Positions 1 to 64,000 of a stretch of DNA of 64,000 bases are shown here, in pieces. Position 1 is the first letter of the stretch. Each line of letters starts with the position of its first letter. Below the pieces are notes generated by a model. The model was not told the origin of the DNA. It did not search any database and saw only the letters and a program-made list of their open reading frames with translations. The position numbers were made by a program, and so were the translations under genes. Source of the DNA: Candidatus Poribacteria bacterium (GTDB lineage: Bacteria > Poribacteria > WGA-4E > WGA-3G); NCBI GenBank assembly GCA_963663765.2, contig CAXXUA010000011.1:64001-128000 (forward strand), written 5' to 3'.

Positions 1-1
1 T

Positions 2-1588
2 ACAGAACTTGTTAGTCAGTTCGAAGATGGTAGTAGATTAGGGTCAATCGCATTTTCACCCGACAACCAAATAATTGCTTCCATTAAGTGTTCAGACTCA
101 GGAAACAATATGCAGTCTATAATAGTATGGGATGTCCAAAGCAGCGAACAAATTACTTGTCTCTCGAATCATAACAACTCTATCTATAGTATCTGTTTTT
201 CACCGTGTGGAAAGTTTCTTACATCTGGTGGCGAAGGAAGCGGAACAGTCTGTGTTTGGAATATTAAGAACTGGCAACAGGTAGAGGTATATACATGTTA
301 CGGTAATTCTCACATGATCCCTTCCTATACACCGGAAGGGATTCTCCATGCCGCAGCTGTATCTGACAAGGATTATACCGTGACTGTATGGGAATTGGAA
401 AACAAAGAAAAACTGTACACCGCTAATTCAGAAGGAACAATGACTTTTGAAAATGGTTCCCAGTTAGCTTATCAATATGGACATGAATACTTAGAAGTTT
501 GGACTATGAATAACCCACAACCACGTCGAACCGTTCATACACATGTTTCATTTGTAAATACATCTGAATCAATGACATTTTCCCCAGATGGAAAAACAAT
601 CGCGGTGGAGTATGCGTGTGGCGACGCGTTGTTTTGGAATGTTGAAAGCAAACGTTCGCGACCTGTAATCAACTTAAAATCTCGAAATAAAAAACAACAC
701 CTTTATGTATCTCCTCACGATGAATACCATATCACTACTATTGACAGTAACGTTGTCACACTCTGGAATGTTGGTAATAGTGTGGTAACAGTTGGAACGG
801 TTACTGGTCATGCAGACGAATGGTCTCGTCCAGCTGTTGCACCACTCGCTAACCTGCTTGCATGTGCAGATAAAGATGCCACAATAAGTGTGTGGGACAT
901 ACAATGTGGAAAACAACTATGTAAGTTCAAACTGCATCATGGTAAACATAATCCTGATGATATTCCAGACGATCTTTCTTTCTCTTTGGAGTTCAGTCCA
1001 GATGCGAGATTCCTCACGATTGCCGAACATTACTATTATTATAGTATGCTGTGGGATGTAGAAAACAATACTGAAATAATTGCTTTTCCAAGTGATATAA
1101 TTTCGGATATATTCGGTTATTCACCTTGTGGCCAGTATCTTGCGTGCAGTATCAGCAAAAAAGGAACATTACTGTGGGATATAGAAAAACAAAAGATCTG
1201 TTTAGAATTGCAGAATATTTTTCCACTTCCAACGACATTTTCTCCATGTGGAAGGTATTTGGCATGCAGCGGTGATGAAATGTTTTTTTATGACTTGAGA
1301 CAGCATGAAATTCATGTTCGGTTATCTCTACCACAAGAGTGTGAACGTATGTATGCAACAGCATTTTCCGCGTGTGGTAACTACTTTGCTGCTGGTGCTT
1401 GGTGGAAACAAGGTATGGAGAAGATGCCTATCTGTTTGTGGGAAGTAGAGACTGGTAAGCGCATTGTTACCTTTTGGGGACACGCTACAGATGTGCAGGC
1501 ACTTGCATTTTCCCCTGATAACAAACTATTAGCGAGTGCAAGTTATGACGGTTCAATCTTGCTTTGGGATTTGACTCCATACTTATAG
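2..1588 (+). CDS. WD40-repeat beta-propeller protein (5' partial)
   Basis: Repeated FSPxG...LWD/W units. The frame is open from the window start (TELVSQFEDGSRLGSIAFSPDNQ...), so the true start is upstream of the ATG at 110. Confidence 0.9.
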   Translation, partial: TELVSQFEDGSRLGSIAFSPDNQIIASIKCSDSGNNMQSIIVWDVQSSEQITCLSNHNNSIYSICFSPCGKFLTSGGEGSGTVCVWNIKNWQQVEVYTCYGNSHMIPSYTPEGILHAAAVSDKDYTVTVWELENKEKLYTANSEGTMTFENGSQLAYQYGHEYLEVWTMNNPQPRRTVHTHVSFVNTSESMTFSPDGKTIAVEYACGDALFWNVESKRSRPVINLKSRNKKQHLYVSPHDEYHITTIDSNVVTLWNVGNSVVTVGTVTGHADEWSRPAVAPLANLLACADKDATISVWDIQCGKQLCKFKLHHGKHNPDDIPDDLSFSLEFSPDARFLTIAEHYYYYSMLWDVENNTEIIAFPSDIISDIFGYSPCGQYLACSISKKGTLLWDIEKQKICLELQNIFPLPTTFSPCGRYLACSGDEMFFYDLRQHEIHVRLSLPQECERMYATAFSACGNYFAAGAWWKQGMEKMPICLWEVETGKRIVTFWGHATDVQALAFSPDNKLLASASYDGSILLWDLTPYL

Positions 1589-1695
1589 ACTCGGTTTTTG
1601 GAAGTTCATAATTAGAGTTTGAAAGTAATTCCTATTGGAAGAAGATGGAAAGTTTTTGAGTAATAATCATTTTTGTTCTGAATTATGACATTTTA

Positions 1696-1724
1696 GCAAC
1701 CCATCCACTGAAAAATTGTGTCAC
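1696..1724 (+). promoter_or_regulatory. putative ECF-type promoter GCAACC-N17-TGTCAC
   Basis: Same motif and spacing upstream of three sigma-WD40 paralogs; resembles the ECF -35 AAC / -10 CGT pattern. Confidence 0.6.
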
Positions 1725-1761
1725 TATAATTGTATCCCTAAAATGAACATTGAGGTGTCGG

Positions 1762-4599
1762 ATGGAAAAAGATGACGTTAAACTAATCCACAGGACATTA
1801 TCAGGTGACGATACTGCTTTCAGTGAGTTAGTCCAAAAATACCAAAAAAGTGTTCACGCCCTTGCCTGGCGTAAAATAGGTGATTTCCATATAGCAGAAG
1901 AAATCACACAAGACACTTTTCTGCAGGCGTATAAAAAACTTGCAGCATTGAAAAATCCTAATCAGTTTGCTGGATGGTTATATGTAATCGCAGATAGACG
2001 TTGTAAAGCATGGTTTCGAAAAAAGCGAATTCATACACAATCGCTTGAAGCTACCAGTAAAGAAACATTAGAAAAAAGTGCTTATGCAGACTATGACCGT
2101 GAACAGCGCGAAGACGCAGCCGTTGAACACCGCCGACAAATTGTGCAAAAGCTCATGGAAAAACTACCAGAAAGCGAACGCACGGTAATGGTATTGCATT
2201 ACCTCGGAGAAATGAGTTGTGTAGCGATTAGCAAGTTTTTAGGTGTATCTCCCAACACAGTAAAAAGTCGACTTAAACGTGGACGAGAACGTCTGAAAAG
2301 TGAAGAATCCCTAATTCGCGAAACGCTTGGAAGTGTGCCATTATCTCCAAATCTAACTGAAAACATCATGAGGCGCATTGACACAGTGAAACAACCATCT
2401 CCATCAGGAAGTAAGCCATTGGCACCATTTGCAGCATTAGGCGCATCTGCTATTTTGGTTATTTTACTGATGGGCGCGAGCAAACAACTCATCACAAATT
2501 TTCAGCAGCCATATAGTGTTGATGCAAAATCAGAAACTACAATTGAAATTGTTGACGCGCCGATTGTTCTGAATCTTCACTCAAAACCCAAATTGCAAAA
2601 CCGGGTTGGTGGTTCTAATCGCAGCATAAACAGTAACAACGGTCTAACAAAAGGAACAAACAAAGTGGAAAACAACTCAGCACAAGATGTTATGCAATGG
2701 AACTTACCAGAAAGTGCTAAAGCGCGACTCGGAAAAGGTAGGATATACGAAATCCAGTATTCACCCGATGGCAAGTTGCTTGCTGTTGCGAGCGGTATTG
2801 GTGTCTGGCTCTACGACACAACAACACGTCAAGAGGTGAATCTGCTCACAGAGCAAACGAGTGTAGTCGACTGCCTTGCGTTTAGTCCGGATGGACGCAC
2901 ATTTGCGAGTGGAAGTAAGGATGGTACCATTATCCTGTGGGATAGCAACACGGGGACGCAAAAAACGCTTAACGCGCACATAGGTTTAGTATCAGACTTG
3001 AACATTGCATATAGTCCGGATGGAAAAACAATTGCAAGTGGAATTGACGATACTATCCGATTATGGAGTGTTATCACAGGAGAACTAATATCTACGGTTA
3101 CCAGTCCTGCAATTCAGTTCAATAACTTCTTATCTTTTACACTAAATGGTGAAACAATTGTATGTGGGAATTGGGACGGAGATATCAGTCTTTGGAATTC
3201 GCTCACCGGTGAACATAAGATAACAATTCATAGACACACAGACACAGATTCCACATGGAGGTTTGCGCTCAGTCCTGATGGGAAAACACTCGCTATGGGC
3301 AGTCCGGACGAGGCACAAAATGGTACCATCTATCTTTATGATTTAAACACAGGTGAACTCAAATCTACTCTTACTGGACATTTTGATGAGAAACATAATG
3401 GCACCATCTATCTTTACGACTTAAACACAGGTAAACTCAAACCTACGCTTGCTGGACATTTTGTGGATGGACTTTTTGAGGATGTTGAATATATGGTATT
3501 CAGTCCGGATGGAAAAACATTCGCAGGTTCATCATATTATGGGATAATCGGTCTATGGGATGTGCACACTGGTGAACACAAGCTGACACTCACAGGACAT
3601 ACGTACAGTATTCGCGATATAGTGTTCAGTCCAGATGGGAAAACATTCGTGAGTGGAAGCGATGACAGTACCATTCGCTTTTGGGATGCGCGCACGGGTA
3701 ACCTCCAAAATATAATCACTGGGCATTTTGAAAATGTTGATAAAGTGGTGTTCAATTCTAATGGTCGTTTTTATATAAGTGCAAATCTGCTTGCTATTCG
3801 CGTGTGGGATGCAGACACAGGAGAACACATCAAAAAGTTAGAATTTCCGAATGGCGGAGATATTATAGGTATCACTCCAGCTGGAAAAATAGTTGCTAGA
3901 CAATATTCAAGCGATGGTAAGGACACGACCATCCTTCTATGGAATGTTCACGCTAACGAACACAAAATGCTATTCGCTGGACATAGGTGGGGTCCTATCG
4001 GCATGGAGCTTAGTATGGCACTCAGTCCTGATGGTAAAACTCTCGCTACTGAAAATAAAGACAATACCGTACGGCTATGGGATTTACACACTGGCGAACA
4101 CAAAAAAACACTGACTGGGCATACGGATTGGGTTAAGACCATAGTGTTCAGTTCTGATAATGAAACCCTCGCAAGTGGCAGTGACGACAATACGATACGA
4201 TTGTGGGATGCTATAACTGGTAAGACTAAGATGATACTTACTGGGTATACAGAGCCGGTTGAAACCGTATCGTTCAGTCCTGATGGAAAAACCCTCGCAA
4301 GTGAAGACGGCCACGGGATAATCCAACTATGGGATATAGACACTGGGAAAACCAAATTTACACTTGTTGGGCATACAGATAGGGTGTACAGTTTAGCGTT
4401 CAGTCCTGATGGAAAGACCATCGCAAGTGGGAGCATGGACAATGACATCCGCCTCTGGGATACACACACCGGTGAGCATAAGAAATCACTTACGGGTCAT
4501 ACAGATCACGTTAACAGTGTCGCCTTCAGTCCTGATGGTAAAACGTTGGTTAGTGGCAGTGACGATGGTTCTGTGCTTCTCTGGGAGGTAGATCCCTAA
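1762..4599 (+). CDS. ECF sigma-70 factor fused to TM helix and WD40 repeats
   Basis: Sigma region 2 (IAEEITQDTFLQAY, FAGWLYVIA), region 4 (LPESER...LGVSPNTVKSRLKRGR), hydrophobic LAPFAALGASAILVILLMG, then about 14 WD repeats. GAGG RBS before ATG 1762. Confidence 0.92.
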   Translation: MEKDDVKLIHRTLSGDDTAFSELVQKYQKSVHALAWRKIGDFHIAEEITQDTFLQAYKKLAALKNPNQFAGWLYVIADRRCKAWFRKKRIHTQSLEATSKETLEKSAYADYDREQREDAAVEHRRQIVQKLMEKLPESERTVMVLHYLGEMSCVAISKFLGVSPNTVKSRLKRGRERLKSEESLIRETLGSVPLSPNLTENIMRRIDTVKQPSPSGSKPLAPFAALGASAILVILLMGASKQLITNFQQPYSVDAKSETTIEIVDAPIVLNLHSKPKLQNRVGGSNRSINSNNGLTKGTNKVENNSAQDVMQWNLPESAKARLGKGRIYEIQYSPDGKLLAVASGIGVWLYDTTTRQEVNLLTEQTSVVDCLAFSPDGRTFASGSKDGTIILWDSNTGTQKTLNAHIGLVSDLNIAYSPDGKTIASGIDDTIRLWSVITGELISTVTSPAIQFNNFLSFTLNGETIVCGNWDGDISLWNSLTGEHKITIHRHTDTDSTWRFALSPDGKTLAMGSPDEAQNGTIYLYDLNTGELKSTLTGHFDEKHNGTIYLYDLNTGKLKPTLAGHFVDGLFEDVEYMVFSPDGKTFAGSSYYGIIGLWDVHTGEHKLTLTGHTYSIRDIVFSPDGKTFVSGSDDSTIRFWDARTGNLQNIITGHFENVDKVVFNSNGRFYISANLLAIRVWDADTGEHIKKLEFPNGGDIIGITPAGKIVARQYSSDGKDTTILLWNVHANEHKMLFAGHRWGPIGMELSMALSPDGKTLATENKDNTVRLWDLHTGEHKKTLTGHTDWVKTIVFSSDNETLASGSDDNTIRLWDAITGKTKMILTGYTEPVETVSFSPDGKTLASEDGHGIIQLWDIDTGKTKFTLVGHTDRVYSLAFSPDGKTIASGSMDNDIRLWDTHTGEHKKSLTGHTDHVNSVAFSPDGKTLVSGSDDGSVLLWEVDP

Positions 4600-4672
4600 T
4601 GTCTTCAATCATAATATCTGCGTTGGTAATAGCACAATTCATTGTTCGTGTTATGTACTCTGTGACAATTCT

Positions 4673-4701
4673 GCAACCTATTTGCCGAAGAAACGCGTCA
4701 C
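4673..4701 (+). promoter_or_regulatory. putative ECF-type promoter GCAACC-N17-CGTCAC
   Basis: Second copy of the conserved motif, identical spacing. Confidence 0.6.
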
Positions 4702-4745
4702 CGATAATTATAATTGTAAGACAAAATTGATGATGGAGGTGTCGG

Positions 4746-7463
4746 ATGGAAAAAGATGACGTTAAATTAATCCACAGGACATTATCAGGTGACGATACTG
4801 CTTTCAGTGAGTTAGTCCAAAAATACCAAAAAAGTGTTCACGCCCTTGCCTGGCGTAAAATCGGTGATTTCCATATCGCTGAAGAAATCACACAAGACAC
4901 TTTTCTGCAGGCGTATAAAAAACTTGCAGCATTGAAAAATCCTAATCAGTTTGCTGGATGGTTGTATGTAATCGCAGATAGACGTTGCAAAGCATGGTTT
5001 CGAAAAAAGCGATTTCATACACAATCGCTTGAAGCTACCAGTGAAGAAACATTAGAGAAAAGTGCTTATGCAGACTATGTGTGTGAACAGCGCGAAGACG
5101 CAGCCGTTGAACACCGCCGACAAATTGTGCTAAAACTCATGGAAAAACTACCAGAGAGCGAACGCACGGTTATGGTATTGCATTACCTCGGAGAAATGAG
5201 TTGTGTAGCGATTAGCAAGTTTTTAGGTGTATCTCCCAATACAGTAAAAAGTCGACTTAAACGTGGACGAGAACGTTTACAGAATGAAGAATCCCTAATT
5301 CGCAAAACGCTTGGTAGTGTGCCATTATCTCCAAATCTAACTGAAAACATCATGCGGCGTATTGCCACAATCAAACAACCATCTCCATCAGGAAGTAAGC
5401 CATTGGCACCATTTGCAGCATTAGGAGCATCTGCTATTTTGGTTATTTTGCTTATGGGCGCGAGCAAGCAACTCATCACAAATTTTCAGCAGCCATATAG
5501 TCTTGATGCTAAATCAGAAACAACAATTGAAATTGTTGACGCGCCGATTGTTCTGAATCTTCACTCAAAACCAAAATTGCAAAACCGGGTTGATGGTGCT
5601 AATCGCAGCAAAAACAGTAACAACGGTCTAACAAAAGGAACAAACAAAGTGGAAAACAACTCAGCACAAGATGTTATGCAATGGAACCTACCTGAAGATG
5701 CTAAAGCGCGTCTCAGTAAAGGGTATATAGCCGATATAAAATATTCTCCTGATGGTAAGTTTCTGGCTGTTGCAAGTGGCATCGGTATTTGGCTTTACGA
5801 TGTGACAGTACATCAAGAGGCAAGTCTAATCACAGGAAATACGAGTTTTCAAAACGACTGCCTTGCCTTCAGTACGGATGGACGTACCTTAGCGAGTGGA
5901 AATGTTGATGGCACTATTACTCTGTATGATATAATCGCAGGGACGCAAAAAACGCTCATTGGGCATAATGGAGAATATATCACATGTATAGCACTCAGTC
6001 CGGATGGCAAAATACTTGCGAGTAGTAATCGGGAAGGCACTATCCGATTATGGAATGCTATCACTGGAGAGGCGAAGTTTACTCTCATGAATGATGTGGG
6101 TCATAATTTTTCATTCACACCAGATAGCAATGCCATTGTGGTTGTAAGTAGTGAAGACAAGATCAATCTGTGGAATTTGAACACAGGTGAGCACAAGAAA
6201 ACTTTTGCTTTGCACCCTGATTGTGCTGCTATAGGTGTAGCGTTCAGCTCAGATGGAACAACAGTCGCTGTTGGTAGTGTAAATGGCACTGTCTACCTTT
6301 ATGATATAAACACAGGCGAACTGAAGATGATCCTCTCTGAGCATAAGGATCACGTTATCCACTTAGCATTTAGCCCTGATGGAAAAGGACTTGCTACTAC
6401 GTCTTATGAAGATGAAACAATCTGTCTATGGGATGTACACACTGGTACACACAGGAGAATACTCACCGAACACCCGCGATGTGCAGGGAGCGGGGGTTTA
6501 ACGTTCAGTCCGGATGGAAAAACAATTGCGAGTGGAGGTGGCGATGGCACCATACGGTTCTGGGATGTCCACACCGGCAACACGAAAGAGATATTCACTG
6601 GTCATTCGCAGGAGGTCCGCAGTGTGGCATTCAATCCGAATGGGAACTATATCGCAAGTGGGTGCGCTAGTGGAATTATTCGTCTGTGGGATGCGGATAC
6701 ATGGCAACCCATAAGAACACTTAACGAGCCTAAAAATGGGCAGATAGAATCGGCTTATAGTATAGTGTTCAGTCCAGATGGAAAAACTCTATTTTGTGGG
6801 ACTGACGATGACATCCACCTCTGGGATGCACACACTGGCGAACACAAATTGATGTTTACTGGACATACCGGTTTTGTTAAGCATATAACACTCAGTTTGG
6901 ACGGAAATATACTTGCAAGTGAAGATGGCGATACTATCCACCTCTGGGATGCACACACTGGCGAACATAATAGAACACTCATTGGACATAATAAGTCGAT
7001 CAGTAGTATCGCGTTCAGTCCGGATGGAAAAATCCTCGCAAGCGGAAGTCTGGATGAAACTATTCGTCTCTGGGATGTTGCAACTGGGAAAAATAAAATG
7101 TTACTTACTGAGCATAATGACTGGGTGGAAGGTTTAGCGTTCAGTCCGGATGGAAAAATCCTCGCAAGTGGAGGTAATGATGCGATAATCCACCTATGGG
7201 ATACAAACACATGGAAAATCAAATATACACTTAACGGACATCCATTTTTGATGTGCTTAAGGTTCAGTCCTAATGGTAAAACTTTAGCAAGTGGCTGTGG
7301 TGACGGCACTATTCAATTATGGGATGCCCAGACCTGCGAACATAAGAAAACACTCACGGGTCATATCACTCATGTCAATAGTATCGCATTTAGTCCGGAT
7401 GGAAAAACGCTTGTTAGCGGTAGTAGTAATGGTTCTGTGCTTCTTTGGGAAATAAATCCCTAA
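4746..7463 (+). CDS. ECF sigma-70 factor fused to TM helix and WD40 repeats
   Basis: First ~315 aa nearly identical to the previous gene; WD40 region divergent; GGAGG RBS. Confidence 0.92.
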   Translation: MEKDDVKLIHRTLSGDDTAFSELVQKYQKSVHALAWRKIGDFHIAEEITQDTFLQAYKKLAALKNPNQFAGWLYVIADRRCKAWFRKKRFHTQSLEATSEETLEKSAYADYVCEQREDAAVEHRRQIVLKLMEKLPESERTVMVLHYLGEMSCVAISKFLGVSPNTVKSRLKRGRERLQNEESLIRKTLGSVPLSPNLTENIMRRIATIKQPSPSGSKPLAPFAALGASAILVILLMGASKQLITNFQQPYSLDAKSETTIEIVDAPIVLNLHSKPKLQNRVDGANRSKNSNNGLTKGTNKVENNSAQDVMQWNLPEDAKARLSKGYIADIKYSPDGKFLAVASGIGIWLYDVTVHQEASLITGNTSFQNDCLAFSTDGRTLASGNVDGTITLYDIIAGTQKTLIGHNGEYITCIALSPDGKILASSNREGTIRLWNAITGEAKFTLMNDVGHNFSFTPDSNAIVVVSSEDKINLWNLNTGEHKKTFALHPDCAAIGVAFSSDGTTVAVGSVNGTVYLYDINTGELKMILSEHKDHVIHLAFSPDGKGLATTSYEDETICLWDVHTGTHRRILTEHPRCAGSGGLTFSPDGKTIASGGGDGTIRFWDVHTGNTKEIFTGHSQEVRSVAFNPNGNYIASGCASGIIRLWDADTWQPIRTLNEPKNGQIESAYSIVFSPDGKTLFCGTDDDIHLWDAHTGEHKLMFTGHTGFVKHITLSLDGNILASEDGDTIHLWDAHTGEHNRTLIGHNKSISSIAFSPDGKILASGSLDETIRLWDVATGKNKMLLTEHNDWVEGLAFSPDGKILASGGNDAIIHLWDTNTWKIKYTLNGHPFLMCLRFSPNGKTLASGCGDGTIQLWDAQTCEHKKTLTGHITHVNSIAFSPDGKTLVSGSSNGSVLLWEINP

Positions 7464-7732
7464 ATTTCACTTGCCTAATGTTTAACGTGAGTTTGATAAA
7501 TCAGAATTTAGGACTCGATATAATACGCTAAATTAAGAAATCTACGGTATGAATCATGGAGCATACCACACGTGCATGCTTCTTTAGGCATTCCCCCTGT
7601 GGTATTCTCCATTGGTTAGGAAACCGCACTTAAGTCAATGTCATAGTAGTTTTGATTTCACTACAATCTTCATTCATAGGGAATGCAATAGTCCTATCAA
7701 GAATTACAGTAATTCTGAATTATGTCATTTAT

Positions 7733-7761
7733 GCAACCTTTCCACTGCATAATCGCGTCAC
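7733..7761 (+). promoter_or_regulatory. putative ECF-type promoter GCAACC-N17-CGTCAC
   Basis: Third copy of the conserved motif, identical spacing. Confidence 0.6.
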
Positions 7762-7800
7762 CTATTATTGTATGCATAAAATGAACATGGGTGGAATTTA

Positions 7801-10536
7801 ATGGAAAAAGACGACGTTCAATTGATTCAACAGATTTTGGTAGGTGATGAATCTGCTTTTGGTGATTTAGTCCAAAAACATCAAAAAAGTGTGCATGCAG
7901 TTGCATGGCGTGAAATTGGGGATTTTCATTTCGCTGAAGAAATTACGCAAGATGTCTTTCTTCAGGTCTACAAAAAATTACCTACGTTAAAAGACCAGAA
8001 CCTTTTTTCTGGTTGGCTCTATGTCATCACGAAAAGGCAGTGTATTGCATGGAAACGAAAGAACAAACAATCAATACGATCAGTGGATACCATGAATCAA
8101 GAAAGATTGGATGATACAGCCTATTCGCAGTATGTTTCAGAACAGCGAGAGGACGCAGCATCTGAATACCGTTATCAAATAGTGCAAAATTTACTGGAAA
8201 AACTTCCTGAGATTGAACGGACAGTCATGGTACTTCACTACCTTGGAGAAATGACGTGTGAGGCAATCGGTAAGTTCTTAGGTGTGTCACCGAACACAGT
8301 TAAAAGTCGTTTGAGTCGTGCGCGAAAACGTTTGAGGGAGGAGGATGCTATTTTACGCGAAACGCTTGGGAGTGTTTCACTATCTCCGAATCTGACACAG
8401 AATATCTTGGAAAAAATCAGAAACATTGAACAGACACCCCCTTCTGATAGTAAACCGCTGTTGCCTTTAGGGGCATTAGGATCTTCTATAGTCTTAATTG
8501 TTTTTCTTTTAGGAATGAGTAATCAATTCTTGACTCAATATCAGTTACCTTATAGTCTTGATGCACAATCAGAAACAACCATAGAAATTGTTGAAGCACC
8601 GATTATAACTGAAATTAAATCTACATCTGATGAACAAAAAAGAGTTGGTAGCAACACTTCACCTGGGAACAGTAGTAACAATGGTTTCCAAAAAGGAAAT
8701 AAAGAAATGCAGAACAATCTTCACCAAGATTCAACAAAATGGAAATTACCCGATGGAGCAAAAGCACGGTTAGGAAAGGGACACATATTTGATATGGCAT
8801 ATTCCCCTGATGGCAAACTGCTTGCTGCTGGAGGTACGATCGGAATTTGGTTATACGATGCAAACACAGGAAAAGAACTTAACCTGTTTGTGGAAAACAT
8901 GGAAAGTTCCGGAACTATCGCTTTCAGTCCGGACAGTCAACTTCTTGCTTCTAATGGTAGTGATAACGCTATCTTATTATGGAATCCCTTTACTGGAGAG
9001 CATAAGGCAACTCTAAAGGGGCATCAAGATAGTGTTAATTCCGTTGTGTTTAGTCCTGATGGTAAAACAATCGCGAGTGGAAGTGATGATGAGACAATTC
9101 GGTTTTGGAATGTTGCATCTGGGGAACTCCTACGAACCTTTGCTGGGCATGGGGGTGGTGTTTCTGAAGTCATCTATTCCCCAGATGGAAAAGTCCTTAT
9201 CAGTTATGGAAGTGATAAGATGATACACTTATGGAATGCTCAATCAGGAGAATTCATGCATACCCTTAACGGACATAAAGGCAGTATTTCTGAAATTTTA
9301 TTCTCTTATGACGGTAAGTATTTTGCAAGTGGTGGTGGGGATGGGAGAATACGGTTGTGGGAACTACATACAAGTCACGAGAAACCAACTTTAGAAATAG
9401 AAGCCACTTCAGCACTCCACGGTTTTCGTACAATAACATTCAGTCCAACTGATAGTATACTTGTCTGTTCAAATTACGGAGATGATGAAATTCAGTTTTG
9501 GGATGTAGAGACAGGTAAATTGCTCAAAACCATTGATAGTCCAGAGGATACAACCTATCATCTTGCATTGTCGCCAGATGGAAAGACACTTGTGAATGCA
9601 GGGGGTGACGGAACAATCCTGTTCTGGGATGTTGCTACTTCTAAATCTAAACTTACCCTAACTGGATATGCTGAGATGTTTAGGGATATGGCTTATTCAC
9701 CTGATGGTAGTACCCTTGTTACTGTAAGTAGCGGTCCGAGTCTTCGGTTATGGGACACCAACAGTGGCAAGCTAAAAAAGACTTACTATCCGGGTACGGT
9801 AAACATCACTTGTATTACTTTTGCACCGGATGGTGTGACACTTGCGTGTGGTCCTGGTCCATACGAATACGACACAGTATTTCTACTTAACACTGAAACG
9901 GGTGAATTTGGACGTATCTTCCAAGGTGACTATGAAGGTTTTGAATCAGTAGCATTTAGTTCTGATGGGAAGACGCTTGCAAGTGGCGATGACAATGGTA
10001 ACATCTATTTGTGGGATGTTGAAACGGGTGAAAAAGTAAGAATAATTGAATGGGAACAAGATATTGTCAGAACGGTGGAATTTTCACCAGATGGTGAAAC
10101 CCTTGTCAGTACCAATGATTCAAAAGTCTGTTTTTGGGATATAAACACTGGCAAGTCGGTAAAAACAATTACTGCGACTTCAATTGTTATCTCACCAGGA
10201 TGGGATAAGTTTGTATGTGTTAATTGGGTAAAGGGTGGTACTACGCAGTTTTGGAATATGGGGGATGACGAACCAGTTAAGACCATCACACCGGAAGAAA
10301 GAACCTATTTTCAGGAGTATTCACCAGATGGAAAAACAATTGTGGGTACCGGTCCCAGAGAAACTATATCATTTTGGGATGCTAATACTCATGAGGTATT
10401 GCATACGATTTCTGATGAACATAAAAAAAGTTCAAGGTACGAGCGTACTTATTTTGTTAGGTATTCACCGGATGGACGCACCATTGCAACCGCAGGATGG
10501 GACAGCACTGTGCTGTTATGGGATGCTCCACGTTAA
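7801..10536 (+). CDS. ECF sigma-70 factor fused to TM helix and WD40 repeats
   Basis: Sigma 2/4 motifs (FAEEITQDVFLQVY; TVKSRLSRAR), TM LLPLGALGSSIVLIVFLLGM, WD repeats. Confidence 0.92.
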   Translation: MEKDDVQLIQQILVGDESAFGDLVQKHQKSVHAVAWREIGDFHFAEEITQDVFLQVYKKLPTLKDQNLFSGWLYVITKRQCIAWKRKNKQSIRSVDTMNQERLDDTAYSQYVSEQREDAASEYRYQIVQNLLEKLPEIERTVMVLHYLGEMTCEAIGKFLGVSPNTVKSRLSRARKRLREEDAILRETLGSVSLSPNLTQNILEKIRNIEQTPPSDSKPLLPLGALGSSIVLIVFLLGMSNQFLTQYQLPYSLDAQSETTIEIVEAPIITEIKSTSDEQKRVGSNTSPGNSSNNGFQKGNKEMQNNLHQDSTKWKLPDGAKARLGKGHIFDMAYSPDGKLLAAGGTIGIWLYDANTGKELNLFVENMESSGTIAFSPDSQLLASNGSDNAILLWNPFTGEHKATLKGHQDSVNSVVFSPDGKTIASGSDDETIRFWNVASGELLRTFAGHGGGVSEVIYSPDGKVLISYGSDKMIHLWNAQSGEFMHTLNGHKGSISEILFSYDGKYFASGGGDGRIRLWELHTSHEKPTLEIEATSALHGFRTITFSPTDSILVCSNYGDDEIQFWDVETGKLLKTIDSPEDTTYHLALSPDGKTLVNAGGDGTILFWDVATSKSKLTLTGYAEMFRDMAYSPDGSTLVTVSSGPSLRLWDTNSGKLKKTYYPGTVNITCITFAPDGVTLACGPGPYEYDTVFLLNTETGEFGRIFQGDYEGFESVAFSSDGKTLASGDDNGNIYLWDVETGEKVRIIEWEQDIVRTVEFSPDGETLVSTNDSKVCFWDINTGKSVKTITATSIVISPGWDKFVCVNWVKGGTTQFWNMGDDEPVKTITPEERTYFQEYSPDGKTIVGTGPRETISFWDANTHEVLHTISDEHKKSSRYERTYFVRYSPDGRTIATAGWDSTVLLWDAPR

Positions 10537-10589
10537 TTTTATATATATAAACTCTAAGGCAACACAAATCCTAAGGAACCCACAATCAG

Positions 10590-12554
10590 ATGAAAATAAC
10601 AAATCTCTTGTTAAATGAATTACCACTGCTTTCTATTGTACTCTTTTTCACTTTTTACTCCATAGCAGCATTTGCTCAAATTCATAATCAATTAGGATTA
10701 CCAGAGGGAGCAAAAGCGCGTCTGGGAAAGGGCGGAATAAAGCATATAAAGTATTCTCCTGATGGCAAGTATTTTGCAGTCGCAACGTCCATAGGTATCT
10801 GGCTGTATGATGTTAATACATTACAAGCAGTTGACCTACTTACAGGTCATGATGCGCCTGTTACATCAATTGCATTTAGTATAGATGGACAAACGTTAGC
10901 GTCAAGTTGTGCGGACAATATTATCATCATCTGGAACACAGAAACACGTAAAATCAAAGCGAAAAATGTTGAATTTGATAAAGGCAAAAAAGACATAAAT
11001 TTATTAACTTTTTGTCCTTCGGGTGATATAGTAGCATGTATTAGTAGATCATGGTTCATTGAATTATTGAATGCACATACTGGAAAACTTATTAAGACAA
11101 TTAAAGATTCAAGAAATACAGATATAAACGCAATGGCATTTTCAACTGAAGACAATATGCTTATTACTGTTGGGTTTTGCGAAAGAAACACATCGTGTAT
11201 TGAATATTGGGATACAGGTGCAGGTGAACTGATTAGAGATATATTGATAGAAACAAATATTACTGATGCCGCGTTTTCTCCAGACAACAAAATACTTGCT
11301 GTCACTGGGAATAATTCGCACCCTCTCCAATTTTGGGATGTGAAGACAGGAAAGCATCTCAAAAATGCCGAGAAAAGTGATGTGGATTATGAGTATATTG
11401 CATTTTCTCACGATGGAAGTAGACTCGTAACAGGTGGTTCTTGGGAGTATGTAAGTCTTTGGGATGTAGACACGGTTGAAGAATTATACAACGTGGCGCA
11501 TGGTGAACCGATTAATTCTGTGGCATACTCACCAGATGGCGGGACAATAGCATGTGGTATTGACGATGGCACAATCCAGATATGGGATACTTCTACGGGA
11601 AAACTCCAAAACACTATCAAAGGACACTTAGATTTATCAATTTTCTCAATGGCTTTTTCACCTGATGGCAATAAGCTTGCGTGTGGTGCAGATTCCAAAG
11701 TCCTATTTTGGAATCCACACACCTACGAACATCTAAAAACCACAAAGGAGCCACGTTGTAAAGTCGTTGATATAGAATATTCTCCTGATGGTAATATTTT
11801 TGCTACAGTAGGTACTTCAATGAAAGCACGTTTGTGGGATAGACAAACGGGAAGGTTCCTTGGAAGTTTTATCGGAAATCATGAGAAGTATTTTTATAGT
11901 GCTTATAGAGATAAAGAAAAATTCACTTCTGTATCTTTCTCACCTGATGGTAACACACTTGCGACTGGTGATACAGACAATGAGGTTTGTTTATGGGCAA
12001 TACGCACAGGAGAACAATATCTAATTGGGGAACAACTTGCAACCTTTACAGAGCATACAGAGACTGTGACCTCCGTTGCGTTTTCACCAGATAGAAAAAC
12101 ATTGGCAAGTGGCAGCCTTGACAAGACAATTCGTTTGTGGGATGTGAAGGCGCGTAAACACCTCAAAGCAATCTCTGGACATGAAAAAGGGGTGAACGTA
12201 TTAGCCTTTTCACCAGATGGTAAAATACTTGCAAGTGGCAGTGAAGATGGTACTATACGATTATTGAAAATAGATGATTATGAAATCTTGTATGCACCAA
12301 TAGAAAATGTTGGGAATGTCAATGCTATAGCATTCTCTTCTGATGGAAAGATTCTAACAAGCATAAATAGTGATAGCAAATATATCAACTTTTGGAATGT
12401 GCAGACAGGTAAACTGATGCATACCTTTTCTGGACACACAAAAATCATCAATGCTATAGTATATTCACCAGATGGAGAAACACTTGCGAGTGTTAGTTCT
12501 GATGGTACTGTTCTTTTGTGGGATCTCAGAAAATTGATAAGTGATAACAGGTGA
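10590..12554 (+). CDS. secreted WD40-repeat protein
   Basis: Signal-peptide-like N-terminus (LLSIVLFFTFYSIAAFA-Q), LPEGAKARLGKG motif, WD repeats. Confidence 0.9.
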   Translation: MKITNLLLNELPLLSIVLFFTFYSIAAFAQIHNQLGLPEGAKARLGKGGIKHIKYSPDGKYFAVATSIGIWLYDVNTLQAVDLLTGHDAPVTSIAFSIDGQTLASSCADNIIIIWNTETRKIKAKNVEFDKGKKDINLLTFCPSGDIVACISRSWFIELLNAHTGKLIKTIKDSRNTDINAMAFSTEDNMLITVGFCERNTSCIEYWDTGAGELIRDILIETNITDAAFSPDNKILAVTGNNSHPLQFWDVKTGKHLKNAEKSDVDYEYIAFSHDGSRLVTGGSWEYVSLWDVDTVEELYNVAHGEPINSVAYSPDGGTIACGIDDGTIQIWDTSTGKLQNTIKGHLDLSIFSMAFSPDGNKLACGADSKVLFWNPHTYEHLKTTKEPRCKVVDIEYSPDGNIFATVGTSMKARLWDRQTGRFLGSFIGNHEKYFYSAYRDKEKFTSVSFSPDGNTLATGDTDNEVCLWAIRTGEQYLIGEQLATFTEHTETVTSVAFSPDRKTLASGSLDKTIRLWDVKARKHLKAISGHEKGVNVLAFSPDGKILASGSEDGTIRLLKIDDYEILYAPIENVGNVNAIAFSSDGKILTSINSDSKYINFWNVQTGKLMHTFSGHTKIINAIVYSPDGETLASVSSDGTVLLWDLRKLISDNR

Positions 12555-12590
12555 ATTTGGACTGTAAGGGTGTGTCCAGTATGTGTTACT

Positions 12591-12786
12591 TGTCTGAACC
12601 AAGATTTTCAGGATTTACAGATTTTCAGGATTTACCCCATCAAGGGTTTTTGATATGCTTTATGCTCTCTTTTGGAATAGGATTGGATAAGAAAAATCTT
12701 GATAATCTGCTAATCCCGGGGAATGCCAAAAGGCATTCATACCGTTGATTTCTTGATTTCTTGATTTGAAAATCCTGGTTCAAACA
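12591..12786. repeat. inverted-repeat element (TCTGAACC-AGGATTTTCAGGATT...AATCCTGAAAATCCTGGTTC) carrying a 50-bp insertion
   Basis: Reverse-complement homolog without the insertion at 42253-42396. Confidence 0.75.
12717..12766 (+). mobile_element. small hairpin + TCTTGATT-tail insertion element, copy 1
   Basis: CGGGGAATGCCAAAAGGCATTCATACC-GTTGATT-(TCTTGATT)2, inserted at AATCC^TGAAAATCC relative to the 42.3 kb homolog. Confidence 0.65.
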
Positions 12787-12922
12787 AAGAAAAAACATGA
12801 CACATCAATACAAAATACATCTATTAGACAACATCAGACAGGTAATTTTTCATTTTTTTAAACCCTCACCTTATATCCCTTTCTCTTTATATTAAAACCT
12901 AATTGATTTTTTGTAGATTTCT

Positions 12923-15481
12923 ATGGATATGGAAAATCTAAACGATCTTACAGATATAGAACTTATTCAGCGCGTCCAAAACCGTGATGAAGCCGCATTT
13001 GCGGAACTCATGTCCCGTTGGACGCCACGGATTTGGCGTATCGTTGTCTCAAAATCAAGGCAACATCGGGATGCGGAAGAAATTCATACTGATGTCTGGA
13101 TGGCTGTGTGGGAAAATATAGGGGGTCTCCGTAATATAGATAGTTTTGGTGCATGGCTGCGACGCATTGCATATAACGCTTGTAAGAGATATTATTCTTC
13201 TCATCGCCGCTCACGAGACGAAATCCCACAGAGCGATGCAGATTTAGTGGAACATATTGACCAAGATGCACCTGCACGTTATCAGGAAGCACAATTACGC
13301 GCAGATGCCAGAGAAGCGGTGAATCATCTTCCGCATCGGGTACGTCCTATAGCGATATTGTACTATCTTGAATCATGGAGTGTCAAAGACATTGCACACA
13401 AACTTAACTTAGCTATAGGCACAGTCAAGACAAGATTAAGAGAAGTCCGTTCACTTCTGCGGAAGGAGTTTGCTGTTGAACCTCAACAAGGAGATATTAT
13501 GTCGTTAGAATCCGTTGGATCACAAAATCTTGCGAATTATATTGAAAACTATCTACCGAAAGGCGCAATAACACGGTTCGGAAAAGGTTGTGTATTTGGT
13601 TTAGCATATTCGCCAGATGGCACCAGACTTGCTTTAGCAAGCACAATAGGTGTCTGGATGATCGATGTAGCAACCGGTGAGGAAATCAATCTGTTAACTG
13701 GACATACTGGTCATTTAACTGGACATACTTATTATGTCGAATACGTTGTTTTCAGTCCTGATGGTAAAACACTTGCAAGTCTAAGTAAAGGATACCAAGG
13801 CGATGATGTTATTCGTTTATGGGATGCTGCAACTGGTGATTTTATAGCGGTACTAACAGAGGATACATATCTTGTTGTATTTAGTCCTGATGGTAAAACG
13901 CTGGCAAGCGGCGGTGGTGGAGTAATTCATTTATGGGATGGTGCCACATTCGAACTAAAAACAACTCTCATAGGACACACACCACCAGTCAAAACGTTAA
14001 CGTTCAATCCAGATGGCAGCACACTCGCAAGCGGTGGTATTGATGAGGTAATCCGTTTATGGGATGTTACCACTGGTGAACTACAGTTAACATTTGCAGG
14101 ACACGCAAATTCTGTCGATTTTCTGAAGTATTCTCCAGATGGAAAGGTGCTTGTCAGTCAAGGTGGGGATAACAATGTTTGTTTATGGAATGCACGGACT
14201 GGTGAATTTTTGCGCATACTTACTACAGAAGACCCTTCTTGGCACGGTCTGAATATTGACTTTTCAAAAGATGGGAAAACTCTTGTGAGTGTGAATTCCG
14301 ATGAAAATGTCCGATTGTGGAACCCACATACCGGTGAGCAACTAAAAACAATAAAACAAGATAGAGAGCTTGAGGTAGTGCAGTATTCTCCAGATGGTAG
14401 AATATTTGCATGTAGTGAGTGTTATGGAGAAGCAACAGTCCAACTATTTGATGCTGCCACGGGAGAGCCATTACATTTTCTTAAAATGCCTGAACATGCA
14501 GAATGGGTTACTGATTTTCAATTTTCTCCAGATAGGCAGACACTTGCCGTTAAAACAGCGGAAGAAATATATTTCTGGGATGTGAATACTGGTGAACTTG
14601 AAAAGACAATCACCGGATATTCTGATGTAGTAAGTAGTGTAACATATTCTCCTGGTGGGAGAACATTAGCGAGCTTAGACAATTTCGTCCGTATTTGGGA
14701 CTTAGACACGCAGAAACTCGTAAAAACACTTTCCCCTAAAACACTTTCTGTAAAAGGATCAATAAGGGCAATCGCGTATTCTCCTAATGGGGAGATACTC
14801 GCTTGTGGAACTATGGATAAAACGATAGTACTATGGGATGTCCACAAGTGGAAAAAAAGAGGTGTACTCAAAGGACATACAGATGGCGTATCCTCGATAA
14901 CCTTTAGTCCAGATGGACAAACACTCGCTAGTGGCTGCTGGAACGGGACGATCCGATTGTGGAATGCTCACACAGGAGAAAACTTAAAAACCTTTGATAG
15001 GCATGCATCAAGTGTTCGCACAGTTTTATTTTCACCTAATGGACAGATCTTAGCCAGTATTGAAGAAGATGAAACAATTCGTTTTAGGAATGTTGCAACG
15101 GGGAAGCTTGTGAATGCTATAAAAATGGAAACAGATGTTGATGTCTGTTCTATAGATTTTTCTCCTGATGGGACAACCTTTGTTACCGCAGACGACAGAA
15201 CGAAAATCAATTTTTGGGATGTGGTAACTGCGGATCCAAAACCTATGACACACTTAGAAGCAAAAGGTTATTATGCTGTCCTTTCACCAGATGGGAATAC
15301 ACTTGCATGTGCTGATGTTGGGGATGAAATATTATTGTGGGATGTTGTCACAGGAAAACTTCTGAAAACTTTAAAAGGGCATATAAGTGGTATTAATTCT
15401 ATAGTCTTTTCTTCAGATGGTAAATCACTCGCGAGTTGCTGTAGGGACAGCACAGTAATTTTATGGGATTTAACGACGTAG
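12923..15481 (+). CDS. ECF sigma-70 factor fused to WD40 repeats, no TM helix
   Basis: DAEEIHTDVW, FGAWLRRIAYN, AIGTVKTRL; directly followed by LPKGAITRFGKG and WD repeats; no hydrophobic segment. Confidence 0.92.
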   Translation: MDMENLNDLTDIELIQRVQNRDEAAFAELMSRWTPRIWRIVVSKSRQHRDAEEIHTDVWMAVWENIGGLRNIDSFGAWLRRIAYNACKRYYSSHRRSRDEIPQSDADLVEHIDQDAPARYQEAQLRADAREAVNHLPHRVRPIAILYYLESWSVKDIAHKLNLAIGTVKTRLREVRSLLRKEFAVEPQQGDIMSLESVGSQNLANYIENYLPKGAITRFGKGCVFGLAYSPDGTRLALASTIGVWMIDVATGEEINLLTGHTGHLTGHTYYVEYVVFSPDGKTLASLSKGYQGDDVIRLWDAATGDFIAVLTEDTYLVVFSPDGKTLASGGGGVIHLWDGATFELKTTLIGHTPPVKTLTFNPDGSTLASGGIDEVIRLWDVTTGELQLTFAGHANSVDFLKYSPDGKVLVSQGGDNNVCLWNARTGEFLRILTTEDPSWHGLNIDFSKDGKTLVSVNSDENVRLWNPHTGEQLKTIKQDRELEVVQYSPDGRIFACSECYGEATVQLFDAATGEPLHFLKMPEHAEWVTDFQFSPDRQTLAVKTAEEIYFWDVNTGELEKTITGYSDVVSSVTYSPGGRTLASLDNFVRIWDLDTQKLVKTLSPKTLSVKGSIRAIAYSPNGEILACGTMDKTIVLWDVHKWKKRGVLKGHTDGVSSITFSPDGQTLASGCWNGTIRLWNAHTGENLKTFDRHASSVRTVLFSPNGQILASIEEDETIRFRNVATGKLVNAIKMETDVDVCSIDFSPDGTTFVTADDRTKINFWDVVTADPKPMTHLEAKGYYAVLSPDGNTLACADVGDEILLWDVVTGKLLKTLKGHISGINSIVFSSDGKSLASCCRDSTVILWDLTT

Positions 15482-15514
15482 GAATCATACATCAAGAATA
15501 GAGATAAGGAAGAC

Positions 15515-17428
15515 ATGAACATGCAAAAACCGCAACTTTCCACACAGTGGAGGCTTCCCCCAGGTGCCAAGAAACGTATCGGAAAAGGAGGGATAAATGA
15601 GATTAAGTACTTTCCGGATGGCACACGACTCGCTGTTGCCGGCACAATAGGGGTCTGGATTTATGATGTGCAAACCTGCAAACCCCTTGAACTGATTACT
15701 GGACATACTGGTCCAGTCAATTCATTAGTATTCAGTCCAGATGGTGGAACGTTTGCAACCGCGAGTGATGATAAGACTACACGTTTGTGGGATACCATTA
15801 CAGGTGAGAACAAAGCAAGTTTCGTAGGACATAAGGACGTTGTAAACTCCGTCGCCTTCAGTCCAGATGGCGAATTGCTTGCCACTGCAAGTGACGACAA
15901 AACGATTGGTATCTGGAATTTGCACACGGGAGAACAGATAGCAAAGCTTGAGGGGCATACGGAGAAAGTTTTTTCAGCAGTGTTTTCGCCAGATGGTACT
16001 GTGCTTGCCAGTAGTGAGGCTTGGGGTGGAAAAGGCGGAATTTGGGTTTGGGATGCAAACACCTACGAATTCCTAAAATTGTTTGAGGGAGAGACAGATT
16101 GGATAGAATATATCGTATACAGTCCTGATGGTAACATACTCATTAGTCGAGAAACTTGTGTAGAAGTTAATTTTTGGGATGCTAACACAGGTAAAAAACT
16201 GAAATCGTGTGAAGCAGAAAGTTGGATGAGTGATTTTTCCCCCATTACATTTACTTCTGATGGAAACTCATTCGCTACTGGAATACATGGCGGTGATGTC
16301 TGTCTTTGGGATATTGACACTGGAAGATTGTTGAAAAAGTTTGAACTTGAGGAAGATTTAGATTCTTTGCCCTCTTCTGTAGCATTTTCACCCGATGGTG
16401 AAACAATTGCTTGTGCAAGTGAGGATGGAACGATTCGGTTTTGGGACGTATACACCGCTAAAATTTCAAGAGTGATTATGGAACATACACCTCATCACTC
16501 TTCTACGCAAAAAACAGAGGGGACACATCCACCATCTCAACGAACCTTTTCTGTTGCGTATTCTCCAAATGGCAGGACTCTCGCAAGTTGCTATGGGAAC
16601 GAAATTCATTTTAGGAATCCAGATACAGGAGAAATCCAAACAACTATCACAGGACCGCGTGAAAACGTCCGTTCAGTCATGTATTCATCAGATGGAAAAA
16701 TACTTGCAAGTGCTGAGGATACAACAAAAGCTCGATTATGGGATACTCAAAACGGAAGATTCCTTGGTTCCTTCGTTGGGCATAAGGAAAGTATATCTGC
16801 AGTGGCGTTTTCTCCAGACGGTCGCATGTTTGCCACTGGTAGTCATGACAACACAATCTGTTTATGGGAAGTCCGTAAAGGTGAACTGTATCTTATTGGC
16901 GATTTGTTATTGACACTGGCAGGACACACTGATAAAGTTACCGATGTGACCTTCTCGCCAGATGGAGATACTTTTGCTTCAAGCAGTGATGATAGCACAG
17001 TCCGATTATGGGATGTCAAAACTGGAAATCCGAGGAAAACACTTATTGGACACACTGCAAGAGTCCACGCAGTGGAATACTCACCAAATGGTAGTGTCCT
17101 TGCCAGCGGAGGATGTGATGGAACGGTCCACCTCTGGAACAGTCAGACCGGTGAACTCAGACAGACTCTCAACACACATAAACAATGCGTATATTCAGTG
17201 GCATTTTCTCTAAATGGTAAGATTATTTCTTGTGGAACGAATGGTATAATGTACTTATGGAACATGCAAACAGGAGAATTGCTACATACCTATAGTGGAC
17301 ATACGGATGTGATTGATAGTATCGCATATTCACCGGATGGTAAGACACTCGCGAGTGCAAGTAGAGACGGCACTGTGCTGTTGTGGGGTTTAGTCGCTTT
17401 GGACAAAGAAGGCGAGACACTGGTATGA
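15515..17428 (+). CDS. cytoplasmic WD40-repeat protein
   Basis: WD repeats, LPPGAKKRIGKG motif, no signal peptide; AAGGA RBS. Confidence 0.9.
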   Translation: MNMQKPQLSTQWRLPPGAKKRIGKGGINEIKYFPDGTRLAVAGTIGVWIYDVQTCKPLELITGHTGPVNSLVFSPDGGTFATASDDKTTRLWDTITGENKASFVGHKDVVNSVAFSPDGELLATASDDKTIGIWNLHTGEQIAKLEGHTEKVFSAVFSPDGTVLASSEAWGGKGGIWVWDANTYEFLKLFEGETDWIEYIVYSPDGNILISRETCVEVNFWDANTGKKLKSCEAESWMSDFSPITFTSDGNSFATGIHGGDVCLWDIDTGRLLKKFELEEDLDSLPSSVAFSPDGETIACASEDGTIRFWDVYTAKISRVIMEHTPHHSSTQKTEGTHPPSQRTFSVAYSPNGRTLASCYGNEIHFRNPDTGEIQTTITGPRENVRSVMYSSDGKILASAEDTTKARLWDTQNGRFLGSFVGHKESISAVAFSPDGRMFATGSHDNTICLWEVRKGELYLIGDLLLTLAGHTDKVTDVTFSPDGDTFASSSDDSTVRLWDVKTGNPRKTLIGHTARVHAVEYSPNGSVLASGGCDGTVHLWNSQTGELRQTLNTHKQCVYSVAFSLNGKIISCGTNGIMYLWNMQTGELLHTYSGHTDVIDSIAYSPDGKTLASASRDGTVLLWGLVALDKEGETLV

Positions 17429-17478
17429 ATACCTTATGAAGATTTATTTATTAAACGACTGATTAAATATATCTCTCC

Positions 17479-17745
17479 ATAAACGTCAATTTAAGAAGAT
17501 ATTGTTGGCATTTTCTGTTATGGGAGGGTTTTCAACCCCGATTTTTCTCATTTCCTCTCAAATCGGGGTTGAAAACCCCTCCTACAAGAGAAACGACAAC
17601 AATATCTTCTTAAGGACTTATACAGTTTTCATGATCCATTTATGAGATATTCTTTACACACCCACGATTTTCCACCTATTTTGATGATATTTGTTCTAAA
17701 TCGAGGTTAGAAACTTCTCCTACCATTTATGAGATAGTTTGTACA
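17479..17745. repeat. REP/MITE cluster (GGGAGGGTTTTCAACCCCGATT / AATCGGGGTTGAAAACCCCTCCTAC doublet)
   Basis: Same hairpin family recurs near 21.8, 28.3, 28.4 and 34.85 kb. Confidence 0.7.
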
Positions 17746-17812
17746 TACCAAATTATTTGCTTGCATTTTTTGTATTTTATGTTTATAGTTAAGCGGGAGG
17801 TTAATATAGGGT

Positions 17813-18757
17813 ATGAAAGCTGAACTTAAGTTTCGCGATAATGGTAGATTTAGAATTGTTCAATTCACTGATATACATTGGCAAAATGGTGAATCTGTTG
17901 ACCAGAAATCTGCTGATCTAATGAAGAATGTGGCAAAAGCTGAAGCGCCCGATTTGATTGTGTTGACTGGAGATATTTTATCTGGTGGTGGATGTGATGA
18001 TGCTGCAGAATCTATGCGGCAGATTGTTCACATAATGGAGCAATGCGGGTTCACTTGGACAGCAGTGTTCGGTAATCATGATGACGAAGGAACTGCAAGT
18101 CGTCATGATTTAATGTCAGTCATGCAGGAGAGTGATTTGTCAGTTGTTGAACCAGGTCCGGCGGATATTCCCGGTGTTGGCAACTTTGTTTTGACTGTCC
18201 AACATAATAATGACAACTCACCTGCCGCGCTGCTCTATTTTCTTGATTCTGGTAGTTATGCGACGACAGATATTAGTGGTTATGGCTGGATCAAGAGGGA
18301 ACAAATAGAGTGGTATCTCGGTGAATCTTTGAATCAGAATGCGGGGAGAGAGAATCCATTGCCAGCGCTTGCTTTTTTTCATATCCCGATTCCTGAATAT
18401 GATGAAGTATGGGATTTTCACACTTGTTATGGTTTTAAGTATGAGGACGTATGTGCGCCTCGAATCAATACAGGTTTTTTTGCTGCGCTACACGAAGCCG
18501 GGGATGTGATAGGGACCTTCGTTGGGCATGAACATATCAACGATTTCTGGGGAGAGTTACACGGAATACGACTTTGTTATGGTAGAGCTACAGGTTACAA
18601 TACTTATGGTAGAGACGGATTTCCGCGAGGAGCACGGGTAATTGAATTAACTGAAGATGAAAGAAGATTTGAAACTTGGCTTCATCTGGACAATGGAACT
18701 ATTGTGCGTGAACAACCTGAGCATGCACCACTGCAGCGCACTTTTACTGAAAATTGA
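17813..18757 (+). CDS. calcineurin-like metallophosphoesterase
   Basis: Motifs QFTDIH, LTGD, GNHD, FFHIP, GHEH. Confidence 0.9.
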   Translation: MKAELKFRDNGRFRIVQFTDIHWQNGESVDQKSADLMKNVAKAEAPDLIVLTGDILSGGGCDDAAESMRQIVHIMEQCGFTWTAVFGNHDDEGTASRHDLMSVMQESDLSVVEPGPADIPGVGNFVLTVQHNNDNSPAALLYFLDSGSYATTDISGYGWIKREQIEWYLGESLNQNAGRENPLPALAFFHIPIPEYDEVWDFHTCYGFKYEDVCAPRINTGFFAALHEAGDVIGTFVGHEHINDFWGELHGIRLCYGRATGYNTYGRDGFPRGARVIELTEDERRFETWLHLDNGTIVREQPEHAPLQRTFTEN

Positions 18758-18803
18758 TGATACTGTTTTAAAGTTGTTGGATAGTATCCTTTAGGAGGAA
18801 AAT

Positions 18804-19148
18804 GTGAGAGCACAACCACAGATCTCTATTAGGCACGAAGATGACATAGCGATATTTGACATTACCGGGTATTTGACGAACGAATCTGAAGATGCGATCA
18901 GCGATGCTTATGCAGACAACGGCGTTCAGGAAACTAAGAAACTACTATTAAATTTTGATCGGCAAAGTTTTATTACAAGCAGTGGATTTGGAACTATAAT
19001 TAAACTGCTGTGGAAGACACGTGATAAAGGTCAAGAGCTGCGGATCGCACATCCTGCCATGCAGGTGCGAACGATATTTAATACGATAGGTTTGACACAG
19101 AGCATCGGTGTGTTTGCGTCTGAAGCAGAAGCATTAGAAGACTTTTGA
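18804..19148 (+). CDS. STAS-domain anti-sigma-factor antagonist-like protein
   Basis: 114 aa, FITSSGFG phospho-Ser-type motif, AGGAGG RBS, GTG start. Confidence 0.85.
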   Translation: MRAQPQISIRHEDDIAIFDITGYLTNESEDAISDAYADNGVQETKKLLLNFDRQSFITSSGFGTIIKLLWKTRDKGQELRIAHPAMQVRTIFNTIGLTQSIGVFASEAEALEDF

Positions 19149-19151
19149 GCA

Positions 19152-21044
19152 TTACGGAAATAGGGTGTACATATTCTGGTTGAAAAGTACTCCTAATAGA
19201 CTCCATAAGCTGCCAGCGAGAAATTGTCCGAAGATAAGACCTAAGAATAGGGGTAATGCTTTACGGTATGCCCGTACGCCGCCTCCGGTGAATAGTATTC
19301 TCTTGAACAGCCATCCTAAGAAGATGGAGAACCACATCCATCCGATTGCCCATCCATTACCGACAGCATATCCAACGGGGTAGAATGGCCACCAAAGGAA
19401 CTGTCTCTTTAGGACTGTCAGCACACCAGTAAAAAGGAATCCAAATCCCATGTGTTGAATTGCAGTTAGGTTAGGTGCTGCTGGGGAAGTGATCCAGTTT
19501 TGTAATCTTCTAAACTCTCCGACTCCCCAATAGGCAAATCGGTATTCATAATAGAGAGCGACATGTCCAACGACAGAGATAATCGCGCCGACTATGGATG
19601 CGACTATCAATGCGATAACTAAACGGTTTTCACTCAGTTTGAAGTGTCGACCAATTTTGAATGCTTCCAACTGGTGCGGCATTGGATGACAACGATAGCC
19701 GTAAGCAAGCCATGATAACAGTGTAGTGTTTGTCAAGTTTTGTGCACCTAAGGGTCGACTTCCCATGAATAGCAGCATTATTCGGTCAGGATGCACTCTA
19801 TGTAGTTCATGTGTTGGCGGACCGAGTTCAGCACGCATACGTGTCATACCTATACACAAAACCAAATAGATGCCGAAATAGCCAAGAGCAACCCATGGAG
19901 ATAGGCCTGCGAAATACCAGAAAATTACAACAAAAGCTAATCCAAAGATCAAACCGAAGACAGCAAGTTGATACAATCCATCCTTTGATCTAAATGAGAA
20001 AACGCTGCCTAAGACTCTTAATATCTCTCTTCGGCTTGTCCAGAGTGCAAGCAATCCTATTCCTATCCATGCGCCTGCTCGTTGTTCAGTTTGAAATGCA
20101 ATTGCCGTTGTCCAACCTGTGGCATTGAAAATGACACGTTGAACACCCCAAAATAGATAGAACACCCAAAATGATAGTGCTAAATCCAAAGGCATGAGAT
20201 ACCCAAGTCCAACCGCAAACGGGTAGACATAGACGGGTAATCTACCCATCGCATTCCAAGGTCTTTCAGCAAAAAAGAGTTGATACTTTATTTTCAATGA
20301 TGGGATTACTGGAAATAGGAAATTCAATCCAGCAAGGATTTCCAGTCCGAATGCAATACCGAAACCGAGCCATATCAGTTTATTTCGAAAAAGACTGGAA
20401 GTGTTACCAAGTAATTCAACAGGGAGTGTTGTTAGTGGGTAGCTAAGTTTTTCATGGTCAATCCATTGCTTACGGATGATGATGTTGATGCACATCATTA
20501 TGAAGAGCAGGACAATAACTAAGCTGCTCCAAGCGACTATCGGCCATAGCCATGCGTCTATGTAGCGAGCTTGCCAAAATGTATCTTCTCCTTCAAAATA
20601 ACCTTGTAGTATGCTTTTATCTGTAATCGTTAGCCACGTTGGTAGGTAGCGGAAGAAAATTTCACTCCATTCATTTTCTGGTGTTGCAAACCATCCTGCA
20701 TTTGCAATCATCGGGACTAATTGACGAACGATGTCGTGTCCTGCAAGTGCTGTCGCGACAGAAACCATGATGTAGGTCATTGCAAGTTCACGTGATGTTG
20801 GTGCAGCACGTTTGAAGTATTTTCTCAGTAAGGGTGCAATTGCTGCAAGAAGAAAGAACGTGAAGAGGACTGTTGGAAAGATAGAGAAATCAGTAAGTTC
20901 CCAAACCACGCGGTTTTCTGCGGAGATAATCCAATAACATGTTAGTATTATGAGGATAGAACCGAAGAGGAGAGTACCAACAATAAAGCGAAATGGTGTG
21001 GTTTTTTCAGTGTCCTTATATAAATTTGACTCACTGTGTAACAT
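19152..21044 (-). CDS. polytopic membrane protein (DUF6785/DUF6784-like, putative transporter)
   Basis: Many TM helices; QWxxxEKLSYPL and WWPFYPVGY...WFSIFLGW...PLFLGLIFG motifs. Confidence 0.7.
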   Translation of the reverse strand: MLHSESNLYKDTEKTTPFRFIVGTLLFGSILIILTCYWIISAENRVVWELTDFSIFPTVLFTFFLLAAIAPLLRKYFKRAAPTSRELAMTYIMVSVATALAGHDIVRQLVPMIANAGWFATPENEWSEIFFRYLPTWLTITDKSILQGYFEGEDTFWQARYIDAWLWPIVAWSSLVIVLLFIMMCINIIIRKQWIDHEKLSYPLTTLPVELLGNTSSLFRNKLIWLGFGIAFGLEILAGLNFLFPVIPSLKIKYQLFFAERPWNAMGRLPVYVYPFAVGLGYLMPLDLALSFWVFYLFWGVQRVIFNATGWTTAIAFQTEQRAGAWIGIGLLALWTSRREILRVLGSVFSFRSKDGLYQLAVFGLIFGLAFVVIFWYFAGLSPWVALGYFGIYLVLCIGMTRMRAELGPPTHELHRVHPDRIMLLFMGSRPLGAQNLTNTTLLSWLAYGYRCHPMPHQLEAFKIGRHFKLSENRLVIALIVASIVGAIISVVGHVALYYEYRFAYWGVGEFRRLQNWITSPAAPNLTAIQHMGFGFLFTGVLTVLKRQFLWWPFYPVGYAVGNGWAIGWMWFSIFLGWLFKRILFTGGGVRAYRKALPLFLGLIFGQFLAGSLWSLLGVLFNQNMYTLFP

Positions 21045-21094
21045 GTCCGTATTTTACCAAACCTTTTGAAATTAGACAAGAAATAAGTTCTTTG

Positions 21095-21701
21095 CGGTGT
21101 GTTAAGTTATTGCACAGAGGTACTAACTTTTGTTCTCTTTAGTCCCGTAGGGACGCAATGTTTATAGAAAGACATTATCACAACCCCTCTCTTTAGTTCC
21201 GTAGGAACGACATAGAAGGATAACCATATCGTCTCTACGGAACTAAAAAGACATGGGGATATGTATTTCTATAACCATATCGTCCCTACGGGACTGAAGA
21301 ATATGGTTAGTATTAACAATATTTCTTTATATTGACACCTAATGAAGTTTGACAATCAAAATCGGTAGTTGAATTCGTATGGGTTGGGTTCCTCAACCCG
21401 TTTGGTTTTTGAGTTTGCGTAGATCATGTGTGGAAACCACGCCCCTATGAATACACAACTTTAACGTCAAAACTCATTAGGACTCTGTGTCCGCAATCTC
21501 TCATTTAATCAGTTGCGGCGGGGCACAGAGACCCGGGGAATGCCTAAATGGTATTCATACCCGGGGAATGCCAAAAGGCATTCATACCCGGGGAATGCCA
21601 AAAGGCATTCATACCGTTGATTTCTTGATTTCTTGTTTTCTTGATTTCTTGATTTCGCCCTAAAATGGAGAGTGGGAGTTCTACAAAAACTTTACACACC
21701 C
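21095..21701. mobile_element. composite MITE with IS256-like ends
   Basis: TIR CGGTGTGTTAAGTT / AACTTTACACACCC, 8-bp direct repeat GTTCTTTG on both flanks; contains nested elements and REP hairpins. Confidence 0.75.
21534..21654 (+). mobile_element. small hairpin + TCTTGATT-tail insertion element, copy 2
   Basis: Three 27-28 bp hairpin units plus four octamers, interrupting a GGGCACAGAGACC^TCGCCCTA hairpin. Confidence 0.65.
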
Positions 21702-21888
21702 GTTCTTTGGGTCAGAGGTAATCAATTGTCCGAAATGGACTATTGTGGGAAGGTGTGTAACCTCAATTTCAGAGAACCAGCATAACAAATCGGGGTTGAA
21801 AACACCTCCCACAAGAGAAACACCAACACTTTTTTCTTAAATTGACACATAAGGTGCGGTTTCCTAACATGCCATCGTGTCCAAGTAA

Positions 21889-22042
21889 TACCATTTTCAT
21901 GTGATAATGTCTCATTAGCAGCGGAAATCTGGTAGGAGCGACCTCCCGGTCGCGACCGGGAGGTCGCTCCTACCGAAGAGAGTAACCCCCTATCAGTAAA
22001 CAGTAGAATTCCTTAATGAGACAAGATTTATTTGAATTGGTA
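21889..22042. mobile_element. 154-bp MITE (TACCA...TGGTA, TAA target duplication) with GTAG-REP palindrome
   Basis: Inverted near-identical copy at 48261-48414; core GTAGGAGCGACCTCCCGGTCGCGACCGGGAGGTCGCTCCTAC. Confidence 0.8.
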
Positions 22043-22110
22043 TAATTATGGATTTTCCTATAATCTTCATCAAAGCGCGTCTACCGTTCGGTGCTTAAGT
22101 CCTATAGTAA

Positions 22111-23613
22111 TTATGGAAGGTAGGGTGGATCAACCGCGGCATTGGTTGGTATTCCATCATAGTACACTTCACCGCCGTTTAGTAACAACACACGGTTTGC
22201 GTATTTATTGGAAAGTTCAATATTGTGTGTCGCGAAAATTAGTGTTTTGTTTTCTTGTAGGATCTGATGACAGAGTTGGTCCATCATACGGTGTAGGTGT
22301 TGTTCATCTTGACCTGTAGTGGGTTCATCAAGTAGGAATACATCAGGATGTAAGGAAAATGTTGATGCGACTGCAACACGTTGGCGTTGCCCGCGTGAAA
22401 GTGAATAAGGGGAATCTTCTGTTAGTTCTTCTAAATTGAATTGATTGACGGTTTTATCAACACGGTCTATTAGCGCTTGGGATTTCAACTTAAGGTTCTT
22501 TGGACCAAATGCAATTTCTTCCCTGACGGTTTTTGCTTGTAGCAACAGATCAGGGTTTTGAAAGACTATACCAATCTTACCCGCTAACTGATGGAGTTTT
22601 AGACGTTTCATAGGTTTTCCCTCTATCATGACTACTCCAGTAGTAGGTTTCAGTAGACCTGCTATGAGATGAAGCAACGTTGTTTTCCCTGATCCATTTG
22701 CTCCCATTATTGAAATTATCTCTCCTCGTGATATATCACAAGATACGTCATTTACTGCTAAATCATCACTGTTTGGGTATTGATATTTGAGATCTCTGAT
22801 GGTAAGGATTGGATCAGACCTTGGAGGCGTATCTGTAGGTTTGGTTGTAGTGTTTATTTTAGAATTCACTTTTTCAGGAATTTGCACACCTAAACGACGA
22901 AAAACAGAGTCTTCTTGTAATGCATCTGATATTGGTAAGTCTAAGCAAATGTTGCCCTTGTCCATCAGCCAAACTCTGTTGCATAGGTGTGCAACCTGTT
23001 TGACTTGATGTGTTGCAATAACTATCGTCATACCTGTTTCCGTGTTAAGCTGCTTGACAATGCTTAGTATGTCGCTTGTTGCTCGTGGATCAAGATGACT
23101 GGTAGGTTCGTCCAATAGCAATACTTGTGTTTTCATAGCACAGAGGGCAGCAAGTGCGACGCGTTGTTTTTCTCCACCAGAAAGTTCCGATATGCGTCTA
23201 TTCTCAAATCCGGTTAATCCCACCTGTTCTAATGCCGAAGTAATTCGTTGTCTAATTTCATCTGGTGGAAACCCAAGGTTTTCAAGTCCAAATGCAATCT
23301 CGTCTTCAGCATGTGTACAGAAGAGTTGGTCATCTGGATTTTGGAATAGTAGGGATACCTGTTGACAAGTTGTACTGAGTGATTGTGTGGCAACGAGTTT
23401 TCCATTGACGTGGACAGCACCGGTTAGTTTACCTGAAGCAGCGTGTGGTATTAAACCGTTTATAGTGCGGAGTAATGTTGTTTTTCCACAACCAGTAGGT
23501 CCTGTTAGTAGCAAAAGATCACTGGATGAGATTTCAGCATTGATGCCGTAAAGCGTGGGAATATCACGACTTGGGTAGGTGTAAGAAAGGTTCTCAATCT
23601 GAATTGGCACCAT
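22111..23613 (-). CDS. ECF-type transporter ATPase with two fused ABC domains
   Basis: Two Walker A motifs (GPTGCGKT, GANGSGKT), FQNPD Q-loops, LSGGEKQR/LSRGQRQR signatures, LDEPT. Confidence 0.9.
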   Translation of the reverse strand: MVPIQIENLSYTYPSRDIPTLYGINAEISSSDLLLLTGPTGCGKTTLLRTINGLIPHAASGKLTGAVHVNGKLVATQSLSTTCQQVSLLFQNPDDQLFCTHAEDEIAFGLENLGFPPDEIRQRITSALEQVGLTGFENRRISELSGGEKQRVALAALCAMKTQVLLLDEPTSHLDPRATSDILSIVKQLNTETGMTIVIATHQVKQVAHLCNRVWLMDKGNICLDLPISDALQEDSVFRRLGVQIPEKVNSKINTTTKPTDTPPRSDPILTIRDLKYQYPNSDDLAVNDVSCDISRGEIISIMGANGSGKTTLLHLIAGLLKPTTGVVMIEGKPMKRLKLHQLAGKIGIVFQNPDLLLQAKTVREEIAFGPKNLKLKSQALIDRVDKTVNQFNLEELTEDSPYSLSRGQRQRVAVASTFSLHPDVFLLDEPTTGQDEQHLHRMMDQLCHQILQENKTLIFATHNIELSNKYANRVLLLNGGEVYYDGIPTNAAVDPPYLP

Positions 23614-23631
23614 AATAACACATGATGACCA

Positions 23632-25620
23632 TCAGTTTTGATGCAGTTCCTCAAATTGCTCTGGTATTGAACCGAAAAGCTGCTCTATGTGTCGTTTAAC
23701 TGACTCTTGAAATGCATCGCAAGTATCCTGAACATATTGTTTGAAATCGTCGTGTAATTGTGCTTGTTGTTTACTTACCCGTGCAAAAAGACTGTGAAGA
23801 TACACTTGTAATTCACTCAGACGTTCGCTCTGTGTTTTTGCGAAAGCACCTACTGTCTCTTTGAATGCTTTCAACTCTGCATCTAAGTATGTTTTAAACA
23901 TGGACTTTTGAAAATTCTCAAGTGCGCTATGTGCAGCATAACGAAAATCTTTGTGGATGGATTCGTATTTCTTCTTAACTCGTTTACTCAGTTTCTGTGC
24001 GTAATTCTGAATTTCGTGCATACGATTCTCTTTTGTATGAGCAAATTGTGAGATCTTTTCTTGGAATGTGTCCATTTCTCTGTTCAAAAAGGTTCTGAAA
24101 TCTTCAACTGCAACAGTATGTCTTGTGATTTTTTCCAGATGATATCCCATTACTGCTAAACGAATAGCATCAGGAAACATCCTGTGATCATGTTTCAAGA
24201 CTCTTATCAGAAATTTTACATATTCAAGCCCCTGTTGAGAAAAGAGTATTCGTTTAATTGAACGCATGAATGCCTGAACTTCAGCCTTGTGAATTTTTCT
24301 GACATTATGTGAGGTATAAGGTCTATGTTTAAGCATTTTTAGACATCGTGTAAAATAGTTCTTCAAAGTTGGATCATATAGTGTAGATATTACGCGACGG
24401 TATTCTTCAATAAGTTTCTCTCGTGGCATTTCTGGTACGAAATTTAGTGACATATCGGTATTGTTCCCACTGGATTCAACGAGCAATCTATCTTCTATTT
24501 TCAGTCTATGCCAGAGGTCTGTTTCCTTTAGTGCAGTAAGTAATCCAGCCATAGCCATAGGAATTCCAGCTTCCTGAATGAAATTAATATGGGAATCAAA
24601 CTCTTTGTCACCATCAAGACCGATGATAAACCCTCCTGTAACCTCCATCCCCTTATGCTGTATTTTCCTGATAGCGTGTAGAAGGTAACTTCCTGCATCC
24701 TCTTCTTTACTTGTGTTCTGTCCTTTTGATGTGGTAATCAGTGCTTCTTCATTGGGTGTTTCAATACCGAGAAACACCATGTTAAAACCAGCAATACTCA
24801 TTGCATCAAGCATATCAGGAATTTCAACAAGGTTCACACTTGCTTCTGTATAAAGCGAGAACGGAAAATTCCGTTCCTCTTGCCATTTCTTCACAGCGGG
24901 TAGGAGTCGCATTGCATCACGTTTGTTTCCAATAAAGTTGTCGTCAACAACGAACATTGAACCTGTCCAACCAAGTTTATATAGCATTTCAAATTCATTT
25001 AGCATCTGCTCATTTGTTTTTGTGCGTGGTACGCGCCCGAACAGTTTGGTTATATCGCAAAATTCACAGTTGAAAGGACATCCGCGAGAGAACTGTAGTG
25101 CCATTGACCCATAAGTATTTATATCTATTAGGTCATAGCGAGGAGGAGGGGTCTTTGTTATATCAGGTTTTCCCTTTTCTCGATATACTTCTGTAGCAAC
25201 ACCACTCTCAAAATCTGTTAGGAAGTCTTCAAAGATATCTTCTACTTCACCGAATAGGAAATGATCAACTTCCCCATCACACTCTTCTTTAATATTGTCG
25301 TAGTAAGATGTAGGGTGGGGTCCACCAGTAATGATCGGTATGTCTGCACGATTGCATTTTTCAACAACGTCATATAGAGATGCCTTCTGTACTATCATCG
25401 TAGACGTTAACGCCATGTCTGCCCACTCAAGATGTTCGTCAGTCAGTGGTTCAACGTTCATATCAACGACTTTAAGGTTGTAGTTTTTGGGAAACATACC
25501 TGCAATTGTTAATAATCCGAGAGGAGGCATTGATGATTTTTTACCGAGGAAATCTAAGGCGTATTTAAAACCCCAATATGATGGTGGGAACTTTGGATAA
25601 ACAAATAGGGCATTAGGCAT
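23632..25620 (-). CDS. B12-binding radical SAM protein (DUF4070-type) with helical C-terminal extension
   Basis: PPLGLLT, GGPHPT, SRGCPFNCEFC, DDNFIGN. Confidence 0.88.
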   Translation of the reverse strand: MPNALFVYPKFPPSYWGFKYALDFLGKKSSMPPLGLLTIAGMFPKNYNLKVVDMNVEPLTDEHLEWADMALTSTMIVQKASLYDVVEKCNRADIPIITGGPHPTSYYDNIKEECDGEVDHFLFGEVEDIFEDFLTDFESGVATEVYREKGKPDITKTPPPRYDLIDINTYGSMALQFSRGCPFNCEFCDITKLFGRVPRTKTNEQMLNEFEMLYKLGWTGSMFVVDDNFIGNKRDAMRLLPAVKKWQEERNFPFSLYTEASVNLVEIPDMLDAMSIAGFNMVFLGIETPNEEALITTSKGQNTSKEEDAGSYLLHAIRKIQHKGMEVTGGFIIGLDGDKEFDSHINFIQEAGIPMAMAGLLTALKETDLWHRLKIEDRLLVESSGNNTDMSLNFVPEMPREKLIEEYRRVISTLYDPTLKNYFTRCLKMLKHRPYTSHNVRKIHKAEVQAFMRSIKRILFSQQGLEYVKFLIRVLKHDHRMFPDAIRLAVMGYHLEKITRHTVAVEDFRTFLNREMDTFQEKISQFAHTKENRMHEIQNYAQKLSKRVKKKYESIHKDFRYAAHSALENFQKSMFKTYLDAELKAFKETVGAFAKTQSERLSELQVYLHSLFARVSKQQAQLHDDFKQYVQDTCDAFQESVKRHIEQLFGSIPEQFEELHQN

Positions 25621-25712
25621 GATTTATAATTGCACTCCTAAGGGATAACCTGTTACCCCAAATTGCCAAAATTATGTGATAAGGATGTAGATTAATATTA
25701 TGTATAATACTC

Positions 25713-25892
25713 TGACATACTCCCCAAGCTAAAGCATGGGGGTTCTTAGTTCTTATATTTGGAAACAACTCAAACTGTGCTAATAATTATACAACATTTC
25801 AACAATAAAATCAAGTTTTTTCTTGACACAAGCACTTAGCACGAATACATCCCACTACCTAAAGGTAGGGGTTTTGTCGTGATTCTTGATAA
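25713..25892 (+). mobile_element. non-autonomous IS200/IS605-like remnant (paired subterminal hairpins)
   Basis: TGACATACTCCCCAAGCTAAAGCATGGGGG at the left and ATCCCACTACCTAAAGGTAGGGGTTTT...TGATAA at the right; no ORF between. Confidence 0.6.
25786..25814 (-). promoter_or_regulatory. sigma70-like promoter TTGATT-N17-TATAAT facing the radical SAM gene
   Basis: Near-consensus match with 17-nt spacer on the minus strand. Confidence 0.5.
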
Positions 25893-25927
25893 ATTACTTT
25901 ATATGTCAAATTTATTATGGGATCGGA

Positions 25928-26199
25928 CTGGGTTATTTAGTTTTAGGTGTTTTTGATGAATTTTTGCTATGACGTTAATTTTATGTGTTGCCATCTTGTC
26001 CGTGTCTTTAGTCCCGTAGGGACGATATGTTTATAGAAAACGAATACCCTCCCCCAGTTCTTTAGTCCCGTAGGGACGATATGTTTATTCTTCTATGTCG
26101 TTCCTACGGAACTCTATTGGGGTTGAAAACATTTTCTATAAACATATCGTTCCTACGGAACTAAAAACATGGACAAGATGGTATTACATAATATTAACG
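25928..26199. repeat. REPIN-like long inverted repeat (GTCCCGTAGGGAC family) plus partial ISAs1-like end
   Basis: About 70-bp arms around TTTAGTCCCGTAGGGACGATATG; left part is the reverse complement of ~47140-47229. Confidence 0.75.
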
Positions 26200-26208
26200 G
26201 TATAAGGA

Positions 26209-26919
26209 TTATCGTGGAAAGAATTTTTTGTGTATGTTTAAGAGACGTTGTAGTTCTTGTATAGGTTTTTCTGCATCGTCGACCCGGAGATCAATGTATC
26301 GGTCATTAAATCCACTATATCCCCCGTTTTTACGGACAACAAGCAGTGCTGCGGATTGCTGTCCGCGTTTGTCACCACCCTTATTTTGTCCAGCAGCGAG
26401 GGCAGCCATCAATTTGTCAGCCAATTCACCTTTTGTTTCTTCATAAGCTTTTCCCATCGCTTCGACGACATCTTCGCCTGTTAAGATATTACCTTGAGCA
26501 GTGTAGTGTTGTCCGGAAAATGCCCCAGCCCAATCATTACATTTTTTACCTGTATGATTAGTGACTGTTCCGTTTGCGTCAACGATTCCAACCTGTCGAG
26601 ATTCTCTGCCATCATCATCCCTTAGAAGGTGGTCTAATGTTTGTTGTGCTGTCAGTCCAATTTTTAGTAACTCTATTCCTCTCGGACCGTATGTTGTATT
26701 TGCCCAGGCTTGTGTAGCGATTGCGCCGACACCTGCCTCTGCAAAAGGAACGACAGCCCCGACTGCAAAGAACTTGGATTGCACAGCGACACCGAAATCG
26801 TTATTGTTTGGATCGTATCCTACGATGGAAAATGTGGAAATAGGAACCAATAGATTGGTCTGTAAATGTTTTGGTTTCATCAGGTTATTGTAAAAATCTG
26901 CTATGTTAATCGTCTTCAA
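26209..26919 (-). CDS. DUF1028 family Ntn-hydrolase-like protein
   Basis: TFSIVG, GVAVQSKF, GAIATQA, AQGNIL, GGDKRGQQSAAL, DLRVDD. Start uncertain. Confidence 0.85.
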   Translation of the reverse strand: MKTINIADFYNNLMKPKHLQTNLLVPISTFSIVGYDPNNNDFGVAVQSKFFAVGAVVPFAEAGVGAIATQAWANTTYGPRGIELLKIGLTAQQTLDHLLRDDDGRESRQVGIVDANGTVTNHTGKKCNDWAGAFSGQHYTAQGNILTGEDVVEAMGKAYEETKGELADKLMAALAAGQNKGGDKRGQQSAALLVVRKNGGYSGFNDRYIDLRVDDAEKPIQELQRLLNIHKKFFPR

Positions 26920-28204
26920 AACGGATTTTCATTGCTTCCGCATGTCCTTCTAAACCTTCCACCTCAGCGAGTTTGACGACATGAGGTGTAACTTTTTCTA
27001 AAGCCGACTTGGTATAAGAAATTAGACTTGTCTTTTTCAGGAAATCGTCAACACTTAGTGGTGAAGCATAACGAGCTGCGGTTCCTGTTGGTAGGATGTG
27101 GTTAGGCCCAGCGATATAGTCGCCAACTGCCTCTGGTGAATACGGACCTATAAAAATAGCTCCTGCGTTGCGAATTTCTCCAATCCATTCAAGTGGGTTT
27201 TCAATATGGAGTTCTACGTGTTCTGGTGCGATTTTGTTTGTAAACTCGACTGCTTCTTCTAAATCTTCAACTACAAATGCACCGCCGTAGTTTTCAAATG
27301 CTTTCACAAGTTCGTATTGCCTTGGGAGTGTCTGTGCTTGAAGTTCAATTGCCGCTTTGACCTGTTCAGCAAAACCGAGAGAAGTCGTAACAAGAATAGC
27401 AGAGCATTCTGGACTGTGTTCTGCTTGTGAAATTAAATCGGATCCGACAAAATCGGGGTCAGCAGTGCTGTCAGCAATTACAAGGATTTCACTTGGACCT
27501 GCTAATTTGTCAATGTCAACGTGTCCGTATACCTCTTTTTTAGCGAGTTGTACATACAAGTTTCCTGGACCGACTATTTTATCAACTGCAGGGATCGTCT
27601 CTGTCCCGTAAGCCAATGCTGCGACGGCTTGTGCACCACCACATTTATATATTTCATTGATTCCACATTCGGCAGCTGCAACCAACATGTGAGGATTTAT
27701 TCGTCTATTCCGCATAGGTGCCATACAAACAGCGATCTCTTCCACTCCAGCGACAGTCGCAGGAATTACACTCATGAGTAGAGAAGAAACTAAGAGTTGG
27801 CTTATGGACGGCACACAAGCACCAACACGTTTTAACGGACGAATTAGATGTCCTAACAGAACGCCATCCTCCTCAGTAGAGAACCACGAAGTACGCAGCT
27901 GTTTTTGATGAAATCTTTCTATGTTCTCCTTAGCATGAACAATAGCATCAACATACTCTGAGTCTACATCTGAGTAAGCCTGTTTGAATTCGTTTGGGCG
28001 CACCTGCAATCCTTTCGTAGAAAATCGCGGTGCATCCAGTTTTCGTGTATATCGAGCGACTGCCTTATTACCTTCATCTTGTACTTCAACGAGAGTACGA
28101 CGTACAGTTCTTAGGATATTTTCATCCATAAGTTTTCCGCGATGATTTAAATCGGCAATAAAGGAATCACATTCTGGAGTGTTTGTTTCAAATATACGTA
28201 ACAT
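26906..28204 (-). CDS. hisD: histidinol dehydrogenase
   Basis: GGAQAVAALAYGTE, KIVGPGN, AGPSE, SQAEH, APEH, GDYIAGPNHILPT. Confidence 0.95.
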   Translation of the reverse strand: MLRIFETNTPECDSFIADLNHRGKLMDENILRTVRRTLVEVQDEGNKAVARYTRKLDAPRFSTKGLQVRPNEFKQAYSDVDSEYVDAIVHAKENIERFHQKQLRTSWFSTEEDGVLLGHLIRPLKRVGACVPSISQLLVSSLLMSVIPATVAGVEEIAVCMAPMRNRRINPHMLVAAAECGINEIYKCGGAQAVAALAYGTETIPAVDKIVGPGNLYVQLAKKEVYGHVDIDKLAGPSEILVIADSTADPDFVGSDLISQAEHSPECSAILVTTSLGFAEQVKAAIELQAQTLPRQYELVKAFENYGGAFVVEDLEEAVEFTNKIAPEHVELHIENPLEWIGEIRNAGAIFIGPYSPEAVGDYIAGPNHILPTGTAARYASPLSVDDFLKKTSLISYTKSALEKVTPHVVKLAEVEGLEGHAEAMKIRFEDD

Positions 28205-28238
28205 GTTCTGTTTCTATGGACTTTTTATAGTCACCCTT

Positions 28239-28456
28239 TCTACAGTGCATTTCATAAATGCAGTTTTTTCCAAATTCACCGGATCGTGTGTTTGGAAAAT
28301 CGGGGTTACAAACCCCTCCTACCATTTATGAGATAACTTGTAATATCTACAGTGCATTTCATAAATGCAGTTTTTTCCAAATTCACCGGATCGTGTGTTT
28401 GGAAAATCGGGGTTACAAACCCCTCCTACCATTTATGAGATAGTTTGTAATATCTA
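28239..28456. repeat. tandem duplication (2 x 107 bp) of a REP-bearing mini-element
   Basis: Two near-identical units starting at 28241 and 28348, each TACAGTGCATTTCATAAAT...ATTTATGAGATA...TGTA. Confidence 0.85.
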
Positions 28457-28505
28457 ACAAGATTATTGAATACGATCAATACGATAAAAAATTGGTTTAA
28501 TCGTT

Positions 28506-29768
28506 TTAATTAACCCTAACTATATCAGCACCGAGTGCATTGAGTTTTTTCTCAATTCCTTCGTACCCTCTATCAATATGATAGATTCGTGATACCGTAG
28601 TTTCTCCAGCAGCTGCTATTCCAGCGATAACAAGTACAGCACCAGCGCGCAGATCAGAAGCCATGACGGGTGCACCACTCAGTGAAGAAACGCCTGATAT
28701 AATTGCTTGTCGTCCTTCAAGTCTAATATCAGCTCCCATTCGGTTGAGTTCTGCCGCGTGTATGAAACGATCAGTATGGACGTTCTCTGTGATTGTACTT
28801 GTTCCTGAAGCAAGACTAAGCAAACCCATAAACTGTGCTTGCATATCCGTAGGAAATCCGGGGAAAGGAGCGGTATTGACATTAGTTGGTTTTAGTCCGT
28901 TAGGTGTAGTAACACGAACACCTTTATCATCCCAATCTAATTGCACACCTGCTGCTATTAATTTTTCTGTTACTGCAGTAACTTGTTTGGGTGTGATGCC
29001 ATCAACGTAGACATCACCGTTTGTGATTGCGCTTGCAACCATAAATGTCCCTGCTTCAATATCATCGGAAATAACGTTGTGTTCCGTGCCTCTTAGTTGT
29101 CTCACACCATCAATCTTCAAAGTAGGCGTCCCAATTCCTTCGATATTTGCTCCCATAGCATTGAGGAAATTTGCAAGGTCACAGATATGCGGTTCACAAG
29201 CAGCACCGTTTATTACCGTTTCTCCCTCGGCTAAAGTTGCTGCCATCATAACATTTGCGGTCGCACCAACGCTTGGTCCGTGGTGTCCAAGCAGGTCTAT
29301 TTCAGTACCTACCAAACGATCCGCTTGTGCGTAAATATACCCTCTTTTTACTTCAACTTGTGCTCCTAATTTTTCTAAACCGCGGATGTGTAAGTCAACC
29401 GGACGTGGTCCGATAGCACATCCACCGGGAAAAGATACCTTTGCGCGGCCGAGTTTTGCCACAAGGGGACCCAAGACATATATGGATGCACGCATCTGCC
29501 GAACCAAATCATAAGGTGCTTCAAACTCCATTCGGTTGATCGGTTCAATATAAAGAGAGCCATTCTTCCGCGTGATAGATGCCCCAAGTCCTTCAAGCAC
29601 TGCACTGAGTGTCTTTACGTCTGTTAGATTTGGAACGTTGTGGAGTACACTGATGTTATCCCCCAGAATCGCTGCAGCGACTGCGATCGGTAAAACAGCA
29701 TTCTTCGATCCGCTTATCTTAACCTTACCATTAAGTTTTGTTCCGCCATTGACGATGAATTTTTGCAT
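28506..29768 (-). CDS. murA: UDP-N-acetylglucosamine 1-carboxyvinyltransferase
   Basis: GSKNAVLP, MRASI, PGGCAIGPRPVDLH, PGFPTDMQ, DLRAGA, HIDRGYE. Confidence 0.97.
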   Translation of the reverse strand: MQKFIVNGGTKLNGKVKISGSKNAVLPIAVAAAILGDNISVLHNVPNLTDVKTLSAVLEGLGASITRKNGSLYIEPINRMEFEAPYDLVRQMRASIYVLGPLVAKLGRAKVSFPGGCAIGPRPVDLHIRGLEKLGAQVEVKRGYIYAQADRLVGTEIDLLGHHGPSVGATANVMMAATLAEGETVINGAACEPHICDLANFLNAMGANIEGIGTPTLKIDGVRQLRGTEHNVISDDIEAGTFMVASAITNGDVYVDGITPKQVTAVTEKLIAAGVQLDWDDKGVRVTTPNGLKPTNVNTAPFPGFPTDMQAQFMGLLSLASGTSTITENVHTDRFIHAAELNRMGADIRLEGRQAIISGVSSLSGAPVMASDLRAGAVLVIAGIAAAGETTVSRIYHIDRGYEGIEKKLNALGADIVRVN

Positions 29769-30033
29769 TTTGTTTTCCTCATAATTCTCTGATCAATTTA
29801 TACAAGATTGATATGTTTATATTTTTATAGTATCTGTTTTCTTGCATAAACGATGCCAATATTATATCTGTTACAAATATAGTTGTCCAGTGAAAAATAC
29901 AATTAGAAGATTGTGTTAAATTAGACACATGAATTCTCTATGTCATAATTTGTAGTTGAAAATTCACTTGCAATGACTGCATCAATTTGTTAAACTTCAA
30001 TGTATGAATCAACTTCTATATATAAGATGAGGT

Positions 30034-31092
30034 ATGAAGATGGCAGAAAAAACATATCGTGTTGGAGTAATCGGTTGTGGTGGCATGGGACGAGCGCATG
30101 CGCGAAGTTGGAACAATAGCGGTCGCGCAAAGGTGGTCTCAGCATCAGATATTAGTGAAGAATCTGCATCAAGATTTGCTGATGAGTTATCTTTACCAAC
30201 ATACTATACCGATTTTGATAAAATGTGTGAAAAAGAGGATCTTGATATTGTCAGCATCACGACGTGGCAAAGTGTTCGTGCAGAACCGACAATTGCTGCG
30301 GCGGAAAATGGAGCTATTGGGGTAATCACCGAAAAACCGATGGCTGCCTCTGTTGGCGATGCACAGGATATGATGGATGTCTGTGATAAGAACGGAACGA
30401 AATTGGTTGTAGGACACCAAAGACGTTTCAGTGGACAAAACTGTGAAGCAAGACGACTAATTCAAGAAGGTGCAATCGGTCAACCGCAAACGATGTTACG
30501 CCGAGATGGACACGGTTTGTTAAATCGCGGCACACATGAGATTGACGAAATGCGTTTTATCCTCGGTGATCCCGACCCGCAATGGCTTATTGGTCAAGTA
30601 TCACGGAAAACTGATCGTTGGGAAAGACGTGTTAGAACTGAAGACAAGTGTATGGCGGAAATCTGCTTTGAAGGTGGTATCCGCGGTATCTATGAGAGTG
30701 ATTTACCCGGACCAGGCTTGCGCGGAGATGCTGTTTATGGTGATGATGGGATGCTGCGACGTGGTCCTGATGGTACAATTGAACTCTTGAATAGTAAATC
30801 CTCTGGTTGGCAGTCAATCAAACCGCGTCAAGGTGAACCGAATCAGTTCTCTGAGATGTTGCAATGGATTGAAGGTGATATTGACGAACACCGCAATGCT
30901 GGTAGGCACGGACTTTGTACTATTGAAATCCTAATGGCATTTTATGAATCAGTGCGTCTCCAGGATGTTGTTACTTTTCCGTTAAAAACGCGTCCGAACC
31001 CGCTTGATTTGTTGGTTGAAGGTGGAAAACTCCCTGTATTTGTTGAAGGACGATATGACATTCGTGCTCCATTCCCCGAACAGAAGAAATAA
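30034..31092 (+). CDS. Gfo/Idh/MocA family oxidoreductase
   Basis: GVIGCGGMG, EKPMA, GHQRRF. Confidence 0.9.
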   Translation: MKMAEKTYRVGVIGCGGMGRAHARSWNNSGRAKVVSASDISEESASRFADELSLPTYYTDFDKMCEKEDLDIVSITTWQSVRAEPTIAAAENGAIGVITEKPMAASVGDAQDMMDVCDKNGTKLVVGHQRRFSGQNCEARRLIQEGAIGQPQTMLRRDGHGLLNRGTHEIDEMRFILGDPDPQWLIGQVSRKTDRWERRVRTEDKCMAEICFEGGIRGIYESDLPGPGLRGDAVYGDDGMLRRGPDGTIELLNSKSSGWQSIKPRQGEPNQFSEMLQWIEGDIDEHRNAGRHGLCTIEILMAFYESVRLQDVVTFPLKTRPNPLDLLVEGGKLPVFVEGRYDIRAPFPEQKK

Positions 31093-31124
31093 CGTATCAT
31101 TTCATTATCCTATCCAAACACTTA

Positions 31125-31150
31125 TTTAGGGCGGTAATATCCGCCCTAAA
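31125..31150. terminator. hairpin between convergent genes
   Basis: TTTAGGGCGG-TAATAT-CCGCCCTAAA. Confidence 0.55.
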
Positions 31151-31155
31151 ACATA

Positions 31156-32028
31156 TTAACATTCAACATCTTTCCCATCACTTCCGTATACATCCATTCT
31201 TTCTTGTGTCGTGATGTCTGCTGCGCTTGCAGGTTTATAATGCAATTGTAGCGCCCGGCGACGTTGCGATGAATGATTGACAGGACTGCCGTGATGTAGC
31301 AATCCGTGCCAAAATAGACAACCTCCTGGTGGGAGCGTAACCATCGTATCGCGTGCAACGGGCACGTGTGTATCACATATTTGCCAATCTCTACGTTTGA
31401 AGTGAATCATCGGACCCTCGTTGTGAGACCCAGGAATGATATGCATACATCCATTCTCAGGTGTTGCTTCGTCCAATGCAATCCACACACCAACGATTGT
31501 CGTTTCCTTTTTGACATTGAAGTATGCACAGTCTTGGTGCCAAGGTTTCTCAGTGCCGTGGTGTGGAGGTTTGACCAACGCCATGTTTTGATATAAATGT
31601 GGTTTATCACTCATGATTTTTTCAAGGACTCCCAACATGCCAGAATGCGTAGCCATATATTTCAAACGTGGATCATATTCTATATAACCGTGTATTTTTC
31701 TTATCGCATCACGTCGCTCATCTGGATTCATTTCATCTTTGTATTTAACAAGTTTCGGTTCGAATTGAATACCTCGAAAATCTGGATTCTTCCCATCCAT
31801 CAGATATACCATGCCATCAATTGCATCCTGAATTTCCTTATTTGAGAACGCATCTTGTATAACAAGGTACCCGTTCTGATGAAAGTATTGGATTTCAGCA
31901 TTGGTTACTGCAGAGAAACCACCAGAGATGCTATCTGCGACCGTATCATATTGGTAAAGATATTCAGGGTACAGAATTGGTGTTTGTGATGGTGCCATTT
32001 CTTGAGCAGGACCTGTTTGTTGTTCCAT
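31156..32028 (-). CDS. phytanoyl-CoA dioxygenase (PhyH) family Fe(II)/2OG dioxygenase
   Basis: PWHQD, WIALD, NGCMHIIPGSH, HGS...RRA. Confidence 0.9.
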   Translation of the reverse strand: MEQQTGPAQEMAPSQTPILYPEYLYQYDTVADSISGGFSAVTNAEIQYFHQNGYLVIQDAFSNKEIQDAIDGMVYLMDGKNPDFRGIQFEPKLVKYKDEMNPDERRDAIRKIHGYIEYDPRLKYMATHSGMLGVLEKIMSDKPHLYQNMALVKPPHHGTEKPWHQDCAYFNVKKETTIVGVWIALDEATPENGCMHIIPGSHNEGPMIHFKRRDWQICDTHVPVARDTMVTLPPGGCLFWHGLLHHGSPVNHSSQRRRALQLHYKPASAADITTQERMDVYGSDGKDVEC

Positions 32029-32040
32029 AATAAAACTCCT

Positions 32041-33054
32041 TTATATATCACCTCGTCCTTCGCGTTCCAGTAATACTAAGAAATCACTCACACGATAGAT
32101 AGCTTCTTCGGCGCGTTGGCGTGCAGATTCGCTTTTTTCTTCTTCAGCTAACCACCGTTGACGTTGTGGAAGCCAATCAGTTTGTAGATAATTGAGTTGA
32201 TTCAGGAAATGTGGGTCTTCTGTTTCACTGACAAAATATTCAATAATACCAAGTAAACCGTATTTACGATTGATCTCCATATCCTCTAATTCTCCTACCA
32301 TTTGTGCAAAGAGTTGCTGGTTCCGATCCTGTCTGGCTTGTGCGACTTCACGCGACGATTCAGTCAGTAATTTATCAACAAACTCCTGCTTGGAATTAAT
32401 CCAACGTGGTAGATTTCTGACATATTCCTCTAAATTAAAATCCCCACGTTGCAGTGCAAAATATGCATGGATATGGATATTGCGGAAAAAGCCTGTATAA
32501 CCAACATTCGGATCCATTGTGTCAGCATCGTAAAGAATCTGGTTTTCTATACTACCATACAACAACTTAAAGTCTTCAGCAGTTAGATTTGTAGGCTTCA
32601 AGTGTGCTAATACAACAGAGGTGGCGGCTTCAACAAATGCAGTATCAAAATCGTACATTGCCAAAATGTTTTCTGTGATGACAGCACCAGATTCATGATG
32701 AACTTTTCCATGTAAATTGTGCTTATCATAAAGTTCGGTAACAATATTCTTTCCTGCAGGGGTGAGCATTTCATTAAGCCAGAATCCGTTGTGGTCAAAA
32801 ATTCGCTTTCCGTTATCATCGGTTAGTATAACACCGTCGTAACGTTTTGTGATGTCATGTAACGTTCCAGCGACTTCCAACAGTTTGACATCTCCACCTT
32901 CGCGTCTACCTAACTCCATGCTCATCGCTCTGACGCGCATCGTGTGGTTCCAAGTATAGTGTCGCCATTGGAAACCAACGCGGTTGTGTTCCCAAAGACC
33001 AAAAGTGTCGTTGACAAGGGTTTCCAATTCATTCAAGACTTTGGTGTAATTCAT
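32041..33054 (-). CDS. HD-domain protein
   Basis: HTMRV...LHDITK, HHESGA, YDADTMD. Confidence 0.8.
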   Translation of the reverse strand: MNYTKVLNELETLVNDTFGLWEHNRVGFQWRHYTWNHTMRVRAMSMELGRREGGDVKLLEVAGTLHDITKRYDGVILTDDNGKRIFDHNGFWLNEMLTPAGKNIVTELYDKHNLHGKVHHESGAVITENILAMYDFDTAFVEAATSVVLAHLKPTNLTAEDFKLLYGSIENQILYDADTMDPNVGYTGFFRNIHIHAYFALQRGDFNLEEYVRNLPRWINSKQEFVDKLLTESSREVAQARQDRNQQLFAQMVGELEDMEINRKYGLLGIIEYFVSETEDPHFLNQLNYLQTDWLPQRQRWLAEEEKSESARQRAEEAIYRVSDFLVLLEREGRGDI

Positions 33055-33068
33055 ATAAACCTCTTTTC

Positions 33069-33827
33069 TTATCTGGCATCGTATTTAACACGAATTAATG
33101 ACAACCCGTGAGCAGGTACAGATGGACCTGCCACTGATCTGTCCTTTTCTGACAATATTTTGTGGAATAGTACACATGCGTTTTCCGCATTGCATGACTC
33201 ATGTCTGAGACATTTTAATATTGTCCCGACAATAGCACGAACCATTCCACGTAAAAAAGAATCTGCTTCTATTTCAATGAAGACTTCATGATCGGTTTTC
33301 CAACAAATCGCTTCAAAAATCTCACATACAGGATTGTGCCGATCACTCCCGGTTTTCTGGAAAGAGGAAAAATCCATTTCACCAACAAGACAATTGCAAA
33401 TTGCACCGATTGAATTCACGTCAATATCGTTTGGATAGAAGTATGCCGTATGTCGAGTAAGTGCTGAAGGGTAATCTCGATTTAGTAGCGTATATCTATA
33501 TCTACGACTTGTAGCACTGAATCGTGCATGAAAATCAACTGACACCTCCGAAGCTGAAGAAACAACAATATCGTGTGGTAATAGAGTATTCAGTCCTTTT
33601 TTGTAAGCGATGATAGGAATTGTTACTTCCGTGTGGAAATTTGCTACCTGTCCTTCAGCGTGAACACCCGTATCAGTTCTCCCCGCACCAATAATATGTA
33701 CTGATGTTTTGGTTAATTGTGTGAGTGCTTCCTCAACTGTTCCCTGAATTGTCGGCATGTTAGGTTGTTTCTGCCATCCGTTGTAATTCGTCCCATCGTA
33801 TTCAAGTACAAGTTTGATGTTTCGCAT
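33069..33827 (-). CDS. truA: tRNA pseudouridine(38-40) synthase
   Basis: EYDGTNYNGWQ, AGRTDTGVHA, FHARFSA, FLRGMVRAIVG. Confidence 0.96.
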   Translation of the reverse strand: MRNIKLVLEYDGTNYNGWQKQPNMPTIQGTVEEALTQLTKTSVHIIGAGRTDTGVHAEGQVANFHTEVTIPIIAYKKGLNTLLPHDIVVSSASEVSVDFHARFSATSRRYRYTLLNRDYPSALTRHTAYFYPNDIDVNSIGAICNCLVGEMDFSSFQKTGSDRHNPVCEIFEAICWKTDHEVFIEIEADSFLRGMVRAIVGTILKCLRHESCNAENACVLFHKILSEKDRSVAGPSVPAHGLSLIRVKYDAR

Positions 33828-33912
33828 TATATCACGCTAATCTATAAAAACACATTGATAATTACAGATTATCATATACTGTATTTGGAAGTCAATGTAT
33901 TTTCAGTTGCGG

Positions 33913-35227
33913 GAGTGTGCAAAGTTTTTGCACAAACTGCTCATTCTCACTCATGGTAGGCGTGCTTTGTAAGCGCTCCCCCCACCTGTACTCCCCTGCA
34001 GGCGTGCTTTGTAAGCGGCCCCCCACCTGCACTCCCCTGCAGGCGTGCTTTGTAAGAGCGCCATCCTCGCCCCCTACCTGCACTCCCCTGCAGGCGTGCT
34101 TTGTAAGCGCGCCATCCTCGCCCCCCACCTGCACTCCCCTGCAGGCGTGCTTTGTAAGCGCGCCATCCTCGCCCCCCACCTGCACTCCCCTGCAGGCGTG
34201 CTTTGTAAGCGCGCCCCCACCTGCACTCCCCTGCAGGCGTGCTTTGTAAGCGCGCGCCCCACCTACACTCCCCTGCAGGCGTGCTTTGTAAGCGCGCCAT
34301 CCTCGCCCCCCACCTGCAGGCGTGCTTTGTAAGCGCGCCCCCCACCTGCACTCCCCTGCAGGCGTGCTTTGTAAGCGCGCCCCCCACCTGCACTCCCTGC
34401 AGGCGTGCTTTGTAAGCGCGCCCCCCACCTGCACTCCCTGCAGGCGTGCTTTGTAAGCGCGCCCCCACCTGCACTCCCCTGCAGGCGTGCTTTGTAAGCG
34501 CGCGCCCCACCTGCACTCCCCTGCAGGCGTGCTTTGTAAGCGCGCCATCCTCGCCCCCCACCTGCAGGCGTGCTTTGTAAGCGCGCGCCCCACCTGCACT
34601 CCCCTGCAGGCGTGCTTTGTAAGCGCGCCCCCCACCTGCACTCCCCTGCAGGCGTGCTTTGTAAGCGCGCCCCCACCTGCACTCCCTGCAGGCGTGCTTT
34701 GTAAGCGCCCCCCACCTGCACTCCCCTGCAGGCGTGCTTTGTAAGCGCGCCATCCTCGCCCCCCACCTGCAGGCGTGCTTTGTAAACGCACCCCATAAGC
34801 GTCAAATTAAGGATTTTGACCTCTTGTGGGAGGGGTTTTCAACCCCGATTTTACGCGCTTTTCCTCTCAAATCGGGGTTGAAAACCCCTCCCACAAGAGA
34901 AACACTAACACTTTTTTCTTAAATTGACGCCTATGGGGCGTGGTTGCCACGCCCGATCTACGCAAACTCAAAACAAAACGGGTAGGGGAACCCAACCCAT
35001 ACGTATTCAACTACCGATTGATTGTCAAACTTCATTAGGTGTCAATATAAAAAAATATTGTTAATATTAACCATATTCTTCAGTCCCGTAGGGACGATAT
35101 GTTTATTCTTCTATGTCGTTCCTATGGAACTCAAGAGAGGGTGATAACACCTATCTATAAACATTGCGTCCCTACGGGACTAAAGAGAACAATATTTTGT
35201 ACCTCTGTGCAAAAACTTTACACACCC
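33913..35227. mobile_element. composite element with IS256-like ends enclosing the REP array
   Basis: GAGTGTGCAAAGTTTTTG / CAAAAACTTTACACACCC, imperfect flanking repeat GTT(G/A)CGG; 34930-35227 is an inverted homolog of 21095-21450. Confidence 0.6.
33956..34794 (+). repeat. GC-rich tandem array of 20 REP-like hairpins
   Basis: Core GGCGTGCTT-TGT-AAGCGCGCC counted 20 times, period about 40-51 bp, non-unique linkers; the first unit starts with GTAG. Confidence 0.9.
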
Positions 35228-35454
35228 GTTACGGGAGTGTAATCCGTGATTCTGTCTGAACAAGGATTTTCCTGGTTCAGATTAAGAATGCGATAAAACC
35301 TCAAAATAAGCAAACCGATAGACCAACGCCTGTGATAAAATTTACTCCGAAAATCGAAATCTGATTTACCCTGAAGCCCTGTGGATATAACTTATTTTTT
35401 AGGAAAACACCCTATTATTAAATAGTAACATATAGACTAAAAGAAAAATAAAAT

Positions 35455-35483
35455 TTGACATTTATTATAAAATGTCGTATTAT
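35455..35483 (+). promoter_or_regulatory. sigma70-like promoter TTGACA-N17-TATTAT with overlapping palindrome
   Basis: Consensus -35, 17-nt spacer; GACATTT-N6-AAATGTC at 35457-35476. Confidence 0.55.
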
Positions 35484-35988
35484 AACTATTGTAGAGTTTA
35501 GAATTTATTGGATGATTGCTTCGTAGAATGCACCAGATCATGGGTTTATGAGGGAAAAAGTCGGTATTTCTGTGATTTACCTTCATCCTCCTATACATTA
35601 TTTCTCACACATGAGGATTTAATATTGATTAACCGATATATGGAAACAGCAAACCAAAAAGTGTACACGTAAAGTGAACACCTTTTGGTCCGATTTTTTC
35701 AGCAGGTATTATCTGCGTATTGGACTTGGTAGGTTTGTTTTAACTATAGTTAACTATAAGTTATTACCACCCCCCCCCTTCAATTCACATTCGTTAATAT
35801 TTATTATTTACAAAGTCTTCCCGCAAACATTCGGTTTGTGGTATTTTCGTGCCCGCACATTTCGTCGCGGGCTTTTGTTGTTGCATTGGAATTCATTTCA
35901 ATGCTTGTCATCCGTGTTGTGTTATATGCACAATACAGGATATTAACTAATAGTTTTATATTGATAATATATCACAAAGGACATACAA

Positions 35989-36354
35989 TTGATGATTAAA
36001 AGACCTTTAGAATTAATCCGCACCTATCAAGGTGAATGCTTACTCACTGTCATTGTTATGGTCACAATTTTCAGTTTTATGACGCTCTTCGGACATGGGT
36101 TATCTGATGCGCCTCTCTCAACCGAAGCCCCATCTGGTCTGATACCCATATTCAAGCCTGAGTGCATAACAAGACAGGACTGTGAAAAACCATACATAAT
36201 CTGTCCAAACAAAAGAATATCGTGTCCTCAGAAGGTAGACAAAATTGGTAACCATATTATTCCTGACCGGGGGATCATCAACCCCGCATTAACTGAACCT
36301 TGCCAACAAGACGCATTAAGTTCGCAAGGACACACACAAATAAGGAGGTATTGA
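35989..36354 (+). CDS. hypothetical small membrane/secreted protein
   Basis: AAAGGA RBS, one hydrophobic segment, Cys cluster; stop lies 1 nt before the next ATG. No family recognised. Confidence 0.4.
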   Translation: MMIKRPLELIRTYQGECLLTVIVMVTIFSFMTLFGHGLSDAPLSTEAPSGLIPIFKPECITRQDCEKPYIICPNKRISCPQKVDKIGNHIIPDRGIINPALTEPCQQDALSSQGHTQIRRY

Positions 36355-36355
36355 C

Positions 36356-37285
36356 ATGCCAAAACAATTACAGTGGGCAATAGGTGGACTCGCGCTACTT
36401 ATAATCGGTTTCGTTGCATTGCAAATATACTTACATGTAGACATGAAACAGTTCAAAGAGGAACTTGCCGACCCAGAACCTAAAACGGAGACGGAAACCG
36501 AACAACCCCCCGACCAGGTGCAAGTACCTGAAGTGGATATCAGACCGCCTCAGCCAGATGACGGACGTAAGTATGAGTGGCACGGAGATCATTGGCATGA
36601 AGTGCTTGAATTAGAAAACGAATCGTCTATTGATGCAGAACAATCTGTGCCTTTGGTACAGATTGGGTGGGAATATCATACCACACGACAAGGTACCCGT
36701 TATCTCAAGGATCCGGGCTGGTCAGATCACAGCGAAGCAAACATAACCCCAAAGGGGAATCCACTTATAATAGATTGGGGGAGAATGCCTGAAATCATTG
36801 GGATGGTTGATTGGTTTGATCCGTTGACTTGGGAATCCTACCGCAATTTCTGGGGCTTTGATTTTCCCTATATTGGAGAAAATGGTGTTCATCCTTACCG
36901 AGCTGTAGTCGATAACCACGGCACACCGCTACAAATGTTTCGAAATGTTGCTCTTGTGACGAATTATACAACGCGTACCGGATTTCGTCCGACCCCGGAG
37001 CAATTAGAACAATATAACGAGTTGCAAGACCTCTATAAAGGCGCGCTTATCTTGGGCGATTCCAGTACCGCCGAAGCACAAAAACAAAAGATTGATACGC
37101 TCGTTTCCTCCGCACAAGGTGAAATCCCCAATCCATATTCTTATTTTATAGAATTCTATGGTGATCCTGTTGGACCGGGACCTGACCCACCAGAAGTGCG
37201 AAGTAAACGGCAGGCAGATGCGATAAAGAATCTTTACAAACGATTGGAAATTCCGCATCTCTATGAGTTGTATGAACTCGAATAA
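36356..37285 (+). CDS. membrane-anchored protein with histidine-triad-like HGDHWH motif
   Basis: AAGGAGG RBS, N-terminal TM, Pro/Glu-rich linker, YEWHGDHWHE. Confidence 0.8.
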   Translation: MPKQLQWAIGGLALLIIGFVALQIYLHVDMKQFKEELADPEPKTETETEQPPDQVQVPEVDIRPPQPDDGRKYEWHGDHWHEVLELENESSIDAEQSVPLVQIGWEYHTTRQGTRYLKDPGWSDHSEANITPKGNPLIIDWGRMPEIIGMVDWFDPLTWESYRNFWGFDFPYIGENGVHPYRAVVDNHGTPLQMFRNVALVTNYTTRTGFRPTPEQLEQYNELQDLYKGALILGDSSTAEAQKQKIDTLVSSAQGEIPNPYSYFIEFYGDPVGPGPDPPEVRSKRQADAIKNLYKRLEIPHLYELYELE

Positions 37286-37339
37286 TTGTAGGCTGCACAG
37301 AAGCGCAGTCTCATTACATCTATAAAAGGGAATATAATA

Positions 37340-39070
37340 ATGCATTATACACATCAGAAATACCAAATTTTCTTTTTCTTCGTCCTATTTCTTACTTTTT
37401 TCTTGAACGTTAATAGTTACCCAGAGATCACGACAACTTCAGGTGTTGTCAATTTCAGTGATTCTTGGCTCAGTTCCGAACCACAGAATGGTGTTACCTA
37501 CACAGGGACACGGAATGTCATTCCACCTGCTCCGGGTTCCACAGCAACAAAGAAACTGATTTACGATGAAAGTTGGGATCCGCCGAATCCGAAGGAAGGG
37601 AAGGAAGGACCTGATGAGATTATCACCTACACGTTAACATCTCGTGTCACGGGTCAAGGCGTGATACTCATGTCAATAAGTGGACAAACGACGAAAAGCT
37701 ATGATGTCGGTAGTTTTCGTCCCCAAAATGTACAACCCACGTCTCTTACGGTTGAAACAAACCTTGAGGCATACCGTATAGAGAAGTATACGAACCTTCG
37801 CTCTTATGTAGGGTCGTATGTCCCATCTATTTACGACACGTGTTACCCTGTTGAAAACAAAGGATACGATACTGAGATTAAGGCAGGCACTGAAAACTTG
37901 AGTGCTTCTGGAATAGTTACATCTAAACAAATTACGGTTTCCTACGGCACCGAAACAGCATTGCAAAAGTATTTTACCGTTGGCGCTTCTTGGCCACCTG
38001 GTGGTGATGCAAGTTTCGGCGGTGGGAAATCAGAAACTTTAAAGTGGGGATGGACTTTAGATGATCATAGCGGCAACACTTCCACACCTGCAAGTCTTAA
38101 TGGTTCCTTTACGGTAGTACTAAACGACACAGATTTCCACAACAATTCTCCTTCTGGGGAAAATGTACAGCCTCCAGCTCCATGTGCAACTTGTCCTAAT
38201 TGTCAGAGATCTGTGCATACTGAAACCGATCACGTGAAACGCACTTGTCCACTTGATGGTACTCCTAAAGGCTGTGGTGAACCTATTTACGACTGCACAG
38301 ATGAAGAAGAGAAACTTCAGGATGCCTGGCACATGGTACGTACTTGCACGAATCCCGCTTCAATTACATATTTCCCACTTTGCGGTGATAAATTTAGACA
38401 TTGTAAAAATGGGAATTGTACGACCCGTGTTAGGTTTTGGAAAGGGCACTCTGATGGTAGCATCTCTCAAGCTACCGCTGGGGTTACCAACGGATACCCG
38501 GAAAGCCATGTTTTAGAAGATCCGCCCGACGATGATACTGAACTCGCTTCAGATACTTCACCCGATTGTGCCTCATGTACAAGTACAAGCGAGTGCTCAA
38601 CTTGTTCAAGTGATGGTGACGCGTCAGCATCTACCGATTGCGCCTCATGTACGAGTACGAGCGAGTGTTCTGCATGCGATACAACTGAGACATCAACTTC
38701 TGCAACGCCTACCGAGCCAGGTTTATATCCGCCATCGGATGATGACTCTACTATCACGATTTATGACGAATTGATGGTAGATTCTTACCCCGGGCAAGAA
38801 GATATCAGCGTGATTTTGGTGATGCCTTCCGGCAAAGGGTATTCTCAGATTTACTTGTATTTAGCTGACGCTAATGACACGGGGTATGGCAACCAGTTAG
38901 GCGATACGCTTCGCCCATCAAGTTCATCTCTTGTAACGGAAGTGTCGCTTGAGATTGACATACCCAATGATGTCTCGGGTGTGTGTACCATTACGGCGTA
39001 TATTCACCCGCATCCCAGTGCGTCGGATCAAACGTGTTATGAGTATAGTTTCAAAATTTACATATCCTAA
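37340..39070 (+). CDS. secreted Cys/His-rich multidomain hypothetical protein
   Basis: Hydrophobic signal (IFFFFVLFLTFFL), Ser/Thr-rich beta region, CxxC clusters, duplicated DCASCTSTSECS. Confidence 0.8.
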   Translation: MHYTHQKYQIFFFFVLFLTFFLNVNSYPEITTTSGVVNFSDSWLSSEPQNGVTYTGTRNVIPPAPGSTATKKLIYDESWDPPNPKEGKEGPDEIITYTLTSRVTGQGVILMSISGQTTKSYDVGSFRPQNVQPTSLTVETNLEAYRIEKYTNLRSYVGSYVPSIYDTCYPVENKGYDTEIKAGTENLSASGIVTSKQITVSYGTETALQKYFTVGASWPPGGDASFGGGKSETLKWGWTLDDHSGNTSTPASLNGSFTVVLNDTDFHNNSPSGENVQPPAPCATCPNCQRSVHTETDHVKRTCPLDGTPKGCGEPIYDCTDEEEKLQDAWHMVRTCTNPASITYFPLCGDKFRHCKNGNCTTRVRFWKGHSDGSISQATAGVTNGYPESHVLEDPPDDDTELASDTSPDCASCTSTSECSTCSSDGDASASTDCASCTSTSECSACDTTETSTSATPTEPGLYPPSDDDSTITIYDELMVDSYPGQEDISVILVMPSGKGYSQIYLYLADANDTGYGNQLGDTLRPSSSSLVTEVSLEIDIPNDVSGVCTITAYIHPHPSASDQTCYEYSFKIYIS

Positions 39071-39099
39071 ACACCTTAGGTTTTGAGAGACTTTATTAC

Positions 39100-39133
39100 A
39101 GGTAGGTATCCTTTTTGGGTATCTGCCTTTTTT
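39100..39133 (+). terminator. intrinsic terminator
   Basis: AGGTAGGTATCC-TTTTT-GGGTATCTGCCT followed by a T-run, 30 nt after the stop. Confidence 0.7.
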
Positions 39134-39264
39134 CTTCAGAATAAGTCGTTTTGGACTTGAAAAGTTGTCAAAAAGTGCGATAACTCCCTATTTATAGTGA
39201 ACTCTATCATTACTTACACACTTTTATAATTTCATCTTCGGTCTAAAACTGTGTCTTTAACTTA

Positions 39265-39864
39265 CAATACCTTCGCCAATAATATACATTCTGTCAGATT
39301 GTGCGGTCAGTTGTAGCACATTCTTCCAGATTGTGCGGTCAGTTGTAGCACATTCTTCCAGATTGTGCGGTCAGTTGTAGCACATTCTTCCAGATTGTGC
39401 GGTCAGTTGTAGCACATTCTTCCAGATTGTGCGGTCAGTTGTAGCACATTCTTCCAGATTGTGCGGTCAGTTGTAGCACATTCTTCCAGATTGTGCGGTC
39501 AGTTGTAGCACATTCTTCCAGATTGTGCGGTCAGTTGTAGCACATTCTTCCAGATTGTGCGGTCAGTTGTAGCACATTCTTCCAGATTGTGCGGTCAGTT
39601 GTAGCACATTCTTCCAGATTGTGCGGTCAGTTGTAGCACATTCTTCCAGATTGTGCGGTCAGTTGTAGCACATTCTTCCAGATTGTGCATATAAATTATT
39701 CTGTCAGATTCTATCGTCAAATTAGACGCTATGATAATTAAAAATACTTCAACGATAACCTGAAGTTATTTTTATTTATGTAATCCTAACAATATCACAG
39801 AGCAATGGTAGATCAACACTATATACTCATTCAACTGAAGCACTCAAAAATGGCGAAGGTATTG
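39265..39864. mobile_element. MITE with CAATACCTTCGCCA TIRs, expanded by an internal tandem repeat
   Basis: Perfect 14-bp TIR, TAACTTA direct repeat on both flanks; homolog at 44615-44890. Confidence 0.85.
39295..39688 (+). repeat. perfect 32-bp tandem repeat x12
   Basis: CAGATTGTGCGGTCAGTTGTAGCACATTCTTC, no spacers; a GTAG + GCACATTCT/AGATTGTGC hairpin forms across each unit junction. Confidence 0.95.
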
Positions 39865-40075
39865 TAACTTATGAAGGATATTTCATACTGATGCGTTGAT
39901 TTAGAGTTTGCATCTTTGGATAACATATAGATTTATCTTAACAATATATCACAAAGGAGATATACTGGTAACCATATTATTCCAGAACGGGGGATCATCA
40001 ATCCCGCATTAACCGAACCTTGCCAGCAAGACGTATTTAGTTCGCAAGGGGACACACAATTAAGGAATTATTGAC

Positions 40076-40795
40076 ATGACAAAGCAATTACAGTTGGCAT
40101 TAGGGGGACTCGTGCTACTTATAGTGGGTTTCGTGGCATTGCAAATATACTTGCATGTAGACATGAAAAACTTCAAGGAGGAACTTGCCGGCCCAGACCC
40201 CAAAACGGAAACCGAACAACCCCCCGAACAGGCGCAAGTGCCTGAAGTGGATAACAGACCACCACAGCCAGATGATGGACGTAAGTATGAGTGGCACGGG
40301 GATCATTGGCATGAAGTGCCGATGGCACAAAAAGAATCTATGCCGTTGCATGAAGGTTCCTTGACATTTCACGAGGAGCTGCTCAAAACAAATCCCGTGA
40401 AAGCACTTCGCCTGCAAGCAGAAGAACGCGGACATTGGAGCGCTAAATGGATACCGCCATTTCCACCTGACGATCAGGAAGCAGCTGAGATCGCCCGGGC
40501 GAGATATCGCCTTATCTAATATGAAACTATTGGAGATACAAACAATCCCGAATACAAAAAAGCAAATAGTGCAGCTTGGAGGCAGGCAGAGCCTAGGCAG
40601 AAGATAATAAGGGAGGCGTATACCGCAAACGATCATGATGCAATAGCGCGCATTTGTGATTTAATGAAGTTAATCTGGCCGCATTTTCCTGAATCAGACG
40701 TTCCTCCGCTTTATGAAAAAGGGTGGCGTACGTCACCTTCAGACTATTTTCCAGTGCACATTGAAGATTTGAAACTTCCACTTTCCACTCCATAA
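40076..40795 (+). pseudogene. paralog of the HGDHWH membrane protein with an internal stop
   Basis: First ~80 aa similar to the 36356 gene; TAA at 40517-40519, then the same frame stays open for 91 codons to TAA at 40793-40795. Confidence 0.7.
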
Positions 40796-40812
40796 TAAAA
40801 GGAGAAATTTTC

Positions 40813-41010
40813 ATTTTTAAAACACTTTCATTCCTAACACTTATCCTTTGTGTGTTTTCAATCTTTATTTACAATAACGTATCCTTTGCAGTCAATCCAC
40901 TATCCTATAATAAAGATCAACTTAATATCAAGTATCAGGTTAATAACAGTGGATCGGGTAATACATGGGGTAATCCGGTTGATGTTTTTGAAAATGTGAC
41001 AGTAGACTGA
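40813..41010 (+). pseudogene. truncated secreted-protein remnant
   Basis: AAGGAG RBS, ATT in place of ATG, signal-like FKTLSFLTLILCVFSIFIYNNVSFA, stop after 65 codons. Confidence 0.5.
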
Positions 41011-41141
41011 AAACTAGTGCCTTTTTCCTTTGTGAGTTCCATGTTACAAAAACAGGTGCCAGAGGTTATATCACTTAGAAAAAGTATCATCTAAGCAATA
41101 ACATTAGTCACAGAAATCTTATCCTGTTATTCTGTAAATCC

Positions 41142-41238
41142 CGGGGAATGCTATAAGGCATTCATACCCGGGGAATGCTTTATAGCATTCATACCCGGGG
41201 AGTGCCTTAATGGCATTCATACCGTTGATTTCTTGATT
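41142..41238 (+). mobile_element. small hairpin + TCTTGATT-tail insertion element, copy 3
   Basis: Three variant hairpin units plus one octamer at AATCC^TGAAAATCC. Confidence 0.65.
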
Positions 41239-41511
41239 TGAAAATCCTGGTTTAGACAGAATCACGGTTTCGCGGATAAGACTTCTCTACCAACAGTTTT
41301 GGCACACGAATAACGCAACATAAGTAAAACGATCTCATGCAGGTGTCTTATCCGCGTAATCCGTATAATCAGCGATTCTAAACCCAATCCGCGATGCTGT
41401 TTGAACAACGATTAGCAAACAAACGATCAGGGTTATTCAGTTTTAGGAGTTTTCTGTTTTTGAGATTTACTGAAAGTTAATACCCAAATAAGGTTTCCTA
41501 ACTGCACCTTA

Positions 41512-41600
41512 TACCAAATTAACCTAACTCGTAAGCGCGGGGCTCTGTGCCCGCCCCTGTCCTCGGCACTAAAAAATATACTAATCACGTTAATTTGGTA
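41512..41600. mobile_element. 89-bp nested MITE (TACCAAATT...AATTTGGTA, TTA duplication)
   Basis: Empty site CACCTTATACATC in the homologous element at 46891-46903. Confidence 0.85.
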
Positions 41601-41918
41601 TTATACATCAATTTTAGATTATTGAAACATGAACATCGCTCTTTAGTCCCGTAGGGACGATATGTTTATAGAAAACGAATACGCTTCCCACCTCTTTAGT
41701 CCCGTAGGGACGATATGTTTATAGAAAACGAATACGCTCCCTACCTCTTTAGTCCCGTAGGGACGATATGTTTATTCTTCTATGCCGTTCCTACGGAACT
41801 CAAGAGAGATAGATAACATTTTTCTATAAACATATCGTCCCTACGGGACTGAAGATCGTTTCAAACTATGAAGGACACCTGCAAAACGCCATGCTTATGT
41901 GAAACAATGATTAACATA

Positions 41919-42058
41919 TAGTTATTTAGCACAACTCGTTAAATTACTAATTGGTAAAATTGGTAATTTTTTCTTCGGAAAAACCCAGTCATAGACAAGA
42001 TTTGTGTACAGAAAAAATTACCAATTGCCTGAAAGTAGCGACTTGTACTAAATAACTA
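41919..42058. mobile_element. nested inverted-repeat mini-element
   Basis: TAGTTATTTAGCACAACTCG / CGACTTGTACTAAATAACTA. Confidence 0.6.
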
Positions 42059-42536
42059 TTTATTAAAAATTACTTCACATAGACAAGTGGATTTAACCGT
42101 CCTTCTTTTGCTTTGGATGATCTTTAGTCCCGTAGGGACGAAATGTTATATACCATACCCAATATATGTGAATTTAATATAAACATTTAGTTAACTGGTA
42201 CAAGTCGTAAGATTAGTAATTATATAGGATTTTTATGGTATTCTTGATTTTGGTCTGAACTAGGATTTTCAGGATTAGTAGATTATCAAGATATTACTCA
42301 TCAGATCCTAATCCAAAAGAGAGCATAAACACATATCAAAAACCCTTGACGAGGTAAATCCTGCTAATCTGGTAATCCTGAAAATCCTGGTTCAGAAAAA
42401 GAATGGATTAACTCACAAGAATAAGCTAACTCAAGGATTAACAACTGTGATAGAATTTACTCAATAAATTGAAAACTGAATAACCCTGACAAACGATATA
42501 CCAAAAACGCTACTCACCAAAAAAATACAATAATAC

Positions 42537-42565
42537 TTGACAAACTTAATTGTATAAGTTACAAT
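42537..42565 (+). promoter_or_regulatory. sigma70-like promoter TTGACA-N17-TACAAT
   Basis: Near-consensus; spacer holds the palindrome AACTTA-N6-TAAGTT. Confidence 0.5.
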
Positions 42566-42982
42566 ATATATTACATATTAGATACATAACAAAATATATA
42601 AACATAATTATAAAACTGACACATTTTTCTCGTCTTAAAAACAAAAAGTTACAAAATGTTATATTTTCCAAAACTATTTTTTACATTCACAAGAAAACAC
42701 CAATAAAACTTTGCCACTACTGGGTTCACACCAAATTATAAAATGTTTTCAAAAAACGAAAAAACACAAAACAAAACATTTACATAAAGTACTTACTCCT
42801 AAAAATAAATGTCTTCAACCCTTACTATAACAGGATTAAAAGCCAATTTATACGACATACCAACGGTATGTAAATACATACCAATTGGTATGTCCTCAAA
42901 CAAGAGGAAACAGTTTAGAGCAACACAAAACTAACAACAATATGTTATATTCAAAGACTCTACAAATCCAGGTGAAAATGGA

Positions 42983-44590
42983 ATGAAAGTTGTAACTGCT
43001 GCGGAAATGCGTAAGATTGACGATGATACTATCAACGGTATCGGTATACCAGGTATAGTTCTCATGGAAACTGCTGGGAACGAAATCGTACGTTCTATTG
43101 AAAAGCATTATCCAAATGCTCACCGTTTTGCAATCTTTGTAGGTAAAGGCAATAACGGTGGAGATGGACTTGTCATCGCACGACAACTTGCACACATAGG
43201 ACATATAGTAAATATCTTCCTTGTTTCTCCACCTGAGAGTTTCACTGGAGAAGCACTAACGAATCTGGAAATTGTTAGAAAATTATGTCTACACTGTGAG
43301 CAAATCTTAGTAGGTAATCCACTCAGTGATGGTTTGGAGAGAGATACATCCAAAAACCATCATGTCTTTATACAGAAACAACTAAGCTTTATAGAAAACT
43401 GTGATTTACTGATTGATGCAATTTTCGGGATAGGATTGAATCGTGAAGTACGAGAACCCATAGCAAATACAATTAAAACCATCAATAAACTCAATAAACC
43501 TATCCTTTCAGTTGATTTGCCTTCAGGTTTAGATGCAGATACTGGAAAACCATTGGGTACTTGCATTCAAGCGGAAAGAACAGTTTCAATTGGTTTGCCA
43601 AAAAGAGGTTTGATGTTACCACCAGGGAGACAATATACAGGTAAATTAGATATTATTGACATCGGATTCCCAAAAAAAGTAATTGAGGCACAAGGAATAA
43701 AGTGTAATTGGACATCTAAAAAAGAAGTTACTAAGTGGATACCTACACGTTCACCCGACTCACATAAGGGAAGTTATGGACGAGTACTCGTTCTTGCAGG
43801 ATCTACCGGAATGACGGGGGCTGCAGCACTCGCAAGTGAAGCAGCACTACGTACAGGCGCAGGATTAGTTACGCTTGCAATTCCAAAAAGTCTCAACACT
43901 ATTTTGGAAGTAAAACTGTCTGAAGTCATGACTCTACCACTCCCCGAAACGGATGTGGGGAGTATTGCAGAATCGGCAACTGAACAGATCCTTGACCATG
44001 CACTCAAGCACAAATCTATAATTGCAATCGGTCCGGGGCTTTCTCAACATCCTGAAACAGTTGCACTTGTTCATCAATTGATTTATAGGAATAAGAATGA
44101 TCAGCTTGGGTTAAATTTTATTATTGATGCTGACGGTCTTAATGCCTTAGCACAAAAGACAGAACTCATCCATTTGCTTGACAATCATGCCGTTCTTACA
44201 CCACATCTGGGAGAGATGGCACGGTTAACCAACTACTCTATTGAGGAATTAAAAACAGACAGAATTCGTGTTGCAGAAGAATTTTCTCAAAAATACGGTG
44301 TTACTCTTGTACTTAAAGGTTCACCCACTATTGTTGCACAACCAAATAATGAAATATGGATCAACTCTACAGGTAATCCGGGTATGGCAACCGCAGGAAT
44401 GGGAGATGTCTTAACTGGGATAATTACCGGTTTAATAGCACAAAATGTAGAAAACCATACTGCTGCAACACTCGGTGTTTATTTACACGGTTTAGCAGGT
44501 GACATAGTCGCAAAATCCAAAGGTACACATGGTCTCATTGCAACTGATGTTTTAAACACGATTCCAATGGCAATATCAACTTTATACTAA
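42983..44590 (+). CDS. nnr: bifunctional NAD(P)H-hydrate epimerase/dehydratase
   Basis: LMETAG, GKGNNGGDG, DAIFGIG, VDLPSG; SHKGSYG, GPGLS, DADGL, TPHLGE, GMGDVL. Confidence 0.95.
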   Translation: MKVVTAAEMRKIDDDTINGIGIPGIVLMETAGNEIVRSIEKHYPNAHRFAIFVGKGNNGGDGLVIARQLAHIGHIVNIFLVSPPESFTGEALTNLEIVRKLCLHCEQILVGNPLSDGLERDTSKNHHVFIQKQLSFIENCDLLIDAIFGIGLNREVREPIANTIKTINKLNKPILSVDLPSGLDADTGKPLGTCIQAERTVSIGLPKRGLMLPPGRQYTGKLDIIDIGFPKKVIEAQGIKCNWTSKKEVTKWIPTRSPDSHKGSYGRVLVLAGSTGMTGAAALASEAALRTGAGLVTLAIPKSLNTILEVKLSEVMTLPLPETDVGSIAESATEQILDHALKHKSIIAIGPGLSQHPETVALVHQLIYRNKNDQLGLNFIIDADGLNALAQKTELIHLLDNHAVLTPHLGEMARLTNYSIEELKTDRIRVAEEFSQKYGVTLVLKGSPTIVAQPNNEIWINSTGNPGMATAGMGDVLTGIITGLIAQNVENHTAATLGVYLHGLAGDIVAKSKGTHGLIATDVLNTIPMAISTLY

Positions 44591-44614
44591 ACAGAAATAA
44601 AATGTGAGTTACAT

Positions 44615-44890
44615 CAATACCTTCGCCAATAATAGACAATCTACCAGATTGTAACTGCATTTGAAGTGTAGCACATTCTGCCAGATTGTGCTACTCATCT
44701 ATTCTGTCAGATTGCTGAATAGCCATTTCTATTGTAAATTAGATGTAAATTAGAACCTATGAAAAATAAAAACATTTCAACAAAAACCTGAAGGTATTTT
44801 TATTTACGTAATCATACAATAGGACAGAACAACAGTAGATCAACACTATATTCTCATTCAACTGAAGCATTCAAAATGGCGAAGGTATTG
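44615..44890. mobile_element. 276-bp MITE with CAATACCTTCGCCA TIRs
   Basis: TIRs plus TTACAT direct repeat; GTAGCACATTCTGCCAGATTGTGCTAC hairpin inside. Confidence 0.85.
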
Positions 44891-44894
44891 TTAC

Positions 44895-45305
44895 ATGAAA
44901 ACATATAAAATCTATCCAGTTGCATCAGCAGATGCGTCCATTGCATTTCAAATAGAATTGGATCTCAATGTATTAGCAGCTGAAGACGCACTTGAAAATA
45001 GTAGTCTTAAAGGTGCAGAAAGAGAAGAAACCCTAAAGAAACATATTGGAAGCGATTATGAAAAAGGATATCGCGGTACTGCTTGGGGACTTCACGGAGT
45101 CTCAACAGGATTGACACCAGCACGTTTAACTAAAATGTTGGACGCACACAGTATATCATTCGATCCTTGTGCTGAACGCGATACTTATGATCATAGCATG
45201 ATGGTCAATGTTGAAGAAGAATTAGCAGCACAGTTAGAAACCATCTCTGATGCTGTTTTGAAATCTATTGTTGATGAGTACAAAACACAATTGTTAGAAG
45301 CATAA
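44895..45305 (+). CDS. hypothetical protein
   Basis: 136-aa ORF with ordinary globular composition; no family recognised. Confidence 0.65.
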   Translation: MKTYKIYPVASADASIAFQIELDLNVLAAEDALENSSLKGAEREETLKKHIGSDYEKGYRGTAWGLHGVSTGLTPARLTKMLDAHSISFDPCAERDTYDHSMMVNVEEELAAQLETISDAVLKSIVDEYKTQLLEA

Positions 45306-45313
45306 TTGTAATG

Positions 45314-46408
45314 CTAATAATCAGCTACTGACCCATCAGCTAAACGACTATTGGGCCAACTAAATCCTCTTCCAGCGCTACTGACTTCAATGACCTTTGC
45401 TTCATCTACTTCAACACCTAAACCAGGACCTTCTGGGAGTGTAACATAACCTTCAGCATCCATTTCCCACGTCTTGTGTGCAACACCCGCAGGTAGGACG
45501 TTATCATAGCCTTCGTGAATTAGGAAGAATGGCACTGCAGCTGATAGTTGAAAACTCGCAGTTAAACCGAGATAGGACATCGTGCAATGCGGTGCAATCG
45601 GCACATGATGTGCTTCCGCAAGTGTAGCAACCTTCTTGACTTGTGTAATTCCGCCACCATGTCCAACATCAGGTTGCAGGATGTCTATCACTTGTGCTTC
45701 AAGAATTTCGCGTACTTCCCAAATTGTACGGTCACGTTCCCCTGTTGCTAATGGCACTGGTACGAATTCACGTATCTTACGCATCACTTCTATGTTACCT
45801 GGAACCCATGCCTCCTCAAGAAACAGGAGATCGTCTGATTTCAAGTGTCCTGCAAATTGTTTCAGTATCGGTGGGGGTAGGCAGCTATGCGCGTCAAACA
45901 TCACCGCTCCATCAGTACCAACTTTTTCACGTGTATCATGCACTCGTTGAACCATATTGGCAATTTCATCAGGGGTACCAGCGAATGGTTTTGAACCTCC
46001 CGGACCAGTTTTTATGGCTTTTGGACTCGGATATTTCCAAATCTTATCTCTACAAGGTCCGCCTAACAAGCGATATACAGGGACACCCCATAATTTACCC
46101 GCAATATCCCATAACGCCATATCAATAGCGGAGATCGTATGCACCATCAATCCACCACCACGTATATTGCGGTGTGATCGAAACATCCTTTGCCAGTGAT
46201 GTTCTATTCGCGTTGGATTCTCACCAATAATCATTTGCGAAAGAGAACGTGCCAATTCACAAGTGACTTTTGTCTCCATATTGTTGATCTCACCCCAACC
46301 GGTAACATCCATGTTGGTTTCGATCTTGATGTACGCTTTTTCTCCCATCGGATACGCAACAAGGTCCGTCACCCGAATTTGAGATCCCTTATCTTCATAT
46401 TCTGCCAT
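45314..46408 (-). CDS. mandelate racemase/enolase superfamily dehydratase (galactonate dehydratase-like)
   Basis: SAIDMALWDIAGK, LLGG, DAH, ATGER, LQPD, APH. Likely start is ATG 46408 with GGAAAGGA RBS. Confidence 0.88.
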   Translation of the reverse strand: MAEYEDKGSQIRVTDLVAYPMGEKAYIKIETNMDVTGWGEINNMETKVTCELARSLSQMIIGENPTRIEHHWQRMFRSHRNIRGGGLMVHTISAIDMALWDIAGKLWGVPVYRLLGGPCRDKIWKYPSPKAIKTGPGGSKPFAGTPDEIANMVQRVHDTREKVGTDGAVMFDAHSCLPPPILKQFAGHLKSDDLLFLEEAWVPGNIEVMRKIREFVPVPLATGERDRTIWEVREILEAQVIDILQPDVGHGGGITQVKKVATLAEAHHVPIAPHCTMSYLGLTASFQLSAAVPFFLIHEGYDNVLPAGVAHKTWEMDAEGYVTLPEGPGLGVEVDEAKVIEVSSAGRGFSWPNSRLADGSVADY

Positions 46409-46485
46409 GTTAAATACATCCTTTCCATGTGTTTTCTTAAGTTTTTCACAATTACAAAAGTTTGTCAACTACTATACAAAGTAAA

Positions 46486-46803
46486 GGGTGTGTAAAGTTT
46501 TTGTAGAAACCCTGATATTATAGTGGATTTTAGAATTATTTTTACACTTTCAGGTGTAGGAGGGAACTCCGATTCCCGACTATCAAGGTGTTCAGTCGCG
46601 ATTCGGAGATCGCTCCTACAGAAAAAGTGTAAAAATAATTGTATATTTCACTATAAAAGAAGTATCTAAAGTTTCTATCAAAGCTTGCTTGACGTAAGGG
46701 AACTGTGGACATCGTAGGGGCGAGGTTTCCTCACCTACGTAAAACCTCTGTTTGGGCGGGGAGACCCCGCCCCTACGCACAGTAACCAAAACTTTACACA
46801 CCC
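46486..46803. mobile_element. composite MITE with IS256-like ends
   Basis: GGGTGTGTAAAGTTTT / AAAACTTTACACACCC, 9-bp direct repeat CAAAGTAAA; nested TATAGTG...CACTATA element at 46519-46655; two GTAG-REP doublets. Confidence 0.85.
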
Positions 46804-46813
46804 CAAAGTAAAT

Positions 46814-47229
46814 CAGGGTTATTCAGTTTTAAAAGTTTTCTGTTATTGAGATTTACTGAAAGTTAATACCCAAATGAGGTTCCCTAACTTCACCTTATAC
46901 ATCAATTTTAGATTATTGAAACATGAACATCGCTCTTTAGTCCCGTAGGGACGATATGTTTATAGAAAACGAGAATACCCTCCCCAGCTCTTTAGTCCCG
47001 TAGGAACGATATGTTTATAGAAAACGAGAATACCCTCCCAGTTCTTTAGTATCGTAGGGACGATATGTTTACTCTTCTATGCCGTTCCTACGGAACTCAA
47101 GAGAGTATGATAACATTTATCTATAAACATTTCGCCACTACGGGACTAAAGACACGGACAAGATGGCAACACATAAAATTAACGCCATAGCAAAAAATCA
47201 TCAAAAATACCTAAAACTGATTAATCCTG
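46814..47229. mobile_element. MITE with ISAs1-like CAGGG ends
   Basis: CAGGGTTATTCAGTTTTA / TAAAACTGATTAATCCTG, 9-bp direct repeat AAAGTAAAT. Confidence 0.85.
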
Positions 47230-47321
47230 AAAGTAAATTAATCTTATTGTATCAATTATTGGATTTTGCTAATATATTGTTGCACAAAAAATGTTACACA
47301 CAATGAAATCGGAGGAAGATA

Positions 47322-48224
47322 ATGGCTGAAACCGTATTTGTAGGCGATCATGAAGTTACTTTTCCTGGACCACACCTTGGTGTATTGCGGGATTGCAATG
47401 CCGTCATGGACTCAGCAGAAGGATTGCATCAACAAATCGCTGAAGATGGGTATTTGCTTGTTCGTGGTTTAATTGACAAAGATAAGTTGATTGCTGCACG
47501 ACGTGCTATTCTTGAACATGCTAAAGAGAACGGAAAAGATGAAGTATTTAAACCAGGAACAGAGATGATGGATGCTATCGCAGGTTCAGGTAGTCCGGGG
47601 CGGACGATGGGTGCACCAACTGTCACACATCATCCAGATGTTCTGTCTGTCTTGGAGGGTGATGAACTATTTGCCTTCTTCAGAAAGTTCTTTGGAGGAG
47701 ATACTCGCACCTTTGACTACAAATGGCTTCGGTTTGTTCGTCCCGATGGATGGTCCGGACCACATTTTGATTTCGTCTATATGGGGAGAGGATCAAAGCA
47801 ACTTCATACATGCTGGATTCCTTTCGGTGATGTCCCCGCAACGATGGGAACTTTGACTCTTCTTGTCGGTTCACACAACCTACCCAGTTTTGCACCGGTT
47901 CGTGATACTTATGGAAAAACTGATGTTGACAAGGATGGCACACCCGGACATTTTGGAAGAGACCCATTGGCAATCAGTGAAAAATACGGTGGAGAATGGC
48001 AGACAGCGGATTTTGAAATGGGAGATATCATCCTCTTCACAATGCACACGATGCATACATCAACAAAAAATCTATCGGATCGGTGGCGTATCAGTTGTGA
48101 TATCAGGTTTCAACCCGCTGAACACCCGATTGATGAACGTTGGGTTGGGAAAAATCCAATATCTCACACGGGAGGACAGAAAATATCATTTGAAGAAGCA
48201 AAAAAACAGTGGGGTTTGGAATAG
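47322..48224 (+). CDS. PhyH family Fe(II)/2OG dioxygenase
   Basis: PHFDFVYMGRG, CWIPFGD, GSH, MHTS...RISCDIRFQ; GGAGG RBS. Confidence 0.88.
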   Translation: MAETVFVGDHEVTFPGPHLGVLRDCNAVMDSAEGLHQQIAEDGYLLVRGLIDKDKLIAARRAILEHAKENGKDEVFKPGTEMMDAIAGSGSPGRTMGAPTVTHHPDVLSVLEGDELFAFFRKFFGGDTRTFDYKWLRFVRPDGWSGPHFDFVYMGRGSKQLHTCWIPFGDVPATMGTLTLLVGSHNLPSFAPVRDTYGKTDVDKDGTPGHFGRDPLAISEKYGGEWQTADFEMGDIILFTMHTMHTSTKNLSDRWRISCDIRFQPAEHPIDERWVGKNPISHTGGQKISFEEAKKQWGLE

Positions 48225-48260
48225 GTAGGAAAGTAATTCATACTATATGGAAAGTTGTAA

Positions 48261-48414
48261 TACCAATTCAAATAAATCTTTTCTCATTAAGGAATTCTAC
48301 TGTTTATTGGCAGGGGGTTACTCTCTTCGGTAGGAGCGACCTCCCGGTCGCGACCGTGAGGTCGCTCCTACCAGATTTCCGCTGCTAATGAGACATTATC
48401 ACATGAAAATGGTA
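48261..48414. mobile_element. 154-bp MITE (TACCA...TGGTA, TAA duplication)
   Basis: Inverted copy of 21889-22042. Confidence 0.8.
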
Positions 48415-48439
48415 TAACTATAGTTTACTGGTCAACAAT

Positions 48440-49840
48440 TCATTTCAACAATGACCAGTCAGGTTCATCTTCCGGGTCACCAAGAGGACCGTGTGCATTC
48501 TTGACGATACGACGTTGTGAGTCATACCAATCATTGTAACTTGTGGCAGGTTGGAGTTTATCGTTTCGAGCATCCATCAGGTATGTCAAGGTATTCTCCA
48601 TTTCGACTACCAACGACTTTGCTTTTGGATCTTCAATCAAGTTGTTCATCTGCAGCGGATCTACTACTATGTCGTATAGCATCCGCTTGCCTGATAACCA
48701 CCGCGCATAACTATGGCTTTTTGTGCGAATACCTCGCCACTCGTTGCCATCAACAAGGTAATCATAAGTAGAACCAAAGTTCATAGTCAGGACAGCATCC
48801 TGTTCAAAGGCATCTGATTCATCACACCAAGATGTAGACAAATCATAACCTTCCACTGTACGAGGAGGTTGAATTCCACATAAACCACAAAGTGATGGGA
48901 ATAGGTCAACAGGTGCGGTAAGTGTGTCACAAGTGCGATTTCCCTCAAAAACACCCGGTAGTCGCATGATGAGTGGTACCTTGATGGATTCCTCATAAGG
49001 TTCTCTCTTTGCCCAGAAATTCAAGCCTTGTGCACCACCTTGTGTGCCGTGATCAGATCCGAAAACAAGTAAGGTATTTTCAACACGATCTGTCTTCTCA
49101 AGAAACGACATCAACTCACCTAACATATCGTCTACTGCTAAGATCATAGCAAGATAATGACGGTATGCAACTACTGATCTTTCTCGCTGTTTTTCTGGTA
49201 CGTTCTCTGGTAAAATGAGTTCGTCAGGAAGTCGGTCATAGTATTTTTGCGGGGCATATTCAAAAGGTGTATTGTGTGCTTGATGAGGAGAGATAAACAG
49301 ACAAAATGGTGTATTGTTGTCAACATCATCCATAAACTGGAAGGCGTATCGGTTTAGCGCGTCAGTTTCATATCCGTTCCATCTTTCGTTTCTCCATTTG
49401 TCCAGATTGACAGTACCATTGAAATAATCTGTGTGAAAATTGTAACCTCGCCAATGTTGGAATCCAAGTCGGTCGCGTCCTTCTGGAACATAGTCACGGC
49501 CGCCGATTTCTGGGAATGAACCTGTATGTAGATGCCATTTTCCAACCCACGCAGTCCGATATCCATTTCTTTTAAACACATCACCAAGTCCAATTTCATC
49601 GTGTCGTGTATTGACAAAATTTATTAGATGTCCAGTTGTCTGTGGGTGTCGTCCAGTGAGTAGCATGGAACGATATGGTGTGCATACAGGTGCAGTAGCA
49701 ATTGCATTGGAGAAAACAGTGCCTTCTTGTGCAAGTCTATCTATGTGAGGTGTTTCAATCTGTTTTTCTCCATAGACAGGCAATGAACACGCGCGGATCT
49801 GATCTGAAAGGAGATAGACTATGTTTGGTTTGTTTGTCAT
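48440..49840 (-). CDS. sulfatase (Cys-type formylglycine)
   Basis: PNIVYLLSDQ, CTPYRSMLLTG (CxPxR), GKWHL, SDHG. Confidence 0.92.
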   Translation of the reverse strand: MTNKPNIVYLLSDQIRACSLPVYGEKQIETPHIDRLAQEGTVFSNAIATAPVCTPYRSMLLTGRHPQTTGHLINFVNTRHDEIGLGDVFKRNGYRTAWVGKWHLHTGSFPEIGGRDYVPEGRDRLGFQHWRGYNFHTDYFNGTVNLDKWRNERWNGYETDALNRYAFQFMDDVDNNTPFCLFISPHQAHNTPFEYAPQKYYDRLPDELILPENVPEKQRERSVVAYRHYLAMILAVDDMLGELMSFLEKTDRVENTLLVFGSDHGTQGGAQGLNFWAKREPYEESIKVPLIMRLPGVFEGNRTCDTLTAPVDLFPSLCGLCGIQPPRTVEGYDLSTSWCDESDAFEQDAVLTMNFGSTYDYLVDGNEWRGIRTKSHSYARWLSGKRMLYDIVVDPLQMNNLIEDPKAKSLVVEMENTLTYLMDARNDKLQPATSYNDWYDSQRRIVKNAHGPLGDPEDEPDWSLLK

Positions 49841-49854
49841 GACAAAAATAAATA

Positions 49855-50997
49855 TTAGAATTTTATGCCTAAACTGACACGGTGTGCATCCTGCAAATAA
49901 CCGAAGTCAGCAAATGCGTAATCAAGCGAAATCATTGTTTCGCGGAAATTTAGGTGAATACCTAAACCAAGAGTCAGTCCTTCTTCATCATCACTTTGGT
50001 CAGGACCTAATCGAAATTTATAACCAGCGCGAATAGCTGCTGCCTTTTTGAACCAATATTCAAATCCTAAGTTCAAACGTTCGCTGTTGTCGTTTGGATG
50101 GTTGCCATCAAGCGCGACTGTGAGTAGGTTGCTATCATTGTCTATTAAATCATAAGCGACTCCAAGTCGGAAATTGGAGGGTAATGGATACTCAATGGTA
50201 TCCAATTCTGCTTTACGGGCAGGATTTGTTGTATCTGGAAAAGGTTGATATTCAGCAGTAAGTTCATCCCCAGCCTGTTCAACACCGGTTTCAAGGTCAG
50301 GACCGCCGAAACTCATCTCTGGTCCGAAGTTTGAGAACGACATACCGATACGCAGACTTCTCCAACCTGTATGGTATAACGTACCAATATCAATTGCAAC
50401 ACCCCTTGCATTTGCACGATGTATCTGTTGATGAATGTATTTCACATTGAAACCAAGAGAAAGTTTAGCACCAGAATCCTTGTGATAGAGTTCCCTTGAA
50501 TAAGCTAAGGAGACTGCGGTGTCCCAGGCAGAATACCAAAGTCCTGTACCATCAGGTTGGGCAAGGGTTGTAATCTCTGTATCGGGGACATTGAGGAAAG
50601 TAACACTTGCACCTAATGTGCCGACCTTTTCTATCGGTGTTGCAAATGCAAGATAGTTATATCGGACATCAGCAAGCCATATCGTGTGTGTGTCAGAAAA
50701 ACTGGTCTTATCCAGCTGACTTAAACCCGCAGGATTCCAATAGATAGTAGTGACATCGTTAGCTATTGCGCTGAATGCACCGCCTAAACTATCCACACGC
50801 GCACCCGGTCCTATTTTGAGAAATTGTGCACCCGCAGTGCCAACATTCGTTGTCGCATCACTGGCAGTTACACTTGAATAAAGAGTAAAAACTAAAGCAC
50901 AAATTGCTAACAATAACAAGTGAAATACTGATTTTCCTTTTCTATTTAATCCGTTTCTATAGTCAACAAGACTATTACAATAATTGTCATTTCGCAT
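49855..50997 (-). CDS. PorV/PorQ-like (FadL-fold) outer-membrane protein
   Basis: AQFLKIGPGAR..LGGAF.AIANDV..IYWNPAGL; C-terminal LDYAF...HRVSLGIKF. Confidence 0.8.
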   Translation of the reverse strand: MRNDNYCNSLVDYRNGLNRKGKSVFHLLLLAICALVFTLYSSVTASDATTNVGTAGAQFLKIGPGARVDSLGGAFSAIANDVTTIYWNPAGLSQLDKTSFSDTHTIWLADVRYNYLAFATPIEKVGTLGASVTFLNVPDTEITTLAQPDGTGLWYSAWDTAVSLAYSRELYHKDSGAKLSLGFNVKYIHQQIHRANARGVAIDIGTLYHTGWRSLRIGMSFSNFGPEMSFGGPDLETGVEQAGDELTAEYQPFPDTTNPARKAELDTIEYPLPSNFRLGVAYDLIDNDSNLLTVALDGNHPNDNSERLNLGFEYWFKKAAAIRAGYKFRLGPDQSDDEEGLTLGLGIHLNFRETMISLDYAFADFGYLQDAHRVSLGIKF

Positions 50998-51022
50998 AAG
51001 TTTCTCCTAATAGGTAGTATTC

Positions 51023-54022
51023 TTAACGAATGATTGCGAATCTTCCAATTTTATTTCCAATTACATCGTTCTTTTCATCTTGTGCTTCAACATGGAAAAT
51101 ATAGACACCGCTTGCAAGTGCTTGATTATATCGATTTAGCAAATCAAATTCGGCAGTTCCTCCTTTGTTCCCTTGTGCCAATCGTTCATCAGGATTGAAG
51201 TCTGTATCACTATCGTGTTTGATTTCCCGAACCAACTCACCAACCAAGGTATAAATCCGAATTGTACAACGAGGAGGTAGCTTTGTGAAAAATACCTTAT
51301 CAGTTCCTTCTGAATTCACTGCTTTATTTGTTACAAAGTATGGGTTTGGTACGACCCGGATATTCCCAAGATCATTCTTTATGCTTTCATCTGCGAGTGA
51401 TCCACCCGTTGTATTCAATAATAGTTCGTCACCGTCTTGAGGTGCAGATTCACCACCCATTTCAACTGTAAATACATCACCAGCAGAGAGTTCACCATTG
51501 GGATCAAAGATATATACGTAAGCACTGCGGATGTAAATCCGGAAAAAACCAGGTGTATCCTCTGGATTGTATTCATCACTCCAAACTGAACCAGTCAATA
51601 TTGCATATCCATCGGCACGTTCAGGGTTGAATTCAATTTCCTCACCTGATTCTTCGTCCACAACTTTGACATGGGTATCGTCTATAAACGAAATAGTATA
51701 GGTATGGGGACGAAAATATGTTGACCACCAGACATTTGGCCATGAATTCTCACCGACCCCGGGTGATTCTGTTATCACAGAATAATCCGTAACAGTACCT
51801 TCAGTTAGTTTTACAGAGTTAACTGAGTTTTCACCTGGGGAATCATAAGATACATTAAAACCTATAATTTTCAAAATAATTCCATCAAACAATGGAGAGA
51901 GAATTTCAACAGCTTCTTGATGTTCAGGATCGTACCATCCAAAAGGCTGTTTTTCAACCACTGTTTTATTGGTTGAAGTATCAATAATTTCATAAGCAGG
52001 AGGTTGATAACCGGGACCCGTAATGTATGCTCCAGCTCCTGTTTGTTTTGCACCATACCAAACTATTTTGTATTGATTCCCAGTAACCTTATCGGGGATG
52101 AGTACCATCGGTTCAACTGTTACTGCAAGTGAGCTTGTGGGGTCAATCTCAATGATCGGTTCTCTATATCCTGCAGGTTGTGCACGTGGAACAACATGAA
52201 CCATCGTTTCAATCTGACTGCTTTCCATTGCGGGTAACATTTTCTTAGGATTACCAGTATCATAAGAGGTGACAGCGTAGGTGTATTGGAGTCCGTTGGT
52301 GAGACCGGTATCGGTAAAGAAATTCTTGATACCGACATCTTCACCAAGTGCAATTGACGGAGTGGAAACAATCTGAAAGATGTCACCTGCTACTGGTGGA
52401 CCAGTAGGTCCATCGGTGATTTTAACATAGAGCCCTCCGAAATATATCTGTTCGCCAGACCGATATGTTCCATCTGGATAGGGTTCCCCTGTATTTGGAT
52501 CTTTTACTACAACATAACCCTCACCATTTGAAGGAAAATCTGGGTTATATTCCATCACTTCCCAAAGTGTAGTATTAATGATTTCGAAACTTGTGCTGGA
52601 ATTGAACTTGATGGCATAGGTTGCACTTTTAAAGAAATCGGCAAAGAACGGCTCATCACCCATACTTTCTATAATTGCATCTGACTTTTTACCGACGTGT
52701 GAAGTAGTGAAAAAATTTCCTGTGTTACTGAATTGGTCGTATTCTATTAGCAATTCCCATTTTTCTATAGGTTTTCCACTATTTTCTTCAAAAGCAGTAT
52801 CACGTCTATATACTCTGTATCCTTCAAAAATCTTTTCTGGATCAGTAATGTCAACATATTCTTCGATACTCTTCTTTTCTTCATTATCAACCCATTGTTC
52901 TTGACTTTCCCATACAAGAGTAACTTGTCCATCAGCAGGGATTGCAGACACCAGTGGTGAGGGAGGAGGTGCGGGGGCAACATAATCATCGTCATATAAT
53001 TTCTGTGCCCAATCTGAAGCAGATTGTAATCCTGTAAGTCCTTCACCAATTGCTACTGCGATGATGACGTTGAATGTCTCACCAGGAGCAAGTGTATCAA
53101 TTGGACCGTAGGATTGGATAAAACGTTGATCGTCATAGTTTGCAGGAAGGGGTTCAATACCAGGGGTACTGATAAGTGCATACATTTCTGCATCTGTTGA
53201 TGGATCAGTGTCTATGGTGATTCGTTTATGTGCAATAAAATCAATTACTGCATCCTCAACGTGTGGATCATTACCCATATACGCATCCAATACACGTAGA
53301 CCTATATACCCTGGAGCAGATCCGTTAGAATATCCATAGGATAAGTAACGGTTTGGGTGTTTTTCTGGATTCAACCCATCAGGTGTTTGATCCAATGCAA
53401 CAAAATCATCCCCAGAGTAATTTGCTGTTCCAGTTTCGTTACTGGATACATCAACGTCATACCGAAAAGCCATGAATACATCTTCAAGTGTGTCGTTTCC
53501 AACATTTTTAACTTGATACTCAATGATAAAGAAATCATAGAGTGGTGCATAGCTCCACTGAAAGCAGTTGACATCAATTTCTAAACCGAGAATTACATCT
53601 GTGTTAACTTCTGTATTTGTATCAGTACATTTGAATTGTATTCGCTGCTGTGTTGGTGTTCCTTTAGATGTTACACCAGGTTTTTGAGAGTAAATATTTA
53701 CAGGTAGTCCTGTCTCTGGATGCATAATTGGAATAGGCCAAATCTCACTTTGTCTTCCATCAGCCTCAGCGACACCGACCTCACCGTTCTTTTTTGCGCC
53801 AATCCAGATATCACCTTCATAAATATAGGAGTCGTTTGTACCTGCTGGCCACCATCCTGAAGGGTTCAACGTGGGGTTACTTGGAAAACCGACTACACCT
53901 GTATTGAAAATAGCAGATGATAGATTTCCAACATCAAGGGCTTCCCATTCTTCTGCAGCATTTGCAGAGAGGACAGTAACTGCTATAACCGTGAATAACA
54001 AACTTTTTCGCAGTAATTTCAT
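51023..54022 (-). CDS. large secreted protein with Fn3-like segment and T9SS-CTD/FlgD-like C-terminus
   Basis: Signal peptide, APPPSP...VTLVW, FEGYRVYR, YTYAVTSYD, IRVVPNPY...IRIYTLVGELVR...ASGVYIF...GRFAIIR. Confidence 0.8.
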   Translation of the reverse strand: MKLLRKSLLFTVIAVTVLSANAAEEWEALDVGNLSSAIFNTGVVGFPSNPTLNPSGWWPAGTNDSYIYEGDIWIGAKKNGEVGVAEADGRQSEIWPIPIMHPETGLPVNIYSQKPGVTSKGTPTQQRIQFKCTDTNTEVNTDVILGLEIDVNCFQWSYAPLYDFFIIEYQVKNVGNDTLEDVFMAFRYDVDVSSNETGTANYSGDDFVALDQTPDGLNPEKHPNRYLSYGYSNGSAPGYIGLRVLDAYMGNDPHVEDAVIDFIAHKRITIDTDPSTDAEMYALISTPGIEPLPANYDDQRFIQSYGPIDTLAPGETFNVIIAVAIGEGLTGLQSASDWAQKLYDDDYVAPAPPPSPLVSAIPADGQVTLVWESQEQWVDNEEKKSIEEYVDITDPEKIFEGYRVYRRDTAFEENSGKPIEKWELLIEYDQFSNTGNFFTTSHVGKKSDAIIESMGDEPFFADFFKSATYAIKFNSSTSFEIINTTLWEVMEYNPDFPSNGEGYVVVKDPNTGEPYPDGTYRSGEQIYFGGLYVKITDGPTGPPVAGDIFQIVSTPSIALGEDVGIKNFFTDTGLTNGLQYTYAVTSYDTGNPKKMLPAMESSQIETMVHVVPRAQPAGYREPIIEIDPTSSLAVTVEPMVLIPDKVTGNQYKIVWYGAKQTGAGAYITGPGYQPPAYEIIDTSTNKTVVEKQPFGWYDPEHQEAVEILSPLFDGIILKIIGFNVSYDSPGENSVNSVKLTEGTVTDYSVITESPGVGENSWPNVWWSTYFRPHTYTISFIDDTHVKVVDEESGEEIEFNPERADGYAILTGSVWSDEYNPEDTPGFFRIYIRSAYVYIFDPNGELSAGDVFTVEMGGESAPQDGDELLLNTTGGSLADESIKNDLGNIRVVPNPYFVTNKAVNSEGTDKVFFTKLPPRCTIRIYTLVGELVREIKHDSDTDFNPDERLAQGNKGGTAEFDLLNRYNQALASGVYIFHVEAQDEKNDVIGNKIGRFAIIR

Positions 54023-54156
54023 TTTTTTCTCCTTTTTCCCTCTTATAGTGCGGTGTTCTCAAATTCAACCATTTTCAGACACTTGCAAAAATATCAGTTC
54101 TTATTGCTAATTATATCATACTTCACGTTTTTGTTTTCTGAACTCTACTAAAGCAT

Positions 54157-56067
54157 TCACTGGTCTTCAGTGATCTCATAAATACGGTACCTTTGTCTAT
54201 TACCATTACCAACGTTAACTTCTTCATCATAAATCAATGGGAAATCATATTCTGTTTGTGTAATTGAGAAGAGATACGGAATTGCCCTTGCTGCGCGTGC
54301 TTCATTTGCCCTTTGTATAAGATTGTCCAATGTACTTGCTCCACTTTGGATGATTCTGTATGTTGATCTGTCAGCATGATACATCAAGTCAAAATGTGCG
54401 CCGATGCGTTGATCATCCGTGAAAAAACAAGCATTTTCAGGAAATTCACTTTGTATACGTTTCCCGCTTTCTACATACAATGGTGTTTGTGCATTCCGTT
54501 CTATTACGTTGTTAGTAGCATCTACATATCTACCTACATAAAAGAATGCAATACCGAGTGCTGCAATTCGAACACCCATCCATATCCATTTTTGCCATCC
54601 TGTTTTGCGTATCAGTAAATAAATCCCACAGAATACTGACAGTAAAATTCCAAATACAATAAGTTGTTCAACAATAACAAAATGCTTGTGAATAATCTTT
54701 GCAAATCTATTTATTGCATCAACTTGTAACAATCCGATACCTTTCCCACTTACCATTAGCGAAGTCCATTTCTCTTTGTGGATTAACTTTCCCCCAAGAG
54801 CAATGCCAACAATAGCCAGCATTGATGAACCCCAAATAGCAGTGTAAATCCAATCCTTTCGTTTCCAAACCCGACTAATGACAGCAGCCAAACATATTAG
54901 CAACGGTGGTACAGAAATCATTGTCGCTGAAGGTGTTTTTGTAGTTGCAAATGTATGCGGTACAATAACACCTATAGCCCAAGCCAACAAAAACAGTTCA
55001 GGCATTCGCCAGTTTTTAACCAAGACAACAAGCAGACACAACACGACTGCAAACAGTGCTGCATAAATCCACGGGTAGAACATCGGCATATATTCAAACA
55101 AAGGTCTGTCCCACGATGCCCCCCAACCTTCAACATTCGTATTTAAATGGTCAATGACACGTTTGTGTTCCCATAGAAACTCCTTCGTATGTCTTATCAA
55201 GCAATAGACTGTCCAAGGTGCTACAGTTGCAATTCCTGCAAGTAGAATTATACCAACATCCTTAAGTCGAATTTGTATGTTTTCTTTAAATAATTCTCGG
55301 TTTTCTTCGTTTTCAATATTATCCTTTGTAGAGTTTCTGCGGTATAAATGCTTTTTTAACTTTTCAACATAAGTAGGGATTCTGGGCAATATATGTCGTT
55401 TGAACCACACAACAAACCACACAGAAAATGCTATACCAAACGTAATCAGTGCCAGGTAACTTTTTGAGAGATATGCAATTCCCATTGCTATCCCTGCTAA
55501 GATATAATTTCTACGACTTCCACTCCGCATTCCAAGAAGCAAGAACCAACATGAAACTTGCACCCACAGAAGCAGTGCTATATCTATGTGATCCGAATAC
55601 CGATAACCGTGAACAGAAGCAAAAAGAAACGGGTTGAAAGCCTGAAGAAACGCTGCAATTAGTCCTGCTCGTTTATCAAAAAGATCAGATGCTATTTTAA
55701 ATGTTAACCAAGCACAGAGAACCAAACTAATCGCCGATGGTAATCGGAGTGCAAATGTGTTGATACCAAATATGAAGTGTGATAGACATATCTGCCACAT
55801 TGCCATTGGCGGCTTGTGTAGCCATATATGGTTTTCTCCCCATTTAGTGTAATCGTATTTAAGCCACGGTTGGTCGTATAATGTAAACCTCAAGGGATGT
55901 TTCGTCAAATTACGAGCGACAATTGCATGATAACTCTCATCCCAATAGTGTGTCTTACTGTGACCAAGGTTTCGCAATACCAATACAAACGATGAAATTA
56001 ATATACAAATAAGAATGATTCTAACAACAAGAGACTCCCTATCTGAGTTTATATTTTCAAAAATCAT
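54157..56067 (-). CDS. GT-C (ArnT/PMT-like) membrane glycosyltransferase
   Basis: WDESYH, HKPP, LRLPSA, multiple TM helices. Confidence 0.85.
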   Translation of the reverse strand: MIFENINSDRESLVVRIILICILISSFVLVLRNLGHSKTHYWDESYHAIVARNLTKHPLRFTLYDQPWLKYDYTKWGENHIWLHKPPMAMWQICLSHFIFGINTFALRLPSAISLVLCAWLTFKIASDLFDKRAGLIAAFLQAFNPFLFASVHGYRYSDHIDIALLLWVQVSCWFLLLGMRSGSRRNYILAGIAMGIAYLSKSYLALITFGIAFSVWFVVWFKRHILPRIPTYVEKLKKHLYRRNSTKDNIENEENRELFKENIQIRLKDVGIILLAGIATVAPWTVYCLIRHTKEFLWEHKRVIDHLNTNVEGWGASWDRPLFEYMPMFYPWIYAALFAVVLCLLVVLVKNWRMPELFLLAWAIGVIVPHTFATTKTPSATMISVPPLLICLAAVISRVWKRKDWIYTAIWGSSMLAIVGIALGGKLIHKEKWTSLMVSGKGIGLLQVDAINRFAKIIHKHFVIVEQLIVFGILLSVFCGIYLLIRKTGWQKWIWMGVRIAALGIAFFYVGRYVDATNNVIERNAQTPLYVESGKRIQSEFPENACFFTDDQRIGAHFDLMYHADRSTYRIIQSGASTLDNLIQRANEARAARAIPYLFSITQTEYDFPLIYDEEVNVGNGNRQRYRIYEITEDQ

Positions 56068-56137
56068 CTATGATGTCGCGAGTTGCTGAAATACTTACAG
56101 TCTCTTCCTATTTTGGTATTTACTTTGTGTTTGTTGC

Positions 56138-57139
56138 CTAAACCCATCCATCCTCAATCATCAGGGTTAATGGGGACTCCATCTCTTCCATTGGTAATCT
56201 TACGCGTTGCCTTTTCCGTGATGATTCATATATTGCCATGAGTAGTTCCAACGTTGCATAACCTTCATAACCACTTGAACGGTGTTCTCTATCTTCTTCA
56301 ACGGTTTCTATCATGTCACGAACAGGGTTGCTACCAGATGGTAATTCTGGAGACACCCATTCTCCATTGGATTCTGAGTTACGAATACGAATCCCAGGAC
56401 CACCCGGTGCAGCAAGTTCAAGTTCACCACCTGATCCATAACAGTATATGTGATGATAACCCGGTGCTGTATCGTTCCCAGATTCAATAATTCCTCTTAC
56501 GTTATCTTCAAACTTAAAATATCCAATTGCAAAGTCTTCAGAGTGTAAATCGTATTTTGTTGGTGTGCCGATTCTTTCAATCTGTCCTATAACCCAACTG
56601 ACTGGCTTATCACCATAGACATACAACATAAGGTCGACTGTATGTGTAGCGTTATCCTTTAGGTCTCCACCACCACATATTCCGTGAATGCGGTAAATTT
56701 CACCTATCGCACCGTCTGCAATCATCTGTCGTGCATGTTGGTAGGGAGTGCTAAAGCGTACTTGATGGTCAATTGCAAGTTTCACACCATGTTGTTTACA
56801 TGCTTCAAGCATTGATTTTGCTTGTCCAAGGTTTTCTGCCATCGGTTTTTCAGATAAAATACCCTTGACCCTTCGTTTAGCAGTTTCAACCACAATCGGT
56901 GCATGGTGTTTCGGGCGCGTACACACTGAAACCAGATCAATCTCTTCGTTTTCAAGCATGTCAACGTAATCAGTGTATTTTTTCTCTACGTTATGCCTTT
57001 CACCGAACGAGTTTAATCGTTCTTCGTCAAGGTCAGCAATTGCTATAATATTAGTTCTCGGTTCGTTCACATACCATCCTGCATGCATATGTGAAATACC
57101 ACCGCAACCGACTATTGCAACGTTGTAGTTTTTATCCAT
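56138..57139 (-). CDS. Gfo/Idh/MocA family oxidoreductase
   Basis: IVGCGGI, EKPMA, HQVRF. Confidence 0.9.
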   Translation of the reverse strand: MDKNYNVAIVGCGGISHMHAGWYVNEPRTNIIAIADLDEERLNSFGERHNVEKKYTDYVDMLENEEIDLVSVCTRPKHHAPIVVETAKRRVKGILSEKPMAENLGQAKSMLEACKQHGVKLAIDHQVRFSTPYQHARQMIADGAIGEIYRIHGICGGGDLKDNATHTVDLMLYVYGDKPVSWVIGQIERIGTPTKYDLHSEDFAIGYFKFEDNVRGIIESGNDTAPGYHHIYCYGSGGELELAAPGGPGIRIRNSESNGEWVSPELPSGSNPVRDMIETVEEDREHRSSGYEGYATLELLMAIYESSRKRQRVRLPMEEMESPLTLMIEDGWV

Positions 57140-57156
57140 TCATATTCCTTTCATTA

Positions 57157-57984
57157 CTATAAGCCAGATTCGTTTATTTTATTGTAGATGTCAGTTCCCA
57201 TGGTCACCAATTCCTCTCGAATTTCATCCCAATCATCTCGGTCATTTTTACCTTTGTTTAGGACAGGAAATTGAACTCTTATCTGCTTCGGAGAGTCGTT
57301 ATAGTCATAGGTATAGTCAGATTCCGGAAATAATTCCATCACACCGTCTCTACGATCCAAAGGATTTTCTCCCTGGAAGTACAACTGAATATAACAACGT
57401 TGGTTGGAAACAAAAAGGCAGACACTAATATTGCGAATACTTTTCGGTATCCAACCATCATTACTAAGAGGAACGGGTCTTCCAGTAAATAACTCACCAA
57501 ACTTACCTTCTCGGATAGGAGCCCAAAACTCGCTATACCCAACTTCACCGTGTTTTTCAGTTTGAATATCTATTGCGGGGCGCGCAACATGATGAAAAGA
57601 GAGTTCGTTGTGTGAATTTGCTTGTGCTTGAATCAGATACCAATTGACGTTACTATCTTCATTGCGTAGATTGCAGGTAACTATCATTAGTTCTTCAAAG
57701 TCTTCTGCAACTAAAACTGCTACATCAGCCTTCTTTAATCGTGCATAAGCTTCAAGTCTACCCCAATGATCCCAATCTGCTTTACCAAATTGGTTTTCAA
57801 TTACAAGTGTACCATCCTCTCCATCAGCAACAATATCTGCTCTTCGTGTGCCGACATTGGCTTCTGTTTCTGGGTCTTCAAAATCACCGACGTTAAGTGC
57901 GTCAAGAGTATTGGCAAGATCCGCTGAGAATTCCTCTTCACGGTTATATATCTCGGATAGTGGTTTTGTTTTTTGTAGGTTCAT
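57157..57984 (-). CDS. PD-(D/E)xK-like nuclease-fold protein with DUF4268-like C-terminus
   Basis: E...ADIV...VIENQ...DH.G motif; C-terminal FW...W domain. Q rather than K in the ExK position. Confidence 0.6.
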   Translation of the reverse strand: MNLQKTKPLSEIYNREEEFSADLANTLDALNVGDFEDPETEANVGTRRADIVADGEDGTLVIENQFGKADWDHWGRLEAYARLKKADVAVLVAEDFEELMIVTCNLRNEDSNVNWYLIQAQANSHNELSFHHVARPAIDIQTEKHGEVGYSEFWAPIREGKFGELFTGRPVPLSNDGWIPKSIRNISVCLFVSNQRCYIQLYFQGENPLDRRDGVMELFPESDYTYDYNDSPKQIRVQFPVLNKGKNDRDDWDEIREELVTMGTDIYNKINESGL

Positions 57985-58007
57985 TTGAGTTTCCCATACA
58001 ATACTTG

Positions 58008-58244
58008 TTATCGTTCGTGATGAATATTTAGGTGTTTAGTGTCGTCCATGACTTTTAATACGAATCTTAATGCTTCATTAACGACTTTTTCGTTCGGAAA
58101 AGCTGCGGCAACATCTGGATCAAGTTTGATAATATTTGTACCGGCAGTGTATTGCTCAGCATATTTTCCACGGATACCGTTTTTTAGCAACGTTTCATCG
58201 TATTCAGGACGCAATTCGTCATTAAGATCGGATTTGTTATCCAT
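58008..58244 (-). CDS. BrnA-like antitoxin
   Basis: DELRPEYD, RGKYA, LDPDVAAAFP..VNEALR; start overlaps the toxin stop. Confidence 0.75.
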   Translation of the reverse strand: MDNKSDLNDELRPEYDETLLKNGIRGKYAEQYTAGTNIIKLDPDVAAAFPNEKVVNEALRFVLKVMDDTKHLNIHHER

Positions 58245-58509
58245 TTTCGTATATTCTCCGTTCTCTGAGTGTAGTTTTACGAGCATTGATAATTCGGATT
58301 CGCTGCCCGCGATCTGTATGAGAAATAATTAATAACCTTCTTTGAATTGACTCACCAATTGTAATGTTTCTACTCTCATCATGTGAATGATCTGGATCAA
58401 AAAATGTAAGGGACAAAGGATCCGCAAATACAGTTGATGCTTCGTGAAAAGATACATTATGTTTAGAAAAATTATTTGCTGCTTTGTTAGGGTCCCATTC
58501 AAATTCCAT
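58237..58509 (-). CDS. brnT: BrnT family ribonuclease toxin (DUF497)
   Basis: MEFEWDPNKA..N..KH.VSF.EA..VF.D, IRII.ARK.T..ER..YE. Confidence 0.9.
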   Translation of the reverse strand: MEFEWDPNKAANNFSKHNVSFHEASTVFADPLSLTFFDPDHSHDESRNITIGESIQRRLLIISHTDRGQRIRIINARKTTLRERRIYENG

Positions 58510-58710
58510 AATGTCAACTTAGAACCGGCTTGACAATGTTTTTTGAACACTCATGTTCAATCATCGCTTCAGTAACTTGGCTATTTCCACGTCATAGTTG
58601 TCATAGATACTTATTTCAGGACTTTCCCAATATTCTGCAATAGTTGAAAAGCGCTGGCGTAAATCTGCTGCTTAAACTTCGCCAATACCACATTCATTGA
58701 ATCTGCCCTC

Positions 58711-61700
58711 CTAAAAATCCAAACTCACTCCCACCATCATCAATCGCGGTGAACTCCATGAAGCTGGACTTGTATGTTTCTGTGCAGACAATGGAATACC
58801 ATACCTATCATAGGTAACTTCATCAATCAGATCATATAGGTTTTTTGTGTTGAAGATGTTACGAATATCCGCGAAGAAGGTATAGGTTATTCCTCTGATT
58901 TTACTCCGTTTGCTAATAAGTGCATCAACATTGTAGGTTGCAGGGTAACGTTTGGAGTTCACTGCAGGTTTGATGGGTGCACGGGGATTTGGTGTGTAGG
59001 GCAAGCCACTTGCATATCTTCCAACTAAGTTCACAGCAGAGGTAAAGGGTAACTGAATATCCAAGGTTGCAGATACAATATGACGTTGATCCCAATCTAA
59101 CGGATGACTTTCGGTCACTTCCGGTTGAGAACGATATGCAGTTAGATATCCCAATGCACGACTGGAACCCTTACCTTTGGCAACAGAATAGGTATAACTC
59201 AGCATCCCAGAGACAGGACTATTTCCTGTTCGCCACTTTCGGATAGCAAGTTCAAAACCCTGAACGCGTCCATATATATCATTGATGAAATAACTATAAT
59301 CGTTATTTATCCCTACGTATACACTACTGACAAGGTTGTTTATATCCTTTGTAAAACCAGTGATGTCAACTGTTAAGTCGTCCGTGAACTGTTGAATGAT
59401 ACCAACTTCATAAGCAATAGTTTTTTCCGGTTCAAGATCAGGATTCCCTCGTCTTCGGATTGCGCCGCGCATGTCAAAACTAAGATTTTCATAGAGATCG
59501 TCACCTCTCGGTATTTGATAATAGTGTCCATAGGTGAAGTGCAATTTCGTCTGGTCAGTTATTGGAAAGGAAATACCAAGACGAGGTGCGATCATGTGTT
59601 TGATAGAGGCATTAACTGGTTCATTGATGATAGGTAATCCAGATTTGATAAGTTTATCTTCACGTGCAAAGGAATCAAAGAGATCAGTCAGGTAGTCTGG
59701 TAGTTCGTCTCTTTTAACTTCTTCACCGGAACTTGTGACGAGTTGAACTTTACCGTCTTCACTTCTTTCGTGTCTGATTGTTTTGATTGTGCCATCATCA
59801 TTCAGTTCAAGTGGGTCCTCTGGGTTTTTAGGTGAGATACCATCTGGATCATAACGGTCATACCGTAATCCGATATTGACAATCATACCAGAATACTCCA
59901 TTTTATCTTGAGCATATAAACTGAGTGAAGATGGCGTGACATCATAATACTCCATATATAAGTTTGAACTACCATAGTTCGTAGTGCCAAGATAGTAGAG
60001 ATGGTTTGTGGAAAATTCAATTCCAGTCTGAATTTGGTGATTTTCCGTAATTTGACTTGCATAATTCCCTTTGAATATTGATGTTGTGGAATTGCGATCA
60101 ATCCAAGAGTTGTTATCTCCTGCGACAAAATAAGTTGAATCGTTATATGCCTGCTGGGCTGGGTTCCTAATTCTTCCTTCTATTTGATTCTGCATAAAAA
60201 CAGCTATTGCTGGATCGGGATACTGTTCAGCAATTACGGGGTCGACAGTAATCTCAGGATCCCAAGCATTTTCATCAAACTCTTTATTAAGCGGTTCCCA
60301 AACTTTACCGGGTTGATGACTGCTATAGGAACGGTGGAATTGTCCAAAAGTCAGTGTATAAAATGTACCTGAGTTAATATTGTGTGAAAGTTGAACAGAA
60401 AGACTACGTCCATCTCTATTATCTACCTCAATCGCGTTTGGGACGAACCGCAAACTACCACCATATCTATTGATTTCCCGGACATCGTAGAGCCCACTTG
60501 CTGTGAGTTTGACTTTAGGGGTAATCTCATACTTGAGTTTTCCCTGTAACGTGTGTCCTCCGCTACCACTATTGGGTAGATAACTTTCATCGCGACGCAA
60601 CTGACTGGCGAAGGAGAACGTTAAGCGATTGTCCCATATTGGACCACTAAGTGCGAATTCTCCTATATGACTCGGTGATAAACCATAGTCTTTATTATCA
60701 TTAAACAATCCACTGTACTCCTCCAAATCCACTATGTAACCATCAAATAATGTAACCTGTTTTTTCTCGTAGTCAATAATAGTACCATCAGCACCTTTGA
60801 AGGGTTGTCGGTCCATAATGATTTCACCTGTATCAGGATCAACCATGTGTTCACCAGTTTCTTGATCGGTTACTGGTTGTAGCGGATTTACTGTTCTATC
60901 TATATATACACCCGGATAGATCTCCGTGAAGACAATCTTTTCATCACCTTCAAGATTTTCTAAGTCTTCTACAGTAAGTTGACTTAGTTCGGCATCACGA
61001 TAGGGTTTCTGATATTCATAGGGTTTTCCTAAGAATACACCTCTAAAAGGTTCAAGTGCAATCGGACGAAAGTCGTTGTCTGGGTCAAACCAAGCTCCAT
61101 AGACAGGGTCACCATGATGCTGTCCCCATTGACCTACCCTATACCTGAAACTCCCCTTAAATTTGTTTGTACCAACTTTAGTGATTAGATTGATGATACC
61201 GGATTGTGCATCACCGTGTTCGGCATTGAATCCACCAGTAATCACTTCCATCTGCTCAAGTGCATTTGTGCTAATTTGCAATCCCAGTCCTCTAAATATT
61301 GGATCATTTACTGGAATCCCATCAATTAGATATTTTGTCTCCATTGACCTTCCACCGCGTATATGTAGTGAACCAGATGAATTTAGGACAGCAATTCCAG
61401 CTTGTGTTTGAAGAATACCGTTTACGGTATCACGCGGCATTGAAGAAATCTCATCCTTTTCAATTATCCGAGTCGTTTGTGTAACATCTTTTTTGATAAG
61501 CGGTTTGGTTGCTGTTACAGTTACACCTTCCAGTTCAACAACTTCAGATGCTTCTAAAGAAAAGTTTACTGTTGTAGTTAAGCCTGCAAATACTTTGGAT
61601 TCTGTTATTGTCTTTGAACGGTAGCCGGTGATTTCAACTTGTATATCATAATCACCAGGAGAGATGTTGGTCATAACGAAATAACCGGATTCGTTTGTTG

Positions 61701-61890
61701 TGGTAGTCGTGCTTGAGTCAACAATTGTAACTGTTGCATTTGCAATAGGTTCTTTTGTGGCTTCAGCAGTGACGATACCGGATATCTTGCCTGTAGTCGC
61801 AGCATGCATACTTTGTATGAAGATGAAGTTGGTAAAGGTGAAAATACTCAAAATAATCAACCAAATTTTGAAGATATTATCTACTTTCAT
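58711..61890 (-). CDS. TonB-dependent receptor with carboxypeptidase-regulatory-like N-domain
   Basis: TTGKISG, plug LHIRGGR...YLIDG...TGGFNAEHG, GNPDLEPEKT, NIFN, terminal Phe. Confidence 0.9.
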   Translation of the reverse strand: MKVDNIFKIWLIILSIFTFTNFIFIQSMHAATTGKISGIVTAEATKEPIANATVTIVDSSTTTTTNESGYFVMTNISPGDYDIQVEITGYRSKTITESKVFAGLTTTVNFSLEASEVVELEGVTVTATKPLIKKDVTQTTRIIEKDEISSMPRDTVNGILQTQAGIAVLNSSGSLHIRGGRSMETKYLIDGIPVNDPIFRGLGLQISTNALEQMEVITGGFNAEHGDAQSGIINLITKVGTNKFKGSFRYRVGQWGQHHGDPVYGAWFDPDNDFRPIALEPFRGVFLGKPYEYQKPYRDAELSQLTVEDLENLEGDEKIVFTEIYPGVYIDRTVNPLQPVTDQETGEHMVDPDTGEIIMDRQPFKGADGTIIDYEKKQVTLFDGYIVDLEEYSGLFNDNKDYGLSPSHIGEFALSGPIWDNRLTFSFASQLRRDESYLPNSGSGGHTLQGKLKYEITPKVKLTASGLYDVREINRYGGSLRFVPNAIEVDNRDGRSLSVQLSHNINSGTFYTLTFGQFHRSYSSHQPGKVWEPLNKEFDENAWDPEITVDPVIAEQYPDPAIAVFMQNQIEGRIRNPAQQAYNDSTYFVAGDNNSWIDRNSTTSIFKGNYASQITENHQIQTGIEFSTNHLYYLGTTNYGSSNLYMEYYDVTPSSLSLYAQDKMEYSGMIVNIGLRYDRYDPDGISPKNPEDPLELNDDGTIKTIRHERSEDGKVQLVTSSGEEVKRDELPDYLTDLFDSFAREDKLIKSGLPIINEPVNASIKHMIAPRLGISFPITDQTKLHFTYGHYYQIPRGDDLYENLSFDMRGAIRRRGNPDLEPEKTIAYEVGIIQQFTDDLTVDITGFTKDINNLVSSVYVGINNDYSYFINDIYGRVQGFELAIRKWRTGNSPVSGMLSYTYSVAKGKGSSRALGYLTAYRSQPEVTESHPLDWDQRHIVSATLDIQLPFTSAVNLVGRYASGLPYTPNPRAPIKPAVNSKRYPATYNVDALISKRSKIRGITYTFFADIRNIFNTKNLYDLIDEVTYDRYGIPLSAQKHTSPASWSSPRLMMVGVSLDF

Positions 61891-61950
61891 TTAAATACTC
61901 CTTATCTTCGTAGATATGATATAAGATCATATACGGATGTTTAGCAAATC

Positions 61951-62745
61951 TTAGACATCTAAAACACTTTCAATAAATTTGAGGCTTTTTAAGTTCCTTC
62001 CGGTATGGTATTTGATGAAACGACTAAGTATCATTTTGAGTTCAAAATGATTTTGGGTCGAAGCGCGTAAACTCTTTAATTTATGCAACTCAATTTTTCT
62101 AAGTGTTTTTAACAATTCAGAACTTCCGGGTGATATTGTGAACGCAGATGGATCTCTGGAATTGCAGTTATCACATAGCATTCCGCCGGTTAAAACACTG
62201 AAGTAAAGTATGGGGGTTTGAGTTGTTGATTGAGATGACTTCTGAATGAAGGACGGAGTTATATCTGTTCCACAATTTGCACATATGGAAAGTTGTGGTG
62301 CGAATCCTGAAAGGTCAAGAAACTTAATTTCAAAATACCGTGCAAGTAATGACACATCATGTATATCTTCTAACAATTGGAATGAATTGCGAAGGAGGGC
62401 AAATATCTCAGAGTTCGCATCCCCTTCTGAAGCGACAGCATCAACCAATTCAGCTAAATAGCAACCGTACGAAATACGCGCAAAATCTGTACGTATACCG
62501 TCAAAACCTTCAATAAGTTCAAATCCTGAAAGGCTTTGTAAATCTCTATTTTCACGATAATTAAAAAGAAGCATACCGTGATTAAGTAGTTCTAAACTTC
62601 CGCTAAGTTTATTCTTTGGACTTTTTATACCATAAGCTACGGCTTTAATTTTCCCGAAATCGGTCGTATAAAAAGTGATGATTTTGTCAGCTTCACGTAT
62701 GGGAAAAGCACGCAATACAATAGCTGCAGTTTTTTGAGTTGGCAT
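61951..62745 (-). CDS. recO: DNA repair protein RecO
   Basis: EADKI...GKIKAVAYG, GFAPQLSICANCG, GGMLCDNC. Confidence 0.92.
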   Translation of the reverse strand: MPTQKTAAIVLRAFPIREADKIITFYTTDFGKIKAVAYGIKSPKNKLSGSLELLNHGMLLFNYRENRDLQSLSGFELIEGFDGIRTDFARISYGCYLAELVDAVASEGDANSEIFALLRNSFQLLEDIHDVSLLARYFEIKFLDLSGFAPQLSICANCGTDITPSFIQKSSQSTTQTPILYFSVLTGGMLCDNCNSRDPSAFTISPGSSELLKTLRKIELHKLKSLRASTQNHFELKMILSRFIKYHTGRNLKSLKFIESVLDV

Positions 62746-62784
62746 GTTTCAATATTTGATGATGTCTCAATAGGTGTGGGTAGA

Positions 62785-62859
<75 letters not shown>

Positions 62860-62913
62860 TTCTCTCATATAATTATATCTTACTTTGCTAACAATGTCAA
62901 ATCAAAATACATA

Positions 62914-63999
62914 TCATGAATCAGAGTCAAGAGTACTCATCTTTGGCATTTGTATTTTTACTCGTTGAATTCGCCGTTCGTCTGCTTCCAAAATTGTGAA
63001 TTCTATTCCTTTGTATGTGAAAACTGTATCTATTGCTGGTACTCTTCCAAGGTGGTCAACAATGTAACCACCGATAGTATCAATACTCTCGGCATCAAGT
63101 TCAGTATCCAATCTCTCATTTAATTCATCCAAGTTCATTCTTGCATCAATAGAAAAGGTGTCAGGAGCAATTTCTATGTATGCGTCTTCTTCATCTATTT
63201 CATCTTCATCTTGGATTTCACCAACAATCTCTTCAATAATATTCTCAAGTGTTACAATGCCTGCAGTTCCACCATACTCATCAACAACAATAGCAATATG
63301 CTGTTTGTGTCCTCGAAGTTCTCGAAACAATTCAGAAATATTTTTACTTTCAGGTGTAAAAAATGGTGAACGGTCAACAATGAGTTCTTCAAGTTTAATC
63401 GGTGTGTCATCTGCCCAACAATCCAACATGTCCTTGACATGCAATATACCTACAATTTGATCGATTGTCTCTTCGTAAATCGGAATTCTTGTATGACGAC
63501 ATGCAATCGTAGTCTGTAAAACTTCATCAGCAGGTGTTCCCACCTCAAGACACACCATGTCCGTTCGTGCTACCATGATTTCTCTCACAACTTTATCTGG
63601 CAGATCTAAAATACGTGAAATCATTTCACGGTTATCTTGATTTATCAAATCCATGCTTTGGGCAACATTATCAAGAGTTTCCAAAACCTCCGGTGAAACA
63701 AGACTATCTTGAACAGATGTTACCTTACCACCACAGATGCGGATAAATAAATTCACAAGAAAATTCAGAGGAATTAAAATTACAAATCCACCTAAATAAA
63801 CTATACGTAACGCACGCAAAGCATGAATAGTCGTTCCACTGGAACTATTCTGTACATAGTTTTTTGGGAATAGTTCTGTAAAAATAACAAGAAACAACAC
63901 TGCGATTATACCCGCCAAGATAAGGTTATCCCAAAAGGACATAAACAGAATTACACTACCAACCATTAGTAATGTTTTTGCTGTAATTATGGTCAATGA
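62914..63999 (-). CDS. hemolysin/CorC-type CNNM-CBS protein (5' partial)
   Basis: ELFPK, VREIMVAR, HTRIPIY, VVDEYGGTAGIVTLE.IIEEIVGEI.DE; frame open to the window edge. Confidence 0.9.
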   Translation of the reverse strand, partial: SLTIITAKTLLMVGSVILFMSFWDNLILAGIIAVLFLVIFTELFPKNYVQNSSSGTTIHALRALRIVYLGGFVILIPLNFLVNLFIRICGGKVTSVQDSLVSPEVLETLDNVAQSMDLINQDNREMISRILDLPDKVVREIMVARTDMVCLEVGTPADEVLQTTIACRHTRIPIYEETIDQIVGILHVKDMLDCWADDTPIKLEELIVDRSPFFTPESKNISELFRELRGHKQHIAIVVDEYGGTAGIVTLENIIEEIVGEIQDEDEIDEEDAYIEIAPDTFSIDARMNLDELNERLDTELDAESIDTIGGYIVDHLGRVPAIDTVFTYKGIEFTILEADERRIQRVKIQMPKMSTLDSDS

Positions 64000-64000
64000 G

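Follow-up and report, generated by a model that had tools for sequence, protein, structure and literature searches.

In the genome of a sponge-associated Candidatus Poribacteria, two neighbouring gene pairs, D-E and F-G (Table 1), are best explained as two bicistronic operons of one lineage-specific design. In each, the first gene codes for an ECF-type sigma factor whose polypeptide continues into a double WD40 propeller of seven blades each, and the second for a free double propeller of a sister paralogous lineage; the sigma-fused propeller lineage is called X throughout and that of the free partners Y. In D, a single helix is predicted to anchor the sigma domain at the inner membrane, with the propellers outside and E exported; F and G are both probably cytoplasmic. 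All coordinates refer to the window, that is, the whole 64,000-nt stretch of DNA that was analysed.

Table 1. Genes and upstream motifs of the sigma-WD40 locus (positions in the window)
Feature	Position	Strand	Description
Variant promoter GCAACC-N15-TGTGTC	near 1696-1722		upstream of B
B	1762..4599	+	sigma-TM-WD40, without free partner
Promoter motif GCAACC-N15-CGCGTC	4673-4699		upstream of C
C	4746..7463	+	sigma-TM-WD40, without free partner
ECF-type promoter motif GCAACC-N15-CGCGTC	7733..7759	+	42 nt upstream of D
D	7801..10536	+	ECF sigma (r2 + r4), one TM helix, ~90-aa linker, 14-blade WD40; X lineage, D-type
E	10590..12554	+	signal peptide, 14-blade WD40; Y lineage, E-type; 53 nt past D
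F-type upstream motif TAAACCC-N18-TCTTTATATTAAAACC	12859..12899	+	conserved
F	12923..15481	+	ECF sigma, ~25-aa linker, 14-blade WD40, without TM; X lineage, F-type
G	15515..17428	+	14-blade WD40 without signal peptide; Y lineage, G-type; 33 nt past F

The gene order, the domain architectures and the 53-nt and 33-nt gaps given in an earlier note on this DNA were confirmed from ORF coordinates, Pfam matches and hydropathy. B and C, two more sigma-TM-WD40 genes immediately upstream of D, had been absent from that note. Using Pfam, Sigma70_r2 and r4 were found in D and F, and r2, r4 and r4_2 across D, F, B and C. The sigma domains, which have regions 2 and 4 only, belong to the ECF (group 4) sigma-70 factors; D and F score 98.8 and 77.7 bits against TIGR02937 (sigma70-ECF superfamily, cut-off 42.9), the only cut-off passed, with no equivalog cut-off reached by either. 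TM and signal-peptide assignments come from our own hydropathy heuristic (a 19-residue Kyte-Doolittle mean), by which sigma-linker values are cleanly bimodal, at <= 0.40 or >= 2.13. It places a single hydrophobic helix at about residues 220-241 of D (mean 2.33), finds none in F (maximum 1.13) and marks the N-terminus of E as a classic signal peptide ending in AFA/Q. The start codon of G lies 12 residues ahead of the propeller entry motif, and the open frame reaches just 11 codons further upstream. The propeller proteins match PF00400 with E-values of 1e-80 to 1e-114, and their repeats are predicted to fold into closed WD40 beta-propellers: the AF2 model of G (pLDDT 88.6, pTM 0.87) consists of beta structure throughout, in two lobes on either side of a low-confidence loop (332-341), and a segment specific to E and G (residues 447-469 of G) is modelled as an unusually long hairpin. 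Over its first 320 aa D contains just sigma and HTH families, as does F over its first 216 aa, and neither stretch shows an anti-sigma domain (ASD, zf-HC2 or RskA); for E and G, the best 25 of 65-67 families are propeller families only, with no anti-sigma or RseB/MucB domain among them. Past E, at about 12725-12745, lies an inverted repeat that could be read as a hairpin or as a promoter of the form GGAAT-N-GTT.

About 204 WD40-like ORFs and 15 sigma-WD40 fusions are present in this genome; the roughly 200 propellers are mostly exported, and they form a very large, tandemly arrayed family. Two segments that the earlier note had singled out as distinctive of the partners match only E and G among the 5301 ORFs (at least 120 aa) of the genome. 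Its view of the partners as a subfamily of their own is borne out by a tree of 181 propeller cores, drawn from 36 genomes of the same genus, that replaces a 108-row tree of this genome only: X (64 members, sigma-fused) and Y (87 partners, support 99) are sister superclades, and E and G both fall inside the monophyletic Y superclade, apart from the sigma-fused propellers. When E is compared with 163 paralogues, G ranks first, F 55th and D 77th. That E and G are tandem duplicates of their own upstream genes is ruled out by the separation of the two superclades and by G being the top paralogue of E. The X and Y trees mirror one another down to the F'/G' trio, the N-terminal modules (sigma-TM, sigma, signal peptide or none) swap inside single clades, and, according to the tree, the Y signal peptide was lost twice independently, each time beside a TM-less X.

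The earlier note suggested testing whether the partner always follows a sigma-WD40 gene, and for the two operon types this is very nearly so. Loci entered the comparison through their similarity to G, and no more than 31 candidates were scored in each genome. A search that took no account of the partner found 28 D-type sigma genes: for 24 the next gene is E-type, for 2 a sigma-less D-type gene stands between the two, 1 (G035:C44) is without a partner and 1 is cut by a contig end, which gives a D-to-E succession in 26 of the 27 that could be assessed. An F-type sigma gene lies upstream of 20 of 21 G orthologues (17/18 in the tree and 3 outside it), the exception, in G040, sitting behind an exported F-type propeller. 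Within the genus, a G orthologue is present in every one of the 17 genomes that have an F orthologue, and each of the 14 genomes covered by both searches and lacking G is without F too. The median gap between the X and Y genes is about 37 nt for F-G and 53 nt for D-E. It is not so for two other Y clades, however: none of the 30 members of t198889 and t209246 stands behind a sigma fusion. A free propeller is found next to just 3 of the 15 sigma-WD40 genes in the genome and is absent after the other 12 (B, C and 10 others). This last count favours an explanation by which there is no specific functional link between the two genes, tandem duplication and N-terminal module swapping in a fast-growing family having left an adjacency and a localisation that were inherited, unselected, in one genus. 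The size and tandem arrangement of the family, the module swapping within single clades, the common occurrence of broken, IS-disrupted and truncated copies, and the fact that the evidence is all from related genomes are also in its favour. We nonetheless consider it quite unlikely: X and Y are old, distinct lineages and not recent copies of one another, the adjacency holds in both directions, the genes are intact (most matches being without internal stops), and the pair is kept at 57-85% protein identity, survives a change of flanks (G003) and has been duplicated as a pair, with three D-E pairs in G007 and two in G010.

A covarying localisation, also proposed earlier, holds within the genus and breaks down beyond it. 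By the heuristic calls, compartments agree in all 46 intact sigma pairs from the genus (39, and 7 more), which, the sampled genomes being kin, represent about two evolutionary events; in the sister genus, however, both related pairs (G122 and G125) consist of an F'-type TM-less sigma fusion followed by a signal-peptide partner, so that a shared compartment is not obligatory. One of these two mismatched pairs has overlapping genes. Pairs lacking a sigma domain are often mismatched as well: 12 of the 18 t209246 genes, which are exported, stand behind a propeller without a signal peptide, and 6 exported E-type genes stand behind D-type propellers without sigma domain, TM or signal peptide, though for 2 of these 6 a sigma-TM D-type gene lies just upstream. 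Such tolerance of mismatch fits an explanation of Y as mere output of the pathway, in which the sigma-propeller fusion would sense a ligand and activate its own operon, and Y, co-transcribed with it, would be the effector, a binder either secreted or cytoplasmic, with no feedback on the sigma factor and no contact with X; the roughly 200 mostly exported propellers per genome suggest just such a family of binders. By itself it leaves unaccounted for the agreement within the genus and the two losses of the Y signal peptide beside a TM-less X, and it offers no reason for every Y belonging to the sister lineage and none being a copy of X.

The distribution of promoters bears on the same explanation. 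GCAACC-N15-CGCGTC has 2 matches in the window, against 0.01 expected, and is kept ahead of D-type sigma genes in other genomes. Across the 639 kb of loci, GCAACY-N15-CGCGTC has 33 matches, 28 of which immediately precede a D/B/C-type sigma gene or a derivative of one, and the genome scan placed 6 of 8 matches upstream of such genes; elsewhere the strict motif is seen at one sigma-less propeller pair (C15_196788/198889). Because it occurs almost only ahead of sigma-fusion operons and at that one pair, the sole visible cargo of the promoter is propellers, as would be expected if Y were simply an output, and D-type propeller genes that have lost both sigma and TM (L061 and L082) retain the promoter. 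A strict motif search would, however, miss diverged promoters of a wider regulon, and on balance the output explanation seems rather unlikely. No ECF-type promoter was found in the short gaps between the X and Y genes. The F-type upstream motif is kept in 15 of 16 F-type upstream regions, and its single match in the genome is the one upstream of F. A scan of positions 1-19200 for sigma-70 promoters and terminators gave no excess over shuffled sequence (57 vs 52.4 and 11 vs 12.5, respectively).

Under the preferred reading, two operons of one design, each would be turned on by its own class of sigma factor. The X propeller may serve as a sensor that keeps the sigma domain inactive, through the membrane tether or by steric hindrance, and Y, which would share transcript and compartment with X, may feed back on that sensor, either by binding the X propellers, much as periplasmic RseB does with RseA, or by competing for the ligand as a decoy. 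A functional feedback module of one sort or the other is a tentative proposal, to which we give not quite even weight; the direct binding of Y to X that it would predict in the first case is doubtful. More specifically, the free propeller could be a dedicated paralogous gate, the cognate double-propeller heterodimer holding the sigma factor off until a ligand or a competing partner breaks it, which we regard as decidedly doubtful. If true, it would be a new regulation of ECF sigma factors, built wholly from WD40 propellers, working outside or inside the cytoplasm, and with a specificity that co-evolves within each pair. G as an anti-sigma factor acting on the sigma domain is unlikely as a general rule, because its exported homolog E cannot reach that domain. 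Taken overall, the interpretation in the earlier note, of a two-protein signalling module in exported and cytoplasmic versions with the partner bound to the sigma-fused propeller as co-receptor or inhibitor, is partly supported.

In the rpoE-rseA-rseB and algU-mucA-mucB systems, a sigma factor, a membrane-spanning regulator and an exported protein that binds the regulator's periplasmic domain are encoded in one autoregulated operon. The gene order and the logic are alike here, but the sigma factor and the membrane-spanning part are a single polypeptide in which no anti-sigma domain can be recognised, WD40 propellers make up the periplasmic parts, and one version of the system is wholly cytoplasmic; homology was seen to neither RseA nor RseB. 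A soluble sigma-repeat fusion with a conserved neighbour gene as candidate partner also recalls the ECF42 type, which, in the accessible text of PMC8999054, carries a TPR C-terminal extension thought to act by protein-protein interaction and has a conserved neighbour, encoding a YCII-related protein, as suspected partner; there the repeat is TPR rather than WD40, and the suspected partner and the extension are not paralogues.

Among the closest known systems are also the ECF57 factors (formerly ECF01-Gob), which share the order of ECF sigma, TM segment and WD40. In the available portions of PMC8999054 and PMC7826278 these are ECF sigma factors of planctomycetes whose C-terminal extensions span the membrane and in some cases have WD40 repeats; they are present in several copies per genome without a separate anti-sigma factor, and are proposed to be triggered by membrane release or protein interaction. 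As far as those portions go, ECF57 has about two TM helices, against one in D and none in F by the hydropathy heuristic; it is 100% planctomycetal, whereas the present genes are from Poribacteria and their nearest records are Candidatus Poribacteria MAGs; its gene context includes a carboxypeptidase-regulatory-like protein and TPR proteins in place of a conserved free WD40 partner; and no conserved promoter is reported for it, in contrast to the one conserved here. It has a conserved cysteine pair, one in sigma2 and one in sigma4; D, B and C have one Cys per region, perhaps at equivalent positions, whereas the F-type has an invariant sigma2 Cys (C87) and lacks that of sigma4. Scores against TIGR02989 (a Rhodopirellula/Verrucomicrobium family) were 77 and 65 bits, under its cut-off of 124.55. 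In the parts of the literature that the search brought up, there is no study of any WD40-bearing member of such sigma factors and no mention of a partner protein. The earlier note knew of no described module of this kind; sigma-WD40 fusions themselves are known, as ECF57, and the conserved free-propeller partner is what is new. With that conserved downstream paralogue, a defined promoter, and naturally occurring versions of which one is exported and one cytoplasmic, the pairs make a concrete, testable system from which the control of a sigma factor by a propeller might be learnt, and through it the huge, unexplained WD40 expansions of sponge symbionts gain a link to regulation.

A head-to-tail run of six propeller genes lies on the + strand of the window, and its two pairs of a sigma-WD40 gene followed by a free WD40 gene, D with E and F with G, have the layout described in the earlier note, with intergenic gaps of 53 nt (D-E) and 33 nt (F-G). 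The sigma domains of the window genes match Pfam Sigma70_r2 and r4; the only NCBIfam cut-off that they reach is that of the sigma70-ECF superfamily. Two segments that the note had found in E and G but not in the sigma fusions match nothing else among the genome's 5301 ORFs of at least 120 aa. One of them is an unusually long hairpin, residues 447-469, in the second lobe of an AlphaFold2 model of G built from a 38-sequence alignment; the model (mean pLDDT 88.6, pTM 0.87) is all-beta, with a disordered loop, 332-341, between its two lobes.

Features of the window (C11:64001-128000; genome of 6.35 Mb in 15 contigs)
Feature	Position	Strand	Description
A	2-1588	+	C-terminal part of 688-aa gene starting upstream at C11:63522
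B	1762-4599	+	ECF sigma, one hydrophobic helix, ~90-aa linker, WD40
Terminator-like match	1853-1875		duplicated
ECF-type motif	4673-4699		one of 2 found, 0.01 expected
C	4746-7463	+	ECF sigma, one hydrophobic helix, ~90-aa linker, WD40
Terminator-like match	4837-4859		duplicated
ECF-type motif	7733-7759		one of 2 found, 0.01 expected
D	7801-10536	+	ECF sigma, one hydrophobic helix, ~90-aa linker, WD40
E	10590-12554	+	signal peptide, WD40
F	12923-15481	+	sigma domain, ~25 aa, WD40; no helix
G	15515-17428	+	WD40; start codon 12 residues ahead of propeller entry motif
DUF6785+DUF6784 protein	19152-21044	-	adjoins ABC ATPase and B12-binding radical SAM genes; unrelated to the finding
ABC ATPase gene	22111-23613		unrelated to the finding
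B12-binding radical SAM gene	23632-25620		unrelated to the finding

A opens with ~20 residues from the start of a D/B/C-type sigma domain, which run straight into the propeller entry motif, and GCAACC-N15-CGCGTC is retained ~196 nt upstream; A looks like a deletion derivative without sigma and TM. The sigma-TM-linker halves of B and C are nearly identical but the propellers differ, a sign of recent duplication or gene conversion; it is this B/C copy that duplicates the terminator-like matches. B also contains an internal tandem repeat of ~24 residues (NGTIYLYDLNTG... twice).

The named records nearest to the genome are MAGs of Candidatus Poribacteria. ORF calling and phmmer with G as query gave 204 WD40-like ORFs in the genome, mostly ~650 aa long, in which a W-x-LPxGAxARxGKG entry motif comes after a signal peptide. 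An HMM built from the four window sigma domains detected 28 sigma-fusion ORFs of at least 400 aa, 15 of them with a WD40 region; a free propeller comes next after three of these 15 (D, F and C11_52044), so the free partner belongs to particular subtypes rather than to sigma-WD40 genes generally. The 13 further sigma-fusion ORFs (406-1071 aa) have C-terminal parts unmatched as WD40 by phmmer with G, and eight carry a TM helix. Just upstream of the window, C11:45900-65588 holds a further cytoplasmic set, in which three sigma-WD40 genes without predicted TM helix (one, C11_49532, is N-terminally incomplete and of D-type in its sigma domain and promoter) precede four signal-less propellers that form a class apart, 'DVTTW-x-LP'; at C4:559321-574612 a comparable run follows a stand-alone 205-aa ECF sigma gene.

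For comparison, loci were picked by similarity to G (31 candidates scored per genome; 36 of 40 same-genus genomes gave matches at E <= 1e-100), each fetched with its upstream gene; the compared genomes are all members of one family. A FastTree, which covers 181 distinct propeller cores and, like the second, quick IQ-TREE, was built on repeat proteins, separates a lineage X (64 cores, support 82), the sigma-fused propellers of B/C-, D- and F-type, from a lineage Y of free partners (87 cores, support 99), with E-type sensu lato (36 plus 2), G-type (19) and the additional clades t198889 (12) and t209246 (18). Among 163 paralogues E is closest to G (44% identity), with D ranked 77th and F 55th, so that the partners form an old lineage of their own and are ruled out as copies of their upstream genes. 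In the quick IQ-TREE the X and Y trees mirror each other in detail. F-like sigma genes of a sister genus cluster with an exported F-type gene of genome G023, and their partners with that gene's partner. In the window's genome, X-type and Y-type propellers also alternate in a sigma-less array at C15:196474-211147 (F-type exported, t198889 exported, F-type without signal peptide, then t203565/t209246 pairs), which is preceded by a promoter almost identical to that of D and is divergent from three sigma-WD40 genes at C15:180724-193193.

The sigma-WD40 gene and the free propeller make up a genuine two-gene unit that has been conserved. An F-type TM-less sigma fusion lies upstream of 17 of the 18 G orthologues in the tree and of three more outside it; in the exception, G040, an F-type propeller has a signal peptide replacing sigma. 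Each of the 17 same-genus genomes that have an F orthologue (at least 66% identity) has a G orthologue as well, and F is absent from all 14 G-less genomes among those sampled in both searches. Upstream of the 30 exported E-type genes are 19 intact D-type sigma-TM fusions, eight signal-less propeller ORFs (six D-type propellers shortened to start at an internal Met, a D-type sigma gene in three separate ORFs, and one case interrupted by the insertion of an ORF) and three cut or fragmentary genes; upstream of six signal-less E-type genes are three TM-less sigma fusions of 794-798 aa, two sigma-less propellers and one unrelated gene. From the X side, independently of Y, 28 D-type sigma genes were collected, intact or broken (at least 55% identity from residue 1-2): an E-type gene is immediately next in 24 and follows an intervening sigma-less D-type gene in two, while one (G035:C44) has none and one is cut by a contig end. 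The pair is kept through duplication (D-E three times in G007, twice in G010) and despite changed flanks, as in G003, and the complete D-E-F-G quartet recurs in several genomes (loci L032 and L041, for example). Against the expectation that the partner subfamily always follows a sigma-WD40 gene, none of the 30 t198889 and t209246 genes has a sigma fusion directly upstream. We consider it quite unlikely that the pair is a neutral by-product of propeller family expansion, a reading that suits the frequent gene breakage and module swapping and fits poorly with two-way adjacency across 57-85% protein identity. In G007 an insertion, a 301-aa ORF (781-1686) that may be a transposase, interrupts a D-type sigma gene (L012:188-2750), and D- or E-type genes are also in pieces in G026, G042, G043 and G046; this is either frequent decay in the family or MAG assembly errors.

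By a hydropathy heuristic, compartments are matched in all 46 intact sigma pairs of the genus (39 in one count and seven more), a count that rests on few events since the genomes are kin. In the tree, Y lost its signal peptide twice independently, in the G clade and in a six-member E subclade, and both clades adjoin TM-less X. The proposal that localisation covaries within pairs is borne out to this extent; as a general rule, a shared compartment does not hold. In sister-genus genomes G122 and G125, the gene after the F-like TM-less sigma fusion (57-58% identity) is a G'-type partner that clearly has a signal peptide, and the two genes overlap in one of the genomes. Among sigma-less pairs, 12 of the 18 exported t209246 genes lie behind a conserved signal-less propeller, and six exported E-type genes behind sigma-less, signal-less D-type propellers, two of these with a sigma-TM D-type gene just upstream.

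The upstream regions of 18 D-type sigma genes have in common AATTATG-N-TGCAACC-N15-CGCGTC, a typical ECF -35/-10 arrangement. GCAACY-N15-CGCGTC has 33 matches in the fetched loci (639 kb in total), the spacer being 15 nt in every one; 28 of the matches immediately precede a D/B/C-type sigma gene or derivative. The genome has eight matches, six of them ahead of sigma or propeller genes, and B's variant reads TGTGTC in place of CGCGTC. A different motif is kept upstream of F-type genes, in 15 of 16 regions, and its single genome match is upstream of F. Neither motif is present in the short X-Y gaps, and from these upstream regions the X-Y pairs are likely to be autoregulated operons. The D-type motif also stands ahead of the sigma-less pair C15_196788/198889 and of two D-type propeller genes without sigma and TM, L061 (G007) and L082 (G032), which would therefore need a paralogous sigma factor in trans; these two begin at an internal Met just before the propeller, with sigma, TM and linker gone and the promoter ~110 nt upstream. 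This promoter distribution, like the tolerated compartment mismatches, lends weight to the main rival reading, that Y is merely an induced effector, which we regard as possible though rather improbable.

Sigma factors with WD40 extensions have been described as ECF57 (formerly ECF01-Gob) of Planctomycetes (PMC8999054, PMC7826278) and are present in Tuwongella (PMC8567305); activation through protein interaction has been proposed (PMC8999054). The ECF57 account in PMC7826278 gives about two TM helices, a conserved Cys pair, no conserved promoter, and a gene context of carboxypeptidase-regulatory-like and TPR proteins, where a free WD40 partner is unmentioned. WD40 proteins are abundant in Poribacteria (Kamke 2014, PMC3909097). 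Among the best 120 matches to the F sigma-junction region, the organism-named full-coverage ones are all Candidatus Poribacteria; 'sigma-70 family RNA polymerase sigma factor' and 'hypothetical protein' are among the source names. No description of a sigma-WD40 and free-WD40 pair was found in the literature outside subscription journals (Jogler et al. 2012 being among the latter).

The most likely reading, held tentatively and at a little short of an even chance, is that X and Y form a feedback module. The propeller of X would gate the sigma factor to which it is fused, and Y, co-expressed in X's compartment, would act on X's propellers or their ligand; that Y binds X directly is doubtful. The motif that D-, B- and C-type genes have in common hints that there may be cross-talk among paralogous sensors.

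Follow-up and report, generated by a model that had tools for sequence, protein, structure and literature searches.

Poribacteria are uncultured sponge symbionts, and their lineage-specific genes are mostly unexplained. The CDI (cdiA-CT/cdiI) and Rhs loci are polymorphic toxin/immunity cassettes, and in type VI adaptor families the adaptor or chaperone genes are found directly upstream of the cognate secreted cargo. A further parallel is offered by the streptococcal histidine-triad (Pht) proteins PhtA and PhtD. According to the PhtD study (PMC3842936), zinc is bound by the triad hexapeptide of this protein, with one His on strand 2 and two on strand 3, and is handed over to AdcAII, the operon partner of PhtD.

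The window analysed here, a stretch of 64,000 nucleotides from a Poribacteria genome, contains two copies of a three-gene envelope cassette, ORF0-A-B, that is specific to the genus; both lie on the + strand, and one is intact, the other decayed. ORF0 is a small Cys-rich membrane protein. A begins with a transmembrane anchor and a Pro/Glu linker, which lead to an H-x-x-H-x-[H/D/C] beta-hairpin and then to a variable domain. In B, the signal peptide precedes a variable N-domain, a conserved set of three Cys/His modules and shuffled modules at the C-terminus. An earlier, sequence-only reading of the window had described a two-gene cassette, with the third gene, ORF0 (35989-36354), being overlooked. 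We tentatively propose, with a probability of about 40%, that A is a membrane-tethered, metal-binding adaptor or chaperone for the cognate exported B, the two being matched via their variable domains.

In cassette 1, homology to the other copies begins at 35931/35952 (blastn), and the start of the shared 5' block (35931-35988, +; blastn and alignment) comprises an AT-rich, promoter-like stretch and an AAAGGA ribosome-binding site. The conserved upstream block ends in CACAAAGGA in the aligned upstream DNA of 14 copies and may function as a promoter; inspection by eye revealed no convincing Fur- or Zur-type operator in it. ORF0 (35989-36354, +; ORF list) encodes 121 amino acids, including a single hydrophobic helix and a tail rich in Cys, exhibits the conserved pattern C..C..ICP..CP(L/Q)D, belongs to no Pfam or NCBIfam family, and stops 1 nt before the start of A1. 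It is intact in five copies of this genome and deleted in about nine of the 14 core copies, and an ORF of at least 60 aa lies upstream of 36 of 68 A genes.

A1 (36356-37285, +; ORF list and homology) is an intact bitopic protein of 309 aa with full-length orthologs (P0002-P0012). In its AF2 model (mean pLDDT 71) an N-terminal transmembrane helix, residues 3-37 (36362-36466, +), is followed by a Pro/Glu-rich linker (residues 38-71, pLDDT below 50) and by the beta-hairpin K72-V83 (36569-36604, +; AF2 and motif statistics). The hairpin has strands 72-75 and 80-83 (pLDDT about 60), with H76-G-D-H79 at the strand-turn-strand turn and the HGDHWH codons at 36581-36598. The remainder is a variable alpha/beta C-terminal domain of class 1 (36606-37285, +), dissimilar to A2 and conserved in the orthologs, in which residues 200-309 reach pLDDT 88-98. 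No Foldseek/PDB match was obtained with the A1 model at E<=1e-3, the VIA wide search returned only generic helical-hairpin matches (Z<=7.3), and neither A1 nor A2 hit a Pfam family at E<=1.

B1 (37340-39070, +), an exported protein of 576 aa with a hydrophobic N-terminus and 21 Cys, starts 55 nt after A1. Its signal peptide (37340-37417) and variable N-domain (37418-38182) precede a Cys/His core of three modules (38183-38449, +; residue list), C282/C285/C288-H298-C303, C312-C319-H331-C336 and C348-C355-C360-H370, and the protein ends in a beta-sandwich (38801-39067). The equivalent Cys/His positions are invariant in 17 class-0 B proteins, and the C..C..H...C module is present in 29 of 30 long B proteins. 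The AF2 model of B1 was poor (pLDDT 41, with just residues 488-575 reaching 55-76). Profiles of the two B alignments had no match below E=0.027 among PDB sequences, the ESM Atlas held no usable match for B1 or a class-0 B, and for the A C-domain and the B N-domain no fold, family or function was matched in Pfam, NCBIfam, PDB sequence and fold searches. The end of B1 and its downstream flank form a shared 3' block (38978-39236, +; blastn) with 79-81% identity to the corresponding 3' ends of two further cassettes (C15:511980-512237 and C6:169840-169582). In the other genomes of the genus, truA (33069-33827) and the nnr-like gene (42983-44590) are far apart or on separate contigs, and an ancestral empty site could not be defined.

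The second cassette repeats the beginning of the first. Window DNA 36246-36605, which includes the last 36 codons of ORF0, recurs at 39966-40319 with 88-93% identity, and the upstream stretch 35944-35985 recurs at 39921-39962 with 83% identity. Of the first 90 residues, 72 are common to the A1 and A2 proteins (E=6e-48); beyond these the two are dissimilar, and the DNA homology stops about 7 nt past the HGDHWH codons (40295-40312 in A2). The shared upstream region, the constant N-terminus and the switch to unlike C-termini right after the motif, all noticed from the sequence alone, were thus borne out.

The remainder of cassette 2 is decayed. From its 5' block (39865-40075, +) ORF0 has been deleted except for the last 36 codons (39966-40075), with the deletion junction at an AATTG microhomology that is common to about nine copies. 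A2 (40076-40798, +; read-through translation), a class-0 A gene, had been taken for a 147-aa gene (40076-40519), but its reading frame remains open to 40795 apart from the in-frame TAA at 40517-40519, which replaces a conserved Tyr of the 'YL..YY' motif in the class-0 domain (25-sequence alignment). The TAA region has identical letters in contigs of four public runs. The B2 remnant (40814-41010, +; tblastn of B proteins on the window) comprises about 65 codons, in which a class-0 B signal peptide and about 25 mature residues run directly into the final 24-25 residues of the B C-terminal domain; its start codon is lost (ATT where a relative has Met) and about 500 internal codons are gone. Judged by their sequences, A2 and B2 are a pair of pseudogenes, and even in decay a class-0 A remains paired with the stump of a class-0 B. 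Of the closely spaced signal-peptide genes reported after each A gene, the first was confirmed and the second is a remnant without a start codon. The two had also been called unrelated, which they seem only because B2 is a stump: the intact B proteins share the Cys/His core and often a C-terminal beta-sandwich, and are one modular family with interchangeable C-terminal modules (Ig-like, FN3 or more Cys/His repeats).

Read contigs from four runs of two studies were identical to the window over 36556-39127 and 40405-41073, and may stem from the very source of the window. In these contigs the 5' blocks are broken into fragments. In three runs (side 33) there are also contigs that link 39136 to 41029 without cassette 2, which may represent paralogous loci.

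The A1 family has 18 copies in this genome, scattered across six contigs, and 14 and 10 copies in two relatives. Within the genus, 31 of 39 other genomes carry it, against none of 65 genomes of a sister genus, and it is almost absent elsewhere; a profile of the N-module found 77 matches among 1.84 billion representatives. Every match in the own genome is limited to A1 residues 1 to about 112 and the module is N-terminal in 75 of the 77 library matches, in line with the idea of a constant anchor and a variable domain put forward earlier. The C-termini do differ between homologs, as had been expected, but they do not vary freely: they sort into classes that recur and whose orthologs are conserved (41-89% identity to A1). 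Purifying selection acts on the N-module (dN/dS 0.27, mean dS 0.40; 36 pairs from nine copies). An additional database search with the class-0 B alignment yielded 14 proteins, all sourced ones from Poribacteria or metagenomes and either unnamed or 'hypothetical'. Narrow full-text searching of the literature, which proves no absence, found no description of the A/B cassette family.

A consistent downstream secreted gene had been predicted for the homologs, and in other genomes an ORF with a signal-peptide-like start indeed came after 39 of 50 A genes, as compared with 115 of 600 random ORFs. The A and B frames overlap in 17 of 46 pairs, by 4 nt in 10. Importantly, the class of the A C-domain co-varied with that of the B N-domain (ARI 0.72 for 30 pairs), a value reached by none of 10000 label shuffles, although the significance of the shuffle test is overstated because the cassettes are kin. 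The 40 extra loci had been hand-picked from the hit list of the family search and are not a random sample. In the same 30 pairs the A class and the B C-terminal type gave an ARI of 0.04, and the B N-class and its own C-terminal type 0.02. The N-domain of B therefore travels with the end of the neighbouring gene and not with the rest of B. In a natural fusion (L029) the A N-module continues in frame into the constant part of a class-0 B, and exactly the two variable domains are therefore missing.

Co-variation of this kind can come from co-inherited neighbouring DNA without any binding. To the idea of cognate partners, which the co-variation supports, co-folding adds weak support. When a class-0 A-B pair from this genome was co-folded with four Zn, the median ipSAE was 0.46 (0.01, 0.63, 0.46), as compared with 0.00 for the best of three controls, and the verdict was 'weak support'; the partner pLDDT was at least 59, and at least 11% of the contacts agreed between runs. 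Of 157 solved complexes 116 pass the mark used, as do 2 of 215 mismatched pairs, but just 18 of the 157 solved complexes, plus both mismatches, pass it with an ipSAE of 0.60 or lower, and the custom alignments and zinc ligands used here are both beyond the tool's calibration. Cognate binding between A and B is thus weakly supported by the models.

In the mechanism that we favour, A would sit in the inner membrane by its N-terminal helix, and would carry the short Pro/Glu spacer, the hairpin and then the class-variable periplasmic domain. B would be exported via its Sec signal peptide, and its variable N-domain would be bound by the variable domain of A as a matched pair. Newly exported B would thereby be kept beside the constant part of A, i.e. 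the hairpin together with ORF0, during maturation, and the Cys/His modules of B might receive metal while held. The arrangement recalls the type VI adaptors, in which a small helper gene just ahead of the matching cargo gene has one cargo-specific and one constant end; A differs in being bitopic and periplasm-facing and in having no homology to them, and a secretion machine was not found.

The main rival, unlikely in our judgement but a serious contender, is that B is a Sec-exported bacteriocin-like toxin with an active variable N-domain, and A an inner-membrane-anchored periplasmic immunity protein that blocks the cognate toxin. The decayed and orphan copies would then be typical leftovers of polymorphic loci, as would suit a family with many copies in one genome, several of them decayed, that is confined to one genus and diversifies fast. 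The location of A would suit defence if the toxin acted in the periplasm or on the membrane, helical structure is predicted for the class-0 B N-domains, which have a Gly/Ala-rich hydrophobic stretch (alignment) that could enter membranes, and the weakly supported binding points the same way. Against this stands that no toxin, immunity or defence family was found in A, B or ORF0 (Pfam, NCBIfam and PADLOC) and that no outer-membrane secretion route was found. In addition, an N-terminal variable domain in B and a putative immunity gene upstream are both unusual for such loci, and an immunity protein has no obvious need of ORF0 or of a conserved hairpin under purifying selection. With CDI and Rhs the cassettes share a constant N-terminal module with a variable C-terminal domain, a co-varying adjacent gene, decayed or 'orphan' copies and homology blocks that possibly allow exchange, which fits the logic of polymorphic toxin loci. 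On the other hand, nothing more than an anchor, a linker and a hairpin makes up the constant part of A, the anchor gene comes first and is followed by an exported multi-domain protein of 400-650 aa instead of a small immunity protein after a toxin, and neither a toxin domain nor a dedicated secretion system was recognised in the cassettes.

It is also conceivable, but rather doubtful, that A and B have no direct partnership. ORF0, A and B would then be co-transcribed variable envelope proteins, with the 5' block kept alike by gene conversion or recombination and the co-variation reflecting the positions of breakpoints. The 5' block (promoter, ORF0 tail and A N-module) indeed occurs 13 times at 84-92% DNA identity with a sharp end near 36605 (blastn), the 3' block is shared as well, and the support from co-folding is weak. 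Furthermore, A1 orthologs in other species keep the C-domain while their N-modules are far more divergent, which indicates homogenisation within the genome. What this explanation does not readily accommodate is that the breakpoints split the B N-domain from its own C-terminal part but none split it from the A C-domain, a contrast that is hard to explain without selection keeping the A-B pair together. Also against it are the many A and B frames that overlap or abut, and the L029 fusion, which drops exactly both variable domains.

The metal-binding part of the adaptor proposal depends on the hairpin. HGDHWH is present in both window copies, HxxHxH in 44 and HxxHx[HDC] in 115 of 157 sequences within the first 140 residues, and the hairpin motif in 111 of the 157 unique sequences. 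An initial view, which denied a metal site for lack of conservation of the third His, was dropped once the third ligand position had been found to be D (60), H (36) or C (7) in 103 of the 111. The modeled hairpin face (H, H, H/D/C) is probably a site for Zn2+ or another divalent metal. The hairpin is not essential to every cassette, because at least four of the A genes lacking it still sit ahead of long B genes; by the pattern used it is missing from 15 of 68 A genes, one of which has HGDHFH.

The motif had been attributed to the pneumococcal histidine-triad proteins, an identity of which the plausible metal site holds up and the family membership does not. Four hairpin fragments of 47-50 aa matched nothing in Pfam at E<=10, neither Fibritin_C nor the histidine-triad (Pht) model, which we take to be PF04270. 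For A1 residues 1-100 the sole Pfam match, to an unrelated adenovirus family, was at chance level (E=0.1), and the N-module profile retrieved two unrelated chains and no Pht chain from all PDB sequences at E<=10. The extended Pht pattern of Bersch et al. (2013; PMC3842936), [DEH]-G-hydrophobic-x(12,16)-3 hydrophobic-x-HxxHxH-2 hydrophobic, matched 0 of 157 sequences, and the C-terminal half of the pattern likewise 0 of 157. On these comparisons the A hairpin resembles the streptococcal Pht triad unit, and A is not to be counted as a member of the Pht family.

By comparison with the PhtD study (PMC3842936), the resemblance includes the H-G-D-H-aromatic-H hexapeptide, a first His before a tight turn with the other two on the next strand (H83/H86/H88 in PhtD, H76/H79/H81 in the AF2 model of A1), a possible acidic fourth ligand (E63 in PhtD, E74 across the strand in the 'E..H' variant in A1), and an extracytoplasmic protein with an adjoining functional partner gene. 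Instead of the five units of a Pht protein, A has a single motif, at residues 55-119. A further differs in being anchored by a transmembrane helix in a diderm bacterium, Pht being a Gram-positive surface protein, in the Asp found as third ligand in most members (60/111), and in its neighbour B, which is no solute-binding protein.

A foldon or oligomerisation reading of the hairpin was also considered and set aside as a resemblance only. It rests on a marginal match of the N-module profile to eight repeats in P0114 (E=4.4e-4), a protein that itself matches Pfam Fibritin_C (summed E=6.5e-20). These foldon-like tail-fibre repeats share Pro-x-x-Pro-x-Asp-Gly, an aromatic residue, a turn and a Trp with the hairpin over about 20 residues, but have no His, and Fibritin_C matches no A sequence.

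Exported Cys-rich proteins usually carry disulfides rather than zinc sites. A version of the adaptor proposal that we consider improbable is that A is an extracytoplasmic tethered zinc chaperone, which would load the Cys/His modules of B by means of the hairpin, possibly aided by the ORF0 ectodomain with its four Cys, with the A C-domains and B N-domains as swappable docking pairs. Still more remote is a zinc scavenger, in which the A hairpin would capture or buffer periplasmic Zn2+ for uptake independently of B, as Pht does for AdcAII (PMC3842936): the HGDH[WY]H-type hexapeptide at a predicted strand-turn-strand and the zinc delivery by the PhtD triad speak for it, but the Pht pattern, Pfam and PDB searches were negative, each protein has one triad instead of several, zinc transporter genes were not seen next to the cassettes, and the variable domain and the matched B gene are left unexplained.

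The co-variation across the gene boundary is tighter than the connection of the two halves of B with each other, and it predicts which domains touch. If the hairpin binds zinc, the Pht-type triad unit would extend past the Firmicutes, as a single-copy, membrane-tethered form, and should the Cys/His modules of B bind metal as well, the question becomes how exported zinc sites get filled. A tethered zinc chaperone, if true, would amount to a metallochaperone-client system of the periplasm in which the specificity modules can be exchanged, and to an exported family of zinc-finger proteins. The family is large, exported and fast-diversifying, and is therefore a candidate means by which Poribacteria may handle their host or neighbouring bacteria.

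The DNA at 36246-36605 is repeated at 39966-40319, and a stretch upstream of it, 35944-35985, has an 83% identical counterpart at 39921-39962. One open reading frame begins inside each copy of the repeat, A1 (36356-37285, 309 aa) and A2 (40076-40519, 147 aa); the encoded proteins have 72 of 90 N-terminal residues in common and no similarity beyond, and the repeat boundary lies ~7 nt 3' of the HGDHWH codons. The sequence-only reading, which described two cassettes with a common 5' region and N-terminus followed by a switch, is borne out in this respect (DNA identity 88-93%, E=6e-48), and the core repeat observation is real and far above chance. Its two-gene description correctly paired A with a signal-peptide gene but was incomplete, since a third gene is present, ORF0 (35989-36354, 121 aa), which encodes a single hydrophobic helix plus a Cys-rich tail and stops 1 nt 5' of the A1 start.

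Cassette 1, comprising ORF0, A1 and the exported protein gene B1 (37340-39070, 576 aa), is intact. A2 does have the N-terminus expected of a second anchored gene but is not a complete ORF: an in-frame TAA (40517-40519), replacing a conserved Tyr of its domain, interrupts a frame that is otherwise open to 40795. What had been taken for a second secreted gene (40814-41010) is only a stump, in which a signal peptide and ~25 residues are joined straight to the last 24-25 residues of a B-family C-terminal domain, and the start Met position, judged against a relative, is ATT. The stretches 36556-39127 and 40405-41073, stop included, have the same letters in contigs of four public runs (from two studies, and perhaps the source of the window itself). 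Contigs of three public runs join 39136 to 41029 and skip cassette 2, a junction that could come either from a paralogous locus or from a strain without this decayed copy.

The cassette island is flanked by a truA-like gene (33069-33827) and an NAD(P)H-hydrate repair (nnr-like) gene (42983-44590). These two adjoin in none of the other genomes of the genus in which both were found on one contig, which places the island at a synteny break. Inverted, REP-type clusters of the GTCCCGTAGGGAC hairpin repeat, an element with hundreds of genome-wide copies, bracket the island at 35077-35187 and 41639-42147 and include a 53-nt tandem unit. Between truA and the cassettes lies a GC-rich tandem repeat (33958-34794; period 41 nt, 19.6 copies, 88% matches), over which the long ORFs on both strands are repeat artefacts. 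The element between the cassettes (39250-39900), with a 32-nt tandem repeat (39286-39688, 12.6 copies, 99% matches), resembles a small repeat of mobile or MITE-like type, since parts of it occur about 70-260 times genome-wide. Three 27-nt tandem units (CCCGGGGAATGC..GCATTCATA), each internally palindromic, occupy 41140-41223.

The AF2 model of A1, built from 17 aligned sequences (mean pLDDT 71), predicts a helix at residues 3-37 and then a Pro/Glu linker that is disordered. Residues 72-75 and 80-83 form a strand-turn-strand whose turn holds H76-G-D-H79 (pLDDT about 60), and after it comes an alpha/beta domain that is confident at residues 200-309 (pLDDT 88-98). Foldseek gave no PDB match for this domain, and a wide fold search returned generic helical-hairpin matches only (Z<=7.3). 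The hairpin motif, [KE]-[WY]-[VE]-[WR]-H-[GNH]-[DN]-H-W-x-x-[VMI]-[PD], is present in 111 of 157 unique family sequences. In 103 of these 111 the residue after the motif Trp is D (60), H (36) or C (7), an interchange typical of metal ligands and thus suggestive of such a role for this position. W-V-[RW]-HGDHW-D-K and W-E-W-HGDHW-H-E are the two dominant variants, and the Glu of the second would sit opposite the third His across the hairpin. Not every A carries the hairpin: 15 of 68 locus-derived A genes lack a pattern match (one of the 15 has HGDHFH), and some hairpin-less A genes still precede long B genes. In P0012, a database relative, an ortholog of the A1 C-domain follows a different, lipoprotein-like N-terminus (lipobox judged by eye) in place of the TM-linker-hairpin module, which makes the C-domain portable between anchors.

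The downstream proteins had been considered unrelated, a view that did not survive comparison: B proteins form one modular family. Their signal peptide is followed by a variable N-domain, which is helical with a Gly/Ala-rich hydrophobic stretch in the largest class and looks beta-rich in the class of B1. Three Cys/His modules follow, with invariant positions (in B1, C282/285/288-H298-C303, C312-C319-H331-C336 and C348-C355-C360-H370). The C-terminal part can be an FN3-like module, additional Cys/His repeats or a beta-sandwich whose end resembles that of B1. The class-0 B alignment contains six invariant Cys/His positions and three more that are near-invariant. Modelled alone, B1 folded poorly (pLDDT 41), and values of 55-76 were reached in its last 90 residues only.

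Linkage was assessed at 8 loci fetched from the genome collection and 40 chosen from the match list with stronger matches favoured, hence a non-random sample. For 47 of 50 A genes at these loci, the same strand carries an ORF of 60 aa or longer that begins within -60 to +250 nt; a signal-peptide-like start is present in 39 of these downstream ORFs, 22 of which reach 300 aa or more. With 39/50 against a crude background of 115/600 random ORFs, linkage of A to a downstream signal-peptide gene is supported over homologs. The C..C..H...C module is present in 29 of 30 long B proteins. The window's own genome gives 7 of 18, a low value because many copies are decayed. Overlaps occur in 17 of 46 A-B pairs, 10 of them by 4 nt.

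A C-termini and B parts were clustered by BLAST, and class labels were compared over the 30 pairs whose B has 380 aa or more; in four cases B was assigned by hand, the automatic rule having chosen a shorter ORF, and eight shorter B genes were excluded. A C-class agreed with B N-class (ARI 0.72, AMI 0.74), which none of 10000 label shuffles equalled, although this significance is overstated because the cassettes are kin. Independent of the shuffle test is the contrast with the ARI of A class against B C-terminal type (0.04) and of B N-class against its own C-terminal type (0.02, reached in 3683 of 10000 shuffles). The end of A and the beginning of B therefore form the unit that stays together, with constant sequence on its 5' side (promoter-like block, ORF0, A N-module) and shuffled sequence on its 3' side.

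A class-0 pair of this genome (residues 60-246 of A and 24-330 of B, 4 Zn) was co-folded with custom alignments and riding zinc, both outside the calibration. The proposed A-B partnership obtained the tool verdict 'weak support' (ipSAE 0.01, 0.63 and 0.46; median 0.46 against 0.00 for the best of three controls), one run speaking against it. Partner pLDDT was at least 59, and contact agreement between runs at least 11%. Of 157 solved complexes 116 attain the calibration mark, as do 2 of 215 mismatched pairs; at 0.60 or under it is attained by only 18 of the 157 and by both passing mismatches. At one of the loci, a 457-aa ORF (L029:6001-7374) fuses the anchor, linker and hairpin of the A N-module, in frame, to the constant part of a class-0 B (Cys/His core, FN3-like module, C-terminal sandwich), exactly both variable domains being absent. 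This single natural fusion would fit a side-by-side action of the two constant parts.

On the best-supported account we tentatively read A, with a probability of about 0.4, as a tethered adaptor or chaperone matched to exported B at the outer face of the inner membrane, its constant hairpin probably binding a divalent metal. The variable domain of A would recognise the variable N-domain of its own exported B. An immunity/toxin pair, in which A's role is reversed, is a less likely explanation of the same co-variation and co-fold, the claim of binding being common to both. Somewhat more doubtful still is plain co-inheritance of A and B with a gene-converted 5' block. That block is present in 13 copies of 84-92% DNA identity and ends sharply, and its coding part has a dN/dS of 0.27 at a mean dS of 0.40 (9 copies). 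In other species the C-domain is retained by A1 orthologs (41-89% identity), whose N-modules are much more divergent, so the block is either homogenised within a genome or reused by recombination. One common ORF0 deletion, at an AATTG microhomology, affects about 9 of the 14 core copies, including that of cassette 2.

According to PMC3842936, PhtD, a streptococcal polyhistidine triad (Pht) protein, binds Zn by H83 (strand 2), H86 and H88 (strand 3) and E63, and passes it to its operon partner AdcAII. The A hairpin likewise carries a triad-like H-x-x-H site on a strand-turn-strand, and from this geometry the resemblance in possible site workings is good. On the other hand, A has one hairpin unit per protein and Pht several, hairpin fragments matched nothing in Pfam even at E<=10, none of 157 A-family sequences matched the extended Pht pattern given in that paper, and PDB sequence matches of A at E<=10 include no Pht chain. 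Membership of A in the Pht family was rejected on these four tests, and Pht-like zinc scavenging by A, independent of B, is an improbable rival.

Candidatus Poribacteria are sponge symbionts. The 6.35-Mb genome holds 18 copies of the A N-module, every match being confined to A1 residues 1 to at most 112, and iterated search extends the set to 34 ORFs, the distant ones without the motif. Two tandem arrays of 4-5 distant members each (G000:C3:40248-45071 and G000:C4:860375-865557), detected by iterated search only, have a TM anchor and low-complexity linker and no hairpin motif. Matches occur in 34 of 176 genomes across the phylum, in 31 of 39 other genomes of the genus, in none of 65 of the sister genus and in one genome each of two further genera, with 1 to 14 copies per genome outside this one. 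Among 1.84 billion representatives the N-module profile found 77 matches at E<=1e-3; in 75 the module is N-terminal, in proteins of about 80-320 aa, which upholds the constant N-terminus as a family module. ORF0, A and B have no fitting family in Pfam, NCBIfam or PADLOC, every relative in the databases is either unnamed or annotated as 'hypothetical', and narrow full-text searches found no earlier description of the cassette family. Polymorphic two-gene systems and adaptor-cargo pairs are known precedents for the cassette logic; novelty lies in the proteins themselves, in the single triad-like hairpin tethered to the membrane and in the exported Cys/His core.
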